DNA of 64,000 nucleotides from Candidatus Saccharimonadales bacterium (GTDB lineage: Bacteria > Patescibacteriota > Saccharimonadia > Saccharimonadales > DATKHC01): assembly GCA_035510465.1 (NCBI GenBank), contig DATKHC010000021.1:2876-66875 (forward strand). Reading direction: 5' to 3'. A program made the position numbers and the translations under genes. The notes beneath the pieces are model-generated. The model made no database searches. It saw only the letters and a list, made by a program, of their open reading frames with translations, and was not told the DNA's origin. The number at the start of each line of letters is the position of its first letter. Positions within the stretch are counted from its first letter, which is position 1. This document shows, piece after piece, positions 1-64,000 of this stretch.

Positions 1-587
1 TACTCCGCCTGTTCTTCTGATAATGTATTGCCAACACAGGTGACTCCGTAATGTTTAGCTGCATAGTGAACGAAACTGCCCCAGCCACAACCTATGTCTA
101 AAACCCGCATGCCTCGCTTCAGTTTTAGCTTTTTACAGATCAAATCCAACTTGGCAGTTTGAGCCTCATCAAGCGTTTTTGCATTAGCCCAATAGGCACA
201 GCTATAAGTCATTGTGCTACCGAGCATCGTTTCATATAAATCATTCCCTAAATCGTAATGATGATGAACGTTTTTGAAGGATCTGGTAATTGATTGTGAG
301 TTAGCTAGTTTCGCGAGAGCCACGTTCTTGAGTATATGTACCTTGTTCATGCTGGTTAGGTCGGTGTGAAGGTTAAGTCTAAGAGCCCGCTTAAACAACT
401 CCTCGAGATCTGTGGCGTCCCACCATTTATCCATATAGGCTTCACCAACACCCAGGGAGCCGTGAGCCAGGGCCCGGCGGTATAGTTTCTCGTTATGGAC
501 CTGGATATCCCAATCATTTTTACCATTAATTTTTATCCCAGCTTTTTTTAGTAAACCCCGCACCTGTGTCTTATAGGTATCATTCAT
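1..587 (-). CDS. cfa: Cyclopropane-fatty-acyl-phospholipid synthase family SAM methyltransferase (N-terminal ~195 aa; gene runs off left edge)
   Basis: Own reverse translation from ATG at 587: MNDTYKTQVRGLL...WDIQVHNEKLYRRALAHGSLGVGEAYMDKWWD...VLDIGCGWGSFVHYAAKHYGV. This matches the Cfa N-terminal region and the SAM-binding VLDIGCGWG motif. Absent from the ORF track because it is truncated. Confidence 0.8.
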   Translation of the reverse strand, partial: MNDTYKTQVRGLLKKAGIKINGKNDWDIQVHNEKLYRRALAHGSLGVGEAYMDKWWDATDLEELFKRALRLNLHTDLTSMNKVHILKNVALAKLANSQSITRSFKNVHHHYDLGNDLYETMLGSTMTYSCAYWANAKTLDEAQTAKLDLICKKLKLKRGMRVLDIGCGWGSFVHYAAKHYGVTCVGNTLSEEQAE

Positions 588-704
588 ATTTGTATGTTAT
601 CACGCATTATCCCTATATCGAATCTAGAAGTGACTGGTAGAGTTTATGTTTTTTTAAAGACATCCTACTGATAATGATAAGCTAGTGCGGGTGGAATAAT
701 TCTT

Positions 705-1412
705 ATGTTCAGTAGATACCGAGGTAGTATTGGTTGTTTTTCGCCAGCAGCAATGATTGCTACATGCGTGATAGAGCTCTCTTTTCTTATATATATTTTG
801 TTGCGCTATAAATTTAACAAATTATCCAGGCTAGTCTCACTATTACTGCTACTGCTAGCATCATTCCAGCTTGCAGAATACCGGGTTTGCAGAGGCTCTT
901 CTGCTTTGGTTCAATGGTCACACATAGGATACGTGGCAATCACTCTCCTGCCTCCCCTTGGTATTCACATCATTAACACAATAGTGGGTAAGAAAAATAG
1001 CTTGCTTGTATATTTGGGTTACCTTAGTGCGGCGGCCTTTGTCTTATACTTCGCTTTATCGGCCAACTCATTAACAGGAAATGCTTGCCTAGGCAATTAT
1101 GTAATCTTTCAAGTAAATACCAGCCTAACATGGCTTTATGCGCTCTATTACTATGGCTGGGTAATTATAGGTATGCTAATGAGTCTAGTTTTTGCTAAGC
1201 GCTCGACCGAGAGGAAACAAAAAGAAGCGCTTTATGGATTTGCTTTGGGCTACGCCGCCTTTTTGATACCTACAACAACCGTTAATCTAATAGATAGAGC
1301 GACCTTAAACGGAATACCTTCGATAATGTGTGGTTTTGCAGTGCTTCTAGCACTTATTGTGACTGTCTGGGTTATGCCGAGAGTAAGTGTTTACCGTCAG
1401 AAGAAAGACTAG
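705..1412 (+). CDS. Polytopic membrane protein, unknown function
   Basis: 235-aa ORF with an ATG start and about 7 hydrophobic segments. No catalytic motif recognised. Confidence 0.55.
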   Translation: MFSRYRGSIGCFSPAAMIATCVIELSFLIYILLRYKFNKLSRLVSLLLLLLASFQLAEYRVCRGSSALVQWSHIGYVAITLLPPLGIHIINTIVGKKNSLLVYLGYLSAAAFVLYFALSANSLTGNACLGNYVIFQVNTSLTWLYALYYYGWVIIGMLMSLVFAKRSTERKQKEALYGFALGYAAFLIPTTTVNLIDRATLNGIPSIMCGFAVLLALIVTVWVMPRVSVYRQKKD

Positions 1413-1891
1413 CTTCTTGGAATTTGGGCATGCGGAGCATGGGAAATCCTGAAAAAAGGATGTTCTCCGCCGAATTCATCTGCTAATTGTGAGTTTTCGA
1501 GATTGACCAGGACTCCAACACAGTCCGCGCCAATCGCTTCTTCGATGTGCTGTCTTTCCCAGCCACGGCTACCAGTCAATTCGGCTGTCGGGGGTCTGCT
1601 AATGTCTACCACCGGTCTTATTGGTAAATCTGAGTCGGCAATTTCTTTAAAATCAACTACAGAATTAGGAATAGCGAGATAAAAGATATGTTCATGGTTA
1701 TTTAAATAGCGCGCTGTATCGGTTAAAGCTTGGGTTAACCCGTATACCCGAAGGCGAGCAAAAACATCTTTACCGCCGGGCAACGATTTGCTTTTGTAAT
1801 AGTCTTGCAAATCAAGAACCGCAAATCTATCAGCTGTTCGAAAAGCATGAGTTCGTGCGTTATATACTTCTAACCTGCTCACAATATGCAA
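1409..1891 (-). CDS. Hypothetical cytoplasmic protein
   Basis: 160-aa ORF with no TM segment or signal peptide and no motif I recognise. Confidence 0.45.
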   Translation of the reverse strand: MHIVSRLEVYNARTHAFRTADRFAVLDLQDYYKSKSLPGGKDVFARLRVYGLTQALTDTARYLNNHEHIFYLAIPNSVVDFKEIADSDLPIRPVVDISRPPTAELTGSRGWERQHIEEAIGADCVGVLVNLENSQLADEFGGEHPFFRISHAPHAQIPRS

Positions 1892-1898
1892 TACTCTA

Positions 1899-2597
1899 TC
1901 ATATTTTAGACTTCAGTAAAGAATTCTTACGGGAATGGGCTCTAAGATGTTTGAGGATATGGTTTTTTGACATATATATACCAAAAACTATCAACCAAAT
2001 AGTCTGCGGATAGGCTGTCAACCTTTCCATACCACCAATCCCCAGGCCAAGGTATCTGTGAGAAACAAAGAAAGCCAGTGCCACCAGTGAAAAAATTCCT
2101 GAAAACAAAGTGTAGTAGTTTAAGTTTTTAGAAACAAACAACTTGAGTCCTACTATAACCAATCCAATATTTCCAAATAAAAACGGCAGCGTGGCCCCAA
2201 TAATATGAAGTGTCGCGTCAGTATTCTCGGGGAATAAACCAACTATGATTGTGCCTACTCCAGCAATAGCCATCAAACTAAACCCTATCAATGTTCCTTC
2301 CCTTTCCCTGAATTCTTGATAAATAAGAAGTGAACCAAGGGCCATAAAGCTTCCAAGTATTATAAAAGACGCGTTCATCCAGCTATGAAGCGGCGAGCAG
2401 ACATAGTGTCCGGCGTAAATCCCACAAGATGTGTTACCGAGGTCACTGATTGTGTTTTGGAGCAAACTATACCCAGGGTGCCAAGCCCTAGCAACAAATA
2501 TTTGAGTAAGAAAGTACTGGACACTTAACATCCACATGATTGGGCCAATAAGCGGAAAACGATCCGTAAAAACCTTCACTGTTTTATACGCCTTCAT
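1899..2597 (-). CDS. DUF998-like integral membrane protein
   Basis: 232 aa with 6-7 TM helices. NTISDLGN resembles the ISxLG signature of DUF998. Confidence 0.6.
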   Translation of the reverse strand: MKAYKTVKVFTDRFPLIGPIMWMLSVQYFLTQIFVARAWHPGYSLLQNTISDLGNTSCGIYAGHYVCSPLHSWMNASFIILGSFMALGSLLIYQEFREREGTLIGFSLMAIAGVGTIIVGLFPENTDATLHIIGATLPFLFGNIGLVIVGLKLFVSKNLNYYTLFSGIFSLVALAFFVSHRYLGLGIGGMERLTAYPQTIWLIVFGIYMSKNHILKHLRAHSRKNSLLKSKI

Positions 2598-2686
2598 GAG
2601 CCCAGATTAGCATGACTACTTTTCGTGCACTAGGTTGATTGTGCTAGAAATAAGTAAAAAAGTCGGATTTTGATACTATAAGGTCT

Positions 2687-3163
2687 ATGAAAATAGACGA
2701 ATTGATTAATAACTACGTTAAAAATCAGTATATGATGCAGCTTGCAACATCCAGTAATGGTCAACCTTGGTGCTGCACCGTCTATTACGTTGCTGATAAC
2801 GAACTGAATCTATATTGGTTAAGTTTGCCTACTAGGAGGCACAGTAGGGAAATAGACGATAACAATAGGGTAGCTGTAGCTATCCCTGTTAAATTTGTTT
2901 TGGGAGAAAAAGTTGTTGGTGTACAAGCCGAAGGCAGCGCCGAGCATGTTCCTTCAAGCGAGAAGTCCAGAGACATTGCTAAGCTATACGCCAAAAAGTT
3001 TAATCGTGGCGATCAATGGGTCGATGATTATTGCTCCGGCAAGACAGATCACAAGTTATATAAATTTACACCTGAGAAATTTGTAATTTTTGATGATATA
3101 AATTACCCAAATCAACCACGACAGGAACACATAAGAAAAGGTAAAAATAGCCTAATCGATTAA
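2687..3163 (+). CDS. Pyridoxamine 5'-phosphate oxidase-like FMN-binding protein
   Basis: 158 aa. The N-terminal MQLATSSNGQPWCCTVYYVADNELNLYWLSLPTRRHSREI pattern is typical of the PNPOx-like split-barrel family. Confidence 0.7.
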   Translation: MKIDELINNYVKNQYMMQLATSSNGQPWCCTVYYVADNELNLYWLSLPTRRHSREIDDNNRVAVAIPVKFVLGEKVVGVQAEGSAEHVPSSEKSRDIAKLYAKKFNRGDQWVDDYCSGKTDHKLYKFTPEKFVIFDDINYPNQPRQEHIRKGKNSLID

Positions 3164-3203
3164 CTATTTTGTTTAAACTATCCTCTTAGAAAAATCTATA
3201 AGT

Positions 3204-3677
3204 ATGGAAGCAGCACCAGATGAAGCCGAAGAAGACAGCCAACCAAGGACGGTTTGTGCTGTCACCTTTTCTTTCGAAGACATCAGGGTTTTGGATCTTC
3301 AGCAATACTGTATGACTAGAAACCTTTCACACACAATTATTGGTAGACCGCCTAGGCTTATCGAAGGCTTGGGGCCACGTCTCGATCACAGACACGAAGG
3401 CGATAAAACATTCACTGAAATTGGATTACTTTGGGTAGGGCCACCCCATATTCTCACTGGCGAGTTCGTACTCGAGCAAGCAACCGTCAGGGTCCTTGGA
3501 TGGCTTAGAGATAATGGACTACCCGATATAAGCTTTGCTACTGCCGAGATAAAAACTGGCATCCTTGGAGTTGATTGTCCTACCGATATGGAACGCAGGG
3601 ATATGACCATCGAGGCGCACGTTATTGAATCTCGTCTGCTGGCACTGGATCAAATTCAGCCCTCGGACTTTATATAA
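3204..3677 (+). CDS. Hypothetical acidic cytoplasmic protein
   Basis: 157-aa ORF, somewhat GC-richer than its flanks. No recognisable domain. Confidence 0.45.
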   Translation: MEAAPDEAEEDSQPRTVCAVTFSFEDIRVLDLQQYCMTRNLSHTIIGRPPRLIEGLGPRLDHRHEGDKTFTEIGLLWVGPPHILTGEFVLEQATVRVLGWLRDNGLPDISFATAEIKTGILGVDCPTDMERRDMTIEAHVIESRLLALDQIQPSDFI

Positions 3678-3789
3678 ACGAGTGTAATAGCAAAAGCGCT
3701 TGATGTGCCGTAGAGACTTGTTTGTTAGGCCGTCTTCGATTAATATTTAGTTTAACAAAATAAACTTAACTGTTAAACAAAAAATTAAA

Positions 3790-5031
3790 ATGAAATATAG
3801 AAAATTGGATGAAAAAGGCTGGGCTCACTGGATCCTACCGGTTATAGTTATCGGACTCTTAACAGCTACAGCCATCCACGTGATCTACAATAGTCATGCC
3901 GCTACTCCCGAGTATATTGCTGTAAACGATCTAGATATTGGTAGGGCAGACTTTCAGACTAACCCCGCAGCTAATCAGCCGTCCACAGCCGTACCGCAAG
4001 TCGCAGAGTCCGCCCAGCAAGCAACTGGAGGGATTCTACCTCCCGACAACCCGTCCGAGAGTTTACCGCCTAATCCGAATTTTAATGGTGATGGAGATTG
4101 TCCTTACTATATCTACAGCAACACTTCGACATGTAACAACAACGTCTTGAGTGCCACCGACAATACCCTAAATGTTCTGGAATCACTACCTCCACTATCT
4201 TTTAATTTAAACGCCTTCCAAAGTCTGACCCCGGAAGAACAAATATTTGTAACTATCAATATAGAGAGGGTGGACAGAGGGTTAACGCCAATAACAGCCC
4301 TAACAACTCAACTTAACGGCGTCGCTCAAACAGGAGCTAGTGATAACACAGACCCAATACTTAGTAGCAACCTAACTGGTAACGTACAAGTTGTGGCTTG
4401 GGCTTCAATTTTTGCCGGAGGGACCAATAACCCACTAGGTTCAGACTATTACTGGATGTACGACGACGGCCCGGGAGGCATTAATGGTGATTGTACCTAC
4501 GCCGGAGAAGCCGGTTGCTGGGGTCACCGCGATGTCATACTTGGAAGTTCCCTATATAGTCAGAATTGCACGAATAACCCAAGTACATATATGGGGACAG
4601 GCTATACGTCTGGCTCTGCTTCTTCGTCAATACTTTCGACGTATGCAGCAATACTTGTTGGGGCATGTGGCGGCACACCCTCCGACGTTGTCTTTACTTG
4701 GCAGCAAGCCCTACAACTCTTAAACGGCACAATAACCCCGCCAGGGGCACCGCAACAAGTTACGGCTACACCCGACAAAAAATCTGTCATTACACTTAAT
4801 TGGCATGCACCAAATAGCGATGGAGGAGCGTCAGTCACTTCCTATAAAATTTATCGTGGCACTAAGCCAGGCAAAGAAAAACTTATCAAGACCGTTAACT
4901 GTACCTTAGCATCGTGTTCATTCAAAAACAGCACGGACCACAAAGATACCACTTACTACTACGTTATAGCAGCAGTTAATTCGGCTGGTGCGGGCCCTAT
5001 TTCGGCTGAAGTTTCGGTAACCTCTTCCTGA
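3790..5031 (+). CDS. Membrane-anchored/secreted protein with a CAP/YkwD-like middle region and a C-terminal fibronectin type III domain
   Basis: N-terminal TM (WAHWILPVIVIGLLTATAIHVIY). The C-terminus PGAPQQVTATPDKKSVITLNWHAPNSDGGASVTSYKIYRG...YYYVIAAVNSAGAGPIS is a typical FN3 pattern. CWGHRDVILG resembles CAP/SCP. Confidence 0.7.
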   Translation: MKYRKLDEKGWAHWILPVIVIGLLTATAIHVIYNSHAATPEYIAVNDLDIGRADFQTNPAANQPSTAVPQVAESAQQATGGILPPDNPSESLPPNPNFNGDGDCPYYIYSNTSTCNNNVLSATDNTLNVLESLPPLSFNLNAFQSLTPEEQIFVTINIERVDRGLTPITALTTQLNGVAQTGASDNTDPILSSNLTGNVQVVAWASIFAGGTNNPLGSDYYWMYDDGPGGINGDCTYAGEAGCWGHRDVILGSSLYSQNCTNNPSTYMGTGYTSGSASSSILSTYAAILVGACGGTPSDVVFTWQQALQLLNGTITPPGAPQQVTATPDKKSVITLNWHAPNSDGGASVTSYKIYRGTKPGKEKLIKTVNCTLASCSFKNSTDHKDTTYYYVIAAVNSAGAGPISAEVSVTSS

Positions 5032-5100
5032 AATCAGACAGACCAAGTAATTTACGAGCACGCACTGAACTTGCTTCTTTTGGGTTTCGTATCATAGTAT

Positions 5101-6099
5101 ATGTTTATGTCAGATCATGAGACAGGTTCAGGTCAGACGCCACCAGAGCGCTTAGCTCAATTAATCGATGGCGTAACACTCCGCCCCGGCATGAGTGCCG
5201 TAGACTACGCGAGGGTCGTAACATCTCATCAAGATAATTGGGTAGATTGGCAGGGCCTTGAGAACGGCCCAGGCGCCTTTACCGATGCTGTTAATCAAAG
5301 TTTTTCTATACTTTTTGCCAACCAACCCCCGGAAGATATTAAAGCGGCTAAGGCCGCTATTCTCGACTATTCTGAGAGAATTAGCGACCGATCACGTGGA
5401 GATTTTCACCAAGGGAGGTTTTTTTCATGGATAGTCCGACTTAAAGGATTAACCAAGAACTCAGCTGGCGCTTCGCAAGGCTTAAGAGTTTATGATGAAG
5501 AGGCTCCACAAGAAGAAACATTCTGGGCAGATATTTACTCTTATTGCGTGAATAAACCTCATCCCATGGAGGCTCTTGGTACATATGTGCTTGGTCCTGA
5601 GATTGAACAAAAAAACCCCACCCTGCTCGCTTCGGTGCTTGAACGACTTGAGATAGAGCTACCTTCTTCAGTCTTTGGTGATAAGGCACTATCGGTGAAA
5701 ACACCCGAAACGCTTGTTCGCTTAGCTTATGACTGTTTCAACAGACTCGTTGTAGAAGCAAGCGATGCTGGCTGGAGAAATGCAGCTATCGTTCAAGCTC
5801 TAAGAGGAAAGTTAGCTGCACAGAATCATCAGTTCCAGTATATGATTAACAAACTCGGAAATCAGGTGACAACCCTTATAAATCGTTTTGCTGTTGAAGA
5901 AGATGGAAGACAACTAGAGTTTTTCGACCTAACTGATCGATATACCACAACTGCCGCAATTGATCGTTGTATGTACTTAATATTCGACCTTGGCAGCACC
6001 CCTGAAGGCCATGATCCTCTTAATTTCCGACTGACCGCCCAAATCATTGTCAGTCTAATAGATGAATCTAACAGACTCTTAGACGAAGCGCAGATGTAA
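5101..6099 (+). CDS. Hypothetical protein
   Basis: 332-aa ORF, soluble, no motif recognised. Confidence 0.5.
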   Translation: MFMSDHETGSGQTPPERLAQLIDGVTLRPGMSAVDYARVVTSHQDNWVDWQGLENGPGAFTDAVNQSFSILFANQPPEDIKAAKAAILDYSERISDRSRGDFHQGRFFSWIVRLKGLTKNSAGASQGLRVYDEEAPQEETFWADIYSYCVNKPHPMEALGTYVLGPEIEQKNPTLLASVLERLEIELPSSVFGDKALSVKTPETLVRLAYDCFNRLVVEASDAGWRNAAIVQALRGKLAAQNHQFQYMINKLGNQVTTLINRFAVEEDGRQLEFFDLTDRYTTTAAIDRCMYLIFDLGSTPEGHDPLNFRLTAQIIVSLIDESNRLLDEAQM

Positions 6100-6122
6100 A
6101 CTTTCCGGTGATAGATTGGTGT

Positions 6123-6563
6123 CTATAGTTTTCTAGCATTATTGTTAGCGACAGAGTTTGTTATTGCTGAACCCCAAGCAGTATTACCGAGTATCCTTCT
6201 CAGCCTACCAACAAGTTTGGCGTCAATAGGTCTAGCTCCTTCGCTTACGACAGTAACGGCGTTGGGTGTTATCTCAAACGACGTCATAGCATGACCTGCG
6301 CCGCCAGCATAGCATTGCAGCACCACTAGCGTTCCGCTAACCCTTTGCCAGATCTCCGCTCGCCTTCTGTATTCATCAGCGAATAAACCCTCTCCCCTTT
6401 TTACCAGTCCTGCTATAAGAACTGCTGTTTCCTGTCTAGGATCTGAATCCTCAGGCAGCACTCTACAAATGTCCGCTTTTTCAGCAAGGATTGTTGTGAT
6501 GTCGTCTCTGAGCCCTTTTTCTTGAGAAGGGTCAGTATCAACTAATCCATCTTCTGTCGCCAT
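6123..6563 (-). CDS. Hypothetical protein
   Basis: 146-aa ORF, acidic N-terminus, no motif recognised. Confidence 0.45.
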   Translation of the reverse strand: MATEDGLVDTDPSQEKGLRDDITTILAEKADICRVLPEDSDPRQETAVLIAGLVKRGEGLFADEYRRRAEIWQRVSGTLVVLQCYAGGAGHAMTSFEITPNAVTVVSEGARPIDAKLVGRLRRILGNTAWGSAITNSVANNNARKL

Positions 6564-6665
6564 AACTCAATTATAGGATAAAGGTATTGGACAGAGTAGT
6601 GTTTGGCCCCTAATTGCAAGGTTTATAACTTGCAAAAATTAGGATATAATTTCCTAAATAACATT

Positions 6666-7052
6666 ATGACAGAGCAATTTGCTAATCAAGCCCCGATGGC
6701 AGACGGTGGGACCTCTCCCAATCAACCGAGTGATTCTGCGGAGAATAGCTCTTCGTCTAATCCTTCGCCTAAGGGTGTAGGTTGGAGAGAACTAAGAATA
6801 CAGATAGTTGGAGGTAGCTTTGCTGAAGGTGGCTGGAGAAGCGATGCTGCTTGCCGTGATATAGATCCTGAAGTTTTTTTCCAAAAAGATGACATTGCTA
6901 TTGAATCTGCCAAAAGAATATGCGGACAATGTGCGGTTCAAATGGAATGTCTAGACTTCGCTATAGCCAACAGAGAAGAGCACGGAATCTGGGGAGGCAC
7001 AAGTGAAAAAGAAAGAAGACAAATTTGGAAAAGACTAAGAACCCGCTGTTAA
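6666..7052 (+). CDS. WhiB-like (Wbl) Fe-S transcription factor
   Basis: Four Cys in the AAC...C-x2-C-x5-C arrangement (CRDID...RICGQCAVQMEC), the GIWGG turn and a basic tail KERRQIWKRLRTR. I prefer the ATG at 6666 over the track's TTG at 6603. A TATAAT lies 18 nt upstream. Confidence 0.8.
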   Translation: MTEQFANQAPMADGGTSPNQPSDSAENSSSSNPSPKGVGWRELRIQIVGGSFAEGGWRSDAACRDIDPEVFFQKDDIAIESAKRICGQCAVQMECLDFAIANREEHGIWGGTSEKERRQIWKRLRTRC

Positions 7053-7124
7053 AAACAAGTTTAGGGCTTAGAACTACATAAATTTGTAAGGACTACTCAA
7101 AAACCGATATAGTAGGTAGACCAA

Positions 7125-9383
7125 ATGTTCAAAAAAATTGCAGAATTTTCAGTAAGGTTTAGGTGGATAATCATCGTTGTTTGGGTTATTGGCATTCCTG
7201 TTGCTGTCAAAGTCTTACCCTCTTTGAGCAGTGTTACTACGTCAAACAATTCCGCTTTTTTACCAGCTTCAAGTCCAAGTGAAAACGCTTCTAAACTCAC
7301 AACGCCATTTCAGGGTAATAATACCTCTGTAACATCCATAATTGTTGCTTCAAATTCTTCCGGACCCTTGACTTCCCAAGACAATCTAGCTATTTCTCGG
7401 TTAGAAGCCAAAGTTAAAGTGCTACCCAATGTTAGTCTAGTGAAAGAGGAAGCAACGTCAAAAGACGGTGAAGTACAGGAGATTTTGGTCGGCTCATCCA
7501 GTTCCGGTTTTGGCGCTGGTAGTCAAAACATGGTTAGTGGGATTCGGAACCTGTTCCCCTCAGCCCAAGCCCCAGCCGATCTGAGCTTTCATTTAACCGG
7601 ATCTTTGGCCGAAGACGTAGATTCGAATAACACGAACAACTCCACCAGAAATAATACGCAAATTTTCATACTCTTATTCATTGTCATCTTGCTATTTTTG
7701 GTTTACAAGTCAGTGCTTGCACCTCTAATAACCCTGATACCTGCCGGTTTATCCCTTGTTCTGGCCAGCCCTATCATCGCAGAATCAACTAAAATTGGTG
7801 TTCAAGTCTCACCAATAACTCAACTACTGCTGATAGTTTTATTGCTTGGTGCGGGAACGGATTATGGAATATTCCTGGTCTTTAGAGTACGAGAAGAATT
7901 AAGGAAAGGTTATGAGCCCAAAGAAGCTGTTGTCCAAGCCTTATCTCGGGTTGGTAAAGTTATAACCTTCTCAGCTTTGACGGTTTCGGCAGCTCTACTT
8001 AGTTTGCTGCTGGCCTCTTTTGGCTTTTACAAGGGCCTTGGACCGGCGCTAGCTATTGGCATTGGAGTCCTGCTCCTAGCTGGCCTTACTCTACTACCAG
8101 CCCTTCTTACGGTTTTTGGCAGAGCGGCTTTCTGGCCAGTAAAGAATCGACCAGTTAAGCAACAGAAGGTAGGGCTCTGGGGACGAGTAGCTGAGAGAGT
8201 AATCACACATCCGGTAATAACATTATTTGTAGGTATCTTAATACTAGGCTCTTTGATGTTTGGCCTGATTGGTTATAAGACAGGCGGTTTTAACAATAGC
8301 GGACCACCAGCAAAAAGTGACTCTGCTATCGGTTCCCAAATAATTGCTGAGCATTTCCCGGCTGCAAACAATAACCCCTCAGAATTGGTCTTAAAGTTTG
8401 CCCAGCCTGTTTGGAATAATTTTAGTGAAGTCGCAAGCGCACAACAAAAGCTATCCTCATCACCAGTTTTTGAATCCATTGAGGGGCCCGTAGACGTTGG
8501 GGGAGCAAAATTGAGCGCAACAGAGATTCCTGGTCTGTACAAAGAGCTTGGCCCACCAGGCTTGTTGCCCCCCATACAACCCGCTACTCTATCCGTCTCA
8601 CCCGCTCTGTACCAAGCCTACCGTTCCACAGCCCAATTTATTAGCCCTGACGGGAAAACTGTACTGTTCTACGCCCTGTTAACTGCTGGTCCATCAGGCT
8701 CTACGGCTGCTGCCTCAGCCACCCCATCTGTTCGAAATGAACTTAGTAGTGTAGCTAGTAGCGTAAGATCAGAAGACAACGGCGTAGTTAGCCAAGATAC
8801 CTTCATCTATGATATTAGCCACATATCAGCAGACGATTTGTATAAAATAGTCCCGGTTGTACTAATAATTATTGCCATCATCCTAGCAATATTGCTTAAA
8901 AGTTTGGTTGCGCCTTGGTACCTCATATTAACCGTTGGGTTCTCATATTTAGCGACCCTTGGCTTCGCGAACCTAGTTTTCGTACATCTAACTAAGAATA
9001 GTACTGGACTAAGCTTTATACTTCCCTTCCTACTATTCATTTTCTGCATGGCCTTAGGTGAAGACTACAATATACTTGTCATGAGCCGAATCCGGGAAGA
9101 AGCTCACGGTAAAGTTCATCTTCGAGATGCCATAACTAAAGCTATAGGCGTGACGGGCACGACAGTTACATCTGCTGGATTAATCCTGGCTGGTACCTTT
9201 GGCGTTTTAGGAATTGTTGGAGGTGGTGGCGCTGGCGGTTCGGAAGTACAGCAAATTGGCTTTTCGATAGCTTTTGGGATATTGCTTGATACTTTCTTTG
9301 TCCGTACTTTGTTTGTGCCTTCTATAGCAGTTCTACTCGGAAAGTGGAACTGGTGGCCGTCTGGTTTAGCGAAAAAAACTTAA
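7125..9383 (+). CDS. MMPL-family (RND superfamily) membrane transporter
   Basis: 752 aa with two 6-TM bundles, each followed by an MMPL signature (GTDYGIFLVFRVREEL and LGEDYNILVMSRIREE). Confidence 0.85.
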   Translation: MFKKIAEFSVRFRWIIIVVWVIGIPVAVKVLPSLSSVTTSNNSAFLPASSPSENASKLTTPFQGNNTSVTSIIVASNSSGPLTSQDNLAISRLEAKVKVLPNVSLVKEEATSKDGEVQEILVGSSSSGFGAGSQNMVSGIRNLFPSAQAPADLSFHLTGSLAEDVDSNNTNNSTRNNTQIFILLFIVILLFLVYKSVLAPLITLIPAGLSLVLASPIIAESTKIGVQVSPITQLLLIVLLLGAGTDYGIFLVFRVREELRKGYEPKEAVVQALSRVGKVITFSALTVSAALLSLLLASFGFYKGLGPALAIGIGVLLLAGLTLLPALLTVFGRAAFWPVKNRPVKQQKVGLWGRVAERVITHPVITLFVGILILGSLMFGLIGYKTGGFNNSGPPAKSDSAIGSQIIAEHFPAANNNPSELVLKFAQPVWNNFSEVASAQQKLSSSPVFESIEGPVDVGGAKLSATEIPGLYKELGPPGLLPPIQPATLSVSPALYQAYRSTAQFISPDGKTVLFYALLTAGPSGSTAAASATPSVRNELSSVASSVRSEDNGVVSQDTFIYDISHISADDLYKIVPVVLIIIAIILAILLKSLVAPWYLILTVGFSYLATLGFANLVFVHLTKNSTGLSFILPFLLFIFCMALGEDYNILVMSRIREEAHGKVHLRDAITKAIGVTGTTVTSAGLILAGTFGVLGIVGGGGAGGSEVQQIGFSIAFGILLDTFFVRTLFVPSIAVLLGKWNWWPSGLAKKT

Positions 9384-9408
9384 GGTTTGTAACTAAGAAG
9401 GGGGACAT

Positions 9409-9708
9409 ATGAAAGTAGTTTGGAACGATATAGTTATCGCAGAAGCAGATAAAGACCAACTTATATACATCGAAGGAAATTGGTACTTCCCTCCTGACTC
9501 AGTTAAAAGTGAGTTTTTGGAAAAAAGCGATACACCCTACACCTGTCCATGGAAGGGCGTCTGTCAATATTTCAACCTGGTTAGTGGTGATATGAAAAGT
9601 GAGGATAACGCTTGGAGTTACCCTCACCCCAAGCCAAGCGCAATTGATACAGTCAAAAAAGACTTCTCAAATTACGTTGCTTTCTGGCGTGACGCTAAGG
9701 TTGCTTAA
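9409..9708 (+). CDS. DUF427 domain protein
   Basis: 99 aa with the YFPPDSV...CPWKGVCQYFNL...NAWSYPHP pattern typical of DUF427. SD-like AAGGGGG upstream. Confidence 0.7.
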   Translation: MKVVWNDIVIAEADKDQLIYIEGNWYFPPDSVKSEFLEKSDTPYTCPWKGVCQYFNLVSGDMKSEDNAWSYPHPKPSAIDTVKKDFSNYVAFWRDAKVA

Positions 9709-9738
9709 AAATAAACGATAAGCCTATAATGGTTAAGC

Positions 9739-10041
9739 ATGAACTTAAGAGATCAAAAGGGTAGCAGTCTAGTTGTCATTTTACTGGCAGTACTAGTAGT
9801 AGGCTTCGTCGCAGCGGACGCTTATCTGCTCGTCAAAGGCAAGCCTAAGCCAGTTGCTTCAGCCCCTAAAACAGTTACTACCCAACCTATCAAGAGCACC
9901 ACGCAAACAGCACAAGCTGCTACCTCGGATGAGCAACTTGATAGCATCAATCAATCCCTGAACACAGAAAATTCCGATCAAACTGCAACCAATCAAGCGA
10001 TTAATGATCAACAAAATGAGATAACGGTTCCTACAAATTAA
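9739..10041 (+). CDS. Small membrane-anchored T/Q-rich protein
   Basis: 100 aa. N-terminal TM (SSLVVILLAVLVVGFVAADAYLLV) followed by a low-complexity T/Q/S tail. Confidence 0.5.
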   Translation: MNLRDQKGSSLVVILLAVLVVGFVAADAYLLVKGKPKPVASAPKTVTTQPIKSTTQTAQAATSDEQLDSINQSLNTENSDQTATNQAINDQQNEITVPTN

Positions 10042-10092
10042 TTAGGCCATAATCTTAAGGAAATATAAAGGAAAAGATATTAAGATTTCTCT

Positions 10093-10893
10093 ATGATAAA
10101 AAATTATCTACGAAGAATAAATCGACGTTACCAATTGGCTCCAGCCGCAATCATCATTACGGTTGCAAGCCTACTAACTCTAGGTTTAGATTTGGGGATT
10201 AGTAGTGCCCTAACAAGCACCACGACAAACAGCACCAGCACATCCGGCAGTACTACCACCACTACCCTAACTGCCACTCAGCAGGCCCAACACCTTACAA
10301 ATATCATAAGCAAAGGTAATCAAGAGATTACACGCCGACTTACGACACTAGGTACTTTGAGTAGAAAAATTAGCTCATCAACCAAAATATCAGCAACCGA
10401 TAAAACAACTTTGTCAGCAGAAGTTAATACTGAAATTACAGGTTTAACCAGCTTAAAGACTCAGTTAGATGCCGATACAACTCTAACTGCTGCTGGAACC
10501 GATGCTACAAGTATTTTTACGGAATACCGAGTTTACGCACTGGTTGTGCCTAAAGTTGAACTGACCAAAACAGCTGACGACCAACAGATAACTGAGGCAA
10601 AATTATCGAGTCTTGCTCAATCGTTAACAATTGAGATAAATACCGAGAAAACTAACGGTAAGGATACTACTAGTGTCACAGCAACCTTGACTGACATGAC
10701 AACCCAGATAGCAAATGCTCAAGCCATTTCGAGTGCTATGGAAACAAAAGTACTACCACTGCAACCCTCTGATTACGATACTGATCAAACTATTCTATCC
10801 GGTGACGCGGCTCAACTAAAGATGGCTCACTCAGAGAACGAAGCAGCCTACGCAGACGCAAAAAGCATCGTGGCAACCTTGAAAACCCTGTAG
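10093..10893 (+). CDS. Membrane-anchored T/S-rich helical surface protein
   Basis: 266 aa. N-terminal TM, a poly-T/S linker, then heptad-like helical repeats. Confidence 0.55.
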   Translation: MIKNYLRRINRRYQLAPAAIIITVASLLTLGLDLGISSALTSTTTNSTSTSGSTTTTTLTATQQAQHLTNIISKGNQEITRRLTTLGTLSRKISSSTKISATDKTTLSAEVNTEITGLTSLKTQLDADTTLTAAGTDATSIFTEYRVYALVVPKVELTKTADDQQITEAKLSSLAQSLTIEINTEKTNGKDTTSVTATLTDMTTQIANAQAISSAMETKVLPLQPSDYDTDQTILSGDAAQLKMAHSENEAAYADAKSIVATLKTL

Positions 10894-10914
10894 GAAGACT
10901 CTTCTTAAGACTTT

Positions 10915-11940
10915 TTATACCGGAAACTCATCTACTAAATATCTGTATTTCTTGTCAGTCAACTTGGAAGTAGACCAATTCATATAAAATCTTGGTAAGT
11001 TTGCTAGTGCATCAACCGAAGCAGATTTTTTTAATTTTTTAAGTCTCCCCTCAGCCGACACGCAATACTGCTTGATAAGCGCAATCGTCGAGCCAAAACC
11101 ACCCAGTTTTATAATTTGATTAACCACTTCGCCTGCATCAACTTCGCGCTTCTTGCTAAGAAGCGACCTCAGCAAATCACTTTCGGCGTTAGCTAAGCTA
11201 GCAATTACGGGATGATTATAGTTACCTTCAACCACATCTCTCATGACAGGTTTGCCAAGTAATTCCTGATTGGATATAAAGTCCTGTAAATCGTCTATTA
11301 ACTGGAACATTATTCCAAAGTCACGCCCGAACTCATTAAGTGCATCTACGACGTTTTCGTCTTTTTTTGAGCTAATTGCACCAATACTAACCGAGGCGCT
11401 AATTAAAGAAGCCGTTTTGCCGGTTATAGCCTTAAACAAAGAGGCCGTAGAACGACTCGTATTGTAAAGGTCTTTAAGTTCCCGGCTTTGGCCATCACAT
11501 AGCTCAATTATTGTTTTTGAAATCAACTCAACGGATTCAGGGTTAATCCCATTGGCTGCTCTGTATGCACAAGCCAGCAAAAAATCGCCAAATAATATTG
11601 CTTGGCTGTCTCCCTCTAGGGCATTGGCAGTGGGAATGCCTCGCCGAACCGATGAGCCGTCCATTATGTCGTCATGGACTAAACTACTTAAATGAACTAA
11701 CTCGATGGACGTGCCAGCTGCGATCACTTTATCATCAATATCCGCTCCCGTAACCCCAGCTGAAACCATAACAAGAGCAGATCTTAGTCGCTTGGACTTG
11801 GCCTTTGTATAATGGGTCCCTAGTTTTTTGAAAGTTGGGTTAGAGGTATCAAGCACTTGCAGAAACGCTGTCTCAACTTTTTTCTCGTCTTCAACCAAAT
11901 TAGGTAAATTTAGAACCGATGATAGGTCTAGTGTGTTCAC
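10915..11940 (-). CDS. Polyprenyl diphosphate synthase (trans-isoprenyl, IspB/GGPPS-like)
   Basis: Both Asp-rich motifs are present: LVHDDIMD...RRG and FQLIDDLQD. It is the last gene of the cyo cluster. Confidence 0.85.
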   Translation of the reverse strand: MNTLDLSSVLNLPNLVEDEKKVETAFLQVLDTSNPTFKKLGTHYTKAKSKRLRSALVMVSAGVTGADIDDKVIAAGTSIELVHLSSLVHDDIMDGSSVRRGIPTANALEGDSQAILFGDFLLACAYRAANGINPESVELISKTIIELCDGQSRELKDLYNTSRSTASLFKAITGKTASLISASVSIGAISSKKDENVVDALNEFGRDFGIMFQLIDDLQDFISNQELLGKPVMRDVVEGNYNHPVIASLANAESDLLRSLLSKKREVDAGEVVNQIIKLGGFGSTIALIKQYCVSAEGRLKKLKKSASVDALANLPRFYMNWSTSKLTDKKYRYLVDEFPV

Positions 11941-11999
11941 AATCCTACATACTATAGCTGATCATTGGACTAAAAGCATGCTCAGCAGACCCTAGTCAG

Positions 12000-12875
12000 T
12001 TACGATAGGTAGGCATTTAGAGACAGCATTACGGGCAGAGCTATGATCACTATGAGTGAGAAGAAGAACATTCTTCGTGCCCAGAGCTTATCGTTGCTAG
12101 TCCTAAAGCCCTTTAAGCCCAGCCAGAGCCAAACAAGAGCGAAAGCTAGAGTTACTACCAGGTAACTATATCCAGCATAGCCAAAGATGCTCAGGAGGCT
12201 GACCGCAACCGCGTAGGCAATAATATAGATGATAATTCGTAACTTAGTTGCGTACATGCCTTTCTTTACAGGCAGCACAGGAAGCCCAGCATTTTTGTAA
12301 TCATCGAAGCGGTACATAGCGATTGAGTAGAAATGAGGCATCTGCCATAAGACTAGAATCAGGAATAGTATGACAGCCGCGCCGTTGAACTGACCCGTCA
12401 CCGCACAGTAACCGGCAGTTATAGGCGCCGCTCCGGCAATACTACCAACAACCGTTCCGTGCACTGATCGTCTCTTGGAAATGCCATAAAAAACTACGTA
12501 CACCAAAAAGGCAATCAGACCGATACAAACGGTTAACCAGTTTGTGTAGACAGATAATATCAGTGTTCCTAGTATGCCAAGTACAGTCCCGTAAATTATG
12601 GCAGCCCGTGAACTTAAATCACCTATTACTAAAGCCCGCTTGCTTGTTCTGGACATCTTTTTATCAATACCTCGGTCAATATAATTATTAAAAACGCAGC
12701 CTGATCCAATAACTAAGCTGATACCAATTAAGGTTTCAAGCAGGAGCAGGAAATGTATATGACCTTTGGAAGCGAGCAAAAAACCGCCCGTTGCTGTGAT
12801 TAAATTGCCATATATAATACCCGGCTTAGTCAGTCGGTAATAGGTTTTTAAGGTACCAGTGTTAAAAGCCGCCAC
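12000..12875 (-). CDS. cyoE: Protoheme IX farnesyltransferase (heme O synthase)
   Basis: 291 aa, polytopic UbiA-family pattern (YYRLTKPGIIYGNL...NNYIDRGIDKKMSRT). Overlaps the cyoD end. Confidence 0.9.
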   Translation of the reverse strand: MAAFNTGTLKTYYRLTKPGIIYGNLITATGGFLLASKGHIHFLLLLETLIGISLVIGSGCVFNNYIDRGIDKKMSRTSKRALVIGDLSSRAAIIYGTVLGILGTLILSVYTNWLTVCIGLIAFLVYVVFYGISKRRSVHGTVVGSIAGAAPITAGYCAVTGQFNGAAVILFLILVLWQMPHFYSIAMYRFDDYKNAGLPVLPVKKGMYATKLRIIIYIIAYAVAVSLLSIFGYAGYSYLVVTLAFALVWLWLGLKGFRTSNDKLWARRMFFFSLIVIIALPVMLSLNAYLS

Positions 12876-13248
12876 CTTGATTGTTCAAATAAGTATTAAC
12901 CTGCTCTGGCGTATATTGCTGTCGATAATTAAGGTTATTCATTATCCAAAGTGAGCCGAAAACTAAAATTGAAATAACTCCTATCATAAAAATTAGCACA
13001 AACAACTTCCAGCGAGGTTTTGATTCTTTACCTAAATGTAAGAAAAATATTAACTGAACGATGAACTGGATCATGGCGAGCCCAACTATTAAAATTACTA
13101 TGTTCCTGGGCGACAGAGCATGATGAACTACGAGCAAATAGGCGGTGACAGTAAATACAACCGAGAGGATATACCCCGTGAAATATGATCTAAACGACCC
13201 GTGCTCTGCGTTGTGGTGAGATACGACCGATGACGTTTTAGCGCTCAT
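12862..13248 (-). CDS. cyoD: Cytochrome o quinol oxidase subunit IV
   Basis: Three TM helices, GSFRSYFTGYILS motif and operon position. The ATG at 13248 gives an ATGA overlap with the cyoC stop. The track start at 13296 is probably too long. Confidence 0.75.
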   Translation of the reverse strand: MSAKTSSVVSHHNAEHGSFRSYFTGYILSVVFTVTAYLLVVHHALSPRNIVILIVGLAMIQFIVQLIFFLHLGKESKPRWKLFVLIFMIGVISILVFGSLWIMNNLNYRQQYTPEQVNTYLNNQGGGF

Positions 13249-13859
13249 CCCTGCACCGCTCCTCTCAGATAAACAATTGTGAATATGAATATCCAAATGA
13301 TATCCAGAAAATGCCAGAACAGGCTAAGCATAGTTAGTCTTCTGATGGTTGACGACTTAAGACCAGATTTAGCTACCCTTACAATTAGAACAAGCATCCA
13401 AAGCAAGCCAACGCTAATGTGAAGTCCATGTGTCCCAACTAGAGCAAAGTATGAAGACAAGAAACCACTCCGTGTCCAACTATTACCAGTGTGGGCAAGG
13501 TGCGTAAATTCTACAAGTTCCATAATCAAAAATGCCAGCCCTAGCAAAAATGTAATCGTAAACCAACCAACCACTTTGGTTTTATGGTTGTGTCGCGCCG
13601 CCAGAATTGCTAGCCCGCACGTAAAGCTACTGGTAAGTAGGATAATCGTTTCGGTCAGTATGTAGGGAAGACTAAATAGCTGCCTGCCATCTGGGCCGCC
13701 ATTAGTATTGTTATTCAAAACTGCGTAGGTAGCAAAAAGACTTGCAAACAAGACACAGTCCGTCATTATGTATACCCAAAAACCAAAAAGGTTTTTATCG
13801 AATTTTTTTTGCACAAATGTACTATTTGTAACCGGGTGGGTTGACGCAACTTCACTCAT
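13245..13859 (-). CDS. cyoC: Cytochrome o quinol oxidase subunit III
   Basis: 204 aa, 5 TM, C-terminal WHFLDIIWIFIFTIVY motif of the subunit III family. Confidence 0.85.
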   Translation of the reverse strand: MSEVASTHPVTNSTFVQKKFDKNLFGFWVYIMTDCVLFASLFATYAVLNNNTNGGPDGRQLFSLPYILTETIILLTSSFTCGLAILAARHNHKTKVVGWFTITFLLGLAFLIMELVEFTHLAHTGNSWTRSGFLSSYFALVGTHGLHISVGLLWMLVLIVRVAKSGLKSSTIRRLTMLSLFWHFLDIIWIFIFTIVYLRGAVQG

Positions 13860-15856
13860 GCGTAGCCCCTCCCCGGGGATAATTCAACCTCGATCTTCTC
13901 GACTTCATCCGCTGTTATTACTTGTTCGGTATTATCACTAGTTGTGTAAATAATTATGGTTAAGATCACGCCCAGAAGTCCAACTATTGCCAGCCACCAA
14001 ATATGCCAGACTGCACTAAACCCAAGTATCAAACTGAAGCCAGCGATAATTATGCTAGCGCCCGTGTGTTTTGGCATAATTATATCTTCGTATTCTGATT
14101 TCTTCTGCTTAACTCCCTTGGCTCGGGCTTGTTTCATTTCCCAGAACGGATCTCGGCTATTTACCTCGGGCTCAATCGCAAAATTGTAGAATGGAGCCGG
14201 GGAACTAGTTGACCACTCAAGCGTCCTGCCATTCCACGGGTCTCCGGTTGTATCCAGGTTTTGTTTTCTTTGAAAAATACTGACGACGATCTGCAAGAAA
14301 AGCATTGCTGCTCCCAGCGCAATGATGCTTGCGCCAATCCCGGCTACTATAAACAGCGGGTGCCATCCCGTGGCAACGCTATAGTGATCGATTCGTCTAG
14401 TAGCTCCCATCAAACCTAGTATGTACAGCGGCACAAAGGCAAGCAGGAACCCAATGAACCAAAGCCAAAAAGAGTATCTTCCAAGTTTTTCGTTTAACTT
14501 AAACCCAAAGATCTTTGGAAACCAGTAATTTAGACCTGCAAAATACCCGAACAAGGCTCCCCCGACTATCATGGTATGAAAATGGGCTACAAGAAATAGA
14601 CTATTATGAAGCTGAAAGTCAGCCGGCGGCACAGCCATAACTACACCAGCTACTCCGCCCACCGTAAACAACCCGACAAACCCAAGAAACCAATACATTG
14701 GTGTTTTAAAGCTAATCTTTCCTCTAAACATGGTCGCAATCCAATTGAATATTTTTACGCCTGTAGGAATCGCGATAATCATAGTCATAATACCGAAGAA
14801 GCCATTGACGTCAGCACCCGCGCCCATCGTAAAGAAGTGGTGTAACCAAACGCTGAAAGACAAGACTACGATAGCTCCAATTGCCCAGACCATGGTTGTA
14901 TAACCAAATAGTCTCTTTCTTGAAAAAGTTGCCACGACTTCAGAATAGATACCGAACGCAGGCAAGATCAAAATATATACTTCGGGATGACCCCAGGCCC
15001 AAATCAAATTAACGTACATCATTAAATTACCCCCTCCAGCCGCCGTGAAGAAGTGCGTTCCAATCGTTCGATCCATATATAGCAGCGTCAGGGTTACTGT
15101 TAGGATTGGGAAAGCAAATATAACTAGAAACATGGTCCCTAAAACGCTCCAACTAAACATAGGCATTTTCATCATTGTCATGCCTTTGCAGCGCATCTTA
15201 ATAATTGTTACGAAGAAATTAACTCCCGATAGCAAGCTTCCAATCCCCGCTATCTGTAGGCTCCATATCCAATAGTCAACACCAACGCTGGGACTATACT
15301 GAAGTTCAGAAAGTGGTGGATAAGCTAACCAACCAGCTGCCGAAAAATCGCCGATAATTAGCGATAGATTGACAAGTATCATGCCAGAAGCAAACAACCA
15401 AAAACTGGTGAGGTTTAGAAACGGAAAGGCGACATCACGTGAACCAAGTTGTATCGGAAGAATCAGATTTATTAGCCCAAACATTAAACCCATGGCAACA
15501 AAAAAGATCATTATTGTGCCATGAGAGGAAAATATTTGTTGGAAAGTATTGGCTGATACTATTCCGTGAGATGCCCCAACAGAAGTAGCTTGTTGAGCCC
15601 GCAGTAGTAGCGCATCAGATCCTCCGCGAACCAGCATGATGAGCGCGACAACGATGTACATAACACCAATTTTTTTAGGATCCGGATTTGTTAACCACTC
15701 CCGCCAAAGCCAACGCCACCTTTTTTTGTAGGTTAGAAAGGCAGCTAGGCCCACTACTAGTAATACCATTGAGACTGCCGCCCCTGCAGTTATTGGGGCG
15801 GTCGGGAACTGATTGAAGGACAATTTGCCGAGTAAATTAGCGAACAGATTCATCAT
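13856..15856 (-). CDS. cyoB: Cytochrome o quinol oxidase subunit I (heme-copper oxidase)
   Basis: 666 aa with classical heme-copper motifs (WAWGHPEVYILILPAFG, HHFFTMG, VAHFH). Confidence 0.95.
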   Translation of the reverse strand: MMNLFANLLGKLSFNQFPTAPITAGAAVSMVLLVVGLAAFLTYKKRWRWLWREWLTNPDPKKIGVMYIVVALIMLVRGGSDALLLRAQQATSVGASHGIVSANTFQQIFSSHGTIMIFFVAMGLMFGLINLILPIQLGSRDVAFPFLNLTSFWLFASGMILVNLSLIIGDFSAAGWLAYPPLSELQYSPSVGVDYWIWSLQIAGIGSLLSGVNFFVTIIKMRCKGMTMMKMPMFSWSVLGTMFLVIFAFPILTVTLTLLYMDRTIGTHFFTAAGGGNLMMYVNLIWAWGHPEVYILILPAFGIYSEVVATFSRKRLFGYTTMVWAIGAIVVLSFSVWLHHFFTMGAGADVNGFFGIMTMIIAIPTGVKIFNWIATMFRGKISFKTPMYWFLGFVGLFTVGGVAGVVMAVPPADFQLHNSLFLVAHFHTMIVGGALFGYFAGLNYWFPKIFGFKLNEKLGRYSFWLWFIGFLLAFVPLYILGLMGATRRIDHYSVATGWHPLFIVAGIGASIIALGAAMLFLQIVVSIFQRKQNLDTTGDPWNGRTLEWSTSSPAPFYNFAIEPEVNSRDPFWEMKQARAKGVKQKKSEYEDIIMPKHTGASIIIAGFSLILGFSAVWHIWWLAIVGLLGVILTIIIYTTSDNTEQVITADEVEKIEVELSPGRGYA

Positions 15857-16746
15857 TCGCTCATCCCCGCCATACCCATCATTTGCCCTCCAGGAGCCAA
15901 ATACTTATCGATTATCGTATTATACAGACCTGTTTGAGCTGATGCGTAATACGAAGGTGGGTTGTACTCACTTGGCTGGAGCAATTTATTGTACTGCGCC
16001 ATGCTAAGTTTGCTAGAAGAATCCTTAATATTTTTTACCCAGGAGTTGAAAGCAGCATTTGAGCTAGACTTGGCAGTAAAGGTCATCCCAGCAAAGCCTT
16101 GGCCACTTATATTAGCGGATGAGCCACTAAAGCTGCCGTACTGACTTGCCATCAAATGTAACTGAGTCGACATACCCGGCATGACATACATTTGACCACC
16201 AAGCTGGGGAATCCAGAATGAATTCATAACAGAGTCTGAGGTTAGCTCAAAACTCAGTGGTGTATTTTTCGGGAACTGGAAAAGGTTGACTGAGGCAATG
16301 TTCTGCTGAGGATAGATAAATAACCATTTCCAATCAAGCGACACTACCTGAATTGTAAGTGGGGGAGTTGTTGAACTGAGCGGTTTATACGGATCGAGTT
16401 GATGCGAAGAATCCCACGCAATCACAGCAAGAACAGTAATAATAATCGACGGTATCAACCACCAGATAGTTTCTGCGATTTTGTTACCATCAAGCTCAGG
16501 GCTATATTTTGCCTTCGTATTCGTTTCCCTATATCTCCATGCGAAAAGAATCGTAAGTGTGTAGACAGGGATAACAACTATCAGCGCTAGAGCCAGAGCA
16601 ATAAAAATGAGCTTTCGCTCTTTGTAGGCGACTGGACCTTTCGGATTTAAGACAGCTATACTGGAGTGATGCAGATAATTAGCCGCAACTGCCAAGAAGC
16701 CTAATACTATAACTGCGATTAGGATTTTTTTGTATGTCTTTCTCAT
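15853..16746 (-). CDS. cyoA: Cytochrome o quinol oxidase subunit II
   Basis: 297 aa, two N-terminal TM plus a cupredoxin domain. DSVMNSFWIPQLGGQMYVMPGMSTQLHL resembles CyoA. The CuA ligands (CxExC) are absent, so this is a quinol oxidase, not a cytochrome c oxidase. Confidence 0.9.
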   Translation of the reverse strand: MRKTYKKILIAVIVLGFLAVAANYLHHSSIAVLNPKGPVAYKERKLIFIALALALIVVIPVYTLTILFAWRYRETNTKAKYSPELDGNKIAETIWWLIPSIIITVLAVIAWDSSHQLDPYKPLSSTTPPLTIQVVSLDWKWLFIYPQQNIASVNLFQFPKNTPLSFELTSDSVMNSFWIPQLGGQMYVMPGMSTQLHLMASQYGSFSGSSANISGQGFAGMTFTAKSSSNAAFNSWVKNIKDSSSKLSMAQYNKLLQPSEYNPPSYYASAQTGLYNTIIDKYLAPGGQMMGMAGMSE

Positions 16747-16915
16747 TTAGTCATCGTTTAGAACTAAGCAATTTTTTTGGTATTAGCTCTTTATACATTC
16801 CAAAAAGGAACTATGTGTTTTTCCCTCCGGACATAAGCACAACCACTGCCTCTACTATAGCTCTAATGTGAACTTCTTAGAAGTCTAAATTTTTCTGGAG
16901 TTTGGTATACAGCTA

Positions 16916-17938
16916 TCAAGTTAAGAAACTCTCAATGCTTTGCATACCCTTTGAGTATATTTTTTCAAATTTAAATTCTAAACTACCGAGGATAGCTACC
17001 CCCAGAAGTATAAAAAGCGGTCCGGTGCTTGGGTCTGTAGCTAATCCAGTGAAAATCCCACCCAAACTTTGTCCAATAAACCAGAAGATAAGCGCAAGAA
17101 ACATTCCAGCGGCGACAGCGAGCTTGCGAGCTAAACCCGGTATAAATACCGCAAGACCTATGCAAATCTGGATTATTGCCATCAGGAGTATGAACCAATA
17201 ACCTGAGCCAGGTTGAGTTTGCATTTGAGCCATCTGTGCCATACTCATATGAATTCCTGTCATCGAAGCTGTTGGCGTGCCGAGCCCGTTAACCCAACTG
17301 GCGACATGTATATCTAGTGATCCCAACCAACCGAGAACGCTACTGGCGTTAGCTGAAATCATCGAGCTGATATCTGATACAGAATTTTGGCCACGCAGCA
17401 GTATATATACTGCTCCCATTATCCATAAGAAAGCCCAGACAGCAGCTAACCAGTAAGCGGGACGTTTAGCGTCATCGCCGTTTGCCTGCTTTGTCTTAGA
17501 CGGCATAACTCCCAGCGCTAATATGGCATATATAAGAGCAGCCCCCGGAGCTCCCATCAGTAGTAATGTATGTCCGCTCGCAAGTCCCCCTAAACCCTCA
17601 CCCACGTACCAAACAAACAGTCCCCAGCCAATAGATAAAATAAGCCCAAGTTTCACGGACCGCTTCCATAAGATCAATACCCCTAGTCCAAGTTGCGTTA
17701 TGGCAATAAACGAATTAAATATCGCTGGGTGTAGTAGGAAAACACGTATGGCGAAGTGCATAACTCCGCTTACCAGACGCGGCTGACCCTGAGCAGCTGG
17801 AGCAATAACTTGAGTTGCAAAGTTACTTGTAAACATTTGGGGTTGCAGCTGAAGAGCGCCGTCCAATAGCCATAACACGCCTAAAGCTATCTGTATAGTT
17901 CTCTTGGTGATTCTGACCTTCCCTCTGCCAAGTACCAT
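16916..17938 (-). CDS. Polytopic membrane protein upstream of and co-oriented with the cyo operon
   Basis: 340 aa with about 9 TM helices. No motif assigned. Overlapping track ORFs 16902..17201 and 16983..17198 are treated as spurious. Confidence 0.55.
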   Translation of the reverse strand: MVLGRGKVRITKRTIQIALGVLWLLDGALQLQPQMFTSNFATQVIAPAAQGQPRLVSGVMHFAIRVFLLHPAIFNSFIAITQLGLGVLILWKRSVKLGLILSIGWGLFVWYVGEGLGGLASGHTLLLMGAPGAALIYAILALGVMPSKTKQANGDDAKRPAYWLAAVWAFLWIMGAVYILLRGQNSVSDISSMISANASSVLGWLGSLDIHVASWVNGLGTPTASMTGIHMSMAQMAQMQTQPGSGYWFILLMAIIQICIGLAVFIPGLARKLAVAAGMFLALIFWFIGQSLGGIFTGLATDPSTGPLFILLGVAILGSLEFKFEKIYSKGMQSIESFLT

Positions 17939-18047
17939 TTAAGTTTAAGTTTAGCCCAATAAACAAGTAAACCGCAAGCATTTCCAACTGAGATCAACCT
18001 GACATAAACCGGATATCATTTGATTATATTTGTATAAAAAGGCAATA

Positions 18048-18851
18048 ATGTTAACGATGACTGATTCAGTAACCAGTGTCTCGGGTAAGCTTAAGCTATC
18101 AGATGACGCCAAAATCCCCTATTTTGGTTTGGGGGTTTGGCAAATACCAATGGGTGAAGCCACGGAAAACGCAGTTACCTGGGCACTTGAGGCAGGTTAC
18201 CGTCATATCGATACAGCCACTATCTACCGCAATGAGCGGTCAGTTGGTAAAGCTATATTGAACAGCAAAATTCCTAGAGAAAAAGTCTGGATCACTACCA
18301 AACTTTGGCCTACTGGCATAGCTAACGCATCGAGGGAGCTTGATGAAAGTCTAGCTAAGTTGGGTTTGGATTACGTTGATCTTTATCTAATTCACTTCCC
18401 TATACCTGGGCTTGAAAAAAAAGTCTGGAAAATTATGGAGAAACTTCACGACAGTGGGAAATGTAAGTCGATTGGGGTTAGTAATTTTTCACCCAATCAA
18501 CTATCAAAGGTACTGCTCATAGCTAATACACTTCCAGCAGTAAACCAAATAAAATTATCTCCTTTTAACTATGACCGCGAGGTACATGACTTTCATGAAA
18601 AAGCCGGGATTGCAATTGAAGCATATAGCCCCCTAACTGTTGGTAAGATGCTCGGAGACAGTAGGTTACAGAAATTAGCTATACAGTACAAGAAAACTAG
18701 CCCACAGATATTGATCAGGTGGGCTCTCCAAAAAGGCTTTATTGTAATACCACGTTCACAAAACAGGGAACACATAATCGAGAACTCTGAAGTATTTGAT
18801 TTCAATCTGACTGATGCCCATATGAACTATTTGGACTCACTGTCTAATTAG
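18048..18851 (+). CDS. Aldo/keto reductase (2,5-diketo-D-gluconate reductase-like)
   Basis: GLGVWQ...GYRHIDTATIYRNE...TTKLW...DLYLIHFP...IGVSNF motifs. I prefer the ATG at 18048 to the TTG at 18030. Confidence 0.85.
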   Translation: MLTMTDSVTSVSGKLKLSDDAKIPYFGLGVWQIPMGEATENAVTWALEAGYRHIDTATIYRNERSVGKAILNSKIPREKVWITTKLWPTGIANASRELDESLAKLGLDYVDLYLIHFPIPGLEKKVWKIMEKLHDSGKCKSIGVSNFSPNQLSKVLLIANTLPAVNQIKLSPFNYDREVHDFHEKAGIAIEAYSPLTVGKMLGDSRLQKLAIQYKKTSPQILIRWALQKGFIVIPRSQNREHIIENSEVFDFNLTDAHMNYLDSLSN

Positions 18852-19154
18852 GTCTCTGTCCATTGTAACCAAACATACTGCCGTAACTCGCTACTTACTT
18901 TAAGCTCTGTAGTTACTGGAAAAATTAAAGAGAAAGTATGTCTAGAAGAAGTACGCCAAGAGATAAGCACTTAAAAAAGCCCGGTTTCATTTACCGCAAA
19001 CCGGCGCGCACGAACAGCTCAAGCTATTTTCTAACAAACTATTCAGGAGTCCCTGAGTTAAGACCTAAACAAAGATACATTTTCTCAAGAGCAGCCTATC
19101 AGAATATATACAAAGTACTGAGAAATTACACTTAGATATAAGTTTGAAAAATAT

Positions 19155-19592
19155 CTAAACAAACTCAGACAAGCGGTTCAGCCAGTACATTTGAGCTTGC
19201 TCGGTAAGGTCGCTAAGCACGGGTGCAGTTTCACCGGCACCGTTGATCGCTATAACCCGTACTGGCATGAGCTCTTGGTTTCGTGATATTGCTGCGCAGT
19301 TGAAGACCGTCCCAACAACCTCCATCATCCACCTATCTAAATCTCTGCTGACATCTGGGTTAAATCTGACTATTGCAAATCCACTCGGCATATCAGGGTC
19401 AACTTCTTCGTCGCCTATGAACAGGTCGAACTCATCTTGTTCGCCGTCTCTGCGGTCGCTTTGCAAACAAGCTGGAAGATGTATTTCAGTCATGTGTAAA
19501 AATTCCGCAGCACCTGGACCATCAAATTGAAACCCAACTTTAACAAAAGGGACATCCACTAAACCATTTTCTGGACTTTTACCAGTATTCAT
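19155..19592 (-). CDS. Hypothetical acidic protein
   Basis: 145-aa ORF with no recognisable domain. Confidence 0.45.
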   Translation of the reverse strand: MNTGKSPENGLVDVPFVKVGFQFDGPGAAEFLHMTEIHLPACLQSDRRDGEQDEFDLFIGDEEVDPDMPSGFAIVRFNPDVSRDLDRWMMEVVGTVFNCAAISRNQELMPVRVIAINGAGETAPVLSDLTEQAQMYWLNRLSEFV

Positions 19593-19652
19593 GTCCTTAT
19601 TATATTACACAATCCGGAGTGTGTCACCAGATAATAGGAGCCAGCGAAAATA

Positions 19653-19976
19653 TTAACTGAGTTCGCCCTCACCGACTAGGTGATTAAAAATTGTAACTCC
19701 CATCAAGGATGCATGAGCGTCAATACATGTTCCGACATCAGGAGGGATCTCATCAATACTCATCAATTCTGGTACAGCAGAGACTTCAGAGGCTAAATTG
19801 TCAGCTTCTATTTCATGAACTTGGTTTGGATCTACTTGGGCAAACATATGTACTCCTCTGATTAGCACTTTCACGATCGAGTCAGTTCTTGAAGGTTCAC
19901 GAGGGCAATAAGGGCTACTTCGGTCCGCACACCCGGTAAAGCAGTAAACAAATTTCATTTCTGTACCACGAGCCAT
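19653..19976 (-). CDS. Hypothetical protein
   Basis: 107-aa ORF with no recognisable domain. Confidence 0.4.
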   Translation of the reverse strand: MARGTEMKFVYCFTGCADRSSPYCPREPSRTDSIVKVLIRGVHMFAQVDPNQVHEIEADNLASEVSAVPELMSIDEIPPDVGTCIDAHASLMGVTIFNHLVGEGELS

Positions 19977-20098
19977 AATAATGCCTTTTTTATTTTCAGC
20001 TTTATACTACACCCAATAAAACTTAGGTAAAAGAAAATTTATAGCTGAAGCGTAAGTTCAATGCTAAAATGGCAAAGATAAGTTAAATTTGGTAATTA

Positions 20099-20572
20099 AT
20101 GGAACCTCAGTCAACAAACCCCAGCTTAAATCAACCAACCGCCGGAGCATCCGGTCTACCTGATGAGCAAATAACAGTTCTCAAAAACAAGACCATCCAC
20201 GACTTTCAGGAGCTAGCAAAAACCGGAGTAAAAACACGTCGAGTTCCAAAGCCCGGTGATCCAGGCGAAAAAAGCTCGTACGATTGGTACGACAAACTGG
20301 CGACCTACGAAGGGGACAACTGGTCTATATCCTACTCGAACTTTGATTCTGGTCTTTGGGAATTACAGATGACACGGGTCACCGGATTGCCAAATGGTCA
20401 CAGTCAAACAACTTCCTTTTCTATCAACCCAGATAATTACGGCCATTTTCCAGGCTTTCAAGTCTACAAAGAGGGCATTGATCAGAGCTACCGACCAGCC
20501 AAGCTTGAAGAACTAGTCTATCTCAGTAGAGTAAGCGAAGGGATCAGAAACCAGGTTTCCTCAGTAGGGTAG
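20099..20572 (+). CDS. Hypothetical protein
   Basis: 157-aa ORF with no recognisable domain. Confidence 0.45.
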   Translation: MEPQSTNPSLNQPTAGASGLPDEQITVLKNKTIHDFQELAKTGVKTRRVPKPGDPGEKSSYDWYDKLATYEGDNWSISYSNFDSGLWELQMTRVTGLPNGHSQTTSFSINPDNYGHFPGFQVYKEGIDQSYRPAKLEELVYLSRVSEGIRNQVSSVG

Positions 20573-20576
20573 GGAT

Positions 20577-21137
20577 TTAGCCAGCAAGCCTTGCTTGCTT
20601 TAGAGCTTTCGCCATCCAGATTAACTCATCATAGGCTTTTTTAATTGAAGCTCTGTATTTTTCGTCTTGTAATTTTCCTTGATCATCAAACAAATTCTGG
20701 ACCCTTGGAAAATAGATGCTAAAAGATGTCACTACTAGCCCCATCTCTCTGACGGAAGGCACCAATGATTCAACTGCGCGAACACCTCCCCAACCTCCGC
20801 TAGATGCTCCCGCCAATGCGACGGGCTTATGGCTATAGTTTTCTAATTCACTATCGAGTAGACGCTTCAAGCTACCAGGAAAACTATGGTTATATTCAGG
20901 TGTAACAACAAAGAAACCATCTGCGGCCTTTGTTATTTCACTATAACGTGGGTCCTTGCCTTCTGGGTCATTACCGTCACCAGGAAGTTTAAAATCAACT
21001 GGATCAACAAACACTATTTTAATTCCGGCTATTCCCTGGCCAACTTCCGCGACTAACTTAGCAGCATGGATCGATTCACGCTTGACTCTGGTTGTGCCGG
21101 CAACCACTACAATATTTAAGAGATCTTCCATAACCAA
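20577..21137 (-). CDS. NADPH-dependent FMN reductase family protein
   Basis: Flavodoxin-like fold: IVVVAGTTRVKRES...FFVVTPEYNHSFPGSLKRLLD. Confidence 0.8.
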   Translation of the reverse strand: MVMEDLLNIVVVAGTTRVKRESIHAAKLVAEVGQGIAGIKIVFVDPVDFKLPGDGNDPEGKDPRYSEITKAADGFFVVTPEYNHSFPGSLKRLLDSELENYSHKPVALAGASSGGWGGVRAVESLVPSVREMGLVVTSFSIYFPRVQNLFDDQGKLQDEKYRASIKKAYDELIWMAKALKQARLAG

Positions 21138-21162
21138 ATATTATCACCTTTAGGTTTAGCGA

Positions 21163-22818
21163 CTAAAATTTCTCGCGTATGTGTTTTGAGCTAAATGCCC
21201 AATCAGCATCGGTTTTTTTATGAGGGTTGAATACATTATCGGGGTCAAAAATGTGTTTGGCTTGTCTGAATAGATCGAGTATTTTTTCACCGTACATTTG
21301 TCCAAGCCACGGCCCCCGGACCAAACCATCGTTATGTTCCCCAGACAAAGAACCGCCAAAGCTTAGTACAAGTGAATTCACTTCCTTCATGGCTGGCTCC
21401 AATTTAGCCCGTTCTTTTGGCTCTTCAATTTTCATAAGTGGAATAACGTGAAAATTGCCATCCCCAACATGTCCAGCAATTGTCGCCAGTAAACTATACT
21501 TGTTGATAATCGCTCGGAGCTTGGGCAAGAACTCAACCAAGTACTCTGGGGGAACGACAAGGTCATCAATAAATGCTGCTGTGTGTTTATCTTTTACTTT
21601 ACTTCTTAGTATATTAAAGCTCTCTCTTCGCATTATGCGAAACTTCCAGGCCTTCTCGGGCGTATTATCGTCTTCGGTTGCTTCAAGCTTAAAATGTTGC
21701 TTGAGATCAAACTTCATTGATAGAAGTTTCTTGTCAACTTCTGCTTGGCTATCGCCGCTAAACTCGATCAGGAGAATCATCTTCGGTATTCCTTTAAGTA
21801 AGATCAAACCATCCGGGATTAAACTGAAAGCTAGTTTGGCCAGCCCCTTCCATCCAATAGTTTTTCTGAAAAATGGCATGAATTTAATTGAAAACCAAAG
21901 TGTGTAGTTATCGAACGATTCGAAGCTATCAGGGTGATGAGTGTTAACAAGGTTAATAATCTCGCCGAGCGGATCGATTTTTTTCATAAAACAGACCAGG
22001 ACACCAGAAAATGGTTCTTTTTTAACAAGTTTGATTTTAATGTCAGTCACAAACCCAAGCGTTCCTTGGGACCCTACGAATAACTTAGTAAGGTCAAATA
22101 TCCCCTTTTCTCTATCCCAAACATCCCAAAGGTTGTAACCGGTTGAATTTTTACTAACATGGGGCTTTGCTTCTTTTATCTCATCGTAGTGTTTGTCAAC
22201 GAGTTCATACATCTTCTTGTAAATTCTTCCCTCAAAATTAGGTTGAGCGATTTTTGCATGAAGTTGGGTTTTATTGAGTGGCCCAATCTTGTACGGTTTG
22301 CCGTCAGCAAGAACAACATTTAGTTCTTCGACGAAGTTTTCTGTCTTACCGTACCTCAGGCTAAGTTCACCACCAGAGTTGTTAACAACCATGCCTCCAA
22401 TTGTGCAAAGTTCTCTCGAAGCTGGAAAACTAGGCATTAGCGCATTCTTAGTGAGGGTTGCTTTCTCAAAATCTCTATAAAAAACGCCCGGCTGAGTTTG
22501 AGCAGATGTAGAGCTAACGTTTTCAATATTTGTAAAATAACGATTAAAATCGACTATTACGGAATCGTTAATTGCTCCACCGGACATATCCGTTCCTGCG
22601 CTTCTGGCGGTTAGAGATACTGACTTACCGGCAGAACGGCAGGCCTGGGCTGCCTCAACTATTAGCTGAACGTCTTTTGAATTTTTCGGATAAACTACTA
22701 CTTCAGGTTTGAGTTCGAATAAAGAGGCATCGTGACTATACTTGTCGCGAGTTTCTTGGCTATCGTCGGTTTCTCCTTCAAAGCCTTTTTGTTTTAGAGT
22801 AGCTAAAAATAGCTCCAT
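21163..22818 (-). CDS. FAD-linked oxidase (GlcD / D-lactate dehydrogenase-like)
   Basis: 551 aa. FAD_binding_4-type N-terminus (VVYPKNSKDVQLIV...ARSAGTDMSGG) and a C-terminal GHVGDGNFH...GGSLSGEHNDG motif. Confidence 0.85.
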   Translation of the reverse strand: MELFLATLKQKGFEGETDDSQETRDKYSHDASLFELKPEVVVYPKNSKDVQLIVEAAQACRSAGKSVSLTARSAGTDMSGGAINDSVIVDFNRYFTNIENVSSTSAQTQPGVFYRDFEKATLTKNALMPSFPASRELCTIGGMVVNNSGGELSLRYGKTENFVEELNVVLADGKPYKIGPLNKTQLHAKIAQPNFEGRIYKKMYELVDKHYDEIKEAKPHVSKNSTGYNLWDVWDREKGIFDLTKLFVGSQGTLGFVTDIKIKLVKKEPFSGVLVCFMKKIDPLGEIINLVNTHHPDSFESFDNYTLWFSIKFMPFFRKTIGWKGLAKLAFSLIPDGLILLKGIPKMILLIEFSGDSQAEVDKKLLSMKFDLKQHFKLEATEDDNTPEKAWKFRIMRRESFNILRSKVKDKHTAAFIDDLVVPPEYLVEFLPKLRAIINKYSLLATIAGHVGDGNFHVIPLMKIEEPKERAKLEPAMKEVNSLVLSFGGSLSGEHNDGLVRGPWLGQMYGEKILDLFRQAKHIFDPDNVFNPHKKTDADWAFSSKHIREKF

Positions 22819-22873
22819 ACAAACATAAGCTTACTAGCTTAGATATTGAGGTGCAAGCTTAGCGCCGCAACAG

Positions 22874-24109
22874 TTGATATGTTACCATGAGCGTAATGTA
22901 AACATTTTAACCAGGTATTTAACTAAGTTGGCCAGTCATAATATAGTCATTGTTGGGGGTGGTTTCGCAGGCGTAAAGGCAGCTCTGGAACTCGCCAAGG
23001 ATCACAGATTTTCGGTTAGTCTGATATCTGACCACCCAGATTTTAGATATTATCCAACTCTTTATCACACAGCCACTGGCGGCAAAAAAGCTATTTCTTC
23101 AATCCCGCTAAAGCAAGTCTTTGAACGTCTCCCGATCCATATTGAGATTGACAGCGTTGATGACATTGACAGGCATCAACAACTTGTTAAAACGGCTGGC
23201 GGGAAGAGCTTTCATTATGACGGGCTCATTTTAGCCTTAGGCGTTAAAACGAATTATTTCAATATAGCGGGCCTCCAGGAGCACGCTTTTGGTATCAAAA
23301 CCACCGAGGATGCGGTAGCCTTAAAAAACCATTTACATAAACAACTGGTTGACGATAACCACGTGGACTTTAATTATATAGTTATCGGTGGTGGCCCGAC
23401 TGGTGTCGAGCTAGCTGGATCCATGGTCGGATACGTTAACAAAATCGCAGAAGGTCACAATCTATCAAACAAAAAAGTTCATATTGACTTGGTTGAGGCA
23501 TCGCCCAGGCTACTACCAAGGGCGCCAAAAAAAACGTCGAAGAAAGTAGCCAAGCATCTGCATAAGCTTGGTATAAGACTCTTTCTAAAAACGACCGTCC
23601 AAGCACAAACCGCCGATCAATTAACAATTAATGGTAAAGCCCTATTCAGCCATACTGTTATCTGGACTGCTGGAGTAGCTAATCCGCCCTTCTTCACAAA
23701 AAATAATTTTCAGTTATCTGGTAATGGTAGAGTCAGGGTCAATCAATTCCTTCAAAGCGAACCTGGAATCTACGTACTTGGAGACAATGCAGACACTCCT
23801 TACGCAGGGCTTGCTCAAACTGCGGTGCTAGATGGAAAGTTTGTAGCAGAAAATTTAAAACGTTTGGCGGCCGGCGAAGACCCAAAACCGTATATTGCCA
23901 AAAGGCCTATTTACGTATTCCCTGCTGGACCAAAATGGGCAGCTGTAATTTGGGGGCAGCTTCAATTTTATGGCAGAGTAGGTTCTTGGCTAAGGAAGAT
24001 CGCCGATCTGGTTGGTTATCATGACTATGAACCTTGGAAATATGCGACTGAGCTTTTGATGTCAGAAAGCGAAACTGAAGAGTCGTGCCCAATCTGTTCC
24101 AAAGACTAA
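22874..24109 (+). CDS. ndh: Type II NADH:quinone oxidoreductase (NDH-2)
   Basis: Two Rossmann motifs, IVIVGGGFAGV and YIVIGGGPTGVELAG, plus GDNA near the C-terminus. The true start may be the TTG at 22928. Confidence 0.85.
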   Translation: MICYHERNVNILTRYLTKLASHNIVIVGGGFAGVKAALELAKDHRFSVSLISDHPDFRYYPTLYHTATGGKKAISSIPLKQVFERLPIHIEIDSVDDIDRHQQLVKTAGGKSFHYDGLILALGVKTNYFNIAGLQEHAFGIKTTEDAVALKNHLHKQLVDDNHVDFNYIVIGGGPTGVELAGSMVGYVNKIAEGHNLSNKKVHIDLVEASPRLLPRAPKKTSKKVAKHLHKLGIRLFLKTTVQAQTADQLTINGKALFSHTVIWTAGVANPPFFTKNNFQLSGNGRVRVNQFLQSEPGIYVLGDNADTPYAGLAQTAVLDGKFVAENLKRLAAGEDPKPYIAKRPIYVFPAGPKWAAVIWGQLQFYGRVGSWLRKIADLVGYHDYEPWKYATELLMSESETEESCPICSKD

Positions 24110-24399
24110 GACTTTGGCCTCGGCCATATTACAACCCCAAGAATCGCGTTCACATCAACCCAACCAAGGCTACGACTATCAGTACTTTCGTTTGGGTTAT
24201 CTCCAAGTAGGTATACTTTCTTATCTTTAATTTCGCTAACGCGTTTAATAATTTCACGGGATTTAACGTTTGCTATTACTAACATCCCCTTATCGATACT
24301 AGCAAATTTCTGAGTAGCTATAACTAACCTCCCGGTTCTTAGAGTAGGCTCCATACTCCTGCCCTCAACCCTCCGAACTATTATCGGAAGCTTAACCAT
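24106..24399 (-). CDS. sodX: Ni-SOD maturation protease (S26 signal-peptidase-like)
   Basis: 97 aa with GRSMEPTL (catalytic Ser) and GDNPNESTDSR motifs. Lies immediately downstream of sodN. Confidence 0.8.
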   Translation of the reverse strand: MVKLPIIVRRVEGRSMEPTLRTGRLVIATQKFASIDKGMLVIANVKSREIIKRVSEIKDKKVYLLGDNPNESTDSRSLGWVDVNAILGVVIWPRPKS

Positions 24400-24413
24400 C
24401 GTTCAAAGTTTTC

Positions 24414-24809
24414 TCAAGCTTTCTTGGTTTCCCAAAAAATTTTAGAGATTTGCTCGATTTGTTCCAGTAATTTTTCACCTACTTGTGGATCCACACTCCT
24501 TTTGGTGTCTGAAGCAGCTTTCGTAGCATGCCAAAACAAATCGTGTAGATTGGGATATTTCTCAAGATGTTCCGGTTTAAAGTAATCGCTCCAGAGAACC
24601 CAAAGATGATGTTTAACTAGTTCAGCCCGCTCCTCTTTGATGAAAATTGCTCTAGTTTTATCTTGTTCGCTCAGGCCATCATATTTTTTCATTATGCCGA
24701 CTACCGACTCTGCCTCAATCTTAGCCTGGGCTGGATCGTATACACCGCAAGGCAAGTCGCAGTGAGCATAGACCGGTTTAATAAACTCGTTTAATATTCT
24801 TAGTTTCAT
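24414..24809 (-). CDS. sodN: Nickel superoxide dismutase precursor
   Basis: Ni-hook HCDLPCGVYDP after a 15-aa propeptide. The rest (AELVKHHLWVLWSDYFKP...IFWETKKA) closely follows Streptomyces SodN as I remember it. Confidence 0.95.
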   Translation of the reverse strand: MKLRILNEFIKPVYAHCDLPCGVYDPAQAKIEAESVVGIMKKYDGLSEQDKTRAIFIKEERAELVKHHLWVLWSDYFKPEHLEKYPNLHDLFWHATKAASDTKRSVDPQVGEKLLEQIEQISKIFWETKKA

Positions 24810-24856
24810 TAACTTTTTGCCCCCTTCTAATATTTTATGGTAGCCCAGTGAGCTGG

Positions 24857-25504
24857 CTATTGCAATTTTGTGTGTTTTTTTCTCCAGGACTCAATCTCTG
24901 CGTGATTACCGCTCAATAGAACCTCCGGTACACTAAGACCATTGAAATTCTCCGGACGCGTGTACTGCGGGTACTCAATTAATTTGTCATCATTGAAAGA
25001 CTCCATAAGAAGCGAATTCTCTCCGCCCAACACTCCGGGGATCAGCCTAACCACACTGTCAATAACAATCATGGCTGGCAGTTCCCCGCCAGTAAGTACG
25101 TAATTGCCGATGCAGACTTGTCTATCAGCTAGCTCAGTAATTCGCTCGTCATAACCCTCATAACGTGGACAGATAATAATCAGCCCCCTGCCCTCTGCAG
25201 CTAATGATTTTGCAGTAGACTGTTTATACTTCTCGCCTCGTGGCGTGGGTAAGATTACTTGAGCATCTTTGTCGGCGTTTTTAGCAAACTCAACTGCTGC
25301 GTACATTGGTTCGGGACGAAGCAGCATACCATCACCTCCTCCGTAGAGTAAACCATCAACTGTCCTCCTTTTACCAATACCGAAATCCCTAAGATTGATT
25401 AACTTGAATTCAACAAGTTGCTGATCTTGGGCTTTTTTTATCATGCTCGTGCCGATTAAACCTTCGAACATGTCCGGGAATAGACTGATTATTTGAATCT
25501 TCAT
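24857..25504 (-). CDS. trmD: tRNA (guanine37-N1)-methyltransferase
   Basis: 215 aa with the IQIISLFPDMF...YGGGDGMLL...CPRYEGYDERI...IGNYVLTGGELPA motifs. Confidence 0.95.
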   Translation of the reverse strand: MKIQIISLFPDMFEGLIGTSMIKKAQDQQLVEFKLINLRDFGIGKRRTVDGLLYGGGDGMLLRPEPMYAAVEFAKNADKDAQVILPTPRGEKYKQSTAKSLAAEGRGLIIICPRYEGYDERITELADRQVCIGNYVLTGGELPAMIVIDSVVRLIPGVLGGENSLLMESFNDDKLIEYPQYTRPENFNGLSVPEVLLSGNHAEIESWRKKHTKLQ

Positions 25505-25524
25505 AATTTATAAGTCCTTAAAAC

Positions 25525-25556
25525 ACAATGACCCGAAATTTCAATCGGGTCATTGT
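25525..25556 (-). terminator. 12-bp perfect hairpin between the KH-protein gene and trmD (possible attenuator/terminator)
   Basis: ACAATGACCCGA-aatttcaa-TCGGGTCATTGT. On the minus strand it is followed only by a weak U tract (GTGTTTTAAGG). Confidence 0.3.
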
Positions 25557-25665
25557 TACACATAAAGCTCCCACTCGTTTTTAACGAAATGGCTCGCAGT
25601 GAGCTTCTCATTAACTGATTTAATTCTCTTAAATATACGAGTCCTTGTGAAAAAACTAGCATGTA

Positions 25666-26232
25666 CTATACATCAAGATCGTCAAGGTCTGCAAGCTCTT
25701 TTCTAGCCTTTGCAATCCTGTCGCTATGGGCGTCTTCCTCTTCAGTTGAAGAAGCTTCCGGGCTGGCTTCTTCAGCCTCTTCCTTAGGTGTGCTTACTTC
25801 CGCTTCAGGTTCCGCGACCTCATTTTCGGGTGCGCTATCTTTTGTTGGTTCTGGCGATTCAGTCTGCTCAGTTGGTTCTTCGCTGGCGTAGTCATCAGAA
25901 GAGCCCGAGCTGACACCGTTGGAGTCGTCCGTGCTGGAGCTTGTTGGGGCGCTACTGTTTCGGCTACCGCCTTGGTAATCGCTACCTGTGTCAACAATTT
26001 TCAGGTTATATCGGGCTTCCTGCTTAGTGCCAAGTGCTCTAAGCAAAGTTCTAAGACTCTGAGCAGTAGCTCCTCGCTTACCAATAACTCTGCCTAAATC
26101 CTCAGGATCTACAGTGAGTTCAAGCAAAACCCCCTTCTCGTCGATTCTACGCTCAACTTTAACTTCGTCGGGTTTGCTGACTAAGGACTTTACTATATAT
26201 TCAATGAATTGCTGGTCAATAGTGATACTCAT
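25666..26232 (-). CDS. KH-domain RNA-binding protein (YlqC-like) with a long acidic C-terminal tail
   Basis: The N-terminal ~80 aa contain VIGKRGATAQSLRTLL (GxxG KH motif). The C-terminal ~100 aa are S/E/D-rich low complexity. Confidence 0.8.
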   Translation of the reverse strand: MSITIDQQFIEYIVKSLVSKPDEVKVERRIDEKGVLLELTVDPEDLGRVIGKRGATAQSLRTLLRALGTKQEARYNLKIVDTGSDYQGGSRNSSAPTSSSTDDSNGVSSGSSDDYASEEPTEQTESPEPTKDSAPENEVAEPEAEVSTPKEEAEEASPEASSTEEEDAHSDRIAKARKELADLDDLDV

Positions 26233-26314
26233 ATTAATGGCCTCTCTATAATTAGGGTAATTTGATACTTATATATTGTAGCGGAGTTTAAAGATTGTTA
26301 CAAAATAAGCCGGG

Positions 26315-26896
26315 CTATTTTTCAGCTGACTCTGCAGGTTTTGCTTCTTCGGCTGGATCTTCTGTTGTCTCACCAGCCTCTGCTTCGGCTGATTCCTCAA
26401 CTTTTTCCTCGGCCTTTTCAGGCTCGCTTGGCTCATCAACTTTGTTCTCAGCTTCCTCGGTTGATTCTTCAACTTCACTGGTAGCTTCTGAGCTTTCCTC
26501 TTTAGGAGCTTCAGAAACTTCGGCCACTTCTTCGTTTGTTTCTTCTGTCTTAGGCTCTGGCTTTTCGGCTACAACTGCCTCGGCTGGTCGATTTTTACGT
26601 AGTTTATCTACATTTTTGATCGATCGTTTCTTTGGCTCTGGGATGACCACCCACTTCGGAAGTTTAACTCCTTCGTTTTTAAGTAAAACAGCAGTTCTGG
26701 TTGAAGGTTGGGCACCGTTTTTCAAATAGAACTCAGCCTTTTCCTTATCAATATTGCCAACTTTGCTGTGAGGATCATAAGATCCCAAAAAAGCCACGAC
26801 CTTACCGCTCGTAGGCGTGCGACGAGAATCTTGTACGATCATTCGAAACTGAGCATGCCCGCTTCGGCCTGTTCGCTGCAATCTTATAGCTAACAT
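26315..26896 (-). CDS. rpsP: 30S ribosomal protein S16 with an acidic C-terminal extension
   Basis: MLAIRLQRTGRSGHAQFRMIVQDSR is the S16 N-terminus. About 110 aa of E/K/A-rich tail follow. Confidence 0.9.
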   Translation of the reverse strand: MLAIRLQRTGRSGHAQFRMIVQDSRRTPTSGKVVAFLGSYDPHSKVGNIDKEKAEFYLKNGAQPSTRTAVLLKNEGVKLPKWVVIPEPKKRSIKNVDKLRKNRPAEAVVAEKPEPKTEETNEEVAEVSEAPKEESSEATSEVEESTEEAENKVDEPSEPEKAEEKVEESAEAEAGETTEDPAEEAKPAESAEK

Positions 26897-26988
26897 TTCG
26901 TGTAATTCATAAATTATTTACTAAAACTGTTTCAATGTAATGTAGACCAGGTTATTCTACAGGTGTGTCTATCTGTTGTCAAAGCTAT

Positions 26989-27732
26989 TTAAGAAGACGC
27001 TTTGGTACCAATAGACGAATTTTTAATCTCTAATTCCTTTTCGTAAGTATCAAGAGCGGCTTGTGCGGCTTCAATTTGTCCAGCTTGCTTACTGGGACCA
27101 CTACCCTGGCCTTTTAATTTACCGCCAACAAAAGCACCAATCGTGAAGGCTTTTTCGTGATCTGGGCCTTCTTCACTTAGAACTCTGTAAATGGGTGTCA
27201 TACCATCGACGCTTTGGACAAGTTCTTGGAGGTGAGATTTTGGATCCATCCACGAACCGCTTGCCAAAATTTCATCAAACGTAATAATCAGACTCTTTTC
27301 TACGAATTTCTTTGTTGCCTCATAGCCCTGATCAAGATAAATAGCGCCTAAAACCGCTTCATAACAATTGGCAAGAATCTGTGAACGAGCCCGCGCTGTT
27401 CCTTGTTTCTCGCCCTTACTGAGTCGAAGTAGCGGTTCAAAGCCAAAGTTTGACGCAGCCGCACTTATACTCTCGGTTCTCACTAGGGCACTTCTCCAGT
27501 TAGTTAGTACGCCCTCTTGTTCGTCAAAATTATTGTAGAGATACTCCGTTACAATCAACTCAAGCACCGCGTCGCCTAAAAACTCTAATCGTTCGTTATG
27601 AGATTTGACTGATTTCCGATGTTCGTTCAAATAAGAACGGTGAGTAAAGGCTGTGGCTAGGAGATCAATGTTCTTGAATGTGGTCCCCAGAACGTTCTGG
27701 GCAAATTTTAAATAAGCTTGTCTATTGTACAT
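26989..27732 (-). CDS. rnc: Ribonuclease III
   Basis: ERLEFLGDAVLELIV signature plus a C-terminal dsRBD. Confidence 0.95.
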   Translation of the reverse strand: MYNRQAYLKFAQNVLGTTFKNIDLLATAFTHRSYLNEHRKSVKSHNERLEFLGDAVLELIVTEYLYNNFDEQEGVLTNWRSALVRTESISAAASNFGFEPLLRLSKGEKQGTARARSQILANCYEAVLGAIYLDQGYEATKKFVEKSLIITFDEILASGSWMDPKSHLQELVQSVDGMTPIYRVLSEEGPDHEKAFTIGAFVGGKLKGQGSGPSKQAGQIEAAQAALDTYEKELEIKNSSIGTKASS

Positions 27733-28210
27733 TTCGAATCTTTCTCATTGCAAGTAGCATTAGTTTTCCGATGTCATCGTACTCGATTTTATCAAGTGCT
27801 TCGCTAGTGGGTAGCCACCTGGCATCATTCATCCAATCTTCAGGCTTAAGTTTATCAGTGTCGCCTTTTGCCTCAACTAAAAAAATCTCAGTTGTCATTA
27901 AGATTAAGCTGGAAGCCCTGCGGTAGCGAAAATGTATCTTGCCCAGCCAATTCATTACCCGCATCTCTTTTAATCCTGTTTCTTCTCGGATTTCACGCTC
28001 GGTTGTTTCTTTAGGGGTTTCTCCGGGTTCTATGTGACCTTTGGGTATTGTCCAGCGGTCTTTGGCGTCTTGGACTAGCAGAAACTCAACCCTACCATTA
28101 TTACGTCGAAAAATTATTCCACCCGCAGTTGGCTCCCTCACAACTTCGTTGATAGCCGGCTTTCTACTGACTAGGCGTTTTACCCTTTTGATCGGTTTTG
28201 GTCTCTTCAT
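27722..28210 (-). CDS. NUDIX hydrolase
   Basis: Nudix box [22 protein letters not shown]. Confidence 0.85.
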
Positions 28211-28707
28211 TTGGCTGCTTTCTTGGTTGTTGACTTACCTTTCGAAGCTTTCGGTTCGGCCGGTTTATTTTTTATGATTTCTGCTTCGTGCTCGCGGTAG
28301 AGCGTGCCAAGCACACCGTTAATAAATTTGCTTGAATTATCTCCGCCAAATGCTTTGGCGAGTTCGACTGCTTCGTTGATAACAACTCTTGGTGGTACAT
28401 TCTTGTCATTAAGTAGCTCCCAGGATGCAATTCTTAGGATAATTCGGTCAATTCGTGCGATTTGCTCAATCGGCCAATCGGGTGCGACCGGCTGGAGCAG
28501 GGCATCTAATTTCTCCTGTTCTTTACTAACGCCGTTTACCAGTTTACGAATAAATTCTCGGTCATCGACCATATTCGAATACCGATCAATGTTACGAGAC
28601 ATAACTTGAGATAGGCTGAAGCTTTTATCGTTGCACTCCATCCGGAATTCCTGCTCGTAAAGAGTTTGTAGAGCTATGATCCGACCTAAATGTCTATTAG
28701 ATGCCAT
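28207..28707 (-). CDS. nusB: Transcription antitermination factor NusB
   Basis: [13 protein letters not shown]...[24 protein letters not shown] pattern. Basic C-terminal tail. Confidence 0.9.
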
Positions 28708-28753
28708 ATTGTTAAACCTTCTTGGCAGTAACTATTCTGCCGTGAGATAGCGA

Positions 28754-28900
28754 CTATTCGCTTTTCTTACCAGTTTCGCGGCGGGTAGTATGGACCTTTA
28801 CAGGCGACTTCGCATTTACGCGGCGGGCCAGTTTGAGCACCAAATGGCTACGTCTTGTTCCCGTGCGGCGTGGCGATGTACGTTTCTTAGGTTTACCCAT
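28754..28900 (-). CDS. rpmF: 50S ribosomal protein L32
   Basis: Own translation of a 48-aa ORF below the track cutoff: MGKPKKRTSPRRTGTRRSHLVLKLARRVNAKSPVKVHTTRRETGKKSE. It matches the L32 N-terminal PK[KR]RTSxxRxxxRRSH motif. Confidence 0.7.
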   Translation of the reverse strand: MGKPKKRTSPRRTGTRRSHLVLKLARRVNAKSPVKVHTTRRETGKKSE

Positions 28901-29009
28901 GCTATTAAAAAGTTTTTAACTCCTATTTATTTATAAAATTGGCTAATGCCTCATTAATAAGGTTAGCTTATTTTTAAGCTTAACTCAAGCCGTTTATCCC
29001 TGTTCAGGG

Positions 29010-31619
29010 CTAAGCTTTACTGACAAAGTTAACTAGCCTACCTTGGACATAAATAGTTTTAACTATTTTTTTATCTTTAAAGTGTCGTTTAACCTTTTCT
29101 GACTTCTTAACTGAGGATATTACCTCTTCTTCACTAGTTTTTGCGTCTACCTCAATTACGTCAACAAGTTTTGATCCATCCTGGACGGCTATTTTGATTG
29201 TGGCTGATATCAAAACGTCATTATCAAGTTCTGGCCAAGTACTTTTTAGAACGTGACCTGAAAAGCCAAATTGTTCCCAAAGTTCCTCGGCCAGATGAGG
29301 CATAAAAGGAGCGTTCAATTGGATAAGCTGTGCGGTGGCAGCCAACCACTCACCCGGTGCAGAAGATATGGCTAACTCCTCTTTTAGTTTATATAGCTTA
29401 TTGATCGTTTCCATTAGCGCAGCAACAGCTGTATTGAAACTCATCTTGAGGATATCGCGACTAATTCGCAGATTTGCTTCTGCAATAATTTTCTTCAGTT
29501 GTTTGTTTTTCAAAGTTTTTGGCTCTTTGGAGTCTGATTTGTCTTCTGCTTCAAATACCTCCTGAGCAAGAGCCCAGAACCTCTCTATGTAACGCCTACA
29601 ACCGGCTACGCCATTAACACTCCAGGTAACAGTTTGTTCGAAAGGACCCATAAAGCATATATAAAGACGAAGTGTATCTGCTCCGTAATCTCGAATTATA
29701 TCTAATGGGTCTACTACATTACCTAGGCTTTTGCTCATCTTTCGTCCATCGCTAGCTAATACAACGCCGTGACTTGTGCGCTTGTGATATGGTTCCGAGG
29801 TATTGACTAGCCCCAGGTCAAACAAAAACTTATGCCAAAAACGGCTGTAGAGGAGGTGAAGGGTAGTATGTTCCAGTCCTCCGTTATACCAATTGACCGG
29901 CATCCAGGTTTTAATCTTATCCATGCTCGCAAACGCTTTATCGTTGTGCGGATCGAGATATCTTAAAAAGTACCAGCTTGAGCCCGCCCAGTTGGGCATT
30001 GTATCTGTTTCTCTTGTCCCTTTAACCCATTTATCACTGGTCGATTTTGGTTTAGCGACAGAGACCGTTTCACCGGTTTCGACGTTATACCAAACTTCAC
30101 ACCAATCAGTAGCAAGAGCCAGTGGCCCCTTACCTAGCCCTTGGGGTTTAAAGTCGGGTACTTCAGGCAAAACTACCGGCAAATATTCGGCCAAAATGGG
30201 TAAAGCATACAAACTTTTGGACCCATCAGGCTTTGTCACAGCCTGCTTAGGCAATAATTTAGTGACCTCACCACTAGCCTTTTTATAATCAGATTCACTG
30301 ACCCAGACTATCGGTATTGGTTCGCCCCAATAGCGTTGTCTGCTAAATACCCAATCTCGAAGTTTAAAATTTACTTTTTCTCGGGCATCACCACTAGAAC
30401 TTAGCCATTTAGTTATTTTTTCTCTAGCTTCTTCGCTGCGCATCCCACTGAACTTCCCGGAATCGATTAATATACCCTCTGATGTATATGGGTATTCTTT
30501 GTTTTTTACCCTTTTAGCTTCTTTTGGATCTTCTGGTATAACTGTCACCCTAGCTGGTATTTTGAATTTATTAACGAATTCAAAGTCGCGTTCATCATGT
30601 ATGTCCCCAAAGACGGCTCCCGTACCGTATCCAGCAAGTACAAAGTCACTAATCCAGATCGGTATTTTCTCATCATTCGCGGGATTAACTGTGTAAGCGC
30701 CGCTGAATACACCTGTTTTTTGCTCATCTACTTCCTGTCTCTCTACATCACTTTTCTTAGATGTTTCGTCTAGGTACTTCTCTACAGCTTTTTTTTGCTC
30801 AGAAGTAGTGATTTCTGAGATTAAGTTATTTTCGGGAGCCAAAACGATGAATGCGGCACTAAAAATAGTATCTACTCTGGTTGTGAAAACAGTGATTGTT
30901 TTTTTACTACCTACTATTTTAAAGACTACTTCGGCTCCTTTACTTGGACCAATCCAGTTGCGCTGCTGAATTTTAACTGGTTCGATGTAATCTACATCGT
31001 CAAGGTCGTCATATAAGCGCTGGGCATATTTAGTAATAGCTAACATCCATTGTCGAAGTGGCCGCCGCTCACACGGATAATCTCCCCGCTCAGATCGTCC
31101 GTTAGTAACTTCTTCGTCCGCTAACACGCTCTTTAAGTCCTCGCACCACCAGACAAGTGACTCGGCTTGATAAGCTAATCCATGACTAAATAGATTGACA
31201 AAAATCCACTGAGTCCACCTATATATCTTAGGATCAGCGGTTGAGAATTCTCTTGACCAATCAAAACTTAACCCTAATCGTTTTTCTTGTTTACGGAAAG
31301 TGTTGATGTTTGCTTCTGTCGTTTTTGCTGGATGGACACCTGTTTTCAGGGCATATTGCTCAGCTGGGAGCCCAAAACTATCCCAGCCCATTGGAAAGAG
31401 AACATTTTCTCCATTCATACGCCTAAAACGGCTCATTACATCGAAAGGCACGAAAGGACGGGTGTGGCCAACATGAAGTCCTTCGCCGGACGGATAAGGG
31501 AATTCAACTAGATGATAAAACTTTGGTCTCGGATCGTTATCGTCGACAATATAGGCTTTTTTGTCGTTCCAATATTTCTGCCACTTTGTCTCAATTACCT
31601 CTGGATTATAGCGTTTCAT
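29010..31619 (-). CDS. leuS: Leucyl-tRNA synthetase
   Basis: 869 aa with the HVGH (HIGH-type) and KMSKS motifs and class Ia LeuS architecture. Confidence 0.97.
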   Translation of the reverse strand: MKRYNPEVIETKWQKYWNDKKAYIVDDNDPRPKFYHLVEFPYPSGEGLHVGHTRPFVPFDVMSRFRRMNGENVLFPMGWDSFGLPAEQYALKTGVHPAKTTEANINTFRKQEKRLGLSFDWSREFSTADPKIYRWTQWIFVNLFSHGLAYQAESLVWWCEDLKSVLADEEVTNGRSERGDYPCERRPLRQWMLAITKYAQRLYDDLDDVDYIEPVKIQQRNWIGPSKGAEVVFKIVGSKKTITVFTTRVDTIFSAAFIVLAPENNLISEITTSEQKKAVEKYLDETSKKSDVERQEVDEQKTGVFSGAYTVNPANDEKIPIWISDFVLAGYGTGAVFGDIHDERDFEFVNKFKIPARVTVIPEDPKEAKRVKNKEYPYTSEGILIDSGKFSGMRSEEAREKITKWLSSSGDAREKVNFKLRDWVFSRQRYWGEPIPIVWVSESDYKKASGEVTKLLPKQAVTKPDGSKSLYALPILAEYLPVVLPEVPDFKPQGLGKGPLALATDWCEVWYNVETGETVSVAKPKSTSDKWVKGTRETDTMPNWAGSSWYFLRYLDPHNDKAFASMDKIKTWMPVNWYNGGLEHTTLHLLYSRFWHKFLFDLGLVNTSEPYHKRTSHGVVLASDGRKMSKSLGNVVDPLDIIRDYGADTLRLYICFMGPFEQTVTWSVNGVAGCRRYIERFWALAQEVFEAEDKSDSKEPKTLKNKQLKKIIAEANLRISRDILKMSFNTAVAALMETINKLYKLKEELAISSAPGEWLAATAQLIQLNAPFMPHLAEELWEQFGFSGHVLKSTWPELDNDVLISATIKIAVQDGSKLVDVIEVDAKTSEEEVISSVKKSEKVKRHFKDKKIVKTIYVQGRLVNFVSKA

Positions 31620-31640
31620 AATGATTATTTTAACAAAGTG

Positions 31641-32807
31641 CTAAAACTGCTTTAAAAAGTTAGTTGAAAACGTGGTGTTCTTGTCGCTTTGTTCTTTGAA
31701 TCGTTGCTCAGCAAATTCCACTAACTTTTCTACCAGTTGGACATTTGATATACTCACACTTCGCCAGTTATGAGCGTACAGACTACCGGGAAGGGGATTA
31801 ACCTCGTTAAAATACGGCTTTTTGGCTTTACTATCAACAAGTAAGTCTACCCTCGCTATTCCGCTAGCTCCAATAGAGCTATAGACAGTTTTAGCTATCT
31901 CTAAGCATTCTTGTCTCAATGACTCCTCTAAACGAGCTGGGATATGACTATACCCCTGAGCACCCTGTTTTGCTCCGCTTGCTTGGGCTTTTTGGGTTTT
32001 ATTCCCACCTTTCATATATTTGGTTTCGAAATCAAAGAAACCGTCGCCCTGGTTTGGTTCTTCTGTATTACCAGTAATCAGCTCGTGATTACCCATAACA
32101 GGCACGGTCACTTCAACTAAGTTGGGTACGGCTTCCTCAATTATCACCTTATTGTCATAAAAAAGAGCCACTTCTATAGCATTATCAAGCTCAGACTTAC
32201 TTTCTACTTTGGTTATGGCAATACTAGATCCAAGATGGGTTGGTTTTACGAAAAGGGGGAATTCAAGCCTGCTTATCCGCTCAAAAATTTTCTTTTGATT
32301 GTCCTTAAAGTCATCGGCACTAAACCAAACATACTTATTTTGGTCGACTCCAGCTTCTGCAGCCACCGTTCGCGCTAATACTTTATCCATAGCGATAGCA
32401 CTTGAAGCTACGTTACAGCCAACGTAAGCAACATTTGCCATTTCGAAAACGCCCATCAGTGATCCATCTTCGCCATACGTTCCATGAGTGGCCGGAAAAG
32501 CTACATCTACTTTCACTGATTTGTTCCTCAGACCCGGATGAAGCAATGTGAGTCCTCCGTTAAATTGAACTGTCAGAGGAGTAAGTTTCTCTAAAAAAGT
32601 CTCAATTTTTGCCAAAGAGTATATTTCGACTTGGGCAAGCTTGGAATCTGAGAACCACCGACCTTTTTTATCAATGTAAACAGGTACTACTTCATATTTA
32701 CCACTGAGTTGAAGCGGTTTGATAATGGTGGAGATAGCCGTAATTATCGAGACATCATGTTCGGTTGAACGAGAACCGAAAAAAACAGCAACTGTGGGTT
32801 TTTTCAT
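31641..32807 (-). CDS. ddl: D-alanine--D-alanine ligase
   Basis: FGSRSTEHDVS...HGTYGEDGSLMG...ATP-grasp pattern, ending in NEVNPLPG. Confidence 0.93.
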   Translation of the reverse strand: MKKPTVAVFFGSRSTEHDVSIITAISTIIKPLQLSGKYEVVPVYIDKKGRWFSDSKLAQVEIYSLAKIETFLEKLTPLTVQFNGGLTLLHPGLRNKSVKVDVAFPATHGTYGEDGSLMGVFEMANVAYVGCNVASSAIAMDKVLARTVAAEAGVDQNKYVWFSADDFKDNQKKIFERISRLEFPLFVKPTHLGSSIAITKVESKSELDNAIEVALFYDNKVIIEEAVPNLVEVTVPVMGNHELITGNTEEPNQGDGFFDFETKYMKGGNKTQKAQASGAKQGAQGYSHIPARLEESLRQECLEIAKTVYSSIGASGIARVDLLVDSKAKKPYFNEVNPLPGSLYAHNWRSVSISNVQLVEKLVEFAEQRFKEQSDKNTTFSTNFLKQF

Positions 32808-32831
32808 CTGATTAAAAGTATACCAAGCTTT

Positions 32832-34271
32832 TTAATAATAGTTATCCGGCCAATCGTTCTGCATAAGCACAAGATCACCTGACGCCACAAACTGTTCTAA
32901 ATTGGTATAAAAACTCAGGGGGTCGTCCTCTATTCTTAGCTCGCCCTTGAAACCCACTTCTTTTAGTCCGGCAGAGATCAGACTGGTAACTGAATTTCTC
33001 ATCAGAACCACAACGTCGGGATTAGCCTTGGCTATTAATCGTCCCACCTCGTGGTGAACTGATTTCGTTTCAACCCCTTGATCGACTAGCCCTGGCGTAA
33101 CGTAAATCTTCCTTCTGGCTGATAGTTCCTCTAGAAGCTCCAAGCCAGCCCTGATGCCTTCGATATTCCCGTTATACGTATCATCAATAACAAACGCTCC
33201 AGCCAGCTCACGAGGTTCCATTCTGTGTTCAAAAGCCGAGGTCTTAGAAATTCCAGCCTCAACCTGATATTTGGTCAGTCCTAAACCGAGTGCAATGACC
33301 GCAACTGAGGAAAGGGGGCCTATCTGGTGTCTGCCCAGTAGATTACTTTTTAGATCAAGCTCCTGCTTGCCTTTTTTTAGCTTAAAACTAATCCCCTCAA
33401 AATCTACTTTTATATTCTGAGCTTTCCACTCGCCTACACCAGATTCCGAATAGACAAAGTCTCCCGCGGTAATAAATGGTTTGAGCGAGCTAGACTCTCC
33501 GTTGACGTAGCTATCTTTGTGTTTTAGATATTCAGTCAAATAGAAAATATCAGTGCCTGCAGCCTCTAGAGTTGGGTAATGATTAAGGTGGGCGGGGGCT
33601 AAACCGGTGATTACTCCCACATTTGGATAAGTTTTCTCACAAAAAGATTTTATATCGCCAGGTCGTTCTTCGCCGTACTCTATTATCAGTACTTGCTCAT
33701 CACCACTCAATTTTGCGGCGAATTCAGCGTGAGAGACAGAAACGTTCTTATTGGCAGGCGTGGCCGCAACCTTTTTAGCCTCAGCTAGAACAACGGCTAA
33801 AAGTTCCTTCATTGTTGTCTTACCGTAACTTCCAGCTACTGCGATTTTCACGGCTGGATGATTTTTGAATATGGCTTTGGATTTGGAGATTAATTGTCTC
33901 TGCATTGGTAAAACTACCAACCAGCGTGACAACGCCACGGGTATTACAAGTACGTAAGCCCAAATTAGGGGGTAGGCAATTAAGATACTAACCCCAATCT
34001 CTGTATAGCCTACAATGTGATCAAACGTTCCTAGATAGACAAAATAAAATCCAACGATAAGTTCAACTAATATGCCTATATTCAGTAGTAAAAGCAGGGA
34101 TCTGGCCCGCATTGTTTTGTCCAATTTGCCCCTCACGGCAATTTTTCGAAAATTACTCGTCCGCCAATACCATTTAAGATAAGGTACGGCCTGATATTCG
34201 CACCTTTGCATCATGTATACCAAAGCTTTGGGGTAGCTAGGCGAATAGAAACTGAGTATCCCTTTAAGCAT
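32832..34271 (-). CDS. murF: UDP-MurNAc-tripeptide--D-Ala-D-Ala ligase (MurF) with an N-terminal membrane domain
   Basis: Mur ligase P-loop AVAGSYGKTTMKE and C-terminal Mur domains. The first ~130 aa contain about 3 hydrophobic helices. Confidence 0.85.
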   Translation of the reverse strand: MLKGILSFYSPSYPKALVYMMQRCEYQAVPYLKWYWRTSNFRKIAVRGKLDKTMRARSLLLLLNIGILVELIVGFYFVYLGTFDHIVGYTEIGVSILIAYPLIWAYVLVIPVALSRWLVVLPMQRQLISKSKAIFKNHPAVKIAVAGSYGKTTMKELLAVVLAEAKKVAATPANKNVSVSHAEFAAKLSGDEQVLIIEYGEERPGDIKSFCEKTYPNVGVITGLAPAHLNHYPTLEAAGTDIFYLTEYLKHKDSYVNGESSSLKPFITAGDFVYSESGVGEWKAQNIKVDFEGISFKLKKGKQELDLKSNLLGRHQIGPLSSVAVIALGLGLTKYQVEAGISKTSAFEHRMEPRELAGAFVIDDTYNGNIEGIRAGLELLEELSARRKIYVTPGLVDQGVETKSVHHEVGRLIAKANPDVVVLMRNSVTSLISAGLKEVGFKGELRIEDDPLSFYTNLEQFVASGDLVLMQNDWPDNYY

Positions 34272-35016
34272 TTAAAAAGCCTTTGATTATTTTTTCGACT
34301 TGAATTGGTTGATCATGGTGAACAAAATGCCCAGCGCTATCTAGAATTTTAAGCTCACTCTGGTCAATTAACTGGTGGAATTTCTCGCCATCCCCGCTCG
34401 GTGTATCATGGTCATCCTGTCCATAAATAAGAAGTGTCTTAACTTTCAAATTTCTGGCATCAGCTTGGACATCGGTTTTAATAATATTGGCGTATGTTGC
34501 TTGCATCTCTGGGACCACTAACATATCTGACCCAATTGCATTGTAAAAGCGGTTTCTGATAGATTTTTTTGCCCGCTTGGGCAAAACAGCCGTTAGCACT
34601 TTACCTGACTTTGCTGAGACTTTTAGGACTTTTTTCTTTAGTTTATGGTCATCTCGTATTCCTGCTGAGGCTAGTAGGACTAATTTTTGAGCAGAAAGTT
34701 TTCCTTGAGCTAGTCCACGAATTAATATAGATCCACCATTTGAATGGCCAATATAACTAAAGACTTTCAGGTTCAGTTTGCTCGAGAAGTCTGAGAGCGT
34801 TTTTACATAATCATCTAGTGTGAATGTGGACTTGGACATAGTAGACTGACCAAAACCGGGTAGATCAAGAGAGATTACCTCATAATCTCGACTCAGAGAC
34901 CTTTGAAGATCATAAAAGCTAGCTAAGCTGTTACCCCAACCGTGTACCAAGACTACGGTCTGACCCCGGCCAACTTTTTCATAGTGAATCGCCTGACCAT
35001 CTACCAGAACTTGCAT
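34264..35016 (-). CDS. Alpha/beta hydrolase
   Basis: HGWG oxyanion motif, nucleophile elbow GHSNGG and a C-terminal GHFVHHD. Confidence 0.8.
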   Translation of the reverse strand: MQVLVDGQAIHYEKVGRGQTVVLVHGWGNSLASFYDLQRSLSRDYEVISLDLPGFGQSTMSKSTFTLDDYVKTLSDFSSKLNLKVFSYIGHSNGGSILIRGLAQGKLSAQKLVLLASAGIRDDHKLKKKVLKVSAKSGKVLTAVLPKRAKKSIRNRFYNAIGSDMLVVPEMQATYANIIKTDVQADARNLKVKTLLIYGQDDHDTPSGDGEKFHQLIDQSELKILDSAGHFVHHDQPIQVEKIIKGFLNA

Positions 35017-35042
35017 GACATAAAGTATAGATGTATTTATGC

Positions 35043-35921
35043 TTATTGAATAGTTTGTAGCTGACTCTCTAGCTGTGTTATTGGGATTGATTTGGTCGGA
35101 AGGGAGATAGGTATCTGTGTGCCATATCCAGAAAAGGTTTCTCGTCTTGAGGTGCCAACTTGGGTATCAGAGACTAGCTGTCTTGAGATTACGTCAACAG
35201 TGACGTGGAATTCAGACACGTTTGCCGAGAAAGAGCCGGCGTTAATACTACTGAGTTGGTTTAGTCCGATATCTTCGCCAAATTGTTTGATCATCTCAAT
35301 AAATTGTCTTGTGTTAACGTTTACGTTATACGTAATCTGAGGTCTGCCAGAAGTGGAGATCTTTTTAGGTTTTCCGACGATTTGATAAACATCGTTTGCG
35401 GTAATAAAATGCATCAGACTTTGCCTTTGAGCGATACTTAAGTTGGCCATTGGGACCACCGTTAATATAGATTCATTGAAGAGTTGACCATCCGTAACCT
35501 GATCTCCAGCAGGGGAGCTTTTACCCCAGACTCCAATAACAGAACTAAAGTTCGCGGTTTGTCCTTTAGAATTTTTTTGAGGTGTTTTTACTTCGGTATA
35601 ACGAGCGTAATCTGTGGTTGGAGTACCTATACTCTCTGTTTTAACGATGCTGTTGGGGCCCAGATCCACGCTTATGACCGATTCCGCATCATTAGATGAA
35701 CCTGTTTCAACCGTTACATATTGCTTTGTTTGGCTAGAAGAAGGCTGAACTATCTCTTTTGAGAAGCTACTTGTTGACAGGCTTCTCTCAAGCATCCCAT
35801 AAAATACTTTAGTGGGGTTATCGTAAATCTTGACCCAGAACAAACAAACACCGACGATCATGAGAATAACTATCAGCACAAGAGCGTATCGAATTGATAA
35901 TTTCTGTTTAACGGAACTCAT
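35043..35921 (-). CDS. Membrane-anchored hypothetical protein
   Basis: 292 aa, single N-terminal TM (YALVLIVILMIVGVCLFWV), extracytoplasmic remainder. Confidence 0.55.
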   Translation of the reverse strand: MSSVKQKLSIRYALVLIVILMIVGVCLFWVKIYDNPTKVFYGMLERSLSTSSFSKEIVQPSSSQTKQYVTVETGSSNDAESVISVDLGPNSIVKTESIGTPTTDYARYTEVKTPQKNSKGQTANFSSVIGVWGKSSPAGDQVTDGQLFNESILTVVPMANLSIAQRQSLMHFITANDVYQIVGKPKKISTSGRPQITYNVNVNTRQFIEMIKQFGEDIGLNQLSSINAGSFSANVSEFHVTVDVISRQLVSDTQVGTSRRETFSGYGTQIPISLPTKSIPITQLESQLQTIQ

Positions 35922-35991
35922 TTAACCGGCCCTTTAGCATTGGACTTAATTGTAGCAGGTTGGCAAGTATAAATTATAATTAGGTTATCTT

Positions 35992-36067
35992 GGGGATGTA
36001 GCTCAGTTGGTAGAGCGCAGCATTCGCATTGCTGAGGCCCGGGGTTCGATTCCCCGCATCTCCACCA
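35992..36067 (+). tRNA. tRNA-Ala (anticodon CGC)
   Basis: Manual cloverleaf: GGGGATG acceptor with G3:U70, anticodon loop TTCGCAT, T-loop TTCGATT, encoded CCA. Confidence 0.9.
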
Positions 36068-36086
36068 GATAATGTTTTATTATTAC

Positions 36087-36560
36087 TTATTTTTCAAGCA
36101 GTCTAGCAAGCTTATCGATGCTTTGAGTCCATCCCATCTTCATGCCAGCAAGTGGCCCTTCAGCTTCTGGAGTTACTTTTGTTACGACTATGTGAAGCGT
36201 CATTTTTGTCCCAGCGTCATCTTCTTCAAATGTCACAGTGTTTAGACAATCTAATATTGGTTTACCCTCCATGATCGCACTTGATGAGTAGACAAGTTTT
36301 TCCGGTGAGGTAACTTCCTGGAAGACTCCTTTCATTGGCCACTTACTCCCCTGTAAATCACCGAGTTCTTCCCCGGCCAGCATGACCACGTCAATTGCTC
36401 CACCTGGCTGGGCATCCCATTCACAGGTTGGGTTTGTAACACCTTCGGGGCCCCACCACTTTGCAACTAAACTTGGATCGGTCCAAGCTTTAAAAACTTT
36501 TTCTCTCGGCGCGTTAAATACTCTTGTAATAGTTAATTCTCTGTTGTCGTCGTCTGACAT
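36087..36560 (-). CDS. SRPBCC/AHSA1-family protein
   Basis: LTITRVFNAPREKVFKAWTDPSLVAKWWGP is the AHSA1-like N-terminal signature. Confidence 0.8.
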   Translation of the reverse strand: MSDDDNRELTITRVFNAPREKVFKAWTDPSLVAKWWGPEGVTNPTCEWDAQPGGAIDVVMLAGEELGDLQGSKWPMKGVFQEVTSPEKLVYSSSAIMEGKPILDCLNTVTFEEDDAGTKMTLHIVVTKVTPEAEGPLAGMKMGWTQSIDKLARLLEK

Positions 36561-36573
36561 ACTATTCTCCTTA

Positions 36574-37031
36574 TTAATTAGTTAATGCAGTCTCAAGCGC
36601 TTTTAGTAGCTCCTTCGAACCTTGTTCACGGTTCTCGGGTTTATCATAACCATCTAAAAACACCCCGTATTCATGCAAATCTAATTCAGTGCCATCACCA
36701 CTAACAGCAAACTCTATAGTCGTTACTGAAACCGAAATACGAATATCGTCTAAGTACATTTCGTAGCAGTAGACAATCCTCTGCTCTGGGACAATGTCAT
36801 AATATTGAGCTTTAAAAACATGGACTACACCATCATGAAACTTTCCGCTGTTGAATTCTGTTCCACCAACCCTAAAATCCATAGAATGCTTGGTGCTGCC
36901 ATCATCACTAAGGCCCTTAAACGACTTTTCTTTAGACCCCTTGTCTGCAAACATTTGATAAACCTTGCTTAAGGAGCCTTAAATTCTCTACTAACACTAA
37001 ACTCTGCGTGGATGACACTACTTTGTTTCAT
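36574..37031 (-). pseudogene. SRPBCC/AHSA1-family gene with an apparent 1-nt deletion (frameshift) near codon 20
   Basis: The ATG at 37031 gives MKQSSVIHAEFSVSREFKAP then TAA (36969-36971). The -1 frame continues LSKVYQMFADKG into track ORF 36574..36954. Joined, REFKAPLSKVYQMF fits the family N-terminus. Confidence 0.6.
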
Positions 37032-37361
37032 CTAATTCCCCTCCTCTTTTAATAATTCTTCTAACGCATCAAACCTAACGTTCCAAAGTTTTTCATACTG
37101 ATCCAAGTAATCCCGGACGCTCTTAAGAGCTGCTGGTTCGGCTGTAACAAATTGCTTTCGTCCGCTTCGTCGTTTGCTTATGAGTTTAGCTTTTTCAAGA
37201 ATTTGTAAATGTTTCGAGACAGCAGCAAAACTCATTTTATAGTGCTCGGCAATTTCTCCAACTGTTTGCCCACGGCCAGATAACCTTTGCAAAATATCCC
37301 GTCTTGTAGAGTTAGCAAGTGAATTTAAGACCAAATCTAGCTGTATAGCATATTCAACCAT
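37032..37361 (-). CDS. ArsR-family winged-helix transcriptional regulator
   Basis: 109 aa with LANSTRRDILQRL...TVGEIAEHYKMSFAAVSKHLQILEKAKLI (HTH). Its stop abuts the next ATG (TAGATG). Confidence 0.85.
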   Translation of the reverse strand: MVEYAIQLDLVLNSLANSTRRDILQRLSGRGQTVGEIAEHYKMSFAAVSKHLQILEKAKLISKRRSGRKQFVTAEPAALKSVRDYLDQYEKLWNVRFDALEELLKEEGN

Positions 37362-37369
37362 TTCGTTGA

Positions 37370-37398
37370 ATGTTACTATCTAATCTTTTTCGTGTCAA
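37370..37398 (-). promoter_or_regulatory. Sigma70-like promoter of the arsR-SRPBCC operon
   Basis: On the minus strand: TTGACA, 17 nt, TAACAT, 8 nt, ATG. Confidence 0.5.
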
Positions 37399-37414
37399 GC
37401 AATTTTTTTATTAA

Positions 37415-38056
37415 TTGGTTATGGTTGCTATCTACTTAGTTTGGTATCATTATTTGTCTATGACGGAAATGGGGACCCCAGTAGGTGATCTAAGTAAATC
37501 ACCTGCATCGGTGGTAGTTGAAATCCAACAAGCAATCCTGACATCTCTGGATCTTGAGGTAGATAATTTCGAAGGCATTAAGGAACATTTAGTAGAAGTT
37601 AAAATTAAGCCAAACTCAATTATATTTTTGCCTTCTGCGTTAGGTGGATTTGTCAGCCAATACCGAGAAGAGTACGGCCCCAAGGGTAATGTCATGCACT
37701 GGAGTGATATACCCGCAGATTGTGATAGTTTCCGTGCTTTTATATTATGTGCATCAACAATTTTAGGCGACCCCGGTCCCCCTATTCTTCATTTGAGTTT
37801 GTTTATAAATGATGTCGACGCCGGCTCAATCGGCATAAGACTGACTGACGTAGAAGAAATATCTATTTATCCGGATAACGCCGCAGAGATGTTGAATATG
37901 TATCAAGAGGCTGAAATGGATGGAGATACACTCGCTTATAACGAGATACATGGGCTTAACGGAGCTCCCGTGTGGAAGAGGGAAGAGATTCAGCCTTATT
38001 TAACAGATCTGTGGCCAGATCCTGATATGATTTTTCAAAAATCAGATTTCGTATAA
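37415..38056 (+). CDS. Hypothetical acidic protein
   Basis: 213-aa ORF. A more likely start is the ATG at 37460 (MTEMGTPV...). No domain recognised. Confidence 0.45.
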   Translation: MVMVAIYLVWYHYLSMTEMGTPVGDLSKSPASVVVEIQQAILTSLDLEVDNFEGIKEHLVEVKIKPNSIIFLPSALGGFVSQYREEYGPKGNVMHWSDIPADCDSFRAFILCASTILGDPGPPILHLSLFINDVDAGSIGIRLTDVEEISIYPDNAAEMLNMYQEAEMDGDTLAYNEIHGLNGAPVWKREEIQPYLTDLWPDPDMIFQKSDFV

Positions 38057-38072
38057 TCAGTCACTTATCAGA

Positions 38073-38149
38073 TGGTGGAGCTAGAGGGACTCAAACCCTC
38101 GACCTCATCTATGCCATAGATGCGCTCTAATCAACTGAGCTATAGCCCC
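38073..38149 (-). tRNA. tRNA-Ala (anticodon GGC) with non-canonical D/T loops
   Basis: Manual cloverleaf: GGGGCTA acceptor with G3:U70, anticodon loop ATGGCAT. D-loop AGTTGATTA (no GG) and T-loop TTTGAGT (U instead of C56). Confidence 0.85.
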
Positions 38150-38156
38150 AAATAAA

Positions 38157-38453
38157 ATGGTGGACCTTGTGGGACAGCTTTCAAACCCTTTGTCAACCCT
38201 GTTATCCCTGGTGGCAGGGTCAGAAAGAGTCGAAAAAGTCCTCAGGTCTACGAAAAATTGTAACCGGTTGCAGTTGAAACACCAAACACAGGTTCGTCTT
38301 GGGACCAAAGCTGTTGCTGAGCTGATCCAGGCCTACCAAGCTGGTGAGCCGATCAATTCCCTAGCTGAGCGCTTCTTCATTCACCGCACCACTGTCATCG
38401 AGCATGTCAGGAGATCCGGGGTGAAAATAAGGTGGGAGTCCAGGAGGAAGTGA
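38157..38453 (+). CDS. Truncated HTH protein, paralog of 55802..56230
   Basis: AVAELIQAYQAGEPINSLAERFFIHRTTVIEHVRR aligns with RVEDLIRGYIEGVPVDDLATQFGVDQSTVQKHARR. It lacks the second HTH. Its 3' end overlaps an opposite-strand ORF. Confidence 0.5.
   Translation: MVDLVGQLSNPLSTLLSLVAGSERVEKVLRSTKNCNRLQLKHQTQVRLGTKAVAELIQAYQAGEPINSLAERFFIHRTTVIEHVRRSGVKIRWESRRK
38158..38189 (+). repeat. Partial degenerate duplicate of the tRNA-Ala(GGC) 3' end (att-like)
   Basis: TGGTGGACCTTGTGGGAC-agctt-TCAAACCCT versus the tRNA strand TGGTGGAGCTAGAGGGAC-TCAAACCCT. That is 15/18, a 5-nt insertion, then 9/9. It lies 8 nt from the tRNA 5' end. Confidence 0.65.
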
Positions 38454-38600
38454 GGTCTTTGATCTCTTCTTGACACCTTCAATCTGTTCTGAGGTTAGTT
38501 CCTTGGCTAGCTCCATATAGGTCCTGGCTAGTTTTCTTAGATCCGGGTTTTCCTTGCGAATTCCTCGAACTCTGATAATCCTTCTCGGTTGCTTTGACTT

Positions 38601-38630
38601 CATTGACGCGATCTATTGTCGCGCTGATAG
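38601..38630 (+). repeat. 30-nt intergenic motif, copy 1
   Basis: CATTGACGCGATCTATTGTCGCGCTGATAG. The 20-nt core GACGCGATCTATTGTCGCGC is identical in all 3 copies and contains a CGCGA/TCGCG stem with a 7-nt loop. Confidence 0.7.
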
Positions 38631-38654
38631 GAAAAAATTACAAAGTTTGCTTAA

Positions 38655-39206
38655 TTACTGTCGTGTAAGCCACTTCTTTCTTATATCTCTTGAGATAGAG
38701 AAATATAAGATCCAAAAAACTGATGGGTAAAATAGTCGTGCATTGGAAATGAACACGTCATATAAAATACCCGGTGTGTGGACAGCGTCTTTAACAATAT
38801 TTTGATAAATAGCTTCAGCAATGAAGAACCACAATACATAGGCACTGAAATAGCTTATGCTCAAAACAATTGAAATCCTTTTCTTCAGGTTTACAAAGAA
38901 TCCAATCAATAGAGCACCAAGGATCTTTAAGACGTGTGCAACCTGAACTGCAACGTAATAGCCATGCAAGCTTGGATAAGCTGTATTTATTTGGGGCGTA
39001 AGTTTTGAGAACAAACCCTGATACTGGTGTAAATAATAGAGGTTATATACAACTACGTAACCAAGATAAATTAAAAATAGAATTAAAAAGATATTGTACT
39101 TATATGCCTGGAATATTTGACTACTTTCTTTGATCGGTTGTTCTCCAACTCTTGATGCAATGTTCTTCGGTGACGTGTTTTTTCTTGACCGTATATCCTG
39201 TTCCAT
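38655..39206 (-). CDS. Polytopic membrane protein
   Basis: 183 aa with about 5 TM helices. TGCTACAAT (extended -10) lies 7 nt upstream of the ATG. Confidence 0.55.
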   Translation of the reverse strand: MEQDIRSRKNTSPKNIASRVGEQPIKESSQIFQAYKYNIFLILFLIYLGYVVVYNLYYLHQYQGLFSKLTPQINTAYPSLHGYYVAVQVAHVLKILGALLIGFFVNLKKRISIVLSISYFSAYVLWFFIAEAIYQNIVKDAVHTPGILYDVFISNARLFYPSVFWILYFSISRDIRKKWLTRQ

Positions 39207-39240
39207 TGAAATTATTGTAGCACCCCCACATATAACGGTA

Positions 39241-39270
39241 TTTAGACGCGATCTATTGTCGCGCCGATAC
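39241..39270 (+). repeat. 30-nt intergenic motif, copy 2
   Basis: TTTAGACGCGATCTATTGTCGCGCCGATAC, with the same 20-nt core. Confidence 0.7.
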
Positions 39271-39287
39271 GAATTAATTAATAGTAG

Positions 39288-39893
39288 TTATTGAGCAAGC
39301 TGTATTTGAGAAGCACTTGAGATAATCATTTCGGGTTCACCTTTGTAGTTAGTGATAGTTCCTGTGACATCTACGGACTGACCTGAGTATTGACTCAGGA
39401 CACTAGGGCCAAATGAAGTTCCGGCCGGGATATATGCAGAGAAGCCATACGGAGCCGATAAATACTGATCCAGATACATCTCTCCCCTTGAGGAGGTATA
39501 AGCATAGCCAGTAAAGTTAATGCAACCACTTGTACCCTCCATACTGGCTGCATCAGAAACCGGTGAACAAGATGGCGTCGTGCTAGCTGGAGGAGAAGTG
39601 GTTTGCGATGGAGCGGTACTAGCAGGGCTTGTCGAAGTCGTTTGAGGAGTTGTTGTCGTTGCGGGCGCAGGAGAAGTTATTGTCAAATTAGGACTTTTGC
39701 TAGTCGCCGAAGTACTCTTCTGACTGGTTTGTTGCACGTCTATTGGAGTAGAGGTGTTTTTGTGCGAACCAACGGCACCTAGAACTATCAGGAACGCCAC
39801 CACTCCAATTGCTATGCCCGCTTTCTTGTTACTTGATAGCTTTTTCTTTTTGTTAGAGTTCTTTTTTACTTCGTCCTGACCTTGTGTATCCAT
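39288..39893 (-). CDS. Membrane-anchored S/T/P-rich protein with a C-terminal OB-fold-like domain
   Basis: 201 aa: N-terminal TM, a TSxP-rich linker and a C-terminal QSVDVTGTITNYKGEPEMIISSASQIQL that resembles OB-fold termini (weak). Confidence 0.5.
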   Translation of the reverse strand: MDTQGQDEVKKNSNKKKKLSSNKKAGIAIGVVAFLIVLGAVGSHKNTSTPIDVQQTSQKSTSATSKSPNLTITSPAPATTTTPQTTSTSPASTAPSQTTSPPASTTPSCSPVSDAASMEGTSGCINFTGYAYTSSRGEMYLDQYLSAPYGFSAYIPAGTSFGPSVLSQYSGQSVDVTGTITNYKGEPEMIISSASQIQLAQ

Positions 39894-39969
39894 ATGAAGC
39901 CTCTACTTAAGAATTATTAGTTTAAGTATAGCTCGGCCTACATAATATATGTACTTAATATTTGAGTTT

Positions 39970-39999
39970 CATTGACGCGATCTATTGTCGCGCCAATAG
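39970..39999 (+). repeat. 30-nt intergenic motif, copy 3
   Basis: CATTGACGCGATCTATTGTCGCGCCAATAG, with the same 20-nt core. Confidence 0.7.
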
Positions 40000-40071
40000 T
40001 TTCAACAAATAATCTAGTGATACTTGAAGATATTATTTTACGTCGTACAATAAAGTGTGTAAGGAGTTAAT

Positions 40072-40251
40072 ATGGCCAAATCAAATCAAACTAAAAGAAG
40101 CACTCAATCATTAAAAGTTACAAAACAGGAACTTTCGGGAGCCGGACACGTTTTAGGTGACAAGAAGGCAACGAAAGCGGAGAAAACAGATGCTGCTCTA
40201 CTATTAAGAGCTTCGCAAAAATCCGCAAAGTCCAAACCCCAAAAGAACTAG
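40072..40251 (+). CDS. Small basic protein (59 aa) upstream of the protease
   Basis: Own translation: MAKSNQTKRSTQSLKVTKQELSGAGHVLGDKKATKAEKTDAALLLRASQKSAKSKPQKN. AAGGAG SD 5 nt upstream. The stop is 3 nt before the protease ATG. One residue below the track cutoff. Confidence 0.45.
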   Translation: MAKSNQTKRSTQSLKVTKQELSGAGHVLGDKKATKAEKTDAALLLRASQKSAKSKPQKN

Positions 40252-40254
40252 TCT

Positions 40255-41028
40255 ATGCCATTGACCATCACGGCTTTCAATCAATCCGTTGGCGCTCCTA
40301 GCCCAGTTTCTGGTGGGCCTGACCGAGCAGTTGCTGCCATATTTACCGCTGATAAGAATGAGCGCGAAACTAATCCGTTAACTGTCCGCAACTGTTTAGG
40401 TACAGGATTTCTGGTCAATGGTTATGATATCCACTTTGTTACGGCTAGACACGTAGTAGCGGCTCCTCTAGCGCAAGACGAGGAGCTAGTTCTTGCATTT
40501 AACTTGGACTCTGGCTTTTTAAGCATACCTGTTAATTCACTTAGCTTATCAGACTCAACAGATTTAGCATTTGGAACTCTGCTTCCGGAGAACGACGTTA
40601 CAATTCCTGGTTTTCAAATAGCAAGAACTGTACCAATCAACACCGATTGCTCTACGTTGGAACATAGTGGGACAGGACGCAACGTTAGTGCCGGAGGGAT
40701 GCTATATAACGTGAGGTATAGACGAGGAAATATTGTCTCAAGTGGTAAATATGAATATGAGGGGATCTTATCTGAGTCTACGGTCTTTGAAATGTCATAC
40801 CCTTGCTTGTGGGGAGCCAGTGGCTCGCCGGTATTTAACTCAGCCACCCTGGAGTTGGTGGGGATGATGGTTCAGAACGTTGATCACGAACTCGCTCCCA
40901 GCCAGTTAATAAAAGCTGTGGATGACGAGGGACAACTAATCGAAGAAATTAAGTACACAATACCTCAGGGGATCGCGCTAAGTGCGGTAACTATAAACAG
41001 TGAGCTTGACGTCCACGTACTGCATTAA
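40255..41028 (+). CDS. Cytoplasmic trypsin-like (chymotrypsin-fold, Trypsin_2-type) serine protease
   Basis: The catalytic triad can be read off: GTGFLV...FVTARHVV (His), STDLAF (Asp), WGASGSPVF (Ser). No signal peptide or TM. Confidence 0.8.
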   Translation: MPLTITAFNQSVGAPSPVSGGPDRAVAAIFTADKNERETNPLTVRNCLGTGFLVNGYDIHFVTARHVVAAPLAQDEELVLAFNLDSGFLSIPVNSLSLSDSTDLAFGTLLPENDVTIPGFQIARTVPINTDCSTLEHSGTGRNVSAGGMLYNVRYRRGNIVSSGKYEYEGILSESTVFEMSYPCLWGASGSPVFNSATLELVGMMVQNVDHELAPSQLIKAVDDEGQLIEEIKYTIPQGIALSAVTINSELDVHVLH

Positions 41029-41058
41029 ATAAAAAAGGACCATTGGAAATAGAGCTTA

Positions 41059-41766
41059 TTACCTATTCTGAACGTGAGTCACTAAATCATCCAGTAGAGC
41101 TTTAGTGTTAGGGACTAAACCCTTATCTAGAAATACATCAGCTTTATCCGAACTCCTCATCGCTTTTACTACAGGCCCATTATTCTTGGAGTATCCAAAA
41201 GAATTCATCAATACCCCGGAGTCAGAATCCTCAGGATGCTCCAATAGTTTATTTCTCACATTTCTTACAGGGGCAGAGTCAAGCTTCTTTAGGCCCGGAA
41301 GCTTTTGTAGAGTCTTTAATAATCTCGCAGCTCCATAGTAATAATCTGAAACCTTATCTACTAGGTAGTATATGATCTCACGCTCAGCTTCTGGAATATT
41401 CTTTTCGTCTTGTTCATCATAATCAAGTATCGTTGCGCTGACGGACTCAGAATGAACTTCTCTCGGGTTGGGCCCTAAGTGCTTAAGTAACTGTGCAACT
41501 TCAGGGTTAGTCTTGGCGTTTTTCTCTAGGAGTTGAATCATTTCACTGGAAGAAGGAAGTTTCCCGGAGGCCTTTCCGAGTTCCAGGAGTTGAGTAGTCT
41601 TCTCGACTATGTCCTTATATGACCGCTTCAACCTCCGTAGACGTGCCAAACATTCTGACGCCAGTTGCTCTTGTGTATTATCCAGTGAACTACCTATTTG
41701 ACTGAGGTACACTTTCAAGCTCTCAATTACTTCATCGAATTGTGTATCTAAGTCTGGATAGCTCAT
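41059..41766 (-). CDS. Hypothetical helical protein (convergent with the protease)
   Basis: 235-aa ORF, predicted helical, no motif recognised. Confidence 0.5.
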   Translation of the reverse strand: MSYPDLDTQFDEVIESLKVYLSQIGSSLDNTQEQLASECLARLRRLKRSYKDIVEKTTQLLELGKASGKLPSSSEMIQLLEKNAKTNPEVAQLLKHLGPNPREVHSESVSATILDYDEQDEKNIPEAEREIIYYLVDKVSDYYYGAARLLKTLQKLPGLKKLDSAPVRNVRNKLLEHPEDSDSGVLMNSFGYSKNNGPVVKAMRSSDKADVFLDKGLVPNTKALLDDLVTHVQNR

Positions 41767-41838
41767 AAGGTGGTATTCAGTTTAACTAACTTGCAAATCA
41801 AAATTCAATAGCTACTTAATCTATAAACATAAGCGTAA

Positions 41839-41915
41839 TGGTGGGTGATGAGGGGCTCGAACCCCCGACCTCCTCGGTGTAAACGAGGCGCTCTAGCCAA
41901 CTGAGCTAATCACCC
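41839..41915 (-). tRNA. tRNA-Val (anticodon TAC)
   Basis: Manual cloverleaf: GGGTGAT acceptor, anticodon loop TTTACAC, T-loop TTCGAGC, encoded CCA. Confidence 0.9.
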
Positions 41916-42075
41916 GCATATAAAGTCATTGGTAAACGAAAAGTTTACCATATTCCTCAAAAAAGCATTATAAAGTAAAACTATACTTGGGGTAAGTATT
42001 TATAGTTCTGATCATATCCAGAGTATTTATTTTTACCCCTTGACTAATCGTAATTCTTGTGCTTAAATATATATC

Positions 42076-42960
42076 ATGAAAAAGTGGTTCAATCTGGATA
42101 GAATTACTAGAGTTTTCAGAGGGTTTTTAGTACTCAGTTTACTTGGATTTTTTCTTTTAACGTCCCCTGGCTATGCCCTTTCCCCTAACTCCTCAGGCAG
42201 CCCTACGCACATGCTTAATCTTAGCCCCGCTGTTGGCAGCTTAGCCGACGGTTCTTCTGGCCCAATTACGGGTTCTAGTCAAGGGGTATGTGAGGGTAGT
42301 TTCTGTTGGTATTATTCCGGAGCAGAAGAAAATTACATTAATGCAAAGGGTGCATCGGTTTCGATGACACAAGCCGATCCAGTTGTTAGTACCACCGACT
42401 ACCACTCCCTAACTGAAATAGCTCTTAAGTCTCAAAACGGACAACAAATCGTAGAATTTGGTTGGATAGTTGCGCCTGAAATGTTTGGTGATTCTCTACC
42501 TCATCTGTTTGTATACCACTGGGTGAACGGTAACTCAACTTGCTATGACACTTGTGGTTACATTTCTTTAGCTTCCCCCAACCCCGTTGGAAGTCCTGTC
42601 ACGGTCGGTCAAACTGGCAAATACGAAATCAAGTACTCGGGCAATAAATGGGAAATTATCTATAACGGTCAGTATATAGGCTACTTCCCTGAGTCAATTT
42701 GGGGTGGTAGCTTTAAAAAAGCATTTACGGTAGAGATTTACGGAGAAGTTTCTGCACCGAACGGAGTAGCCCCAACAACCCAAATGGGTAACGCTATTCT
42801 TGGTAACGAACCTGGTGCTGCACAAGTTTCAAATTACGATCTTATAAACTCACCTGTTAAAGAAAAGTTGTATCCTTTCGTTTTCGGTGACCCAAGATCA
42901 TACGCCATAGGCAACGTCACAAAAACCAGCTTTAGCTACGGCGGCCCAGGCGGTTATTAA
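42076..42960 (+). CDS. Secreted neprosin/DUF239-like protein
   Basis: Signal/TM at the N-terminus. HSLTEIALKSQNGQQIVEFGWIV...LFVYHWVNG...CYDTCGYISL...NKWEIIYNGQYIGYFPESIW follows the neprosin-domain pattern as I recall it. Confidence 0.6.
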   Translation: MKKWFNLDRITRVFRGFLVLSLLGFFLLTSPGYALSPNSSGSPTHMLNLSPAVGSLADGSSGPITGSSQGVCEGSFCWYYSGAEENYINAKGASVSMTQADPVVSTTDYHSLTEIALKSQNGQQIVEFGWIVAPEMFGDSLPHLFVYHWVNGNSTCYDTCGYISLASPNPVGSPVTVGQTGKYEIKYSGNKWEIIYNGQYIGYFPESIWGGSFKKAFTVEIYGEVSAPNGVAPTTQMGNAILGNEPGAAQVSNYDLINSPVKEKLYPFVFGDPRSYAIGNVTKTSFSYGGPGGY

Positions 42961-42975
42961 GCTTTTGTCGATGGC

Positions 42976-44574
42976 TTAGCTGTCTAACTCTCTCTTTACA
43001 ATCAACGAACCGGCCCCGACATGTATTTGTCTAGCTCTTCTCGCACCATGTTCGAGCATTGCCCTAAACTGGTCATTGGTCATTTGTTCTCTGTCAATTA
43101 AATCGGAGAAATCTTTATCATTTTGCATCATCCCTTGCCTGAACTCAGCTCCATAATCTTTAGGGAAAGCGAAGGTAACCCTTACGCCTAGACTCTGGAG
43201 ATATTGTTGCTCTGCTAACAGTTTAGGGTAAGGACTGTTCGGAATTTCGCTAAGACGAACGTAACCATCTCCGCGCCTAACTAGGGGATCAATATATCTA
43301 TTTTTTAACGGACCCACCAAATAACTCAAAGCATCCGAGTTATCAAGTCGAGGTATTTTTACTTGATCCAGTACAGCTCGCTCCTCATCAGTTAACTCAA
43401 CTACTTCAGTATGAACAGTTGAAGATTTTGGCCCAAACTCAACACGTTTCGGTCCAAGATAATCAGATGGATAGTTTTCAGCCTTATCGTCCAGAATAAA
43501 TCTAGCGTACTCGGCTAAGCGATAGTTGGTAAACTTTTTTCGCTCTTCCATGCCACTAGAGTTCAGCTCGTTAGAAATTAAATAGATAAATGTATCTGTT
43601 GAGCCCGGACCCGTTACTAGTGCGTCATTAAAATCCTGGTCGATTGCATGAAAATAGGATATGGGGGTTCGGGTTTGACCCTTATCCACTTCGTCCATCC
43701 AGCTAAGTCTACGACTCATAATTGAATGTTGGACTGCGTGGATACCTAAGTGAAGATGTGTCCGATTTAGGGGATCGTTATAGTGTTCAGCAGCAAAAAG
43801 TAGAAGTAGCTTGGACAATACCAAAGCCGCCTCCTCATCCATAATTGCCAGTTGACCATCTGGGGTAAGTTCATAATTGGATAGATCTACAGCTTTTTTA
43901 ACCTTCTCTCTCACTTGAGGATCGACGTATTCATGATCAAACCAGAGCAAAGCTTCGGCGGCAATATATTGCAATCGATCAACATCAATGTCTCGTCTGT
44001 CTTTTGCTTTAGCCCATTCAGGAACCTCAATACCCGGAACTCTTATCTTTTCGTCATAAGGTATTCCATACCGATCTAACACCCCTGTAAAACCACCTAG
44101 GTTTGCAATCCTGGGCCAAATAACTTCATGCCAATCTTCAGGACCACCCCAGTTCTGAACTGCTTGTTCAAGTTGATGAGAAAAAGCTGGGTGGGCCTGG
44201 TCATCTCCTTCAACGTCAATGTGTATAGCTTGGATACGTTCAGGTGATAAGCCTTGCATATGTCCAAACCGCTCAACAAGTTCATGTTGAGCTATAAGAC
44301 CCCAGCCCCTATTAAAGCTAGCAAGGTTAGGGATAGTGCTACTTTCTCGGCTTTTGCATAGTTGTGATACACCCAATGACCTGAAAAAACTGGTGGTAGT
44401 AAACAGATCGTAGCTTACAGGATCCGTTATAACGAAATCCCCAAGCCAAGGATCTTCCACCATTATGAAACCTTCGTTGACGGTCAATCTCATAACATCA
44501 TGCCCCGTACTGAAGCAAGTAATCTCAGGGTCTCTCTCCACGTGCAGACCATATCCTGAAGAAATTTCATTCAT
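42976..44574 (-). CDS. HD-domain (SAMHD1/dGTPase-like) family protein with substituted metal-binding residues
   Basis: DPWLGDFVI...FFRSLGVSQL...ASFNRGWGL...VEGDDQAHPAFSHQLE...WHE parallels DPvhG / FQRLrxIkQLG / tRfeHSlGV / LLHDiGHxPFSHxxE. The first His and the His of HD are replaced. I prefer the ATG at 44574 to the track start at 44610. Confidence 0.55.
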   Translation of the reverse strand: MNEISSGYGLHVERDPEITCFSTGHDVMRLTVNEGFIMVEDPWLGDFVITDPVSYDLFTTTSFFRSLGVSQLCKSRESSTIPNLASFNRGWGLIAQHELVERFGHMQGLSPERIQAIHIDVEGDDQAHPAFSHQLEQAVQNWGGPEDWHEVIWPRIANLGGFTGVLDRYGIPYDEKIRVPGIEVPEWAKAKDRRDIDVDRLQYIAAEALLWFDHEYVDPQVREKVKKAVDLSNYELTPDGQLAIMDEEAALVLSKLLLLFAAEHYNDPLNRTHLHLGIHAVQHSIMSRRLSWMDEVDKGQTRTPISYFHAIDQDFNDALVTGPGSTDTFIYLISNELNSSGMEERKKFTNYRLAEYARFILDDKAENYPSDYLGPKRVEFGPKSSTVHTEVVELTDEERAVLDQVKIPRLDNSDALSYLVGPLKNRYIDPLVRRGDGYVRLSEIPNSPYPKLLAEQQYLQSLGVRVTFAFPKDYGAEFRQGMMQNDKDFSDLIDREQMTNDQFRAMLEHGARRARQIHVGAGSLIVKRELDS

Positions 44575-44674
44575 TGGTCCGAGTCTAACTCCTGTACTGC
44601 TCAGACGCAAGCACTAGCATTTTCAGATCAAATAAAGCAATGGTACCGCCAGCTTCAGCTCTTGCTAATTTGTC

Positions 44675-45361
44675 TTAGCTACCAAGAGGGAAAGACGGGA
44701 CGTCAGATCCTTCATAATAAAGCCTTGGGTTCAGCTCTGGGTTAGCAATAGCTTCTTCAACAAACCCTAGACACATCTCAGCAGTATTAACTGCGTACTC
44801 AACGTCCGCCAATAAAGCCACTCTCCCTAACCTCGAAGTGGATGATAGAACAGCTCTTTGTCTTTTATCGGTTATGCCTTGGGTAGAAACGGTCTCTACG
44901 ACAGGCCAGATTCTTGGTTTCCAACGATATGGATTTTCCACTTCTTGGGGGTGTTGTATGTAAAGCCCAACTGTTTGTCTTGGAACAACTCCAAAGACAA
45001 ATTCCGCGGTTGCACCCCAATCTACGTACAAATGGCCATCGCCTGGCCGATTATTGATATAACTGACTCTACAGATTGCTACGTGATCAGGCGTTCGTTC
45101 AGTCTGCTCGTGTCTGCCCATAACCACGGTAAGTCGCTTTCTAAGAGAGCCACGATAGTTTACTTCTTTGAAAGGTTTAGTCAGTCCCGTTACGCCGTTA
45201 ACAACTGCTGTGTTGCGGACTTCAAGCTCATGAAAAAGATTCTCAAACTTTGCCCTGATTTCTGCTCTTTTAGAGGTTATATCAGCTGGTTCCCGAGTTA
45301 GCTGTTCGCTTCTTGCGATAGCTGTGTCAACTGCTCCACCCAAAAGCCAATCTTTTTCCAT
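44675..45361 (-). CDS. Hypothetical protein, first gene of the operon with the HD-like protein
   Basis: 228-aa ORF, co-oriented, about 100 nt upstream of 42976..44574. No motif recognised. Confidence 0.5.
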   Translation of the reverse strand: MEKDWLLGGAVDTAIARSEQLTREPADITSKRAEIRAKFENLFHELEVRNTAVVNGVTGLTKPFKEVNYRGSLRKRLTVVMGRHEQTERTPDHVAICRVSYINNRPGDGHLYVDWGATAEFVFGVVPRQTVGLYIQHPQEVENPYRWKPRIWPVVETVSTQGITDKRQRAVLSSTSRLGRVALLADVEYAVNTAEMCLGFVEEAIANPELNPRLYYEGSDVPSFPLGS

Positions 45362-45423
45362 ACCACATGCAATTATACTTACTCTTGCTCTATTTCAAAC
45401 CAGTAGCACATACAAAGAACACC

Positions 45424-45507
45424 TGGTGCGCGAGAGAGGATTCGAACCTCCAAGCCTTGCGGCGCTAGCCCCTCAGACTAGTGTGTATACCGTTCCACCA
45501 CTCGCGC
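45424..45507 (-). tRNA. tRNA-Leu (anticodon GAG)
   Basis: Manual fold: GCGCGAG acceptor, anticodon loop CTGAGGG, long variable arm, T-loop TTCGAAT, encoded CCA. Confidence 0.85.
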
Positions 45508-45591
45508 GTTTTTTTGGATCAAAATTAATCCCCAAGCCTTGTTATCTTAACGGATTGTGCGTCAAAAACTCAAGGAACACTAAGTCAAGCC

Positions 45592-47229
45592 CTAGATGTT
45601 CGGTAAATGATCGTAAAGATGTCCCAATTTATACTCATCTCGAATCATACGCTTAAGCGTTTCTACGTTTTGTCCAATTTTTACGCCTGGGTTCATGGTT
45701 CTGTAAGGATCAAAGATCAGTTTTACCTTCATGAGAAGGTCATACACTTCATTTCCCCAAACCAGCGGCAAGAATGGGGCCCGCAGACGCCCATCCCCAT
45801 GTTGAGCCGTGATACTTCCGCCTAAACTGACAACCAATTTGTAGTATTCTTCCATTATCTTAAAGATCTTTTGACGATCACCTACCTGCGCAAGATCTAG
45901 TAGTGGCTGAAGATGTAGGTGTCCATCTCCCGCATGTCCATATATTGCAATCGGAGTTCGGTTCTTAGCAAACAGCTCATAAACAGCAGTTATATATTTA
46001 CTCAATTTATCTGGTGGCACTATTCCATCTTCAATTATAGGCACCGCTTTTGAGTTGCCGTCTCCTTGGGTGTAAACGGCCACTGAGGAATATCTTATTT
46101 TCCAAAGTTCTTCTTTACGATTTTGATCGGTTTCTAATTGATGCGGTATCTGATTGTCTTTCAGAAGCTTAGCGACTTTTTTGCTAAGTCTTTTTTGGAC
46201 ATGCTCACTATCAGTATCAAATTCGACCATTAGTACAAACTTCGGAAACGGTTGTTTAATTACGTTTTTTAAGAGATTTGGATTTAATTTGTTAACCGCT
46301 TCGAGTAAATTCTTGTCGACGATTTCGATCGCACTAGGTAGCTCAGGAAGCAATCTGAGTTCCAGTATGATTTCTTCCATAATCTTCAAGTTATCAAAAA
46401 GAGCGGCTATTAGCGTCGAATTCGGCCTGCGTTGTTCTGTTCGAAGTGTAGCCTCAGTGATTATGCCCAGCGTCCCTTGTGAGCCTATAAAGAGTGGTGT
46501 TAGGTCAAACGAACCGTCTTTTCTTTTGATTAACCCGAGGTTGTATCCAGAGGTATTCTTGGTGGTGCCAAGCCGCATTTTTTCAATAAGATCTTTATCC
46601 TCTTCTATTAAGATATCAAGGCTTCGGTAAATCTCACCTTCCATATTGGATTGACCCAGTTTCTTACTGAGTTCGCGTTTTGTTAGACGCCGCGTTTCGA
46701 TGATTTCGCCGTTTGCCAGAACTACCCTTAGCTCTTTAACGTAATCTATGGTCATGCCGTACTTTAAACTTTTTTCTCCACCCGCATTATTGCCCATCGC
46801 CCCACCAATTGTGCTGTAATCAGCGGAGGCGGGATAAGGAGGCAAGAAGCGATCATGCGTAAATAGTGCTTGTTGAAGCTGTGCGTAGTTGGTCCCAGGT
46901 TCAACCACCACCACTCCGGTTTTGCTATCCAGTTCCAAAACTCTATTCAAATGAGCTGGAAAAACTAAAATTATGCCACTTCCAATCGCTGCACCTGTTT
47001 GATCCGTTCCGGATCCCCTAGGGGTGATTGGGAATACCCTACCACGTTCAGCCAGTTGCCAAGTAAAACGAGCAATTTTCCTAACGTCATTCTCGTTCAT
47101 TGGATAGACCACGACTGCGGGTATCATTATGAAGATACTGGAGTCTGTCGAAAAATATCGTCTGGCATCGTTGCTGGCGATAACTTCGCCAGATATGTGT
47201 TCCTGCAAATAATGAGCAATTTTATTCAT
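45592..47229 (-). CDS. FAD-linked oxidase (GlcD/D-lactate dehydrogenase-like), paralog of 21163..22818
   Basis: 545 aa with the same architecture: VVVYPMNENDVRKI...PRGSGTDQTG...GHAGDGHLH...GGSITAQHGDG. Confidence 0.85.
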   Translation of the reverse strand: MNKIAHYLQEHISGEVIASNDARRYFSTDSSIFIMIPAVVVYPMNENDVRKIARFTWQLAERGRVFPITPRGSGTDQTGAAIGSGIILVFPAHLNRVLELDSKTGVVVVEPGTNYAQLQQALFTHDRFLPPYPASADYSTIGGAMGNNAGGEKSLKYGMTIDYVKELRVVLANGEIIETRRLTKRELSKKLGQSNMEGEIYRSLDILIEEDKDLIEKMRLGTTKNTSGYNLGLIKRKDGSFDLTPLFIGSQGTLGIITEATLRTEQRRPNSTLIAALFDNLKIMEEIILELRLLPELPSAIEIVDKNLLEAVNKLNPNLLKNVIKQPFPKFVLMVEFDTDSEHVQKRLSKKVAKLLKDNQIPHQLETDQNRKEELWKIRYSSVAVYTQGDGNSKAVPIIEDGIVPPDKLSKYITAVYELFAKNRTPIAIYGHAGDGHLHLQPLLDLAQVGDRQKIFKIMEEYYKLVVSLGGSITAQHGDGRLRAPFLPLVWGNEVYDLLMKVKLIFDPYRTMNPGVKIGQNVETLKRMIRDEYKLGHLYDHLPNI

Positions 47230-47461
47230 GGAATAGGCAAAAAATGAGTCCCTAACTTAAGCAGTAATCTGCTGATTATAATACCATATCAAACTATCTT
47301 ATATCTGTAACCGCGCTGAAGCTTACCAATTAAAAATACCCAGGGATTAGCCGGGTACTTTTACTTCGTGCGCGCCCACCCGCGGGCGGGTATTTTTGTA
47401 TTTGAAGTTTTTGTTTTACTCGCCGCGCAATTGCGCACGAATACACTATAAAGATAACCGT

Positions 47462-49498
47462 TTACACAGATTTGTCAATTAATTTCAGGAACTCGGTTTC
47501 GTTTAACTCCTTGGTCCGGAATTTATTTGCTTCGACTCGTTTGCTGTCTCCTGGATTCTCTCCTACCACCAGATAGTCGGTAGCCTTACCTACACTTGAG
47601 GAAAACGTCCCCCCAAGTGATCTTATTGCTTCCCCTGCCTCATCGCGTGACATATTACCAAGCGTCCCAGTTATCACAAATTTCTTAGCCTGAAGGGGTC
47701 CATTGGACAGCGACTTAAAGACCGGTTTTACGCCAACACGCTCAAATTTTTCAAGCAGTTTACGGTTATCTTGATCAGTAAACCAGCCAAAAATTGACTC
47801 TGCCACTATATCTCCAACGCCTTCCACCACCATCAACTCTTCTAAATCAGCATCAGCAATTTTGTCGATAGATTTAAAATGCGCAACTAAATCAATTGCC
47901 GTTTGAGCTCCAACATGTCTTATGCCAAGCCCATAAATAAATCTAGGCAGAGTCGGGTGTTTGGAATTAGCAACCCCGTCAATTAAATTGGAAGCAGATA
48001 ACTTGGCAAATCTGTCCAGTTTCTCAACTTCCTTTGGTTTTAGAAGATAAATATCCGCTAAATCATCGACTAATCCAGCGTCAACTAAAGCAGCCACGTT
48101 TTTCTCACCCAAGCCTTCTATATCAAGCGCACCCCGACTCGCAAAATGCTCTAAACTTTTTTTGAGCAGCAACTTGCCGCTCATTCCGGTTAAGCGATAA
48201 ACAGCCTCGCCTTCAGGACGATTAAATTTAAGGTCTGGGTACTGCCATTTCAGATGAGATTCCATGTCAAATGACACGGTTTTTTTAGGCCTGAGCTCTT
48301 CTAGGACTCGATCAACTTGGGGAATAATATCACCTGCTTTAAAGACTACGACAGTGTCACCTATTCTGATGTCTTTCCTGGCTATCTCATCCGAATTATG
48401 AAGCGAAGCATGTTTAACGAGTGTTCCGGCGAGGACTACTGGGTTCAAAACCGCCACTGGCGTGGCTGCTCCTGTTCGGCCAATACTAATTACTATTTCC
48501 TTTACTATCGATACTGATTCTTCTGCAGGGTATTTATAGGCAACTGCGCCTCTTGGGGCCTTCCCAACCACACCCAAACTTGAAGACAGTGCCCGGTCGT
48601 TTATCTTTACCACTAAACCGTCTGTATTAAATGGTAGTTCGTGACGTTTCTCTTCCCATTGTTTGATGAATTTCATAACTCCGGCTACATCCTTAAAAAC
48701 TGTGGCCTGATTGTTTGCAGCAATACCAAGTCTTCGTATTGCTTCATACGTATATAAATTGGTTGATAGATCGGTAGATTCATCTCTAATCATGTCGTAG
48801 GCTCTAAATAGTAAGGGGCGAGCAGCCGTTAAGCTTGTATCTAATTGCCTAACCGTTCCAGCGGCCAAATTTCTGGGGTTAGCATAAACAGGCTTGCCTT
48901 CCCTCTCCCTTTCTTTGTTTAGATTTTCGAAGTCTTTTTTGTACATTATTATTTCGCCGCGTATTTCAGTCCTTCCACGTAGAAACTTTTCATAGCCTTT
49001 TTCTGACCTAAGAAACAAGGGGATGTTTTTGACAGTCTTGATATTCGCTGTCACGTCTTCACCGACAAAACCGTCTCCCCGCGTTATCCCCTGAATTAGT
49101 TTCCCGTCTTGGTAGATTAGCGCACAAGCAAGGCCATCCATCTTAATATCTACGAAAAATTCTAGGTTTCGATCAGGTGTTAATTTTTCGATTCGCTTAA
49201 CCCAGGCTTCAACTTCTTCTTTATTGAAGACATCGTTCAAGCTAAGCATTCGGCTGGAGTGTTGAACTTTATCGAATTTTAACAAGACTTGGCCGCCTAC
49301 GGTTTGAGTCGGCGAGTCTGGGGTGATTAGCTTTGGATAGGCTTCTTCTAGTTGGCTCAGCTCGTGCTTAAGCGAATCAGCTGCTGCTTCGCTCATCGTT
49401 GATTTATCAAGCACGTGATAGTTGTAACGATAATCCTTAATGATTTCACGGAGTTTGTTTATTCTATCGGCGGCTTTGGACTTAGCTATCTTATTCAT
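47462..49498 (-). CDS. ligA: NAD-dependent DNA ligase
   Basis: Adenylation motif VDIKMDGLA plus OB, HhH and C-terminal BRCT (FVITGTL...). 678 aa. Confidence 0.97.
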   Translation of the reverse strand: MNKIAKSKAADRINKLREIIKDYRYNYHVLDKSTMSEAAADSLKHELSQLEEAYPKLITPDSPTQTVGGQVLLKFDKVQHSSRMLSLNDVFNKEEVEAWVKRIEKLTPDRNLEFFVDIKMDGLACALIYQDGKLIQGITRGDGFVGEDVTANIKTVKNIPLFLRSEKGYEKFLRGRTEIRGEIIMYKKDFENLNKEREREGKPVYANPRNLAAGTVRQLDTSLTAARPLLFRAYDMIRDESTDLSTNLYTYEAIRRLGIAANNQATVFKDVAGVMKFIKQWEEKRHELPFNTDGLVVKINDRALSSSLGVVGKAPRGAVAYKYPAEESVSIVKEIVISIGRTGAATPVAVLNPVVLAGTLVKHASLHNSDEIARKDIRIGDTVVVFKAGDIIPQVDRVLEELRPKKTVSFDMESHLKWQYPDLKFNRPEGEAVYRLTGMSGKLLLKKSLEHFASRGALDIEGLGEKNVAALVDAGLVDDLADIYLLKPKEVEKLDRFAKLSASNLIDGVANSKHPTLPRFIYGLGIRHVGAQTAIDLVAHFKSIDKIADADLEELMVVEGVGDIVAESIFGWFTDQDNRKLLEKFERVGVKPVFKSLSNGPLQAKKFVITGTLGNMSRDEAGEAIRSLGGTFSSSVGKATDYLVVGENPGDSKRVEANKFRTKELNETEFLKLIDKSV

Positions 49499-50363
49499 TT
49501 AGAAGTTCTCTATATAGCATGTATAAATAGCCATTTGCTATAGCAACAGCAATGGATATCTGCAGATATAATAACCAACCAGCAAGTGATGGGACTATAA
49601 GGGCAAATACGATTGTTATTGCCACTACCAAAATAGTCAAAGCAACTGGCAGAAAAATAACTCTTCTGATTACCACCGAACGTCGACCTTTAATCAATTG
49701 TTTAGCGGATTTTAACGCCTGAATTGGCCGAGTATCCGGAACGGTAACTATGTATAGCGCTACCAAAGAACTGCTGAGCCAATATGCCGTTAGGCTTATT
49801 AGAAGCAGACATGCCCCGATCCAAATTATTTTTTCATATAAATGAGGAGCTATCCCACCACCAAAGACCGAGTTAAATAGATAGACCCCAATCAGCGCTG
49901 GTAAAAGTTCAAGTGCAATCAAAAAACCAATAAGTAAGAATGGTATTAGGGGGTAGCTACTACTGTAAAAAACATCACGCAGCTTTGGTTTGGCTTTGGT
50001 CAGAAGTTGTCTAAACAACCAGATGAAAAACAGACTGAATAAAATAAGTAGGACTGTTTCATAGACTCCCGAACCGGGATTACTACTTGGGTTAGTTACT
50101 GAACCGTATAAACTTAGGTTATTAAGCGCGGATGAATTCGACTCGTGGAGAAAACTTTTTACCTGGGAGGTACTTAGAGGATCGTTGAAGCCCTTTACTA
50201 GCATTAGAGAAAGAACGTAGTACAGGATTAAAACCGGTCCAAACAGCTTCCAGTTGCTAAAAGTAATTTTAAAGCTCTTGCCAAGAAGTTTAATCGAATT
50301 TAAAGTTTTTGGTTTTTTAGCACTTTGTTTTGATTTTTTTTGTCTGGTTTGTTTGCTAGGCAT
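49491..50363 (-). CDS. Polytopic membrane protein
   Basis: 290 aa, basic N-terminus and about 6 TM helices. Overlaps neighbouring genes, so it is operonic. Confidence 0.55.
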   Translation of the reverse strand: MPSKQTRQKKSKQSAKKPKTLNSIKLLGKSFKITFSNWKLFGPVLILYYVLSLMLVKGFNDPLSTSQVKSFLHESNSSALNNLSLYGSVTNPSSNPGSGVYETVLLILFSLFFIWLFRQLLTKAKPKLRDVFYSSSYPLIPFLLIGFLIALELLPALIGVYLFNSVFGGGIAPHLYEKIIWIGACLLLISLTAYWLSSSLVALYIVTVPDTRPIQALKSAKQLIKGRRSVVIRRVIFLPVALTILVVAITIVFALIVPSLAGWLLYLQISIAVAIANGYLYMLYRELLNE

Positions 50364-51237
50364 GGGTTTCCATATCTTTCAAGCGGGCAATTCTTTGATC
50401 AATTGGTGGGTGAGTGCTAAAAAGATTGGTAACGGAATGGGCTTTAAGGGGATTGGCGAAAAAGAAATGAGCTGTTGAAGTATTTTGTTTTTTTAGTACG
50501 CTACCAGTCCGTTCGATCTTTTGGAGTGCGCTTATCAAACCTTCTGGGTAACGAGTAGTTAGCGCGCCGGTGGCATCAGCCAAATACTCTCTCTTTCGTG
50601 ATACTGCTAGTTGAATCAGTGTCGCAATTATCGGTGCTAAAATTGCCGCTACAATACCTACAATGAAGAATATCTGATTATTGTTGCCTTCATTATCTCG
50701 GCCCCTGAAAAAACTCATTCTGATCATAATGTCTGCGATGATACTGACAACCGCAACCAGAGCAAAAACTACCATTGAGACTCTAATGTCATAGTTTTTT
50801 ATATGGCCTAGTTCGTGAGCAAAAACGCCCTGCAGTTCATCATCGTCCATAATGGCCAGGAGCCCAGTGGTTGCGCAGACCGCTGCTTTGTCCGGTTTAC
50901 GACCGGTTGCAAAAGCGTTAGGTGAGGGATCGTCCATTATAAAAACACGGGGCATCGGTAGCCCATCAGTAATTGATAAGTTCTCAATTATTCGCCAGAG
51001 CCGTGGATTATCACTTTTTTGAATTTCTTTTGCGCCATTTACTGCTAGCGCCAACCTTGAACCAGCAAAGTAGGTGATAAGCGCGTAAACCGCTGCCCCA
51101 ATCAAAACGAAGGGCAAGATTGCAAGATCGTCATTATTGTAAAGCGCAAATACGTAGCCAATACCAACTATAAGAGCCAGGAATATAATTATGATTAAGT
51201 AGGTTTTACGTTTATTAGAGGCTATCTGTGAGTACAC
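50356..51237 (-). CDS. htpX: M48 zinc metalloprotease HtpX
   Basis: HELGHIKN zinc motif, 4 TM topology, C-terminal STHPPIDQRI. Confidence 0.9.
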   Translation of the reverse strand: MYSQIASNKRKTYLIIIIFLALIVGIGYVFALYNNDDLAILPFVLIGAAVYALITYFAGSRLALAVNGAKEIQKSDNPRLWRIIENLSITDGLPMPRVFIMDDPSPNAFATGRKPDKAAVCATTGLLAIMDDDELQGVFAHELGHIKNYDIRVSMVVFALVAVVSIIADIMIRMSFFRGRDNEGNNNQIFFIVGIVAAILAPIIATLIQLAVSRKREYLADATGALTTRYPEGLISALQKIERTGSVLKKQNTSTAHFFFANPLKAHSVTNLFSTHPPIDQRIARLKDMETHA

Positions 51238-51286
51238 TGGGGGATTTCCTTTTTGGTTGCAACTTTAATGAAGTTGATAGACGTGT

Positions 51287-51853
51287 TTAGAATTTTACAT
51301 TAACAGGTTGTTCGACTTGAGCTTGTTCGGCTTCGCCAATTTCAAAGAATTCTTTATCAATATGAAAACCGAGAATATTTGCGAAGATCTTGGTTGGGAA
51401 AACTTTCCTTTTGGTATTGAAGTCCCTGACTACCCCATTATAAAAGCGACGGGCCGCTTGAATTTTGTCTTCTGTGTCTGTAAGTTGAGCTTGTAAGTCT
51501 AGGAAATTCTCATTTGCCTTTAACTGCGGGTAGTTCTCAGCAACCGCAAACAGGCTTTTCAGTGTTTGACTGAATTGATTCTCAGCCTTAGCAGTTTCTG
51601 CTACTCCATTGGCATTAAGCGCTTGGGAACGCGTTTCAGCAACTTTTTCGAAAACGGTTTTCTCATGAGCTGCATAACCCTGGACTGTATTTACCAAATT
51701 CGGGATTAGGTCATAACGTCTTTTGAGCTGAACTGTTATGTCACTCCAGGCCTCATCAGCTCGTACATTTAAACGGACCAAACCGTTATACATCGCAGCA
51801 GATATAATGCCGAGTACAACCAAAATAGCAATTATTACATAAACAACATCCAT
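51287..51853 (-). CDS. lemA: LemA family protein
   Basis: N-terminal TM plus the YNGLVRL...RRYDLIPNLV...AENYPQLKA...ARRFYN pattern. Confidence 0.85.
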   Translation of the reverse strand: MDVVYVIIAILVVLGIISAAMYNGLVRLNVRADEAWSDITVQLKRRYDLIPNLVNTVQGYAAHEKTVFEKVAETRSQALNANGVAETAKAENQFSQTLKSLFAVAENYPQLKANENFLDLQAQLTDTEDKIQAARRFYNGVVRDFNTKRKVFPTKIFANILGFHIDKEFFEIGEAEQAQVEQPVNVKF

Positions 51854-52020
51854 AATTTAACTCCTGAAATTTACCCTTTGATTATACATTAGCTTCACTT
51901 AAAAAACGAGGTCCGATATGGCGGTTTCTTAGAGTGCCCATTGGACCGGTTTAATCAGCTAATTAATTATGTAAGTGCTTTTGCTTGCATTTAAACCTAC
52001 CCCATATATTCTATTAGTTA

Positions 52021-52239
52021 ATGGACATCGATAACTTACGGGAGCAAGTCCCAAGCGCAGAACGAGAATTAGGTGATAACCATGGATTTGTAGCAGAGGT
52101 TTTCAGGCTTCAGGCATTAAGAGAGCAACTTGCGCCAAGGTTTCAACTGCTCGTAGAATTTCTCAGTGGCACTTACGATAGGTTACGGCCCTTAACCGAG
52201 ACTCCACCGCTAAAGATTGTTTTAGAGGAGGTCCCCTGA
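52021..52239 (+). CDS. Hypothetical protein (possibly the 5' part of a frameshifted gene)
   Basis: 72-aa ORF ending at a TGA inside GTCCCCTGA. The +1 frame is open from 52223 into the next ORF. Confidence 0.35.
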   Translation: MDIDNLREQVPSAERELGDNHGFVAEVFRLQALREQLAPRFQLLVEFLSGTYDRLRPLTETPPLKIVLEEVP

Positions 52240-52267
52240 CGAGGATGGCGTTTTAGCTGTAGCAATA

Positions 52268-52672
52268 GTGCCTCTTAAGCTCAGAAGTGACGGAGAAGAC
52301 TGGAATGAGACATTCGACCGCTATTTTAATTTCACAAAAGCTGTGCCACCGATTGGATTTGGGTTGGAATTTTATTTCGTTCCCTCTAATCCCGGTGTAG
52401 GCGAAAAAGATGTTGTGATTGGGCAAGAGAGCACCTTATGGCAATCTACGTCCGGGCAACTCAGTTTTGACATGATCCCAGGGCTGTTAGCTTGGCCACC
52501 TGCACCCACCTCTGCCACTCAGGAAAAACTTAGGGAACTTAAAGCCTACGAGGATATTTATTGGGGGGGCAGGAAAGAACAGATCGAGGATTTAGAAAAA
52601 TCTGTTGCGAGGATCAGACTTGCTCTAGATGATCCTGTGCTGAATCCAACGATACACCGAATGAGAGCTTAA
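52268..52672 (+). CDS. Hypothetical protein (possibly the 3' part of the same gene)
   Basis: 134-aa ORF with a GTG start in the track. Its frame is open upstream to 52223. Confidence 0.4.
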   Translation: MPLKLRSDGEDWNETFDRYFNFTKAVPPIGFGLEFYFVPSNPGVGEKDVVIGQESTLWQSTSGQLSFDMIPGLLAWPPAPTSATQEKLRELKAYEDIYWGGRKEQIEDLEKSVARIRLALDDPVLNPTIHRMRA

Positions 52673-52675
52673 AGA

Positions 52676-52876
52676 TCAGGTCTCTTCTTTCGCTTGATCA
52701 GAGTTGCCAATTTTGACACCTTCGAATACATGACTTCTCGGTCCTACCACACCAATCCTTATCCCGTCTTCCCTCTCAACTATGACAAGAGTAGCGTTTT
52801 CACCTACATCAGCTACCTCATAAGTTGTGGTCTGAGCCGAAGTGTCTTCTGCTCCCGATATTTTTTCAGCTGACAT
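52676..52876 (-). CDS. Small hypothetical protein
   Basis: 66 aa. On the minus strand TTAGAA, 17 nt, TATAAT, 6 nt, ATG supports expression as a leaderless mRNA. Confidence 0.45.
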   Translation of the reverse strand: MSAEKISGAEDTSAQTTTYEVADVGENATLVIVEREDGIRIGVVGPRSHVFEGVKIGNSDQAKEET

Positions 52877-52922
52877 ATCCTAATTATACTATCAATCAGT
52901 TATGGTTCTAATAAGCGGGTCA

Positions 52923-52980
52923 TGGTGGACTTGAAGCAATTTCTTTCGAACACCTTTTAGGTTGGTTAGATCATCTTATT
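52923..52980 (+). repeat. R1 repeat, copy A
   Basis: TGGTGGACTTGAAGCAATTTCTTTCGAACACCTTTTAGGTTGGTTAGATCATCTTATT. One mismatch to copies B and C in the first 32 nt. Confidence 0.8.
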
Positions 52981-53038
52981 ATAAGCTTTCGACAGCCGTG
53001 AAATAAAATCGATCGAACAATTAGGTATAACAACTGTT

Positions 53039-53100
53039 GGATGGAAGGCGTGGACGAGTCAAGTTGCTCATTTAGCCCATAGCATCCATCTTTTTTATTT
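53039..53100 (+). repeat. R2 element, copy A (hairpin plus T tract)
   Basis: GGATGGAAGGCGTGGACGAGTCAAGTTGCTCATTTAGCCCATAGCATCCATCTTTTTTATTT. About 80% identical to copy B. Confidence 0.7.
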
Positions 53101-53122
53101 GGCATTCAGTTACCAAAAAGTC

Positions 53123-53151
53123 TTGACAAGTTAATTATATGTGCGTACAAT
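53123..53151 (+). promoter_or_regulatory. Consensus sigma70-type promoter of the mazEF-like pair (leaderless)
   Basis: TTGACA (53123-53128), 17 nt, TACAAT (53146-53151), 6 nt, ATG (53158). The inverted repeat CGTACA/TGTACG spans the -10 and is a possible operator. Confidence 0.65.
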
Positions 53152-53157
53152 GTACGT

Positions 53158-53475
53158 ATGAATACAATAGACACAAATCTTACAACTTCCGGCAATAGCG
53201 TTGCAGTGCGCTTACCTAAAGAGCTACTTAAAATGAGTGGCCTAGGTAATAAGGTAACCCTACAGGCAAAAAAAGGTAAAATAATTATTAGTAAGCCTTC
53301 TAACCCCCGTGCCGACTGGAGTCAGAATATTAAAGCAATGGTAGAGAAGTATGGAGATCCTTCTGAAGAGTTTACCGAAATGAATGATTCCTTAGTCGGG
53401 GATGGGTTAGATAACTTGCCGTGGGACGGGATTACTTACGAAGAATGGCTGAAAGATAATGATAGAGTTTCCTAG
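53158..53475 (+). CDS. AbrB/SpoVT-fold antitoxin (MazE-like)
   Basis: NSVAVRLPKELLKMSGLGNKVTLQAKKGKIIISK is a swapped-hairpin AbrB-type motif. Overlaps the toxin gene by 17 nt. Confidence 0.8.
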   Translation: MNTIDTNLTTSGNSVAVRLPKELLKMSGLGNKVTLQAKKGKIIISKPSNPRADWSQNIKAMVEKYGDPSEEFTEMNDSLVGDGLDNLPWDGITYEEWLKDNDRVS

Positions 53476-53785
53476 ACAGGGGTCTATCTATTGGTTTAAC
53501 CCCGAGCCTTCTAAGGGAGCTGAATTACGTAAGATTCGTCCTGGAGTTATAGTTTCTCCTGATGAAATGAATAGCAATATAAAAACCGTAATTATTGTTC
53601 CGCTTACTTCTGCTGTTAGGCCATGGGACTTTCGTTTGAAGATATTGGTTGCTGGACATAGTTCAAGTTTAGCCTGCGACCAAATACGTTCTATAGATAA
53701 AACTAGGCTAAAGTACCAAATGGGTAGCCTAAAAAAATCTGATTTAGAAAAACTGTTCGTATTATTGCAGTCAATTTTCTCCTAA
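53459..53785 (+). CDS. MazF/PemK-family endoribonuclease toxin
   Basis: GSIYWFNPEPSKGAELRKIRPGVIVS...VIIVPLTS...CDQIRSIDKTRL follows the PemK/MazF pattern. Confidence 0.85.
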   Translation: MIEFPRQGSIYWFNPEPSKGAELRKIRPGVIVSPDEMNSNIKTVIIVPLTSAVRPWDFRLKILVAGHSSSLACDQIRSIDKTRLKYQMGSLKKSDLEKLFVLLQSIFS

Positions 53786-53793
53786 TTGAAAAA

Positions 53794-53850
53794 TGGTGGA
53801 CTTGAAGCACTTTCTTTCGAACACCTTTTACGCTGGTTAGACAATTTATT
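53794..53850 (+). repeat. R1 repeat, copy B
   Basis: TGGTGGACTTGAAGCACTTTCTTTCGAACACCTTTTACGCTGGTTAGACAATTTATT. Confidence 0.8.
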
Positions 53851-53918
53851 ACAAGTTTCTGAGAATTATTAAATAATGTGACTTGGCCTAGACAAAAGTC
53901 GTACGTACAATAATAGGT

Positions 53919-53980
53919 GGATGGAATGCGTGGACGAGCCAAGTTGCTCAATAAGTCCAAAGCACCCGTCCTTTTTATTT
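53919..53980 (+). repeat. R2 element, copy B
   Basis: GGATGGAATGCGTGGACGAGCCAAGTTGCTCAATAAGTCCAAAGCACCCGTCCTTTTTATTT. Preceded by TTGGCC, 17 nt, TACAAT. Confidence 0.7.
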
Positions 53981-54959
53981 ATACTTCACTAATAACGTCA
54001 AAGCCCTTGAAGCTTCCTGTGATCGAAAGGCCAATTATCTTTCCCTTGCACAGCCCTCTTTGTCCTATTTTCTTGGCAGTCTCATTTAATGTTGACCCCG
54101 AGCCAACCGCATCATCAATAAGAAGAATGTTATTATACTTCCTCGTATCATCCACGCTAATAGTTTCTCGAGCGTTAATTATTCTATCTTCAATCTTGTT
54201 TAGAGTCTTCTGGGGTACTGCAATGGGAGTTTTTACCTTAAAGATAGGAATGGTTCTCACGTTTAAGTTAAGCCTGCTTTGAAGCTGTTTTACTAGCTGT
54301 AGCTCCCTTCTAACTGTTGGCGGTATAAAGCCAACCCCATCTACTTCGTATTTATCTATCAGACGAAGAACGATTGGCTTAATAATGTCACTGAGCTCAT
54401 TTATAAGTTTCCGGTTTTGGCTTTGTTTGGCAAATAGTAACAATTGCCCTAGTTTTGTTTTGCCAAATATTTCTACACTATAGAAATCAATATAAAACAC
54501 TTTATCGAGAGCAACTTCATCAAATGACGTTTTCAGCTTGTACATTCCGTCTATGAGTCCGGCTTTCTTATAATTGCTATACTTGAGCATAGTCTGTTTA
54601 TAACGCTCAGCAGTTTTGGCAAGGTCAAGACTTCTTTCGTTACACCAATATATAAAACCCTCCGTGCCTTCCTGGATGGTTCCCCGGGGAGTAATATACA
54701 GAAACTCCTTTTCGATTATTCTCTTTGCGGCTGCATTGATGATTGAAGAATCACGAGCTTCAGAAGATATTGGTTTGTCTGCTATTGAATAATAAACCCT
54801 TGGTGGCTTGCCAGTCCGCTTAACTTGGTCGTTATCCAAAAGGGCTTTAAGCTGTTTCCTAACAGCTCTGTCCGTGATACCTAGGTAATCAATAAGCTCG
54901 TTGCCTGTCACTTGACCAGTGTTTCTCAGATACTCAACAATTTTTTTTGAAGTTTTCAT
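53979..54959 (-). CDS. Winged-HTH fused to a ComF-like phosphoribosyltransferase
   Basis: N-terminal DeoR-like wHTH (VTGNELIDYLGITDRAVRKQLKAL). C-terminal PRPP-binding loop ILLIDDAVGSGSTLNE, with a ComF-like central region. Confidence 0.7.
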   Translation of the reverse strand: MKTSKKIVEYLRNTGQVTGNELIDYLGITDRAVRKQLKALLDNDQVKRTGKPPRVYYSIADKPISSEARDSSIINAAAKRIIEKEFLYITPRGTIQEGTEGFIYWCNERSLDLAKTAERYKQTMLKYSNYKKAGLIDGMYKLKTSFDEVALDKVFYIDFYSVEIFGKTKLGQLLLFAKQSQNRKLINELSDIIKPIVLRLIDKYEVDGVGFIPPTVRRELQLVKQLQSRLNLNVRTIPIFKVKTPIAVPQKTLNKIEDRIINARETISVDDTRKYNNILLIDDAVGSGSTLNETAKKIGQRGLCKGKIIGLSITGSFKGFDVISEV

Positions 54960-54975
54960 ACTAACAGTATATCAC

Positions 54976-55010
54976 AAAAGTTCCTAGTTCCTAGTGTATT
55001 AGGAACTTTT
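54976..55010. terminator. 11-bp perfect inverted repeat flanked by A and T tracts (bidirectional terminator or operator)
   Basis: AAAAGTTCCTA-13 nt-TAGGAACTTTT followed by TTT. The loop holds a tandem GTTCCTAG repeat. It sits between relE and the PRTase -10 (TGATATACT, 6 nt before the ATG). Confidence 0.45.
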
Positions 55011-55058
55011 TTTAATATCCCTTCGGAGAATTAATAGATCCCTATTAAGAGTCCGCTC

Positions 55059-55115
55059 TGGTGGACTTGAAGCACTTTCTTTCGAACACCTCTTAAGCTG
55101 GCAAGATCATCTCCT
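55059..55115 (+). repeat. R1 repeat, copy C
   Basis: TGGTGGACTTGAAGCACTTTCTTTCGAACACCTCTTAAGCTGGCAAGATCATCTCCT. The left flank GTCCGCTC is shared with the copy at 55800. Confidence 0.8.
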
Positions 55116-55148
55116 GAAGGCCTTTGATCTCAATAACACTAAATCAGA

Positions 55149-55409
55149 TTATTTGTACAGTTGAGGATGGGTTCCTATAGCTACAAATAGCGCCGAACTT
55201 TCGCCCTGCGGTAGATAGTGTGCTCGCCAATAGCCACCAAATGCTATCGAACGATGACCTTTCCACCTACCTGTTAGAGGATGATTATAAAGATCTGGGT
55301 GGTAAGGTTCGGATTCGAACAAAGCAATTACTTTTTCGAAACGTTTTTTCTGTGCTTCAGGTAACTTCTTATATTGTTTATCAAACGATTTGTGGAAAAC
55401 GCTTCTCAT
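55149..55409 (-). CDS. RelE/StbE (YafQ-like) mRNA interferase toxin
   Basis: 86 aa with the FDKQYKKLPEAQKKRFEKVIALFESEPYHPDLYNHPLTGRWKGHRS pattern of RelE/ParE-superfamily toxins. Confidence 0.8.
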   Translation of the reverse strand: MRSVFHKSFDKQYKKLPEAQKKRFEKVIALFESEPYHPDLYNHPLTGRWKGHRSIAFGGYWRAHYLPQGESSALFVAIGTHPQLYK

Positions 55410-55681
55410 AACGATCTAAGGTGGGCGATGGTCTCTTCTGTTGAATTTGTACGAGTAATGTTACGGCCAGCTTTATAGTCGGCTTCAGCCTCTTTAATGA
55501 TTTTTTGCAAATAGGGCGTTGGCTCAAGAGTAGTACTAAACTCAACCCTACCATTACGGAGCATTTCTTTAATTTGAGCATTCAATAACGCAGACACAGG
55601 CAACCCAACCTGAGCGGCGAAATCCTTAAGTTGTTCCTTTGTTTCGGGGTCTGTTTTAATATTGAGTATTGCTGTGTTCAT
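55406..55681 (-). CDS. RelB/DinJ-family antitoxin
   Basis: NIKTDPETKEQLKDFAAQVGLPVSALLNAQIKEM is an RHH DinJ-type N-terminus. 4-nt overlap with the toxin. Confidence 0.8.
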   Translation of the reverse strand: MNTAILNIKTDPETKEQLKDFAAQVGLPVSALLNAQIKEMLRNGRVEFSTTLEPTPYLQKIIKEAEADYKAGRNITRTNSTEETIAHLRSL

Positions 55682-55687
55682 AAAGAC

Positions 55688-55717
55688 ATTATATGACTAT
55701 TATATACACATTGTCAA
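55688..55717 (-). promoter_or_regulatory. Consensus promoter of the relBE-like pair (leaderless)
   Basis: On the minus strand: TTGACA, 18 nt, TATAAT, 6 nt, ATG (55681). Confidence 0.6.
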
Positions 55718-55799
55718 TACGATATTTCATTATTTTTCGAACACAAAATTGGATTACTCTACCCCTGTTTACATATCAAGCTAATCTTCAAGTCCGCTC

Positions 55800-55829
55800 T
55801 GGTGGAGGTAATGGGACGTTACTTGAACC
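55800..55829 (+). repeat. Diverged R1/att-like copy at the left border of the GC-rich island
   Basis: TGGTGGAGGTAATGGGAC-gttac-TTGAACC versus the tRNA-Leu(CAG) 3' end strand TGGTGGGGATGAGAGGAC-TCGAACC. That is 13/18, a 5-nt insertion, then 6/7. Confidence 0.6.
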
Positions 55830-56230
55830 ATTCTGACCAGGGAGAATGCCTCCGGAACCTCCTCGAAATGCTCCCATCTGGGTCCAAAACGGCGAAAGTT
55901 CGAACCCCAAGGCGGGTCTGCCGGCGTCTCGACCCATCCCGCGTGGAGGACCTAATCCGGGGCTACATAGAGGGAGTGCCGGTCGATGATCTCGCCACCC
56001 AGTTCGGGGTTGATCAGAGCACCGTCCAGAAGCACGCTCGCCGACATGACTTGCCCCGCCGGTCACCCCGATTAGGTCCTAACCAGACCGAGGAGGCAGT
56101 TCGGCTCTATCTCGCTGGTCAGTCCTTGGCCAAACTGTCCGATCACTTCGGTGTTGCGACTGACACCGTCGCTCTTGCTTTGCGTAGAACCGGGGTCACC
56201 TTGCGACCACGGCGGGGGTGGTCGAAGTAG
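55802..56230 (+). CDS. Tandem helix-turn-helix DNA-binding protein
   Basis: Two HTH units: VPVDDLATQFGVDQSTVQKHARR and QSLAKLSDHFGVATDTVALALRR. GTG start inside the att-like repeat. Confidence 0.6.
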   Translation: MEVMGRYLNHSDQGECLRNLLEMLPSGSKTAKVRTPRRVCRRLDPSRVEDLIRGYIEGVPVDDLATQFGVDQSTVQKHARRHDLPRRSPRLGPNQTEEAVRLYLAGQSLAKLSDHFGVATDTVALALRRTGVTLRPRRGWSK

Positions 56231-56447
56231 CTCGTTTTCAGGTTCCCGTAGAGGGATCAGACCGTCGATGCGACGCCAGTCAATCTATCCGTTTCAGCGT
56301 TGTCAGCCGTCGGCCTCTGATCGCAGATCACTCTTTGGCTCACTCTTCAAGAGGTCAGATTTAGATTGTCGGGTTGTTGTCGTACAATAGAAACACTATG
56401 AAGAGGGGATGTGACGTGGAGACTGAGTTGCGGGTGGACGGTACGTC

Positions 56448-57323
56448 ATGACGATGGCTGAGGTACCGAATAAATTTGAAGATAAGATTCTTCGGAGAGA
56501 TGAGTTCGCCGCACACTACGAAGTCGTTACGGATCTCCCAGATATCAGCGAAGGCCGTCAATCGAGGGTCTCGGTATTGCGGTTCAAAATCGGCGGTGAA
56601 TCAGAAGAGCTGGTTGTATGGAAACGGATGGGCGTTGGCAAACACCTAACCAAACGAGAAGCTCAGTTTCTGCATTCTCGCTTACGGACGTATCGTCGTA
56701 GCCTGCGAACCTCTGGTTGGAACATTCCGAAGCTTTTTCATACTCATGTGGCCAAGGTCGACATGGAATGGCAGGTATTGAGTTATGAACAGTTCATCCC
56801 AGGTGGGGATGCCGACCACATGTTCAAGAAAGCAAATATTCCGAACTATCGGAAGTGGTTCTTAATTCGAACTGCTCTTGAGACGCTAGCAGAATATGAC
56901 CAGCATCTAATTGGTCCGACCACCATTGAGGGTCAACAAGTGACGTTACTCCCTCACGGTATTGATCTGAAGCTTGCAAATCTCGTCAACGACGAAGGCC
57001 AGGTGTGGTTCGTGGATCTGTTCGGGCCGAAGGAACTCGAGGATGGAGAGTGGGTGAGCTACAACTCAAAACTCGATCATCTATCGGAAGAACGTTTGAA
57101 GGCGGTGACGGCCACAAGAGAAGGAAGTGTATTGCGCCTATTCCGACTCGCAGAAGAGAGTTGGCTGGAAAGTGGGTCAATCCAGAGGGAGACTCTTCAA
57201 GACAACTTCGAGGACGTCCTCGAACAATCAGGTATTCCAGAGCGCGAGGCTACGTTCATCATGGATCAGATCCGATCCGACTACCCGTGGCTCGACAAGC
57301 TCTACTCGGAGGAGCTTGTCTAG
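56448..57323 (+). CDS. Protein-kinase-like fold protein
   Basis: LVVWKR (VAIK-like Lys), HGIDLKLANLV (HxDxxxxN catalytic loop) and WFVDLFGP (DFG-like) occur in the correct order and spacing. Confidence 0.55.
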   Translation: MTMAEVPNKFEDKILRRDEFAAHYEVVTDLPDISEGRQSRVSVLRFKIGGESEELVVWKRMGVGKHLTKREAQFLHSRLRTYRRSLRTSGWNIPKLFHTHVAKVDMEWQVLSYEQFIPGGDADHMFKKANIPNYRKWFLIRTALETLAEYDQHLIGPTTIEGQQVTLLPHGIDLKLANLVNDEGQVWFVDLFGPKELEDGEWVSYNSKLDHLSEERLKAVTATREGSVLRLFRLAEESWLESGSIQRETLQDNFEDVLEQSGIPEREATFIMDQIRSDYPWLDKLYSEELV

Positions 57324-57566
57324 CTGACAAGTAAGGTTCCTTGAGGATATTCAGCGTACCGACCGACGGTGGATCGGACATCGGAGATGCGCAACTCTCA
57401 GCGGTCGCGCACCCACCGGTCAGCCTGACTACGGGGCCATTTCACTCCTCCCACGCCGCCCTGGCCAATGCCTCACTGAGGTCACGCCGTTTAGGCACTT
57501 CTACGGAGTCTCGGGATCCTTAGAAAGCCCCCGGGCATGCCCAAAGTCTGTACGAACGGATGAACC

Positions 57567-57668
57567 ATGGAGCAGCGCAGACTGATGAATCAGGCAATCT
57601 TCGGCAAGCTGTACGTCAACGAAGGTGGAAATATCCGGAGTCCTAAGCTGCGTGTTCGAGAGATGTGA
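57567..57668 (+). pseudogene. Possible C-terminal remnant of a large serine recombinase
   Basis: The 33-codon ORF MEQRRLMNQAIFGKLYVNEGGNIRSPKLRVREM resembles the RRxLNQAxFxKxYV segment I recall near the C-terminus of actinobacterial serine recombinases. Upstream frames are broken. Confidence 0.25.
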
Positions 57669-57873
57669 TCCGGACGCCGTGATCATCAAGCACTCGGTTG
57701 TGGTCAGTTACAGCAGCCTTAATCGCTTTGATGTCGTCCTCAATCTTAGAAATATGAGCTACAGACTTCTTGATTTCACGGCTGTCAGCCTGAAGAAGAG
57801 ACATGCCCTCAGCTAATGCTTGCATCTTGCCGTCTATGTCTTCAAGTAGTACTTCGAGGTGATCTTTTTTCAC
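57643..57873 (-). CDS. Small coiled-coil protein, last gene of the minus-strand operon
   Basis: 76 aa, heptad-like, low GC (23/60 in one line) within the GC-rich island. Confidence 0.4.
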   Translation of the reverse strand: MKKDHLEVLLEDIDGKMQALAEGMSLLQADSREIKKSVAHISKIEDDIKAIKAAVTDHNRVLDDHGVRITSLEHAA

Positions 57874-57954
57874 GATAGATCAATTCTAACATGCGCAACC
57901 AAAATGCGGACACGCACATCTTGATCCTCGAAGATGCGTATTGCTCTATCTACC

Positions 57955-59161
57955 CTAAGTCACACGCCCTTCTACAAAGTTGTTGACTAATTCTGCTAGA
58001 ACAGTATCCGGAACATCGAAGAACTCAAATACCATAAAGAGGGGCTCCACTAGACTGCGAACCAAGTCGACAAGATTTGTTTGGAGCTCTGCGAGCGTGC
58101 AGTCAATCGTTGAACTAACGGCTTCTTCTTGCGTGGTCCGAGCTTGATGCATAAGCCGGTTGCCGGCTGATCGGAGATCCCTTCCTCTGAGTCCACCGTG
58201 TACCACTTCGATATGTAGCTGCGTGGAATCAGGCGCCTCCAATCGAGTGTAACAGCGAGCCAAAAACAACAGGAGCTCGGTGATTCGAATAATTCGTGTG
58301 TCAAAGAAAATCGACCCAGGCAGCCTTTCATCTTCAAATAGACTGCTGAGGAGGTAGAAGTCACCAGTTCGACGCACATACCAATAGTCGTAAGTGCCGT
58401 GTTCTCGAAAACCATCACCAGCAGGTAGAGATACTTCGGCGCGAACTCCATCTGCAGTTGGTTGTGGTCTCATATTATCGCGACTTAGTACTATTCCTAT
58501 TGGCCAGCCGAAGGTCTTGACTTGAGACTCCTCGACCGACGAAAGCAGCACAGACTGACGCCATGTACCCTTCGGTAACAGTGAAACGGACGCCTCCATG
58601 TAACCCTCGAGGTGTACTACTGCGAGACCAGATAAAGCCCTTTCACGTTGCTCATCTATCCATTCTGTGTCGACCGCAGGTTGCGGCTGAATCGGAGTTT
58701 TGTCAGGTTCACCGGGCAGTGGCGGCTCGATGATTGCCAAACGTCGCTTTATCCGCTTCTCCAGCTCTTCTCGGAACTCCGCCGGTTTCTTACTATCCCA
58801 AAGCAACCGGTCATATCCTTCTAGGTCAAAATGAACATGGGGACCATCATGTTTGTAGTTTGGGCTGCTGTGATGATGGTCCTCACGAACCGTAAGGATG
58901 AGATTGCGTTTCTTGCCAAGACCCATTGCATATCCGACTTCCAAGTAACAATTCGGTCGCTCGTTTGTTAGATCGGCGACAATAATCTGCGAGCTTTCAA
59001 GGAACGCCACGATCTCAGACTTAAGGAGCTCTCCGGAATTGTCCCGATCGACTCTCTTGGGGGGCGAGCCCACACGCTTCGATCGCAGGAACAATAACGC
59101 TGTCACAGATGCGATCCATTTCGGCATCGCCTATCTGCATGATGATGAATGCATCATCCAT
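57955..59161 (-). pseudogene. Nucleoside 2-deoxyribosyltransferase/TIR-like N-terminal domain fused to an unknown ~260-aa domain; frameshifted in a G6 run
   Basis: The ATG at 59161 gives MDDAFIIMQIGDAEMDRICDSVIVPAIEACGLAP. After the run 59059-59064 the frame shifts to KRVDRDNSGELLKSEIVAFLESSQIIVADLTNERPNCYLEVGYAMGLGK (track ORF 57955..59127). Removing one G restores a ~401-aa ORF. Confidence 0.6.
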
Positions 59162-59176
59162 TCTTACAAATCCTTG

Positions 59177-59614
59177 TCATCCCGCCTCTTTACCGTTGGC
59201 TCGCCGCTCGGCGTCCCTCTGGATGGCGACCTCGAGAAGGAGCTGCGCCAACTTGTCCACCTTGATATCCGACCTGGCCAGTGAGTGGATACGGATTCTA
59301 CCCCTCTGACCTCGTGGAGCTTTCGTCTGGGTTGGCTCACGGTCACTCGGCCCGGGGTCGCTCGGCTTGAGCGCTTGACGTATCCGGAGATAGAGCTTGC
59401 CCGCTCGATGAGGAAGAGACGGATGGTCAGCAGTAACGAGCTGGCGATGGAGGACGGCGTCCTTATCGTTGAGCTTCTTGGTCAGCGCGTAGAAACCATG
59501 AAGCTCTAGTTGCTGGGCGTAAGGCAAGATGGTGAAGACATTGCGGTTGCTGTTCCATACTTCGAGAAGGAACTGACGTTGCTCTAAGTAATCGTGATTC
59601 GTTAAACGTGGCAC
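59177..59614 (-). CDS. Hypothetical protein, first gene of the operon
   Basis: 145-aa ORF with a GTG start embedded in an inverted repeat. No motif recognised. Confidence 0.45.
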   Translation of the reverse strand: MPRLTNHDYLEQRQFLLEVWNSNRNVFTILPYAQQLELHGFYALTKKLNDKDAVLHRQLVTADHPSLPHRAGKLYLRIRQALKPSDPGPSDREPTQTKAPRGQRGRIRIHSLARSDIKVDKLAQLLLEVAIQRDAERRANGKEAG

Positions 59615-59662
59615 CGGTACATTGCTCTCTTACGCAATCAGTGTCTCATACATGTACCGGTG
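59612..59662. promoter_or_regulatory. 11-bp perfect inverted repeat overlapping the start codon of 59177..59614
   Basis: CACCGGTACAT, 29 nt, ATGTACCGGTG. A third CCGGTACAT lies at 59759-59767 inside the palindrome GGTACATCGTGTACC. Confidence 0.5.
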
Positions 59663-59816
59663 AGCAAAATACCTTGACGGACTTGAACCATTTAACAGCG
59701 GTCGCGATTTTGGGGTTGAGTGACAACCAGTGACGCGTAGCCACACGGTTTTGGTTGTCCGGTACATCGTGTACCTCTGTTATAGTGGGATCTATTCTAT
59801 ACTATTCCTATAGTTA

Positions 59817-59902
59817 TGGTGGGGATGAGAGGACTCGAACCTCCACGGGCTATGCCCACTAGTACCTGAAACTAGCGTGTATACCAATTTCACCACATCC
59901 CC
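59817..59902 (-). tRNA. tRNA-Leu (anticodon CAG)
   Basis: Manual fold: GGGGATG acceptor, anticodon loop TTCAGGT, long variable arm, T-loop TTCGAGT, encoded CCA. Confidence 0.85.
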
Positions 59903-59942
59903 AGTAACCCTGATTCTACATAAGTATGGACCAGCAGTAAAT

Positions 59943-61724
59943 TTAGTTTGTCTTATTTACCTCTCTAACCATCCAATTGGAGACGTTTGCATAGCGATCG
60001 GCTGCAGAATTGAACATAGTCGGCGAGAAATTAAATAAGTGTCCGCGGACGACATATAAGAATCTTGGCTGATATAGAGCAACTGCCGGTGCATCGTTCT
60101 GCCAATTTTGTAAGAACGGCTGGTATTTAACCGCCCTGAGAGCCGGGTCGACAGTGATACGCCCACCTTCTAATGACTCGTCTGATGCCGTTGATTTATA
60201 TTCTGAGAAATTAAGTCCCGGTATAGCCGATGGACTAGCCTGAGAACTATCCCAATAAACAAAAACGTCGGGATCTACGCCAATTGATATGCCGTAAAGT
60301 AGTGCGTCATAGTCACGGTTTTCCAATGTAGTCTGGAAATCAATCGACTGTTGACTAGCTAGTTGAGCATCAACTCCAATCGCTTTCCATTGCTTAACCA
60401 GAGCTTGACCGACATAGTTATACTCGCTGTCATCCTCAGTAAAGAGCTGAAATTGCAACGGACTTCCAGATTTTGTTCTAATGCCGTCTTTGCCCATAAT
60501 CCATCCATCTTGAGTAAGTAGTTGATTAGCCTGGGCAACATTGGTTGTCAGCTGGAGTGTTTTGGGAGCGTAGCCTATTTGGAAAGGCAGCAAAGGGCTT
60601 CTAGCTGGAATAACTGGATAGCCCAATCCAGCGATGATACTACTCTCGTTCGTACCTTCTACTAGAGCTTGGCGGACTTTTACGTCAGACAAAATTGGTC
60701 CGGAGTTATTGAAGAATGTCATAACTTCAGCCGTTAGTGGCACGTTATAACTAAACACATCGGAAGACTTGACTAAATTAGCCGGAAGATTATCAAGCCC
60801 GGCCATGGCATCAATGTCCTGATGATCAAAACCTGCAATCATTGAACCCTGGGTAGGATAGTCATTAATAATAAAACGGTCTAAATCTGGTTTGCCACCG
60901 TAATAATACGGGTTTGCAACCAATCCAATCTGTTGTTGCTGGGTGTTAGCACTAGTTTCCGCAACCTGCACAGTCTCCCACTTGAATGGTCCCGCCCCCA
61001 CAGGATCGACAGTATTGAAATTGACTGACTGAAAACCGCTAGGTTGAACATTACCGAGCAGATGCTCGGGAATGATGCCGGTAGTTAGATTTTCAGGAAA
61101 TGAGCTTAGCGAATCGGGTAGGCTGAAAAGGATAGTTCGAGAGTTTAACGCTTTTATATCTACTCCTTGCCAACTAGAAAAAAGAGGTGAATTCACGTCT
61201 GGATTTTGGATTGTCTTAAAGGTGAATACTACGTCATTAGCGGTTAGTGGGGTTCCGTCCTGCCATTTTAGATTGGGTTTCAAGACAACCGTATAATTCT
61301 GGCCTTTCGAATCAACAGACCAAGACTGCGCCAAGTCCGGCACTAACTGATTAGCTGAGTTGTATTTTAAAAGGCCAGCGAATATCAGTCTTGATACAGC
61401 GGCGTCAACATCGTTATTAACAAACAAAGGATCCGAAGTAGTGTAAGAACCTACAATCCCTTCCGAATATGATCCTCCGGGGACAGGTGTTAACTTCTGG
61501 TAATATCCGCTAAGTTCGTAAGCTTGTATGAGAGTAACCCCAATTAACAAAACAACTAACGTGATCCAACTGAGTAAAAACCTACGGACAGCCAGTAAAC
61601 GAGCAGTTCGTTTGAAAAAGTGACGCTCTAAATGGCTCTCTGCCTGTTGGGAGATATCGCCAACTTGCTGACGACTCCTACGGTACCTACGACGCCAACG
61701 AAGTTTCGTGGTCCGATTAATCAT
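59943..61724 (-). CDS. ABC transporter substrate-binding protein, family 5 (peptide/nickel type), membrane-anchored
   Basis: 593 aa. N-terminal TM, then an SBP_bac_5-like pattern (LVPDLAQSWSV...KWQDGTPLTANDVVFT). Confidence 0.8.
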   Translation of the reverse strand: MINRTTKLRWRRRYRRSRQQVGDISQQAESHLERHFFKRTARLLAVRRFLLSWITLVVLLIGVTLIQAYELSGYYQKLTPVPGGSYSEGIVGSYTTSDPLFVNNDVDAAVSRLIFAGLLKYNSANQLVPDLAQSWSVDSKGQNYTVVLKPNLKWQDGTPLTANDVVFTFKTIQNPDVNSPLFSSWQGVDIKALNSRTILFSLPDSLSSFPENLTTGIIPEHLLGNVQPSGFQSVNFNTVDPVGAGPFKWETVQVAETSANTQQQQIGLVANPYYYGGKPDLDRFIINDYPTQGSMIAGFDHQDIDAMAGLDNLPANLVKSSDVFSYNVPLTAEVMTFFNNSGPILSDVKVRQALVEGTNESSIIAGLGYPVIPARSPLLPFQIGYAPKTLQLTTNVAQANQLLTQDGWIMGKDGIRTKSGSPLQFQLFTEDDSEYNYVGQALVKQWKAIGVDAQLASQQSIDFQTTLENRDYDALLYGISIGVDPDVFVYWDSSQASPSAIPGLNFSEYKSTASDESLEGGRITVDPALRAVKYQPFLQNWQNDAPAVALYQPRFLYVVRGHLFNFSPTMFNSAADRYANVSNWMVREVNKTN

Positions 61725-61739
61725 CGATAAATACCGATC

Positions 61740-61952
61740 TTAAATAAGTACTCGGATAACTAAAGATATGCTAAAGGTGGTAGCCATTAAAATAGTTAGC
61801 AGGTATAGAGTCTTTTCGGAACCTCGTCTAACAATATTAATTTCTCCACTTGAACCAAGTCCTGCCCCAAGCGTTGCTCCTCTAGTTTGAATCAAAATAA
61901 GAAAAACCATAAGGATCATTGATATAACTGTTATGTAGTTTAAGGCCTTCAT
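61740..61952 (-). CDS. secG: Preprotein translocase subunit SecG
   Basis: 70 aa, two TM helices with a G-rich loop (QTRGATLGAGLGSSGE). Confidence 0.7.
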   Translation of the reverse strand: MKALNYITVISMILMVFLILIQTRGATLGAGLGSSGEINIVRRGSEKTLYLLTILMATTFSISLVIRVLI

Positions 61953-62311
61953 TCTCTCTCCAATATTGTTGACACTAAGTAGTTTACCAAGCCGATAACC
62001 ATACCGGCAAGTATAGCTGCTCCAAAGCCAGACACTTGTAGTGATGGATATATATAGCTAACGAGTAGCAGCATTAACCCATTGATGACTACTACGAATA
62101 GTCCAAGCGTAAAAAGGATAGCCGGTAGCGACAGGAGTACCACGAGAGGTTTAATTATTGCGTTTACAAGTGCCAGAATAAAGCCAGCAACGATTAAACT
62201 GAGTCGATCGTTATAGCTAATCCTCTGGTCTAGCAATCCCGATGCCACCCACAAACCAACGCCACAGATAAACCATGATATTACAAATCGGCCGATGGGT
62301 CCTCGTCTCAT
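61949..62311 (-). CDS. DUF360 / holin-superfamily-IV-like membrane protein
   Basis: 120 aa, 4 TM, with LALVNAIIKPLVVLLSLPAILFTLGLFVVVINGLML typical of DUF360. Confidence 0.65.
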   Translation of the reverse strand: MRRGPIGRFVISWFICGVGLWVASGLLDQRISYNDRLSLIVAGFILALVNAIIKPLVVLLSLPAILFTLGLFVVVINGLMLLLVSYIYPSLQVSGFGAAILAGMVIGLVNYLVSTILERE

Positions 62312-62327
62312 TGGATATAATTTTAGG

Positions 62328-63545
62328 TCAGCCTAACGACAACGGCAAGCTAGTGCTTAAATTAGTATGTCCTGTATCTGTTATTAATATGTCGTTTTCT
62401 AGCCTTACTCCAATTTCTTCCTCTGGAATATAAACCCCAGGTTCAACCGTTATTACCATTCCAGTTTTCAAAGGCTGTGAGTAATCACCCAGGTCATGGG
62501 ACTCTAACCCTAAAAAATGCGACGTTAGATGTGGAAAATATTTTCTAACGCTTTTGTCGTCAATTGTTTTTATAAGTCCCAGGACTCTTAGTTGCTCCCC
62601 CATAAAATCAGCGACTTGTTTCTCGTAATCCTTTAGTATCACTCCAGGTTTAAGAAGTGACGTAGCATATTCAGATACACTGACCACAGCCTGATAAACC
62701 TGTTTTTGACGCTTTTTTGGCAACCCGATAGAAAAAGTTCGTGTTATATCGGCAGCATAACGGTTTACTTCCGCGCCAACATCAATCACCACAAGTTGTT
62801 GATCCCCTAAGAGTTGGCTATTTTGGGTGTAGTGAATTGCGCAGGCGTTCTTACCGCTGGCTACAACCGTGTCAAAAGAAGGCCAAGCATTTTGGGATCT
62901 AAAACTGGATAGAATCATTGCTTCTATCTCGTTCTCGCTATTTAAGCTTTTAAGTCGCCTTTTAACTTGGGTAAGTGCTGTTTCTGTTATTTTGATGGCC
63001 GTTTTGATTGAATCAAGCTCAATGGCTTGTTTAATGGATCGTATCTTTATTACGTGCGGGGTTAGGTCCAAAAATTCAATTTCAGAATTAATTTCTTTTA
63101 TGCGAGCAAGTACTTTGGCTCTTCCTGGATTTGTGAAAAACCCAAGTTCCGCAATAAATCCTGGTGGCGCCGGTATGGTAGCTGCATGTTTAGCTCTCTT
63201 CAACCGGCCGCTGAGTTTTCTCCAACCCTCATCAGAGGTTAAGATTTCAGCTATGCCTGATCTCTGGGAAAGATCCTTATTCTCAATAACCCCGATTTCA
63301 ATATCCGTATATTTTGTTTTGGGTTCCAAGATTAAGTATTCCCTATCTTTATCAATCACAAGAACAGCCCCAGAGATATCTAGTCCGGTAAAGTAGAAGA
63401 AATTGGCATCTTGGCGAAAGCGATAGGTCATGTCTCCGCTTGATTGGATCAGCGAATTGGCCGATAAAACAATCGGGGCAGTACCACGAAATAGTTGTCT
63501 TAGCTTGGCGCGGTTATTTACGAAAAAGAGGGTAGGTAATTCCAT
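62328..63545 (-). CDS. pepP: Xaa-Pro aminopeptidase (M24B)
   Basis: Pita-bread metal ligands in context: VIDVGAEVNRYAADITRT, HFLGLESHD, VEPGVY, LENDILIT. Confidence 0.85.
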   Translation of the reverse strand: MELPTLFFVNNRAKLRQLFRGTAPIVLSANSLIQSSGDMTYRFRQDANFFYFTGLDISGAVLVIDKDREYLILEPKTKYTDIEIGVIENKDLSQRSGIAEILTSDEGWRKLSGRLKRAKHAATIPAPPGFIAELGFFTNPGRAKVLARIKEINSEIEFLDLTPHVIKIRSIKQAIELDSIKTAIKITETALTQVKRRLKSLNSENEIEAMILSSFRSQNAWPSFDTVVASGKNACAIHYTQNSQLLGDQQLVVIDVGAEVNRYAADITRTFSIGLPKKRQKQVYQAVVSVSEYATSLLKPGVILKDYEKQVADFMGEQLRVLGLIKTIDDKSVRKYFPHLTSHFLGLESHDLGDYSQPLKTGMVITVEPGVYIPEEEIGVRLENDILITDTGHTNLSTSLPLSLG

Positions 63546-63575
63546 GAGTATATTTTTAGTCTCCTATTATACCAA

Positions 63576-64000
63576 TCATCGATCTGAGCTAAGGTAGCCG
63601 TGGATCTGTTTGGCTTTTTTTGATCCAAGGATGGCAGCAATTTCGGCCTCAGTGGTTTGGGCTACAGCTGAAACACTGCCAAAGGCTCTTATTAATTTAC
63701 TCCTAGTTGATGGGCCAACTCCCGGAATACCATCTAGCAGGGAAGTGGTTTGGGCTTTGGTTTTTAAAACCGAATGATAACTAACAGCAAATCTGTGTGA
63801 CTCGTCTCTTATTCTTTGCAGTAATTTAACTACTGGGGAGTTTTTGGGGAGCAAAACTCGGTAGAATTCCTCGCTTGAAAAAACTACTCCCCTCTGCTTA
63901 GCGATTAAATCTAGCTTTAGGGCAACTCTTGACCCTTCGGAGCTAACTATAATTTCTTCTTCCCTTTTAGCGAGACCAATCATAGGCATATCAAGGCCGG
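63576..64000 (-). CDS. uvrC: Excinuclease ABC subunit C, C-terminal part (gene continues past the right edge)
   Basis: GLAKREEEI...LQRIRDESHRFA (endonuclease domain) and the (HhH)2 motif LDGIPGVGPSTRSKLIRAFGS. The frame stays open to position 64000. Confidence 0.85.
   Translation of the reverse strand, partial: GLDMPMIGLAKREEEIIVSSEGSRVALKLDLIAKQRGVVFSSEEFYRVLLPKNSPVVKLLQRIRDESHRFAVSYHSVLKTKAQTTSLLDGIPGVGPSTRSKLIRAFGSVSAVAQTTEAEIAAILGSKKAKQIHGYLSSDR

Follow-up and report, generated by a model that had tools for sequence, protein, structure and literature searches.

A 29-bp imperfect palindrome in three direct copies around two small membrane-protein genes: possible boundary sites of single-gene modules

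Why should a 20-nt sequence recur, letter for letter, in three intergenic gaps around two neighbouring genes for small envelope proteins, and nowhere else in the 64-kb stretch of DNA analysed here (the window)? The initial annotation offered three answers, namely a binding site for a common regulator, a recombination site delimiting one-gene cassettes and an RNA hairpin, and the comparative evidence presented below (a repeat–gene–repeat block in a second contig, and the mosaic flanks of the copies) leans to the cassette.

Anatomy and occurrence of the repeat

By exact search the 20-mer GACGCGATCTATTGTCGCGC is present in exactly three copies, all on the + strand in direct orientation (Table 1), which confirms the identical cores first noted and their spacing of 640 and 729 nt; the intervals between the cores (620 and 709 nt) are protein-coding. 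At up to three mismatches the window holds no further match, nor does any of 100 shuffles yield one, and matches with 6–7 mismatches are no commoner than in shuffles. The rest of the 64 kb contains no diverged copy, and the pattern CGCGA-N4–10-TCGCG likewise occurs in the window only at the three sites.

Each 20-mer is the core of an imperfect palindrome of about 29 bp with an 11-7-11 layout (YWTWGACGCGA/TCTATTG/TCGCGCYRATA). The 11-bp arms agree at 7–9 of 11 positions, whereas the 7-bp centre, TCTATTG, is asymmetric and identical in all three copies; variation is confined to the outer arm positions, the inner ones and the centre being invariant. The half-sites of the palindrome measure 5 bp and have their centres 12 bp apart. 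As a hairpin, the repeat has the CGCGA/TCGCG stem and 7-nt loop originally described, to which one wobble pair is added whichever strand is folded, and the TTGACG box ascribed to two copies occurs in copies 1 and 3.

Beyond the window, a search of 185,579 species genomes (596 Gb) returned one exact match to the 20-mer, in a Terriglobia MAG, which we attribute to chance (about one is expected in 596 Gb, and its flanks are unrelated). Neither the exact 20-mer nor the 17-mer stem-loop was found in IMG/VR, and the exact 20-mer is absent from the JGI metagenome contigs, a collection that evidently lacks known short JGI contigs of this very locus. The 1.47-kb locus found no match among plasmids and phages (blastn), and the Rfam covariance models identified only tRNAs at gathering score and nothing in the copies at E up to 1. 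The concern that the 20-mer might prove to be a high-copy dispersed repeat was thus not borne out in the window, the genomes, IMG/VR or the JGI contigs searched.

Table 1. Features of the islet, with positions in the window (repeat sequences as arm/centre/arm)
Feature	Position	Strand	Remarks
tRNA-Ala(GGC)	38073–38149	-	Left border of the 3.7-kb islet
98-aa stand-alone HTH protein	38157..38453	+	Resolvase HTH_7 type; full length
Repeat copy 1	38601..38629	+	CATTGACGCGA/TCTATTG/TCGCGCTGATA; core 38605–38624; likeness to copy 2 runs on to 38640
183-aa orphan integral membrane protein	38655..39206	-	ORF between copies 1 and 2; at least three hydrophobic segments
Candidate extended -10 of 183-aa gene (TGCTACAAT)	39214..39222	-	7 nt before the ATG; read from sequence
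Repeat copy 2	39241..39269	+	TTTAGACGCGA/TCTATTG/TCGCGCCGATA; core 39245–39264; between both genes; likeness to copy 1 runs on to 39280
201-aa protein	39288..39893	-	Between copies 2 and 3; N-terminal membrane anchor, S/T/P-rich linker, C-terminal OB-fold
Candidate -10 of 201-aa gene (TATACT)	39925..39930	-	Kept in L006 along with the Shine-Dalgarno region
Repeat copy 3	39970..39998	+	CATTGACGCGA/TCTATTG/TCGCGCCAATA; core 39974–39993; best palindrome (9/11 arm positions)
Promoter-like TTGACG-17-AATAGT	39972..40000	+	Overlaps copy 3; faces 59-aa and trypsin-like genes (40072–41028); consensus match alone
tRNA-Val(TAC)	41839–41915	-	Bounds the islet on the right; 3' end directed towards it

Genes and flanks within the islet

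The tRNA-bounded segment proposed in the initial annotation is upheld, as is the envelope character of the two bracketed genes, both of which encode membrane proteins. The only database match of the 183-aa protein is a fragment of itself, and it has no Pfam or NCBIfam hit; the OB-fold domain of the 201-aa protein carries a conserved Cys pair. We do not take the low GC of the 183-aa gene (0.35) as a sign of foreign origin, since its GC3 is 0.36 as against 0.36–0.42 in the other eight genes measured, and the low GC therefore reflects amino-acid composition. Its mRNA is predicted to be leaderless, given that no Shine-Dalgarno sequence is present. The neighbouring HTH gene, previously described as truncated, is complete, its alignment with single-HTH relatives (93–130 aa) covering the full length; its product might bind the sites.

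Measured from the 20-nt core, copy 1 lies 30 nt past the stop codon of the 183-aa gene, and copy 2 lies 38 nt before the ATG of that gene and 23 nt past the stop of the 201-aa gene. Copy 3, at the centre of a 178-nt divergent intergenic region, is 80 nt from the ATG of the 201-aa gene and 78 nt from that of the + strand gene at 40072. (The gaps of 25, 18, 35 and 77 nt given earlier agree with these, having been counted from the 30-nt unit and not the core.) Copies 1 and 2 are alike over the gene-side 16 nt (12/16) but not on the other side (3/16), copies 1 and 3 are alike on that other side (AATGAA, 9/16), and copies 2 and 3 are alike on neither (6/16 and 4/16); the sense-strand tails of the copies read AATGAAG, TAAATAC and AATGAAA. 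Copy 1 is, then, a mosaic that has the gene-side flank of copy 2 and the other flank of copy 3. Such mosaic flanks are expected after a crossover inside the core, and the pattern is the one that would result if a segment Y2–183-aa gene–X1–core had been inserted into an ancestral X2–core–Y site.

A related block in a second contig

One relative of the locus was found, on a metagenome contig (L006) that holds the closest homologue of the 201-aa protein (84 % amino acid identity) and no 183-aa gene. The block common to both consists of repeat, promoter, 201-aa gene and repeat: in local alignments of the contig with the window, similarity is at chance level outside both sites (p 0.6–0.9) and is matched by 0 of 300 shuffles inside them, and in tblastx comparisons the 201-aa gene is the sole match. 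The comparison with relatives that had been proposed as a check for cassette gain or loss yields a shared repeat–gene–repeat block in an unrelated context, minus the adjoining gene, which leans towards a cassette or recombination site.

The two sites of the relative have fared differently. Its upstream copy has diverged (25 of 28 positions identical), retaining the centre, the gene-side arm and the AATGAAA tail, while its outer arm is unpaired. Its downstream element, 21 nt past the stop codon and between convergent genes, is a restructured hairpin with a perfect 10-bp stem (-15.9 kcal/mol, z -3.1), so that the sequence has changed and the pairing is retained. The pairing of this downstream copy was taken from its fold; MAFFT sets the copy one column out of register, which makes a formal covariation count over the five sites impossible.

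Five other contigs of the present locus are all identical to it and contain no presence/absence or rearrangement variants and no variant junctions; their names point to five sample accessions, although two of these may represent separate assemblies of one set of reads. About 12 loci with 201-aa homologues at 45–75 % identity (L007–L020) have no relative of the repeat, and neither the 201-aa protein nor the HTH protein had a match among viral contigs. Distant homologues of the 201-aa protein are cargo of large-serine-recombinase elements beside a tRNA-Val-like gene.

Readings of the repeat and comparison with known systems

We suggest, as a plausible reading that we would stop short of calling probable, that the three copies are recombination or boundary sites of small single-gene modules, comparable to att sites, integron cassettes or dif modules. 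The identity of the cores over 20 nt and their direct orientation exactly in the three intergenic gaps, with none elsewhere in 64 kb, count for this, as do the small tRNA-bounded islet and the occurrence of 201-aa homologues in serine-recombinase elements. An 11-7-11 layout with invariant inner arms and centre is the pattern of tyrosine-recombinase core sites (compare the pdif table in PMC13141974), in which inverted arms flank an asymmetric overlap of 6–8 bp that is the same between partner sites, as it is here. The unpaired arm of the upstream copy in L006 fits a hybrid site, with one arm from the module and one from the target. Against such a reading, the five other contigs of the locus show no variant; the copies are few (three here and two diverged ones in a single relative), so that the argument from flanks rests on short AT-rich strings; the two sites of L006 differ in their centres and could not recombine together; and each gene apparently has its own promoter, so that the sites could equally be regulatory. 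Pfam scans detected no integrase, resolvase catalytic domain or transposase among the approximately 60 ORFs of the window, and the L002 gene table contains no integrase domain.

What the sequences themselves show is the anatomy, how many copies there are, the homology with L006 in the form of a block, and the mosaic flanks; that recombination took place, by what type of enzyme and in which direction events ran, is what we infer from them. The site would be a double-stranded one of about 29 bp, with two imperfect inverted 11-bp arms around the asymmetric TCTATTG, and a site-specific recombinase of the tyrosine type, encoded elsewhere, may pair two such sites and swap strands within the identical centres. 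One module would comprise the 201-aa gene with a site at each side; the 183-aa gene, together with its own promoter and one site, may have been inserted later at the site downstream of the 201-aa gene, thereby duplicating the core. Since all copies share one direction, recombination between neighbouring sites would be expected to excise a circle of 640 or 729 bp. The hairpin formed by the same sequence, 23–30 nt past each stop codon, may in addition stabilize the mRNA 3' end.

That the sites are instead operators of one dimeric DNA-binding regulator acting on CGCGA-N7-TCGCG, maybe the adjacent HTH protein, with cooperative binding and DNA looping repressing the 201-aa gene, the 183-aa gene and the divergent 59-aa/trypsin-like operon, strikes us as rather unlikely. 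A palindrome with 5-bp half-sites and 20 fully conserved nt suits an operator, and lac, gal and deo provide precedents for operators on both sides of a gene at distances of hundreds of bp; the mosaic flanks and the invariant 7-nt spacer, however, are unneeded for one. Copy 3 occupies the middle of a divergent promoter region and fills the spacer of the promoter-like TTGACG-17-AATAGT, and copy 2 ends 25 nt upstream of TGCTACAAT, the -10 of the 183-aa gene; yet the distance from core to -10 is inconsistent, being 25 nt for copy 2, 43 nt for copy 3 and about 86 nt in L006, and there is no convincing gene downstream of copy 1. The HTH gene is 150 nt away, but it has no copy upstream, starts 8 nt after the tRNA with no room for a promoter, and has no homologue in L006. 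In that contig the upstream copy, conserved in sequence though its hairpin is broken, argues for recognition at the level of DNA and not RNA structure, while the downstream site, between convergent genes and conserved in pairing rather than sequence, argues against an operator. This last element favours an RNA-level role, in which the repeat would be a 3'-end hairpin on minus-strand transcripts that blocks 3' exonucleases or marks where the RNA is processed downstream of the 201-aa and 183-aa ORFs, and in which the copies would have spread along with 3' UTRs and not through recombination at the site; we judge this proposal unlikely. The keeping of a perfect stem with changed sequence suggests selection on pairing, the stop-to-core 16 nt are alike in copies 1 and 2, the G-U pairs of copy 3 and of L006 favour the sense strand, and three of the elements lie 23, 30 and 21 nt past the stops of the 201-aa gene, the 183-aa gene and the L006 homologue, respectively. 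Copy 3 and the upstream copy of L006, by contrast, follow no gene, being upstream of a promoter with no co-directional gene before them, and the latter has retained its sequence and lost its stem. Moreover, the core stem has just 5–6 bp, the folds of copies 1 and 2 are no more stable than those of shuffled sequences (z -0.47 and -1.56), and the wobble pairs in the flanks of the copy 1 core favour the opposite strand. A canonical intrinsic (Rho-independent) terminator is ruled out by the lack of a U tract on both strands, as pointed out in the initial annotation, and of any terminator-like site in 37900–40400; mycobacterial RNA polymerase reportedly does not terminate intrinsically unless a U tract is present. 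The idea that hairpin terminators are customary throughout the genome is likewise rejected, the 3' ends of the window genes being enriched in neither hairpins nor canonical terminators.

Very improbable, in our view, is a selfish REP-like or miniature palindromic element, mobilized in trans by a transposase of the RAYT, IS200/IS605 or IS110 type, of which three copies landed by chance in neighbouring intergenic gaps. The palindrome is indeed short and imperfect, is restricted to intergenic DNA and follows stop codons, and a segment with equally oriented hairpins at its two ends brings IS200/IS605 elements to mind, whose ends are similar. The repeat resembles REP/BIME and the Neisseria dRS3/NIME repeats, which are palindromic intergenic repeats of about 20–35 nt that can stabilize mRNA 3' ends; in dRS3, the repeats are 20 bp long, lie on both sides of variable segments and are used as targets for integration. 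However, a genome carries the members of those families by the tens to hundreds in dispersed positions, whereas here all three copies lie inside 1.4 kb, the other 62 kb hold none even at 6–7 mismatches, and the genomes (at chance level), viral and metagenome contigs add nothing. Inverted REP pairs are absent, and no Y1, RAYT or IS110-type transposase and no TnpB was found in the window. Within the 64 kb, REP/BIME are thus ruled out. A CRISPR array is excluded by the length of the intervals (as against non-coding spacers of 25–70 nt) and by the absence of cas domains.

Returning to recombination sites of single-gene modules, the closest parallels include the dif modules of Acinetobacter plasmids, whose pdif (XerC/XerD) sites of about 28 bp have 11-bp arms and a 6-bp spacer (PMC13141974). 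Shared with these are small accessory modules of one or few genes, two-arm sites of similar length, a recombinase that would here too be encoded elsewhere and the principle that sites with identical centres are those that recombine. A dif or pdif site proper is ruled out by the 7-nt centre, by arms that end in CGCGA/TCGCG and lack the ATAA/TTATG motifs, and by the presence of all copies on one strand, in contrast to alternating C/D and D/C sites; moreover, the present modules lie in a chromosomal islet, in a soil bacterium that is unrelated. Integron cassettes are similar in being same-orientation single-gene units with a palindromic site close behind each, and in that an adjoining cassette is present in one genome and absent from another. 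The site itself is no attC: the unit measures 29–36 nt (29 bp for the palindrome, as against 57–141 bp), has neither R''/L''/L'/R' nor an extrahelical-base design, and contains GTTRRRY on neither strand of the three copies; intI, attI and any integrase domain are missing, and the cassettes apparently have their own promoters. In PAISt of Streptomyces turgidiscabies, three palindromic direct repeats delimit two excisable modules (PMC4057263). As there, the locus adjoins tRNA genes, as many islands do, and eroded sites are seen in relatives; unlike PAISt, whose modules span tens to hundreds of kb, the locus has single-gene modules of 640 and 729 bp and no integrase gene, the repeat is part neither of a tRNA nor of the 3' end of a host gene, and excision is at most predicted.

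A more far-reaching proposal, about which we are doubtful, is that the locus represents a minimal gene-cassette system, in which single-gene modules with their own promoters are captured and excised at a direct 29-bp 11-7-11 site by a recombinase whose gene lies at another place on the chromosome, and which would be a functional analogue, in an uncultured soil lineage, of integrons and dif modules, unrelated to them in site sequence and architecture. Should the repeats be recombination joints, they would mark a very compact shuffling of single envelope-protein genes (units of about 0.65–0.75 kb, a 29-bp site and no linked integrase), would bring a new type of site, from a bacterium of soil or peat that is uncultured, under the integron/dif-module idea, and would offer a simple sequence signature to look for in other genomes. 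As operators or RNA hairpins, they would represent ordinary local regulation in a small tRNA-bounded islet. As a separate observation, a tRNA related to the tRNA-Val of the islet adjoins a serine-recombinase element at one of the loci with a 201-aa homologue (L009).

The repeat and the genes that it brackets

The 64 kb window contains exactly three copies of the 20-mer GACGCGATCTATTGTCGCGC (copies 1–3), all in the same orientation and spaced 640 and 729 nt apart. Each forms the core of a 29 bp imperfect palindrome (11-7-11); its centre and the seven innermost positions of either arm do not vary between copies, and the outer positions do. Our window search and re-measurement reproduced the core positions, spacings and gene-to-repeat distances of the initial annotation. 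No additional match with up to three mismatches was found in the window (0 in 100 shuffles), CGCGA-N4-10-TCGCG occurs within the 64 kb at copies 1–3 only, and with six to seven mismatches allowed the window matches did not exceed the level of shuffled sequence. The repeat is a real, non-random and lineage-restricted feature. Apart from this locus, searches of viral and metagenome contigs did not recover the 20-mer; in 596 Gb of reference genomes it has one match, with unrelated flanks, as many as expected by chance; and the plasmid and phage collections contain no DNA similar to the locus.

Features of the repeat locus (promoters are candidates, proposed from sequence)
Feature	Position	Strand	Description
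Copy 1	core 38605–38624	+	CATTGACGCGA/TCTATTG/TCGCGCTGATA; arm-to-arm match 7/11
Copy 2	core 39245–39264	+	TTTAGACGCGA/TCTATTG/TCGCGCCGATA; arm-to-arm match 8/11
Copy 3	core 39974–39993	+	CATTGACGCGA/TCTATTG/TCGCGCCAATA; arm-to-arm match 9/11
183-aa protein gene	38655..39206	-	at least three hydrophobic segments
201-aa protein gene	39288..39893	-	N-terminal membrane anchor, S/T/P-rich linker, conserved C-terminal domain
Candidate promoter, 183-aa gene	7 nt ahead of ATG	-	TGCTACAAT
Candidate promoter, 201-aa gene	upstream	-	TATACT + GAGG Shine–Dalgarno

Among 5.8 billion proteins, the 183-aa protein has no homologue except a fragment of itself. The C-terminal domain of the 201-aa protein is predicted with pLDDT >90, and its structure matches are OB folds (RMI2, AspRS N-domain, RPA, YgiW). 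Since the candidate promoter of the 183-aa gene lies so close to the ATG and a Shine–Dalgarno sequence is absent, its mRNA may be leaderless. Copy 3 occupies the middle of the intergenic region between two divergent genes, whose ATGs are 80 and 78 nt away, and a promoter-like TTGACG-17-AATAGT on the + strand overlaps it.

The locus is base-for-base identical in five other contigs named from five sample accessions (L002–L005 and L021; L004 and L005 are possibly two assemblies of the same reads), and no variant arrangement was seen among them. L004 and L005 both stop 32 nt past copy 1 and in the stretch of the 201-aa gene that encodes the S/T/P linker, and the two ends of L003 fall within the flanking tRNA genes; such ends may mark branch points in the assembly graph, or simply reflect low coverage and shared tRNA k-mers.

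Block homology and mosaic flanks

Database searches gave 29 homologues of the 201-aa protein, and about a dozen of their loci were retrieved for comparison of the repeat. Relatives of the repeat were found only in the closest of these, the metagenome contig L006 (84 % at the amino acid and 76 % at the nucleotide level). Its upstream copy, AGCAACAATAGATCGCGTAAATGAAA, about 120 nt before the gene, is identical to the window copies at 25/28 positions and has lost the outer arm pairing, while its downstream copy, TTTTGGTGACAATTATGTCGCCAAATGA, 21 nt past the stop, forms a perfect 10 bp hairpin and can be aligned with the window core, with two stem pairs fewer and base changes that preserve pairing. 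Between the two sites, homology to the window spans the promoter/Shine–Dalgarno region and the gene (0/300 shuffles); outside them, on both sides, local alignment detected no similarity (p 0.6–0.9), and tblastx over 5.6 kb found no shared gene other than the 201-aa gene. The 183-aa gene is absent from L006, where the next gene is convergent. Since homology is confined between the L006 sites, the comparison indicates that a repeat–gene–repeat block stands in two unrelated contexts, with the repeats as its edges. More distant 201-aa homologues (L007–L010) are carried by elements that also have a large serine recombinase, the L009 element adjoining a tRNA that resembles the tRNA-Val of the window; neighbouring genes include DUF5659, DUF5678 and HicA.

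Flanks were compared as 16 nt on each side of the core, on the sense strand. Copies 1 and 2 agree at 12/16 positions before the core (TAATTwwTTCsTATCr, the 3' UTR side of each gene) and at 3/16 after it, copies 1 and 3 agree at 9/16 after the core (AATGAA..., a string also present at both L006 sites), and copies 2 and 3 have neither flank in common (6/16, 4/16). With a left flank shared with copy 2 and a right flank shared with copy 3, copy 1 is thus chimeric, its left half copy-2-like and its right half copy-3-like. Such a chimera would be expected if a unit consisting of TAAATACC..., the promoter, the 183-aa gene, its 3' UTR and a core had been inserted by crossover within the core of an ancestral site; the target would have been the site downstream of the 201-aa gene, and the arrangement preceding insertion would still be visible in L006.

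At all but one of the five sites the core is directly followed by an ATG (CAATGAA or AAATGAT; window 38603 and 39972, L006 1126 and 1892). Since the ORFs so opened have only 80, 5, 9 and 20 codons, a conserved peptide is unlikely, and the conservation of AATGA is not accounted for unless it is part of a putative protein-binding arm.

Recombination site, operator or RNA hairpin

Five features call for explanation: outer arms that vary around identical inner arms and centres, copies placed exactly at gene boundaries and all in direct orientation, block homology that stops at the sites, chimeric flanks, and an untranscribed upstream site that keeps its sequence without pairing. Taken together, they are better fitted by a double-stranded, putatively protein-recognized recombination site than by an RNA element. 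We tentatively read the repeat as a site that bounds small modules of one gene each or at which they recombine, a case drawn from five sites in two genomes, with short, AT-rich flanks and no recombinase or polymorphism found. Such a site could be att-like or of core type and serve a tyrosine recombinase supplied in trans; comparable cases on record are the three palindromic direct repeats at which PAISt undergoes modular excision (PMC4057263) and the 11-6-11 Xer sites that bound dif modules (PMC13141974). It is assigned to none of attC, dif/pdif, REP or CRISPR, since it lacks the defining features of each.

The palindromic site, the place of copy 3 midway between divergent promoters, the neighbouring HTH gene and spacings comparable to those bridged by looping in deo or lac would also suit multiple operators of a putative regulator. 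This reading, which we consider rather unlikely, does not require the invariant spacer and mosaic flanks and fits poorly with the varying distance to promoters and with an L006 site between convergent genes. At the RNA level, the core (or its single-stranded DNA) folds into a 5–6 bp stem; in copy 3 alone the stem reaches about 12 bp (minus strand, -16 kcal/mol, z -3.6), the folds of copies 1 and 2 do not surpass those of shuffled sequence, and no copy matches Rfam. As the initial annotation had noted in calling the repeat atypical for an intrinsic terminator, no U tract follows it, on either strand, and no terminator-like site was called; the 3' ends of genes in the window show no enrichment of canonical terminators or of hairpins. 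A 3' stability hairpin would account for the constant 21–30 nt from stop codons and for the pairing kept in the L006 downstream copy, but it leaves the upstream copies unexplained, as well as the poor folds of copies 1 and 2, and is unlikely. The different readings can hold together; a site at the end of a module could also serve as a 3' hairpin. A REP-like selfish element is very improbable, the copy number, judged from 64 kb of genome, being too low.

The islet and the surrounding chromosome

The flanking tRNAs of the previously described segment were verified: the locus lies within a 3.7 kb islet flanked by tRNA-Ala(GGC), with its 5' end towards the islet, and by tRNA-Val(TAC), with its 3' end towards it, in a chromosomal setting of LeuRS, RNase III, TrmD, S16, murein ligases, cyo-type oxidase, WhiB and MMPL. 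Among about 60 window ORFs scanned there was no integrase, resolvase catalytic domain or transposase. The HTH gene beside copy 1 had been taken as truncated, but single-HTH relatives of 93–130 aa with the same ending match its 98-aa ORF (38157–38453) along the entire length. The protein belongs to an HTH_7/HTH_23-like family with a conserved N-terminal motif (VDLxGQLSNP), some relatives carrying 5–11 tandem HTH units in 300–1000 aa. The tRNA-Ala 5' end (opposite strand) is only 8 nt before the HTH gene start, leaving no room for a promoter of its own, and in L021 an 80-aa antisense ORF (38361–38603), which starts within the copy 1 flank, is annotated as a gene.

A second tRNA-bounded islet of 2 kb (35992–38149) adjoins the one studied; it is enclosed by two convergent tRNA-Ala genes (CGC, GGC), whose 3' ends face it, and its cargo comprises ArsR, two AHSA1-domain genes and a 213-aa orphan. 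The segment at 56000–60000 (GC 0.51 versus about 0.43 in the rest of the window) may be a foreign island, since it abuts tRNA-Leu (59817–59902); its ORFs 56448–57323, 57955–59127 and 59177–59614 have no Pfam match. A MazE/MazF (PemK) toxin–antitoxin pair (53158–53785) follows a near-consensus promoter, TTGACA-17-TACAAT. Finally, WhiB, MMPL and the cyo-type quinol oxidase (6603–9383 and 13245–16746) form an actinobacterial-type gene set in an uncultured bacterium of soil or peat whose chromosome is low in GC (43 %).

Follow-up and report, generated by a model that had tools for sequence, protein, structure and literature searches.

What brought three small, self-contained gene modules, each bordered by a copy of the same repeat (R1), into line beside a tRNA-Leu(CAG) gene? 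The window, a 64,000-nucleotide stretch of a Candidatus Saccharimonadales genome that we analysed whole, had been read in an initial annotation as the outcome either of serial accretion of small cassettes at a single tRNA-linked hotspot or of a non-integron cassette-capture mechanism, the responsible recombinase lying elsewhere or having been lost. The first reading is supported and agrees with all of the comparative evidence; both of the checks suggested with it, on scattering of R1 and on variation in relatives, favour it. The pattern matches att-site accretion as already known, and the second reading is not needed. We consider it probable that small non-autonomous integrative elements (CIME-like mini-cassettes) accreted in tandem at the CCA end of tRNA-Leu(CAG) to form the interval. 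The array would then be a scaled-down case of the tandem accretion already known for integrative elements, in a genome of the CPR.

The R1 repeat and its cargo

The 32-nt core of R1 has exactly three matches in the 64-kb window, starting at 52923, 53794 and 55059 and all on the plus strand, against a chance expectation of none. These are the positions first annotated, and the relationship described between the copies also holds: B and C are identical in the core, A differs by one base, and the likeness beyond the core runs to about 48-57 nt. Copies A (52923-52979), B (53794-53850) and C (55059-55112) each border another self-promoted module, forming the distal (tRNA-far) ends of the mazEF, PRTase and relBE cassettes, respectively.

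The three cassettes are tiny (0.74-1.27 kb, one operon each) and carry two toxin-antitoxin pairs and one defence-like gene. Pfam searches confirmed the MazE/PemK, HTH_11+PRTase and RelB/YafQ identities. The mazEF cargo (53123-53785, plus strand; mazE-like 53158-53475, mazF/PemK-like 53459-53785) has a TTGACA-17-TACAAT promoter at 53123-53151, and the relB/yafQ cargo (55149-55717, minus strand; yafQ-like 55149-55409, relB-like 55406-55681) has a TTGACA-18-TATAAT promoter at 55717-55688. The wHTH-PRTase gene between them (53979-54959, minus strand), which has a PsyrT-like C-terminal region, is preceded by an operator-like inverted repeat at 54986-55007. Every cassette, together with junction D (described below), is reproduced at 100% identity in independent Logan assemblies, and the array is therefore not an artefact; the Logan contigs break inside the R1 cores.

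In agreement with the initial annotation, which saw no intact integrase or transposase ORF here, Pfam found no recombinase catalytic domain in any ORF of the interval, and tblastn with XerD and large serine recombinase queries gave no match in the whole window. Nor was a recombinase for R1 found in the 8 kb around the R1 locus of one relative (L001) or in the 6.4-kb contig of another (L002).

R1 is not scattered. It occurs at one locus of the window, as one copy in the single GTDB species-representative genome that carries it and as one true match in 241 M metagenome records; none was found in plasmid, phage and viral collections. R1 is not a REP or MITE. The known independent loci number five: the window, L001, L002, a metagenome contig (L007) and a diverged copy in L020. 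The core is unchanged at 32/32 positions between genomes that show 60% identity in their SBP proteins and 4/86 mismatches in their tRNA-Leu genes. By itself R1 does not fold better than shuffled sequences (z from -0.7 to +1.3), which points to a predicted double-stranded protein-binding site; being unstructured and conserved in sequence, it also does not qualify as an attC-like fold.

Copies A and B have a further block in common, D2 (53039-53100 and 53919-53980, both plus strand). The first D2 is a long conserved hairpin with a T-run directly upstream of the mazEF promoter, and the second is a terminator hairpin adjoining the PRTase stop codon. Five of its 18 pairs show compensatory changes and its G.U pairs are valid only on the plus strand, and D2 is, as judged from this covariation, a conserved plus-strand intrinsic terminator. 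Located just inside R1 in several elements and facing outward, it would shield a cassette from its neighbour's incoming transcription. The covarying hairpin with its U-run, together with the ...TCCACCA terminus of the R1 minus strand, might instead suggest that R1-D2 is a small RNA gene, a regulatory leader or a tRNA/tmRNA-like gene duplicated with its neighbour genes. This we find hardly credible: ARAGORN and Rfam are empty at R1-D2 even at E<=10, neither R1 nor the full unit folds better than shuffles, D2 is missing altogether from copy C and from L002, no conserved promoter was found upstream of R1, and D2 and the tRNA-like version of R1 are on opposite strands.

Element ends at the tRNA-Leu CCA terminus

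The tRNA-Leu(CAG) gene (59817-59902, minus strand), the attachment target, points its CCA end toward the array. On the tRNA strand, the boundaries all have the form ...CC(A/G)CCA; all 19 of the 19 junctions that we listed end in ...CCRCCA, including two unoccupied tRNA ends. On this strand most elements begin with GARYGGAC, which starts five of them, and finish with GTGTTCGAAAGAAAGTGCTTCAAGTCCACCA; an exception is the mazEF cassette, which begins TTTTTCAATTAG. Copy A, on the minus (tRNA-sense) strand, runs up to its junction as ...GTGTTCGAAAGAAATTGCTTCAAGTCCACCA. The tRNA-proximal motif is TTAAGAGTCCGCTC (GAGCGGACTCTTAA on the tRNA strand) at 55045-55058 in the PRTase cassette and CTTCAAGTCCGCTC at 55786-55799 in the relBE cassette, where it forms a perfect 10-bp inverted repeat of the R1 sequence GGACTTGAAG. 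The proposal that R1 marks module borders was right, but that of a single conserved end per cassette was not: there are two, and both short ends are kept in four cassettes. When the ends are joined they read CTTCAAGTCC-ACCAGAGC-GGACTTGAAG, a palindromic 10-8-10 core that probably represents the attP-like site.

R1 forms the distal end of the small integrative elements that have inserted at the tRNA-Leu CCA terminus. On the tRNA strand its T-loop-like motif and ...TCCACCA ending are reminiscent of a tRNA 3' end, although the overall similarity of R1 to tRNA is not significant; it has a weak likeness to the ends of serine-recombinase islands (19-20/34, p about 0.02).

The relBE cassette by itself could suggest a transposon-like passenger of the MIC/MITE type, with terminal inverted repeats GGACTTGAAG, an 8-bp target duplication GCTCTGGT and a transposase acting in trans. 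Its 10-bp terminal inverted repeats are perfect, and its identical 8-bp flanking repeats are in fact part of an exact 16-nt direct repeat, AGTCCGCTCTGGTGGA, at 55050-55065 and 55791-55806. However, this pattern is confined to one cassette. The ends of the others share only TGGT/CCACCA, the repeat common to both ends being the 6-nt CCACCA alone; the insertions all fall at one nucleotide of a tRNA-Leu, and no dispersed copies occur in the window, the L001 genome or the plasmid, phage and viral collections. We therefore judge transposition very improbable.

The region at 55800 had been annotated as a diverged R1 copy. It is not: its likeness to copy C is limited to the 16-nt junction, 7 of whose 16 nt lie in R1, and the rest is homologous to the distal ends of another island family (25/34 identical; reached by 0/20,000 shuffles). 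This junction D (55800-55841; GAATGGTTCAAGTAACGTCCCATTACCTCCACCA up to the boundary on the tRNA strand) is the pseudo-tRNA-3'-like distal end of a separate, serine-recombinase-associated island that was inserted last. The GC-rich island previously described as running to tRNA-Leu is real (55800-59816; GC 0.50-0.52 in the 56-60 kb block, about 0.42 elsewhere), but it belongs to an element family different from the R1 cassettes. It encodes an HTH protein (55802-56230), a 390-aa TIR-like protein and ORFs of 291, 76 and 145 aa, and has no recombinase gene left; in relatives its family is associated with a large serine recombinase. There the tRNA-Leu CCA end has proved to be a hotspot of integration: L013 carries an intact large serine recombinase of 601 aa that overlaps the tRNA, and two island ends that make a palindrome of about 51 bp, and L012 has two tandem islands, each with a pseudo-tRNA end.

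Cassette exchange among relatives

Comparison of relatives revealed the R1-bounded variation expected of serial accretion. Two other Saccharimonadales species each have one R1 cassette adjoining tRNA-Leu, with differing toxin-antitoxin cargo. In L001 the order is R1-D2, promoter, RHH-like/PIN pair, GAACGGAC motif and tRNA-Leu(TAG); in L002, which is syntenic with the window, it is R1, promoter, RHH/PemK pair, GAACGGAC motif and tRNA-Leu(CAG). Four syntenic relatives lack both R1 and the cassette start motif: L008 and L010 have none of these motifs after the tRNA, and in L012 and L013 the other island family takes up the site. Neither circular junctions nor empty sites nor excision products were seen.

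L007 matches the window at 100% identity from 53126 to 53829, a stretch that takes in mazEF and the R1 core; past 53829 it changes to another cassette, with a different gene and a D2 that has diverged from that of the window. The breakpoint falls somewhere in a 36-nt invariant stretch of copy B and could reflect homologous instead of site-specific recombination. On a broader version of this argument, R1 is a short homology patch that allows RecA-dependent shuffling once DNA has been taken up, and no site-specific recombinase is dedicated to the process. Both the breakpoint and the fruitless search for a recombinase gene nearby are compatible with this idea. It is nevertheless improbable, because it leaves unexplained the constant adjoining of tRNA-Leu ...CCRCCA, the conserved second end GARYGGAC with its 10-8-10 palindrome with R1, and the same architecture at two tRNA-Leu isoacceptors. 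Moreover, 33-48 nt is too short to serve homologous recombination well.

In L020, tRNA-Leu(TAG) is followed by a gene for a 488-aa serine recombinase and, about 8 kb on, by a PRTase homolog (70% nucleotide identity) that keeps the operator palindrome of the window gene, an R1 82% identical to ours, GAATGGACC directly after the junction, an HTH-Fic gene and T4SS genes. The recombinase-proximal end (AATAGAACGC...) has no visible palindromic partnership with the R1-like end, and the link of this recombinase to R1 is one of position. Because the PRTase gene and R1-like end close an 8-kb segment that opens with a recombinase gene, the window PRTase cassette looks like a deletion derivative. The cassettes might accordingly be dead relics of full-size islands that integrated with their own recombinase, internal deletions having spared the att ends and an addictive toxin-antitoxin or defence gene resistant to loss; they would now be immobile, with R1 kept by descent. 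The GC-rich island is likewise without its recombinase, and a partial R1 remnant inside the relBE cassette (CATTATTTTTCGAACAC, 55728-55744, 14/17 identical to outer R1) indicates that decay is occurring. We regard this explanation as unlikely, since the R1 core is too strongly conserved to be a scar without function, four cassettes still keep both short ends, and the identical mazEF cassette with a different neighbour in L007 indicates recent exchange at the level of the cassette.

A model of accretion and its closest counterparts

The accretion model builds on the observed cassette anatomy, conserved ends, restriction to tRNA-Leu, variable cargo and cassette swap with its breakpoint in R1. 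A site-specific recombinase would insert mini-cassettes one by one at the tRNA-Leu(CAG) CCA end. On the tRNA strand, an element would begin right after ...CCACCA, usually with GA(G/A)(C/T)GGAC, contain one self-promoted toxin-antitoxin or defence unit and end in R1. Crossover would take place in or beside CCACCA, its exact position being a prediction of the model. New elements would enter at the tRNA-proximal junction, so that mazEF probably arrived first, PRTase second and relBE third, with the unrelated GC-rich island of the serine-recombinase family as the final arrival. The recombinase would act in trans and, by analogy with the sister elements at the tRNA-Leu genes of relatives, is most likely a large serine recombinase; the cassettes may still be mobile.

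The closest known systems are the CIMEs and tandem accretions of ICESt1/ICESt3-related elements in Streptococcus thermophilus and the tRNA-Lys tandems of S. agalactiae (PMC5704250). Like CIMEs, the cassettes sit next to the 3' end of a target gene, have att sites at their borders and lack genes for integration and transfer. They differ in being far smaller than usual, in carrying, besides the 6-nt tRNA-derived repeat, about 50 nt of conserved sequence at the distal end and a motif of about 10-15 nt at the proximal end, and in residing in a CPR bacterium without a known conjugative partner. The ssrA-specific islands of Dehalococcoides, whose integrase-less members have been read as CIMEs (PMC3146451), are similarly arranged in tandem downstream of a tRNA-like gene, with short 3'-end repeats as limits and an extra conserved motif beside the repeat; their CcrB-like serine recombinase gene extends over the att site, just as that of L013 extends over tRNA-Leu. 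However, these islands total tens of kilobases, many with a six-gene integration module, and insert in the T-loop of ssrA with a 20-bp repeat, whereas the window cassettes are about 1 kb and use the tRNA-Leu CCA end with a repeat of 6-16 nt.

The dif modules of Acinetobacter (pdif/XerCD; 0.8-3 kb) are also small and discrete, often carry toxin-antitoxin genes, have conserved recombination sites as borders and no recombinase gene, and recur in different contexts. Their 28-bp XerC/XerD sites (11-6-11) are in inverted orientation and mostly on plasmids (PMC6449649), whereas the R1 copies are direct repeats without dif-like organization, chromosomal and anchored to a tRNA. Integron arrays, including sedentary chromosomal ones, share the ordering of small single-function cassettes, the recombination site between them and common toxin-antitoxin cargo. 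Unlike integrons, the array lacks an intI/attI/Pc platform, and its cassettes bring their own promoters and occur in either orientation. In the unstructured R1 it is the sequence that is conserved, in attC the structure.

A further comparison is with the attP and attB sites of large serine recombinases. The imperfect palindromic attP, of about 51 bp, in the L013 sister islands resembles such sites. The composite inner palindrome formed with R1 differs in being centred on the junction between CCA and the flank, about 5 nt off the centre of the L013 palindrome. The T-loop-like outer motif of the sister islands lies about 5 nt farther from the junction than a real tRNA T-loop does, and the spacing from outer motif to CCA in R1, 17 nt, is the same as in these islands.

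R1 cassettes beside tRNA-Leu(CAG)

We searched the window, which comes from an NCBI MAG of Candidatus Saccharimonadales, for the 32-nt core of R1. The core has exactly three matches in the 64 kb (52923, 53794 and 55059; copies A, B and C), all on the plus strand and at the positions reported in the initial annotation; shuffled sequence is expected to give none. Copies B and C are the same, copy A has one base different, and the likeness extends to ~48-57 nt. Copies A and B also have in common a second conserved block, D2 (53039-53100 and 53919-53980), and the repeat unit is thus bigger than was originally noticed. D2 forms an 18-pair hairpin followed by a T-run. Across four copies, compensatory changes are seen in five of the pairs, and the G.U pairing holds for the plus strand alone. 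By these features of its sequence D2 is a plus-strand intrinsic terminator, which would insulate the cassette. The A copy of D2 lies just ahead of the mazEF promoter and the B copy against the PRTase stop codon; the block is missing from copy C and from the R1 cassette of L002, another Saccharimonadales species.

The copies of R1 are the distal ends of three cassettes, and Pfam bore out the distinct modules proposed at their borders (MazE/PemK, HTH_11+PRTase and RelB/YafQ). Against the sigma-70 consensus, the mazEF promoter agrees at 11/12 positions and the relBE promoter at 12/12. The relBE module is bracketed by an exact 16-nt repeat, AGTCCGCTCTGGTGGA, at 55050-55065 and 55791-55806. Because tRNA-Leu(CAG) (59817-59902) is on the minus strand, its CCA end is directed towards the array, which consists of these three cassettes and one GC-rich island (55800-59816) immediately 3' of the tRNA gene. 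The GC content of the 56-60 kb block is 0.50-0.52, against ~0.42 elsewhere. As originally reported, the interval has no intact integrase or transposase ORF. Neither Pfam, run on every cassette ORF, nor tblastn, with XerD and a large serine recombinase as queries, revealed integration or transfer genes in the cassettes. A tblastn search of the 64-kb window also gave no signal for a tyrosine recombinase, a weak negative obtained with heterologous E. coli XerD as the only query.

Every cassette is matched at 100% in independent Logan assemblies from two sequencing runs, with contig breaks falling within R1 cores, as a short repeat would predict. One Logan contig (L015) is continuous at 100% identity from copy C through relBE, the junction at 55800-55841 (junction D) and the GC-rich block into the tRNA, which rules out an assembly chimera as the origin of that block. 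The array structure is therefore not a product of binning or assembly.

Several further features lie in and around the array. A 17-nt stretch at 55728-55744 (CATTATTTTTCGAACAC), between the relBE promoter and the cassette end, matches outer R1 at 14/17 positions in the same orientation and is probably the leftover of a further, almost wholly deleted cassette. The spacer between R1-B and D2-B contains a promoter-like TTGGCC-17-TACAAT (53883-53911) and GTACGTACAAT, which resembles the operator region of the mazEF promoter (GCGTACAATGTACG); the promoter-like site may be a fossil of an earlier mazEF-type cassette. Between LemA and R1-A (52021-52876), where GC is slightly raised (0.448), are three orphan ORFs of 72, 134 and 66 aa, of which the 134-aa and 66-aa ORFs were compared with Pfam and had no match. 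The three may represent earlier cargo, now decayed, outside the part of the array that can still be recognised. Cumulative GC skew drops steadily from 0 to ~-2.9 over the first 50 kb and is flat over 50-64 kb, the part that holds the array.

R1 in relatives and in sequence collections

Apart from its three copies at one locus, R1 is absent from the window. A single copy is present in the whole genome assembly of L001, which belongs to another species and is the only GTDB species-representative genome to have R1, and there is one true match among 241 million metagenome records; matches to two other metagenome contigs (L003 and L004) were chance, covering the core only. The plasmid, phage and viral contig collections that we searched contained no match. 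R1 is thus not a REP or other dispersed intergenic repeat, the reading that the initial annotation had set against an array. A transposon-like mechanism, with R1 cassettes as MITEs, we hold to be highly improbable: inverted repeats with a duplication are confined to one cassette, relBE, every insertion is at the same tRNA nucleotide, and there are no dispersed copies.

Neither R1 nor D2 was recognised as an RNA gene by ARAGORN or by Rfam, at the gathering threshold or at E<=10, and CCA-anchored identity of R1 to the tRNA-Leu 3' end is non-significant (11-16/34), which argues against a tRNA or tmRNA 3' end or a displaced tRNA-Leu fragment. On neither strand does R1 fold better than shuffled sequence, whether it is treated as DNA or, within the whole unit, as RNA (z -0.7 to +1.3), and it is therefore neither an attC-like folded site nor a structured RNA. 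In view of these results, the idea that R1 is an RNA gene is barely credible.

Lone R1 cassettes also abut tRNA-Leu in two other species. In L001 the order is R1-D2, promoter, an RHH-like/PIN pair and AAAGTCCGTTC, directly abutting tRNA-Leu(TAG); in L002, which is syntenic with the window, it is R1 without D2, promoter, an RHH/PemK pair, AAAGTCCGTTC, tRNA-Leu(CAG) and an orthologue of the flanking SBP gene. The R1 core is identical at 32/32 positions across the window, L001 and L002. Between the window and L002, the tRNA-Leu(CAG) genes differ at 4/86 positions and the SBP proteins at 40% of residues; in this protein even the nearest relatives are only ~60-64% identical to the window. Cargo varies, with the two MazF proteins only 30% identical and the remaining cargoes unrelated. 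The intergenic region that separates the FAD oxidase gene from R1 in L002 is AT-rich except for a GC-rich stretch of ~300 nt (390-700), which contains a 92-aa ORF and has no Rfam match at the gathering threshold.

Four further syntenic relatives (L008, L010, L012 and L013) have SBP, tRNA-Leu(CAG) and variable genes, and neither R1 nor the AAGTCCGYTC motif is present beside their tRNA; contigs P0002 and P0004 stop at the tRNA. L008 and L010 continue with FAD oxidase and LemA, followed in L008 by M48 and LigA. Synteny is broken at the far array border. The FAD-oxidase/tRNA-Leu(GAG)/tRNA-Val block, which in L008 and L010 separates LemA from the variable region at tRNA-Leu(CAG), is on the other side of LigA in the window (FAD oxidase at 45601-47232), pointing to a rearrangement with one breakpoint at the hotspot.

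A 1,063-nt contig from an unrelated JGI metagenome (L007) provides the R1-bounded polymorphism that the initial annotation had asked to be looked for. It is 100% identical to 53126-53829, that is, to mazEF and the R1-B core, but past 53829 the identity stops abruptly: L007 continues with a D2 version of its own and with another minus-strand gene, PIN-like by eye and without a Pfam match. Because the core is invariant, the breakpoint can be placed only somewhere within it. Read from the sequences, this cassette swap would indirectly support excision or mobilisation of cassettes by a recombinase supplied in cis or in trans. The swap might instead have come about by homologous recombination at R1, a route of cassette exchange that we think very unlikely.

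The wHTH-PRTase (53979-54959) belongs to a family found very widely among Saccharimonadales and CPR bacteria, with 3,531 homologues at 57-75% identity; in PADLOC it matches the C-terminal portion of the defence toxin PsyrT. Its abundance suggested a housekeeping gene, an assignment that we rejected from the setting of its closest relative (L020; 75% amino acid identity). There, a 488-aa serine recombinase gene immediately follows tRNA-Leu(TAG), and ~8 kb further on come the PRTase homologue (7001-7981; 70% nucleotide identity), with the same upstream inverted repeat (AGTTCCTAG...CTAGGAACT in the window and L020), and an R1 at 82% identity in the same relative orientation. Beyond this R1 the sequence resumes with GAATGGACC..., an HTH-Fic gene and TraG/VirB4/TraC-like genes. 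The PRTase is therefore mobile-element cargo; beside these Fic and T4SS genes, its candidate roles are element regulator or defence gene. Since the diverged R1 closes an 8-kb segment, R1-type ends probably delimit larger elements too. Inspection of the sequence revealed no evident cognate pairing of the recombinase-side end with the R1-like end. To judge from this comparison, the PRTase cassette of the window has the appearance of such an element shortened by deletion. The main rival to the origin that we propose below extends such loss to all the cassettes: they would be the immobile remains of full-size islands, kept because toxin-antitoxin genes withstand deletion. We consider this unlikely.

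Junctions, the GC-rich island and a proposed route of integration

We aligned all junctions on the tRNA strand. The boundary sequence is ...CC(A/G)CCA at every junction, with the junction directly after the final A. R1-family elements end in GTGTTCG.A.GAAAGT..TTCAAGTCC.CCA. Five element starts (window relBE and PRTase, L001, L002 and the Fic element of L020) have the sequence GA(G/A)(C/T)GGAC...; the mazEF cassette starts differently, with TTTTTCAATTAG, which resembles the flank of the L001 R1 (TTTTTATCAATCG). When the ends of the relBE cassette are joined they form a perfect 10-8-10 palindrome, CTTCAAGTCC-ACCAGAGC-GGACTTGAAG, centred on the junction of CCA with the flank, and this predicted joint resembles the core site of a recombinase. 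The 16-nt repeat around relBE is the expected product of recombination between the 10-8-10 site and a pre-existing junction, made up of the start of the previous cassette and ...TCCACCA; newcomers would therefore enter at the tRNA-proximal junction. From this we infer that mazEF arrived first, followed by PRTase, relBE and then the GC-rich island.

The island was originally counted as a fourth module, bordered by a diverged R1 copy at 55800. An island is indeed present at tRNA-Leu, but it is of a different element family and not an R1 cassette. Junction D (55800-55841) aligns equally poorly to R1 and to the tRNA-Leu 3' end, and on the tRNA strand it is identical at 25/34 positions to the distal island ends of L012 and L013, a score reached by 0/20,000 shuffles. 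The HTH protein of the window island (55802-56230) is also 56% identical to one in the L012 and L013 islands, and together these similarities place the window island in their family. PADLOC recognises a TIR-like segment (1.4e-11) in the island's 390-aa protein (57955-59127, minus strand), and the ORFs of 291, 145 and 76 aa could not be assigned to any family with confidence. Pfam and tblastn found no recombinase gene left in the island; a suspected serine-recombinase remnant at 57541-57668 (peptide ...NQAIFGKLYV...) was discarded, as tblastn with the L013 recombinase gave only noise (best E = 0.085).

L012 and L013 have an identical SBP protein and different content beside the tRNA. L013 encodes an intact 601-aa large serine recombinase in an ORF overlapping the tRNA 3' half, and L012 has two islands of the same family in tandem at tRNA-Leu(CAG) (8902-14090), each starting AGTTATGTAAAGC... 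and ending ...CACCTCCACCA, with TGGTTCGAGAGTTGTCCGGTCACCTCCACCA at the very terminus. The L012 tandem and the recombinase-bearing L013 variant are strain-level accretion at the same hotspot. The window island's family is thereby linked to a serine recombinase, and the island used the same tRNA end and was inserted last. T-arm-like repeats lie close to both ends of the window island (GGACTTGAACCATTT and ACTTGAACCATTC; 59679-59693 and 55818-55832); in L012 the tRNA T-arm/acceptor recurs as a 16-nt copy (GGTTCAAGTCCTCTCA) ~125 nt from tRNA-Leu, at the same distance as in the window, and the flank at 59617-59816 is homologous to that of L012. These repeats may be the scar of yet another integration system with a T-loop crossover.

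The tRNA-proximal end of L013 carries an inverted motif, CAACTCTCGAACCA, so that its joined ends form a ~51-bp palindrome. This sister family thus combines the two hallmarks of large serine recombinase att sites, a ~50-bp imperfect palindrome and an adjoining recombinase; R1 has an inner 10-8-10 palindrome and an outer T-loop-like motif, with no recombinase gene adjoining. The GTTCGA.AG motif is 17 nt from the CCA end in R1 and in L013-type island ends, which are modestly alike overall (19-20/34, p ~0.02). An attP-type half-site of a serine integrase is expected to have its outer motif set ~5 nt outside the position of the real tRNA T-loop, and by analogy this placement offers a lead for R1. 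The L020 and L013 recombinases are only 28% identical.

In summary, the cassettes have a two-ended anatomy, specificity for two tRNA-Leu isoacceptors, variable self-promoted cargo, extremely conserved R1 and a cassette swap at R1. Their probable origin is serial site-specific integration of small non-autonomous elements at the tRNA-Leu CCA end, in which a recombinase supplied in trans would insert one cassette after another. The enzyme would most likely be a large serine recombinase, or alternatively a tyrosine recombinase with an 8-bp overlap, and an excised relBE circle is predicted to carry the junction ...GTGCTTCAAGTCCACCAGAGCGGACTTGAAGATTAGC... on the tRNA strand. A more far-reaching proposal, possible though doubtful, is that Saccharimonadia have a dedicated gene-capture system in the manner of integrons, of which R1 cassettes would be the working units and not decay products. 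Its mini-cassettes, toxin-antitoxin and defence units with promoters of their own, insulating terminators and a conserved ~50-nt recombination site, would be actively integrated, released and reshuffled at the CCA ends of tRNA-Leu by a recombinase from another locus, probably of the serine type.

Significance and relation to known systems

CPR and Saccharibacteria genomes are tiny and their mobile elements poorly characterised. In this lineage tRNA-Leu 3' ends are multi-user integration hotspots, at which toxin-antitoxin and defence genes would travel as ~1-kb two-ended units without their own recombinase. If mobilised in trans, these units would be a minimal model for defence-gene exchange in reduced genomes, and R1 with the GARYGGAC motif would make a ready-made att site for Saccharibacteria genetic tools. 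With a dedicated capture system, ultra-small episymbiont genomes would have a defence locus that is both compact and exchangeable; were the units only relics, the locus would record addictive modules and att ends outliving the islands that delivered them.

Our literature searches found no description of R1-type cassettes in Saccharibacteria or Patescibacteria. The pattern matches the tandem accretion and cis-mobilizable elements (CIMEs) defined for streptococcal ICE/IME tandems (PMC5704250) in its position 3' of a tRNA gene, also seen for the lone cassettes of L001 and L002, its tandem order, its lack of integration and transfer genes and its flanking sites, here ...CCRCCA with, for relBE, the exact 16-nt repeat. 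A close parallel is found in the tandem ssrA islands of Dehalococcoides: their short 3'-end repeats are accompanied by a further conserved motif, a serine recombinase gene overlaps the att site, and integrase-less members are read as CIMEs (PMC3146451). Acinetobacter dif modules are alike in size and cargo, but are defined by flanking 28-bp XerC/XerD sites (11-6-11) in inverted orientation (PMC6449649), whereas R1 copies are all direct and the composite site is 10-8-10 and not dif-like. From integrons the array departs on all three points compared: no intI, attI or Pc was found and the interval has no tyrosine recombinase ORF; attC sites are imperfect palindromes that form single-stranded hairpins and vary in sequence, whereas R1 has an invariant core and no fold above shuffles; and integron cassettes are mostly promoterless and in one orientation, whereas mazEF and relBE have near-consensus promoters and genes lie on both strands. 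What distinguishes the R1 array is its miniature two-ended recombinase-less cassettes, their ~50-nt conserved end, an occasional built-in terminator and a CPR host.
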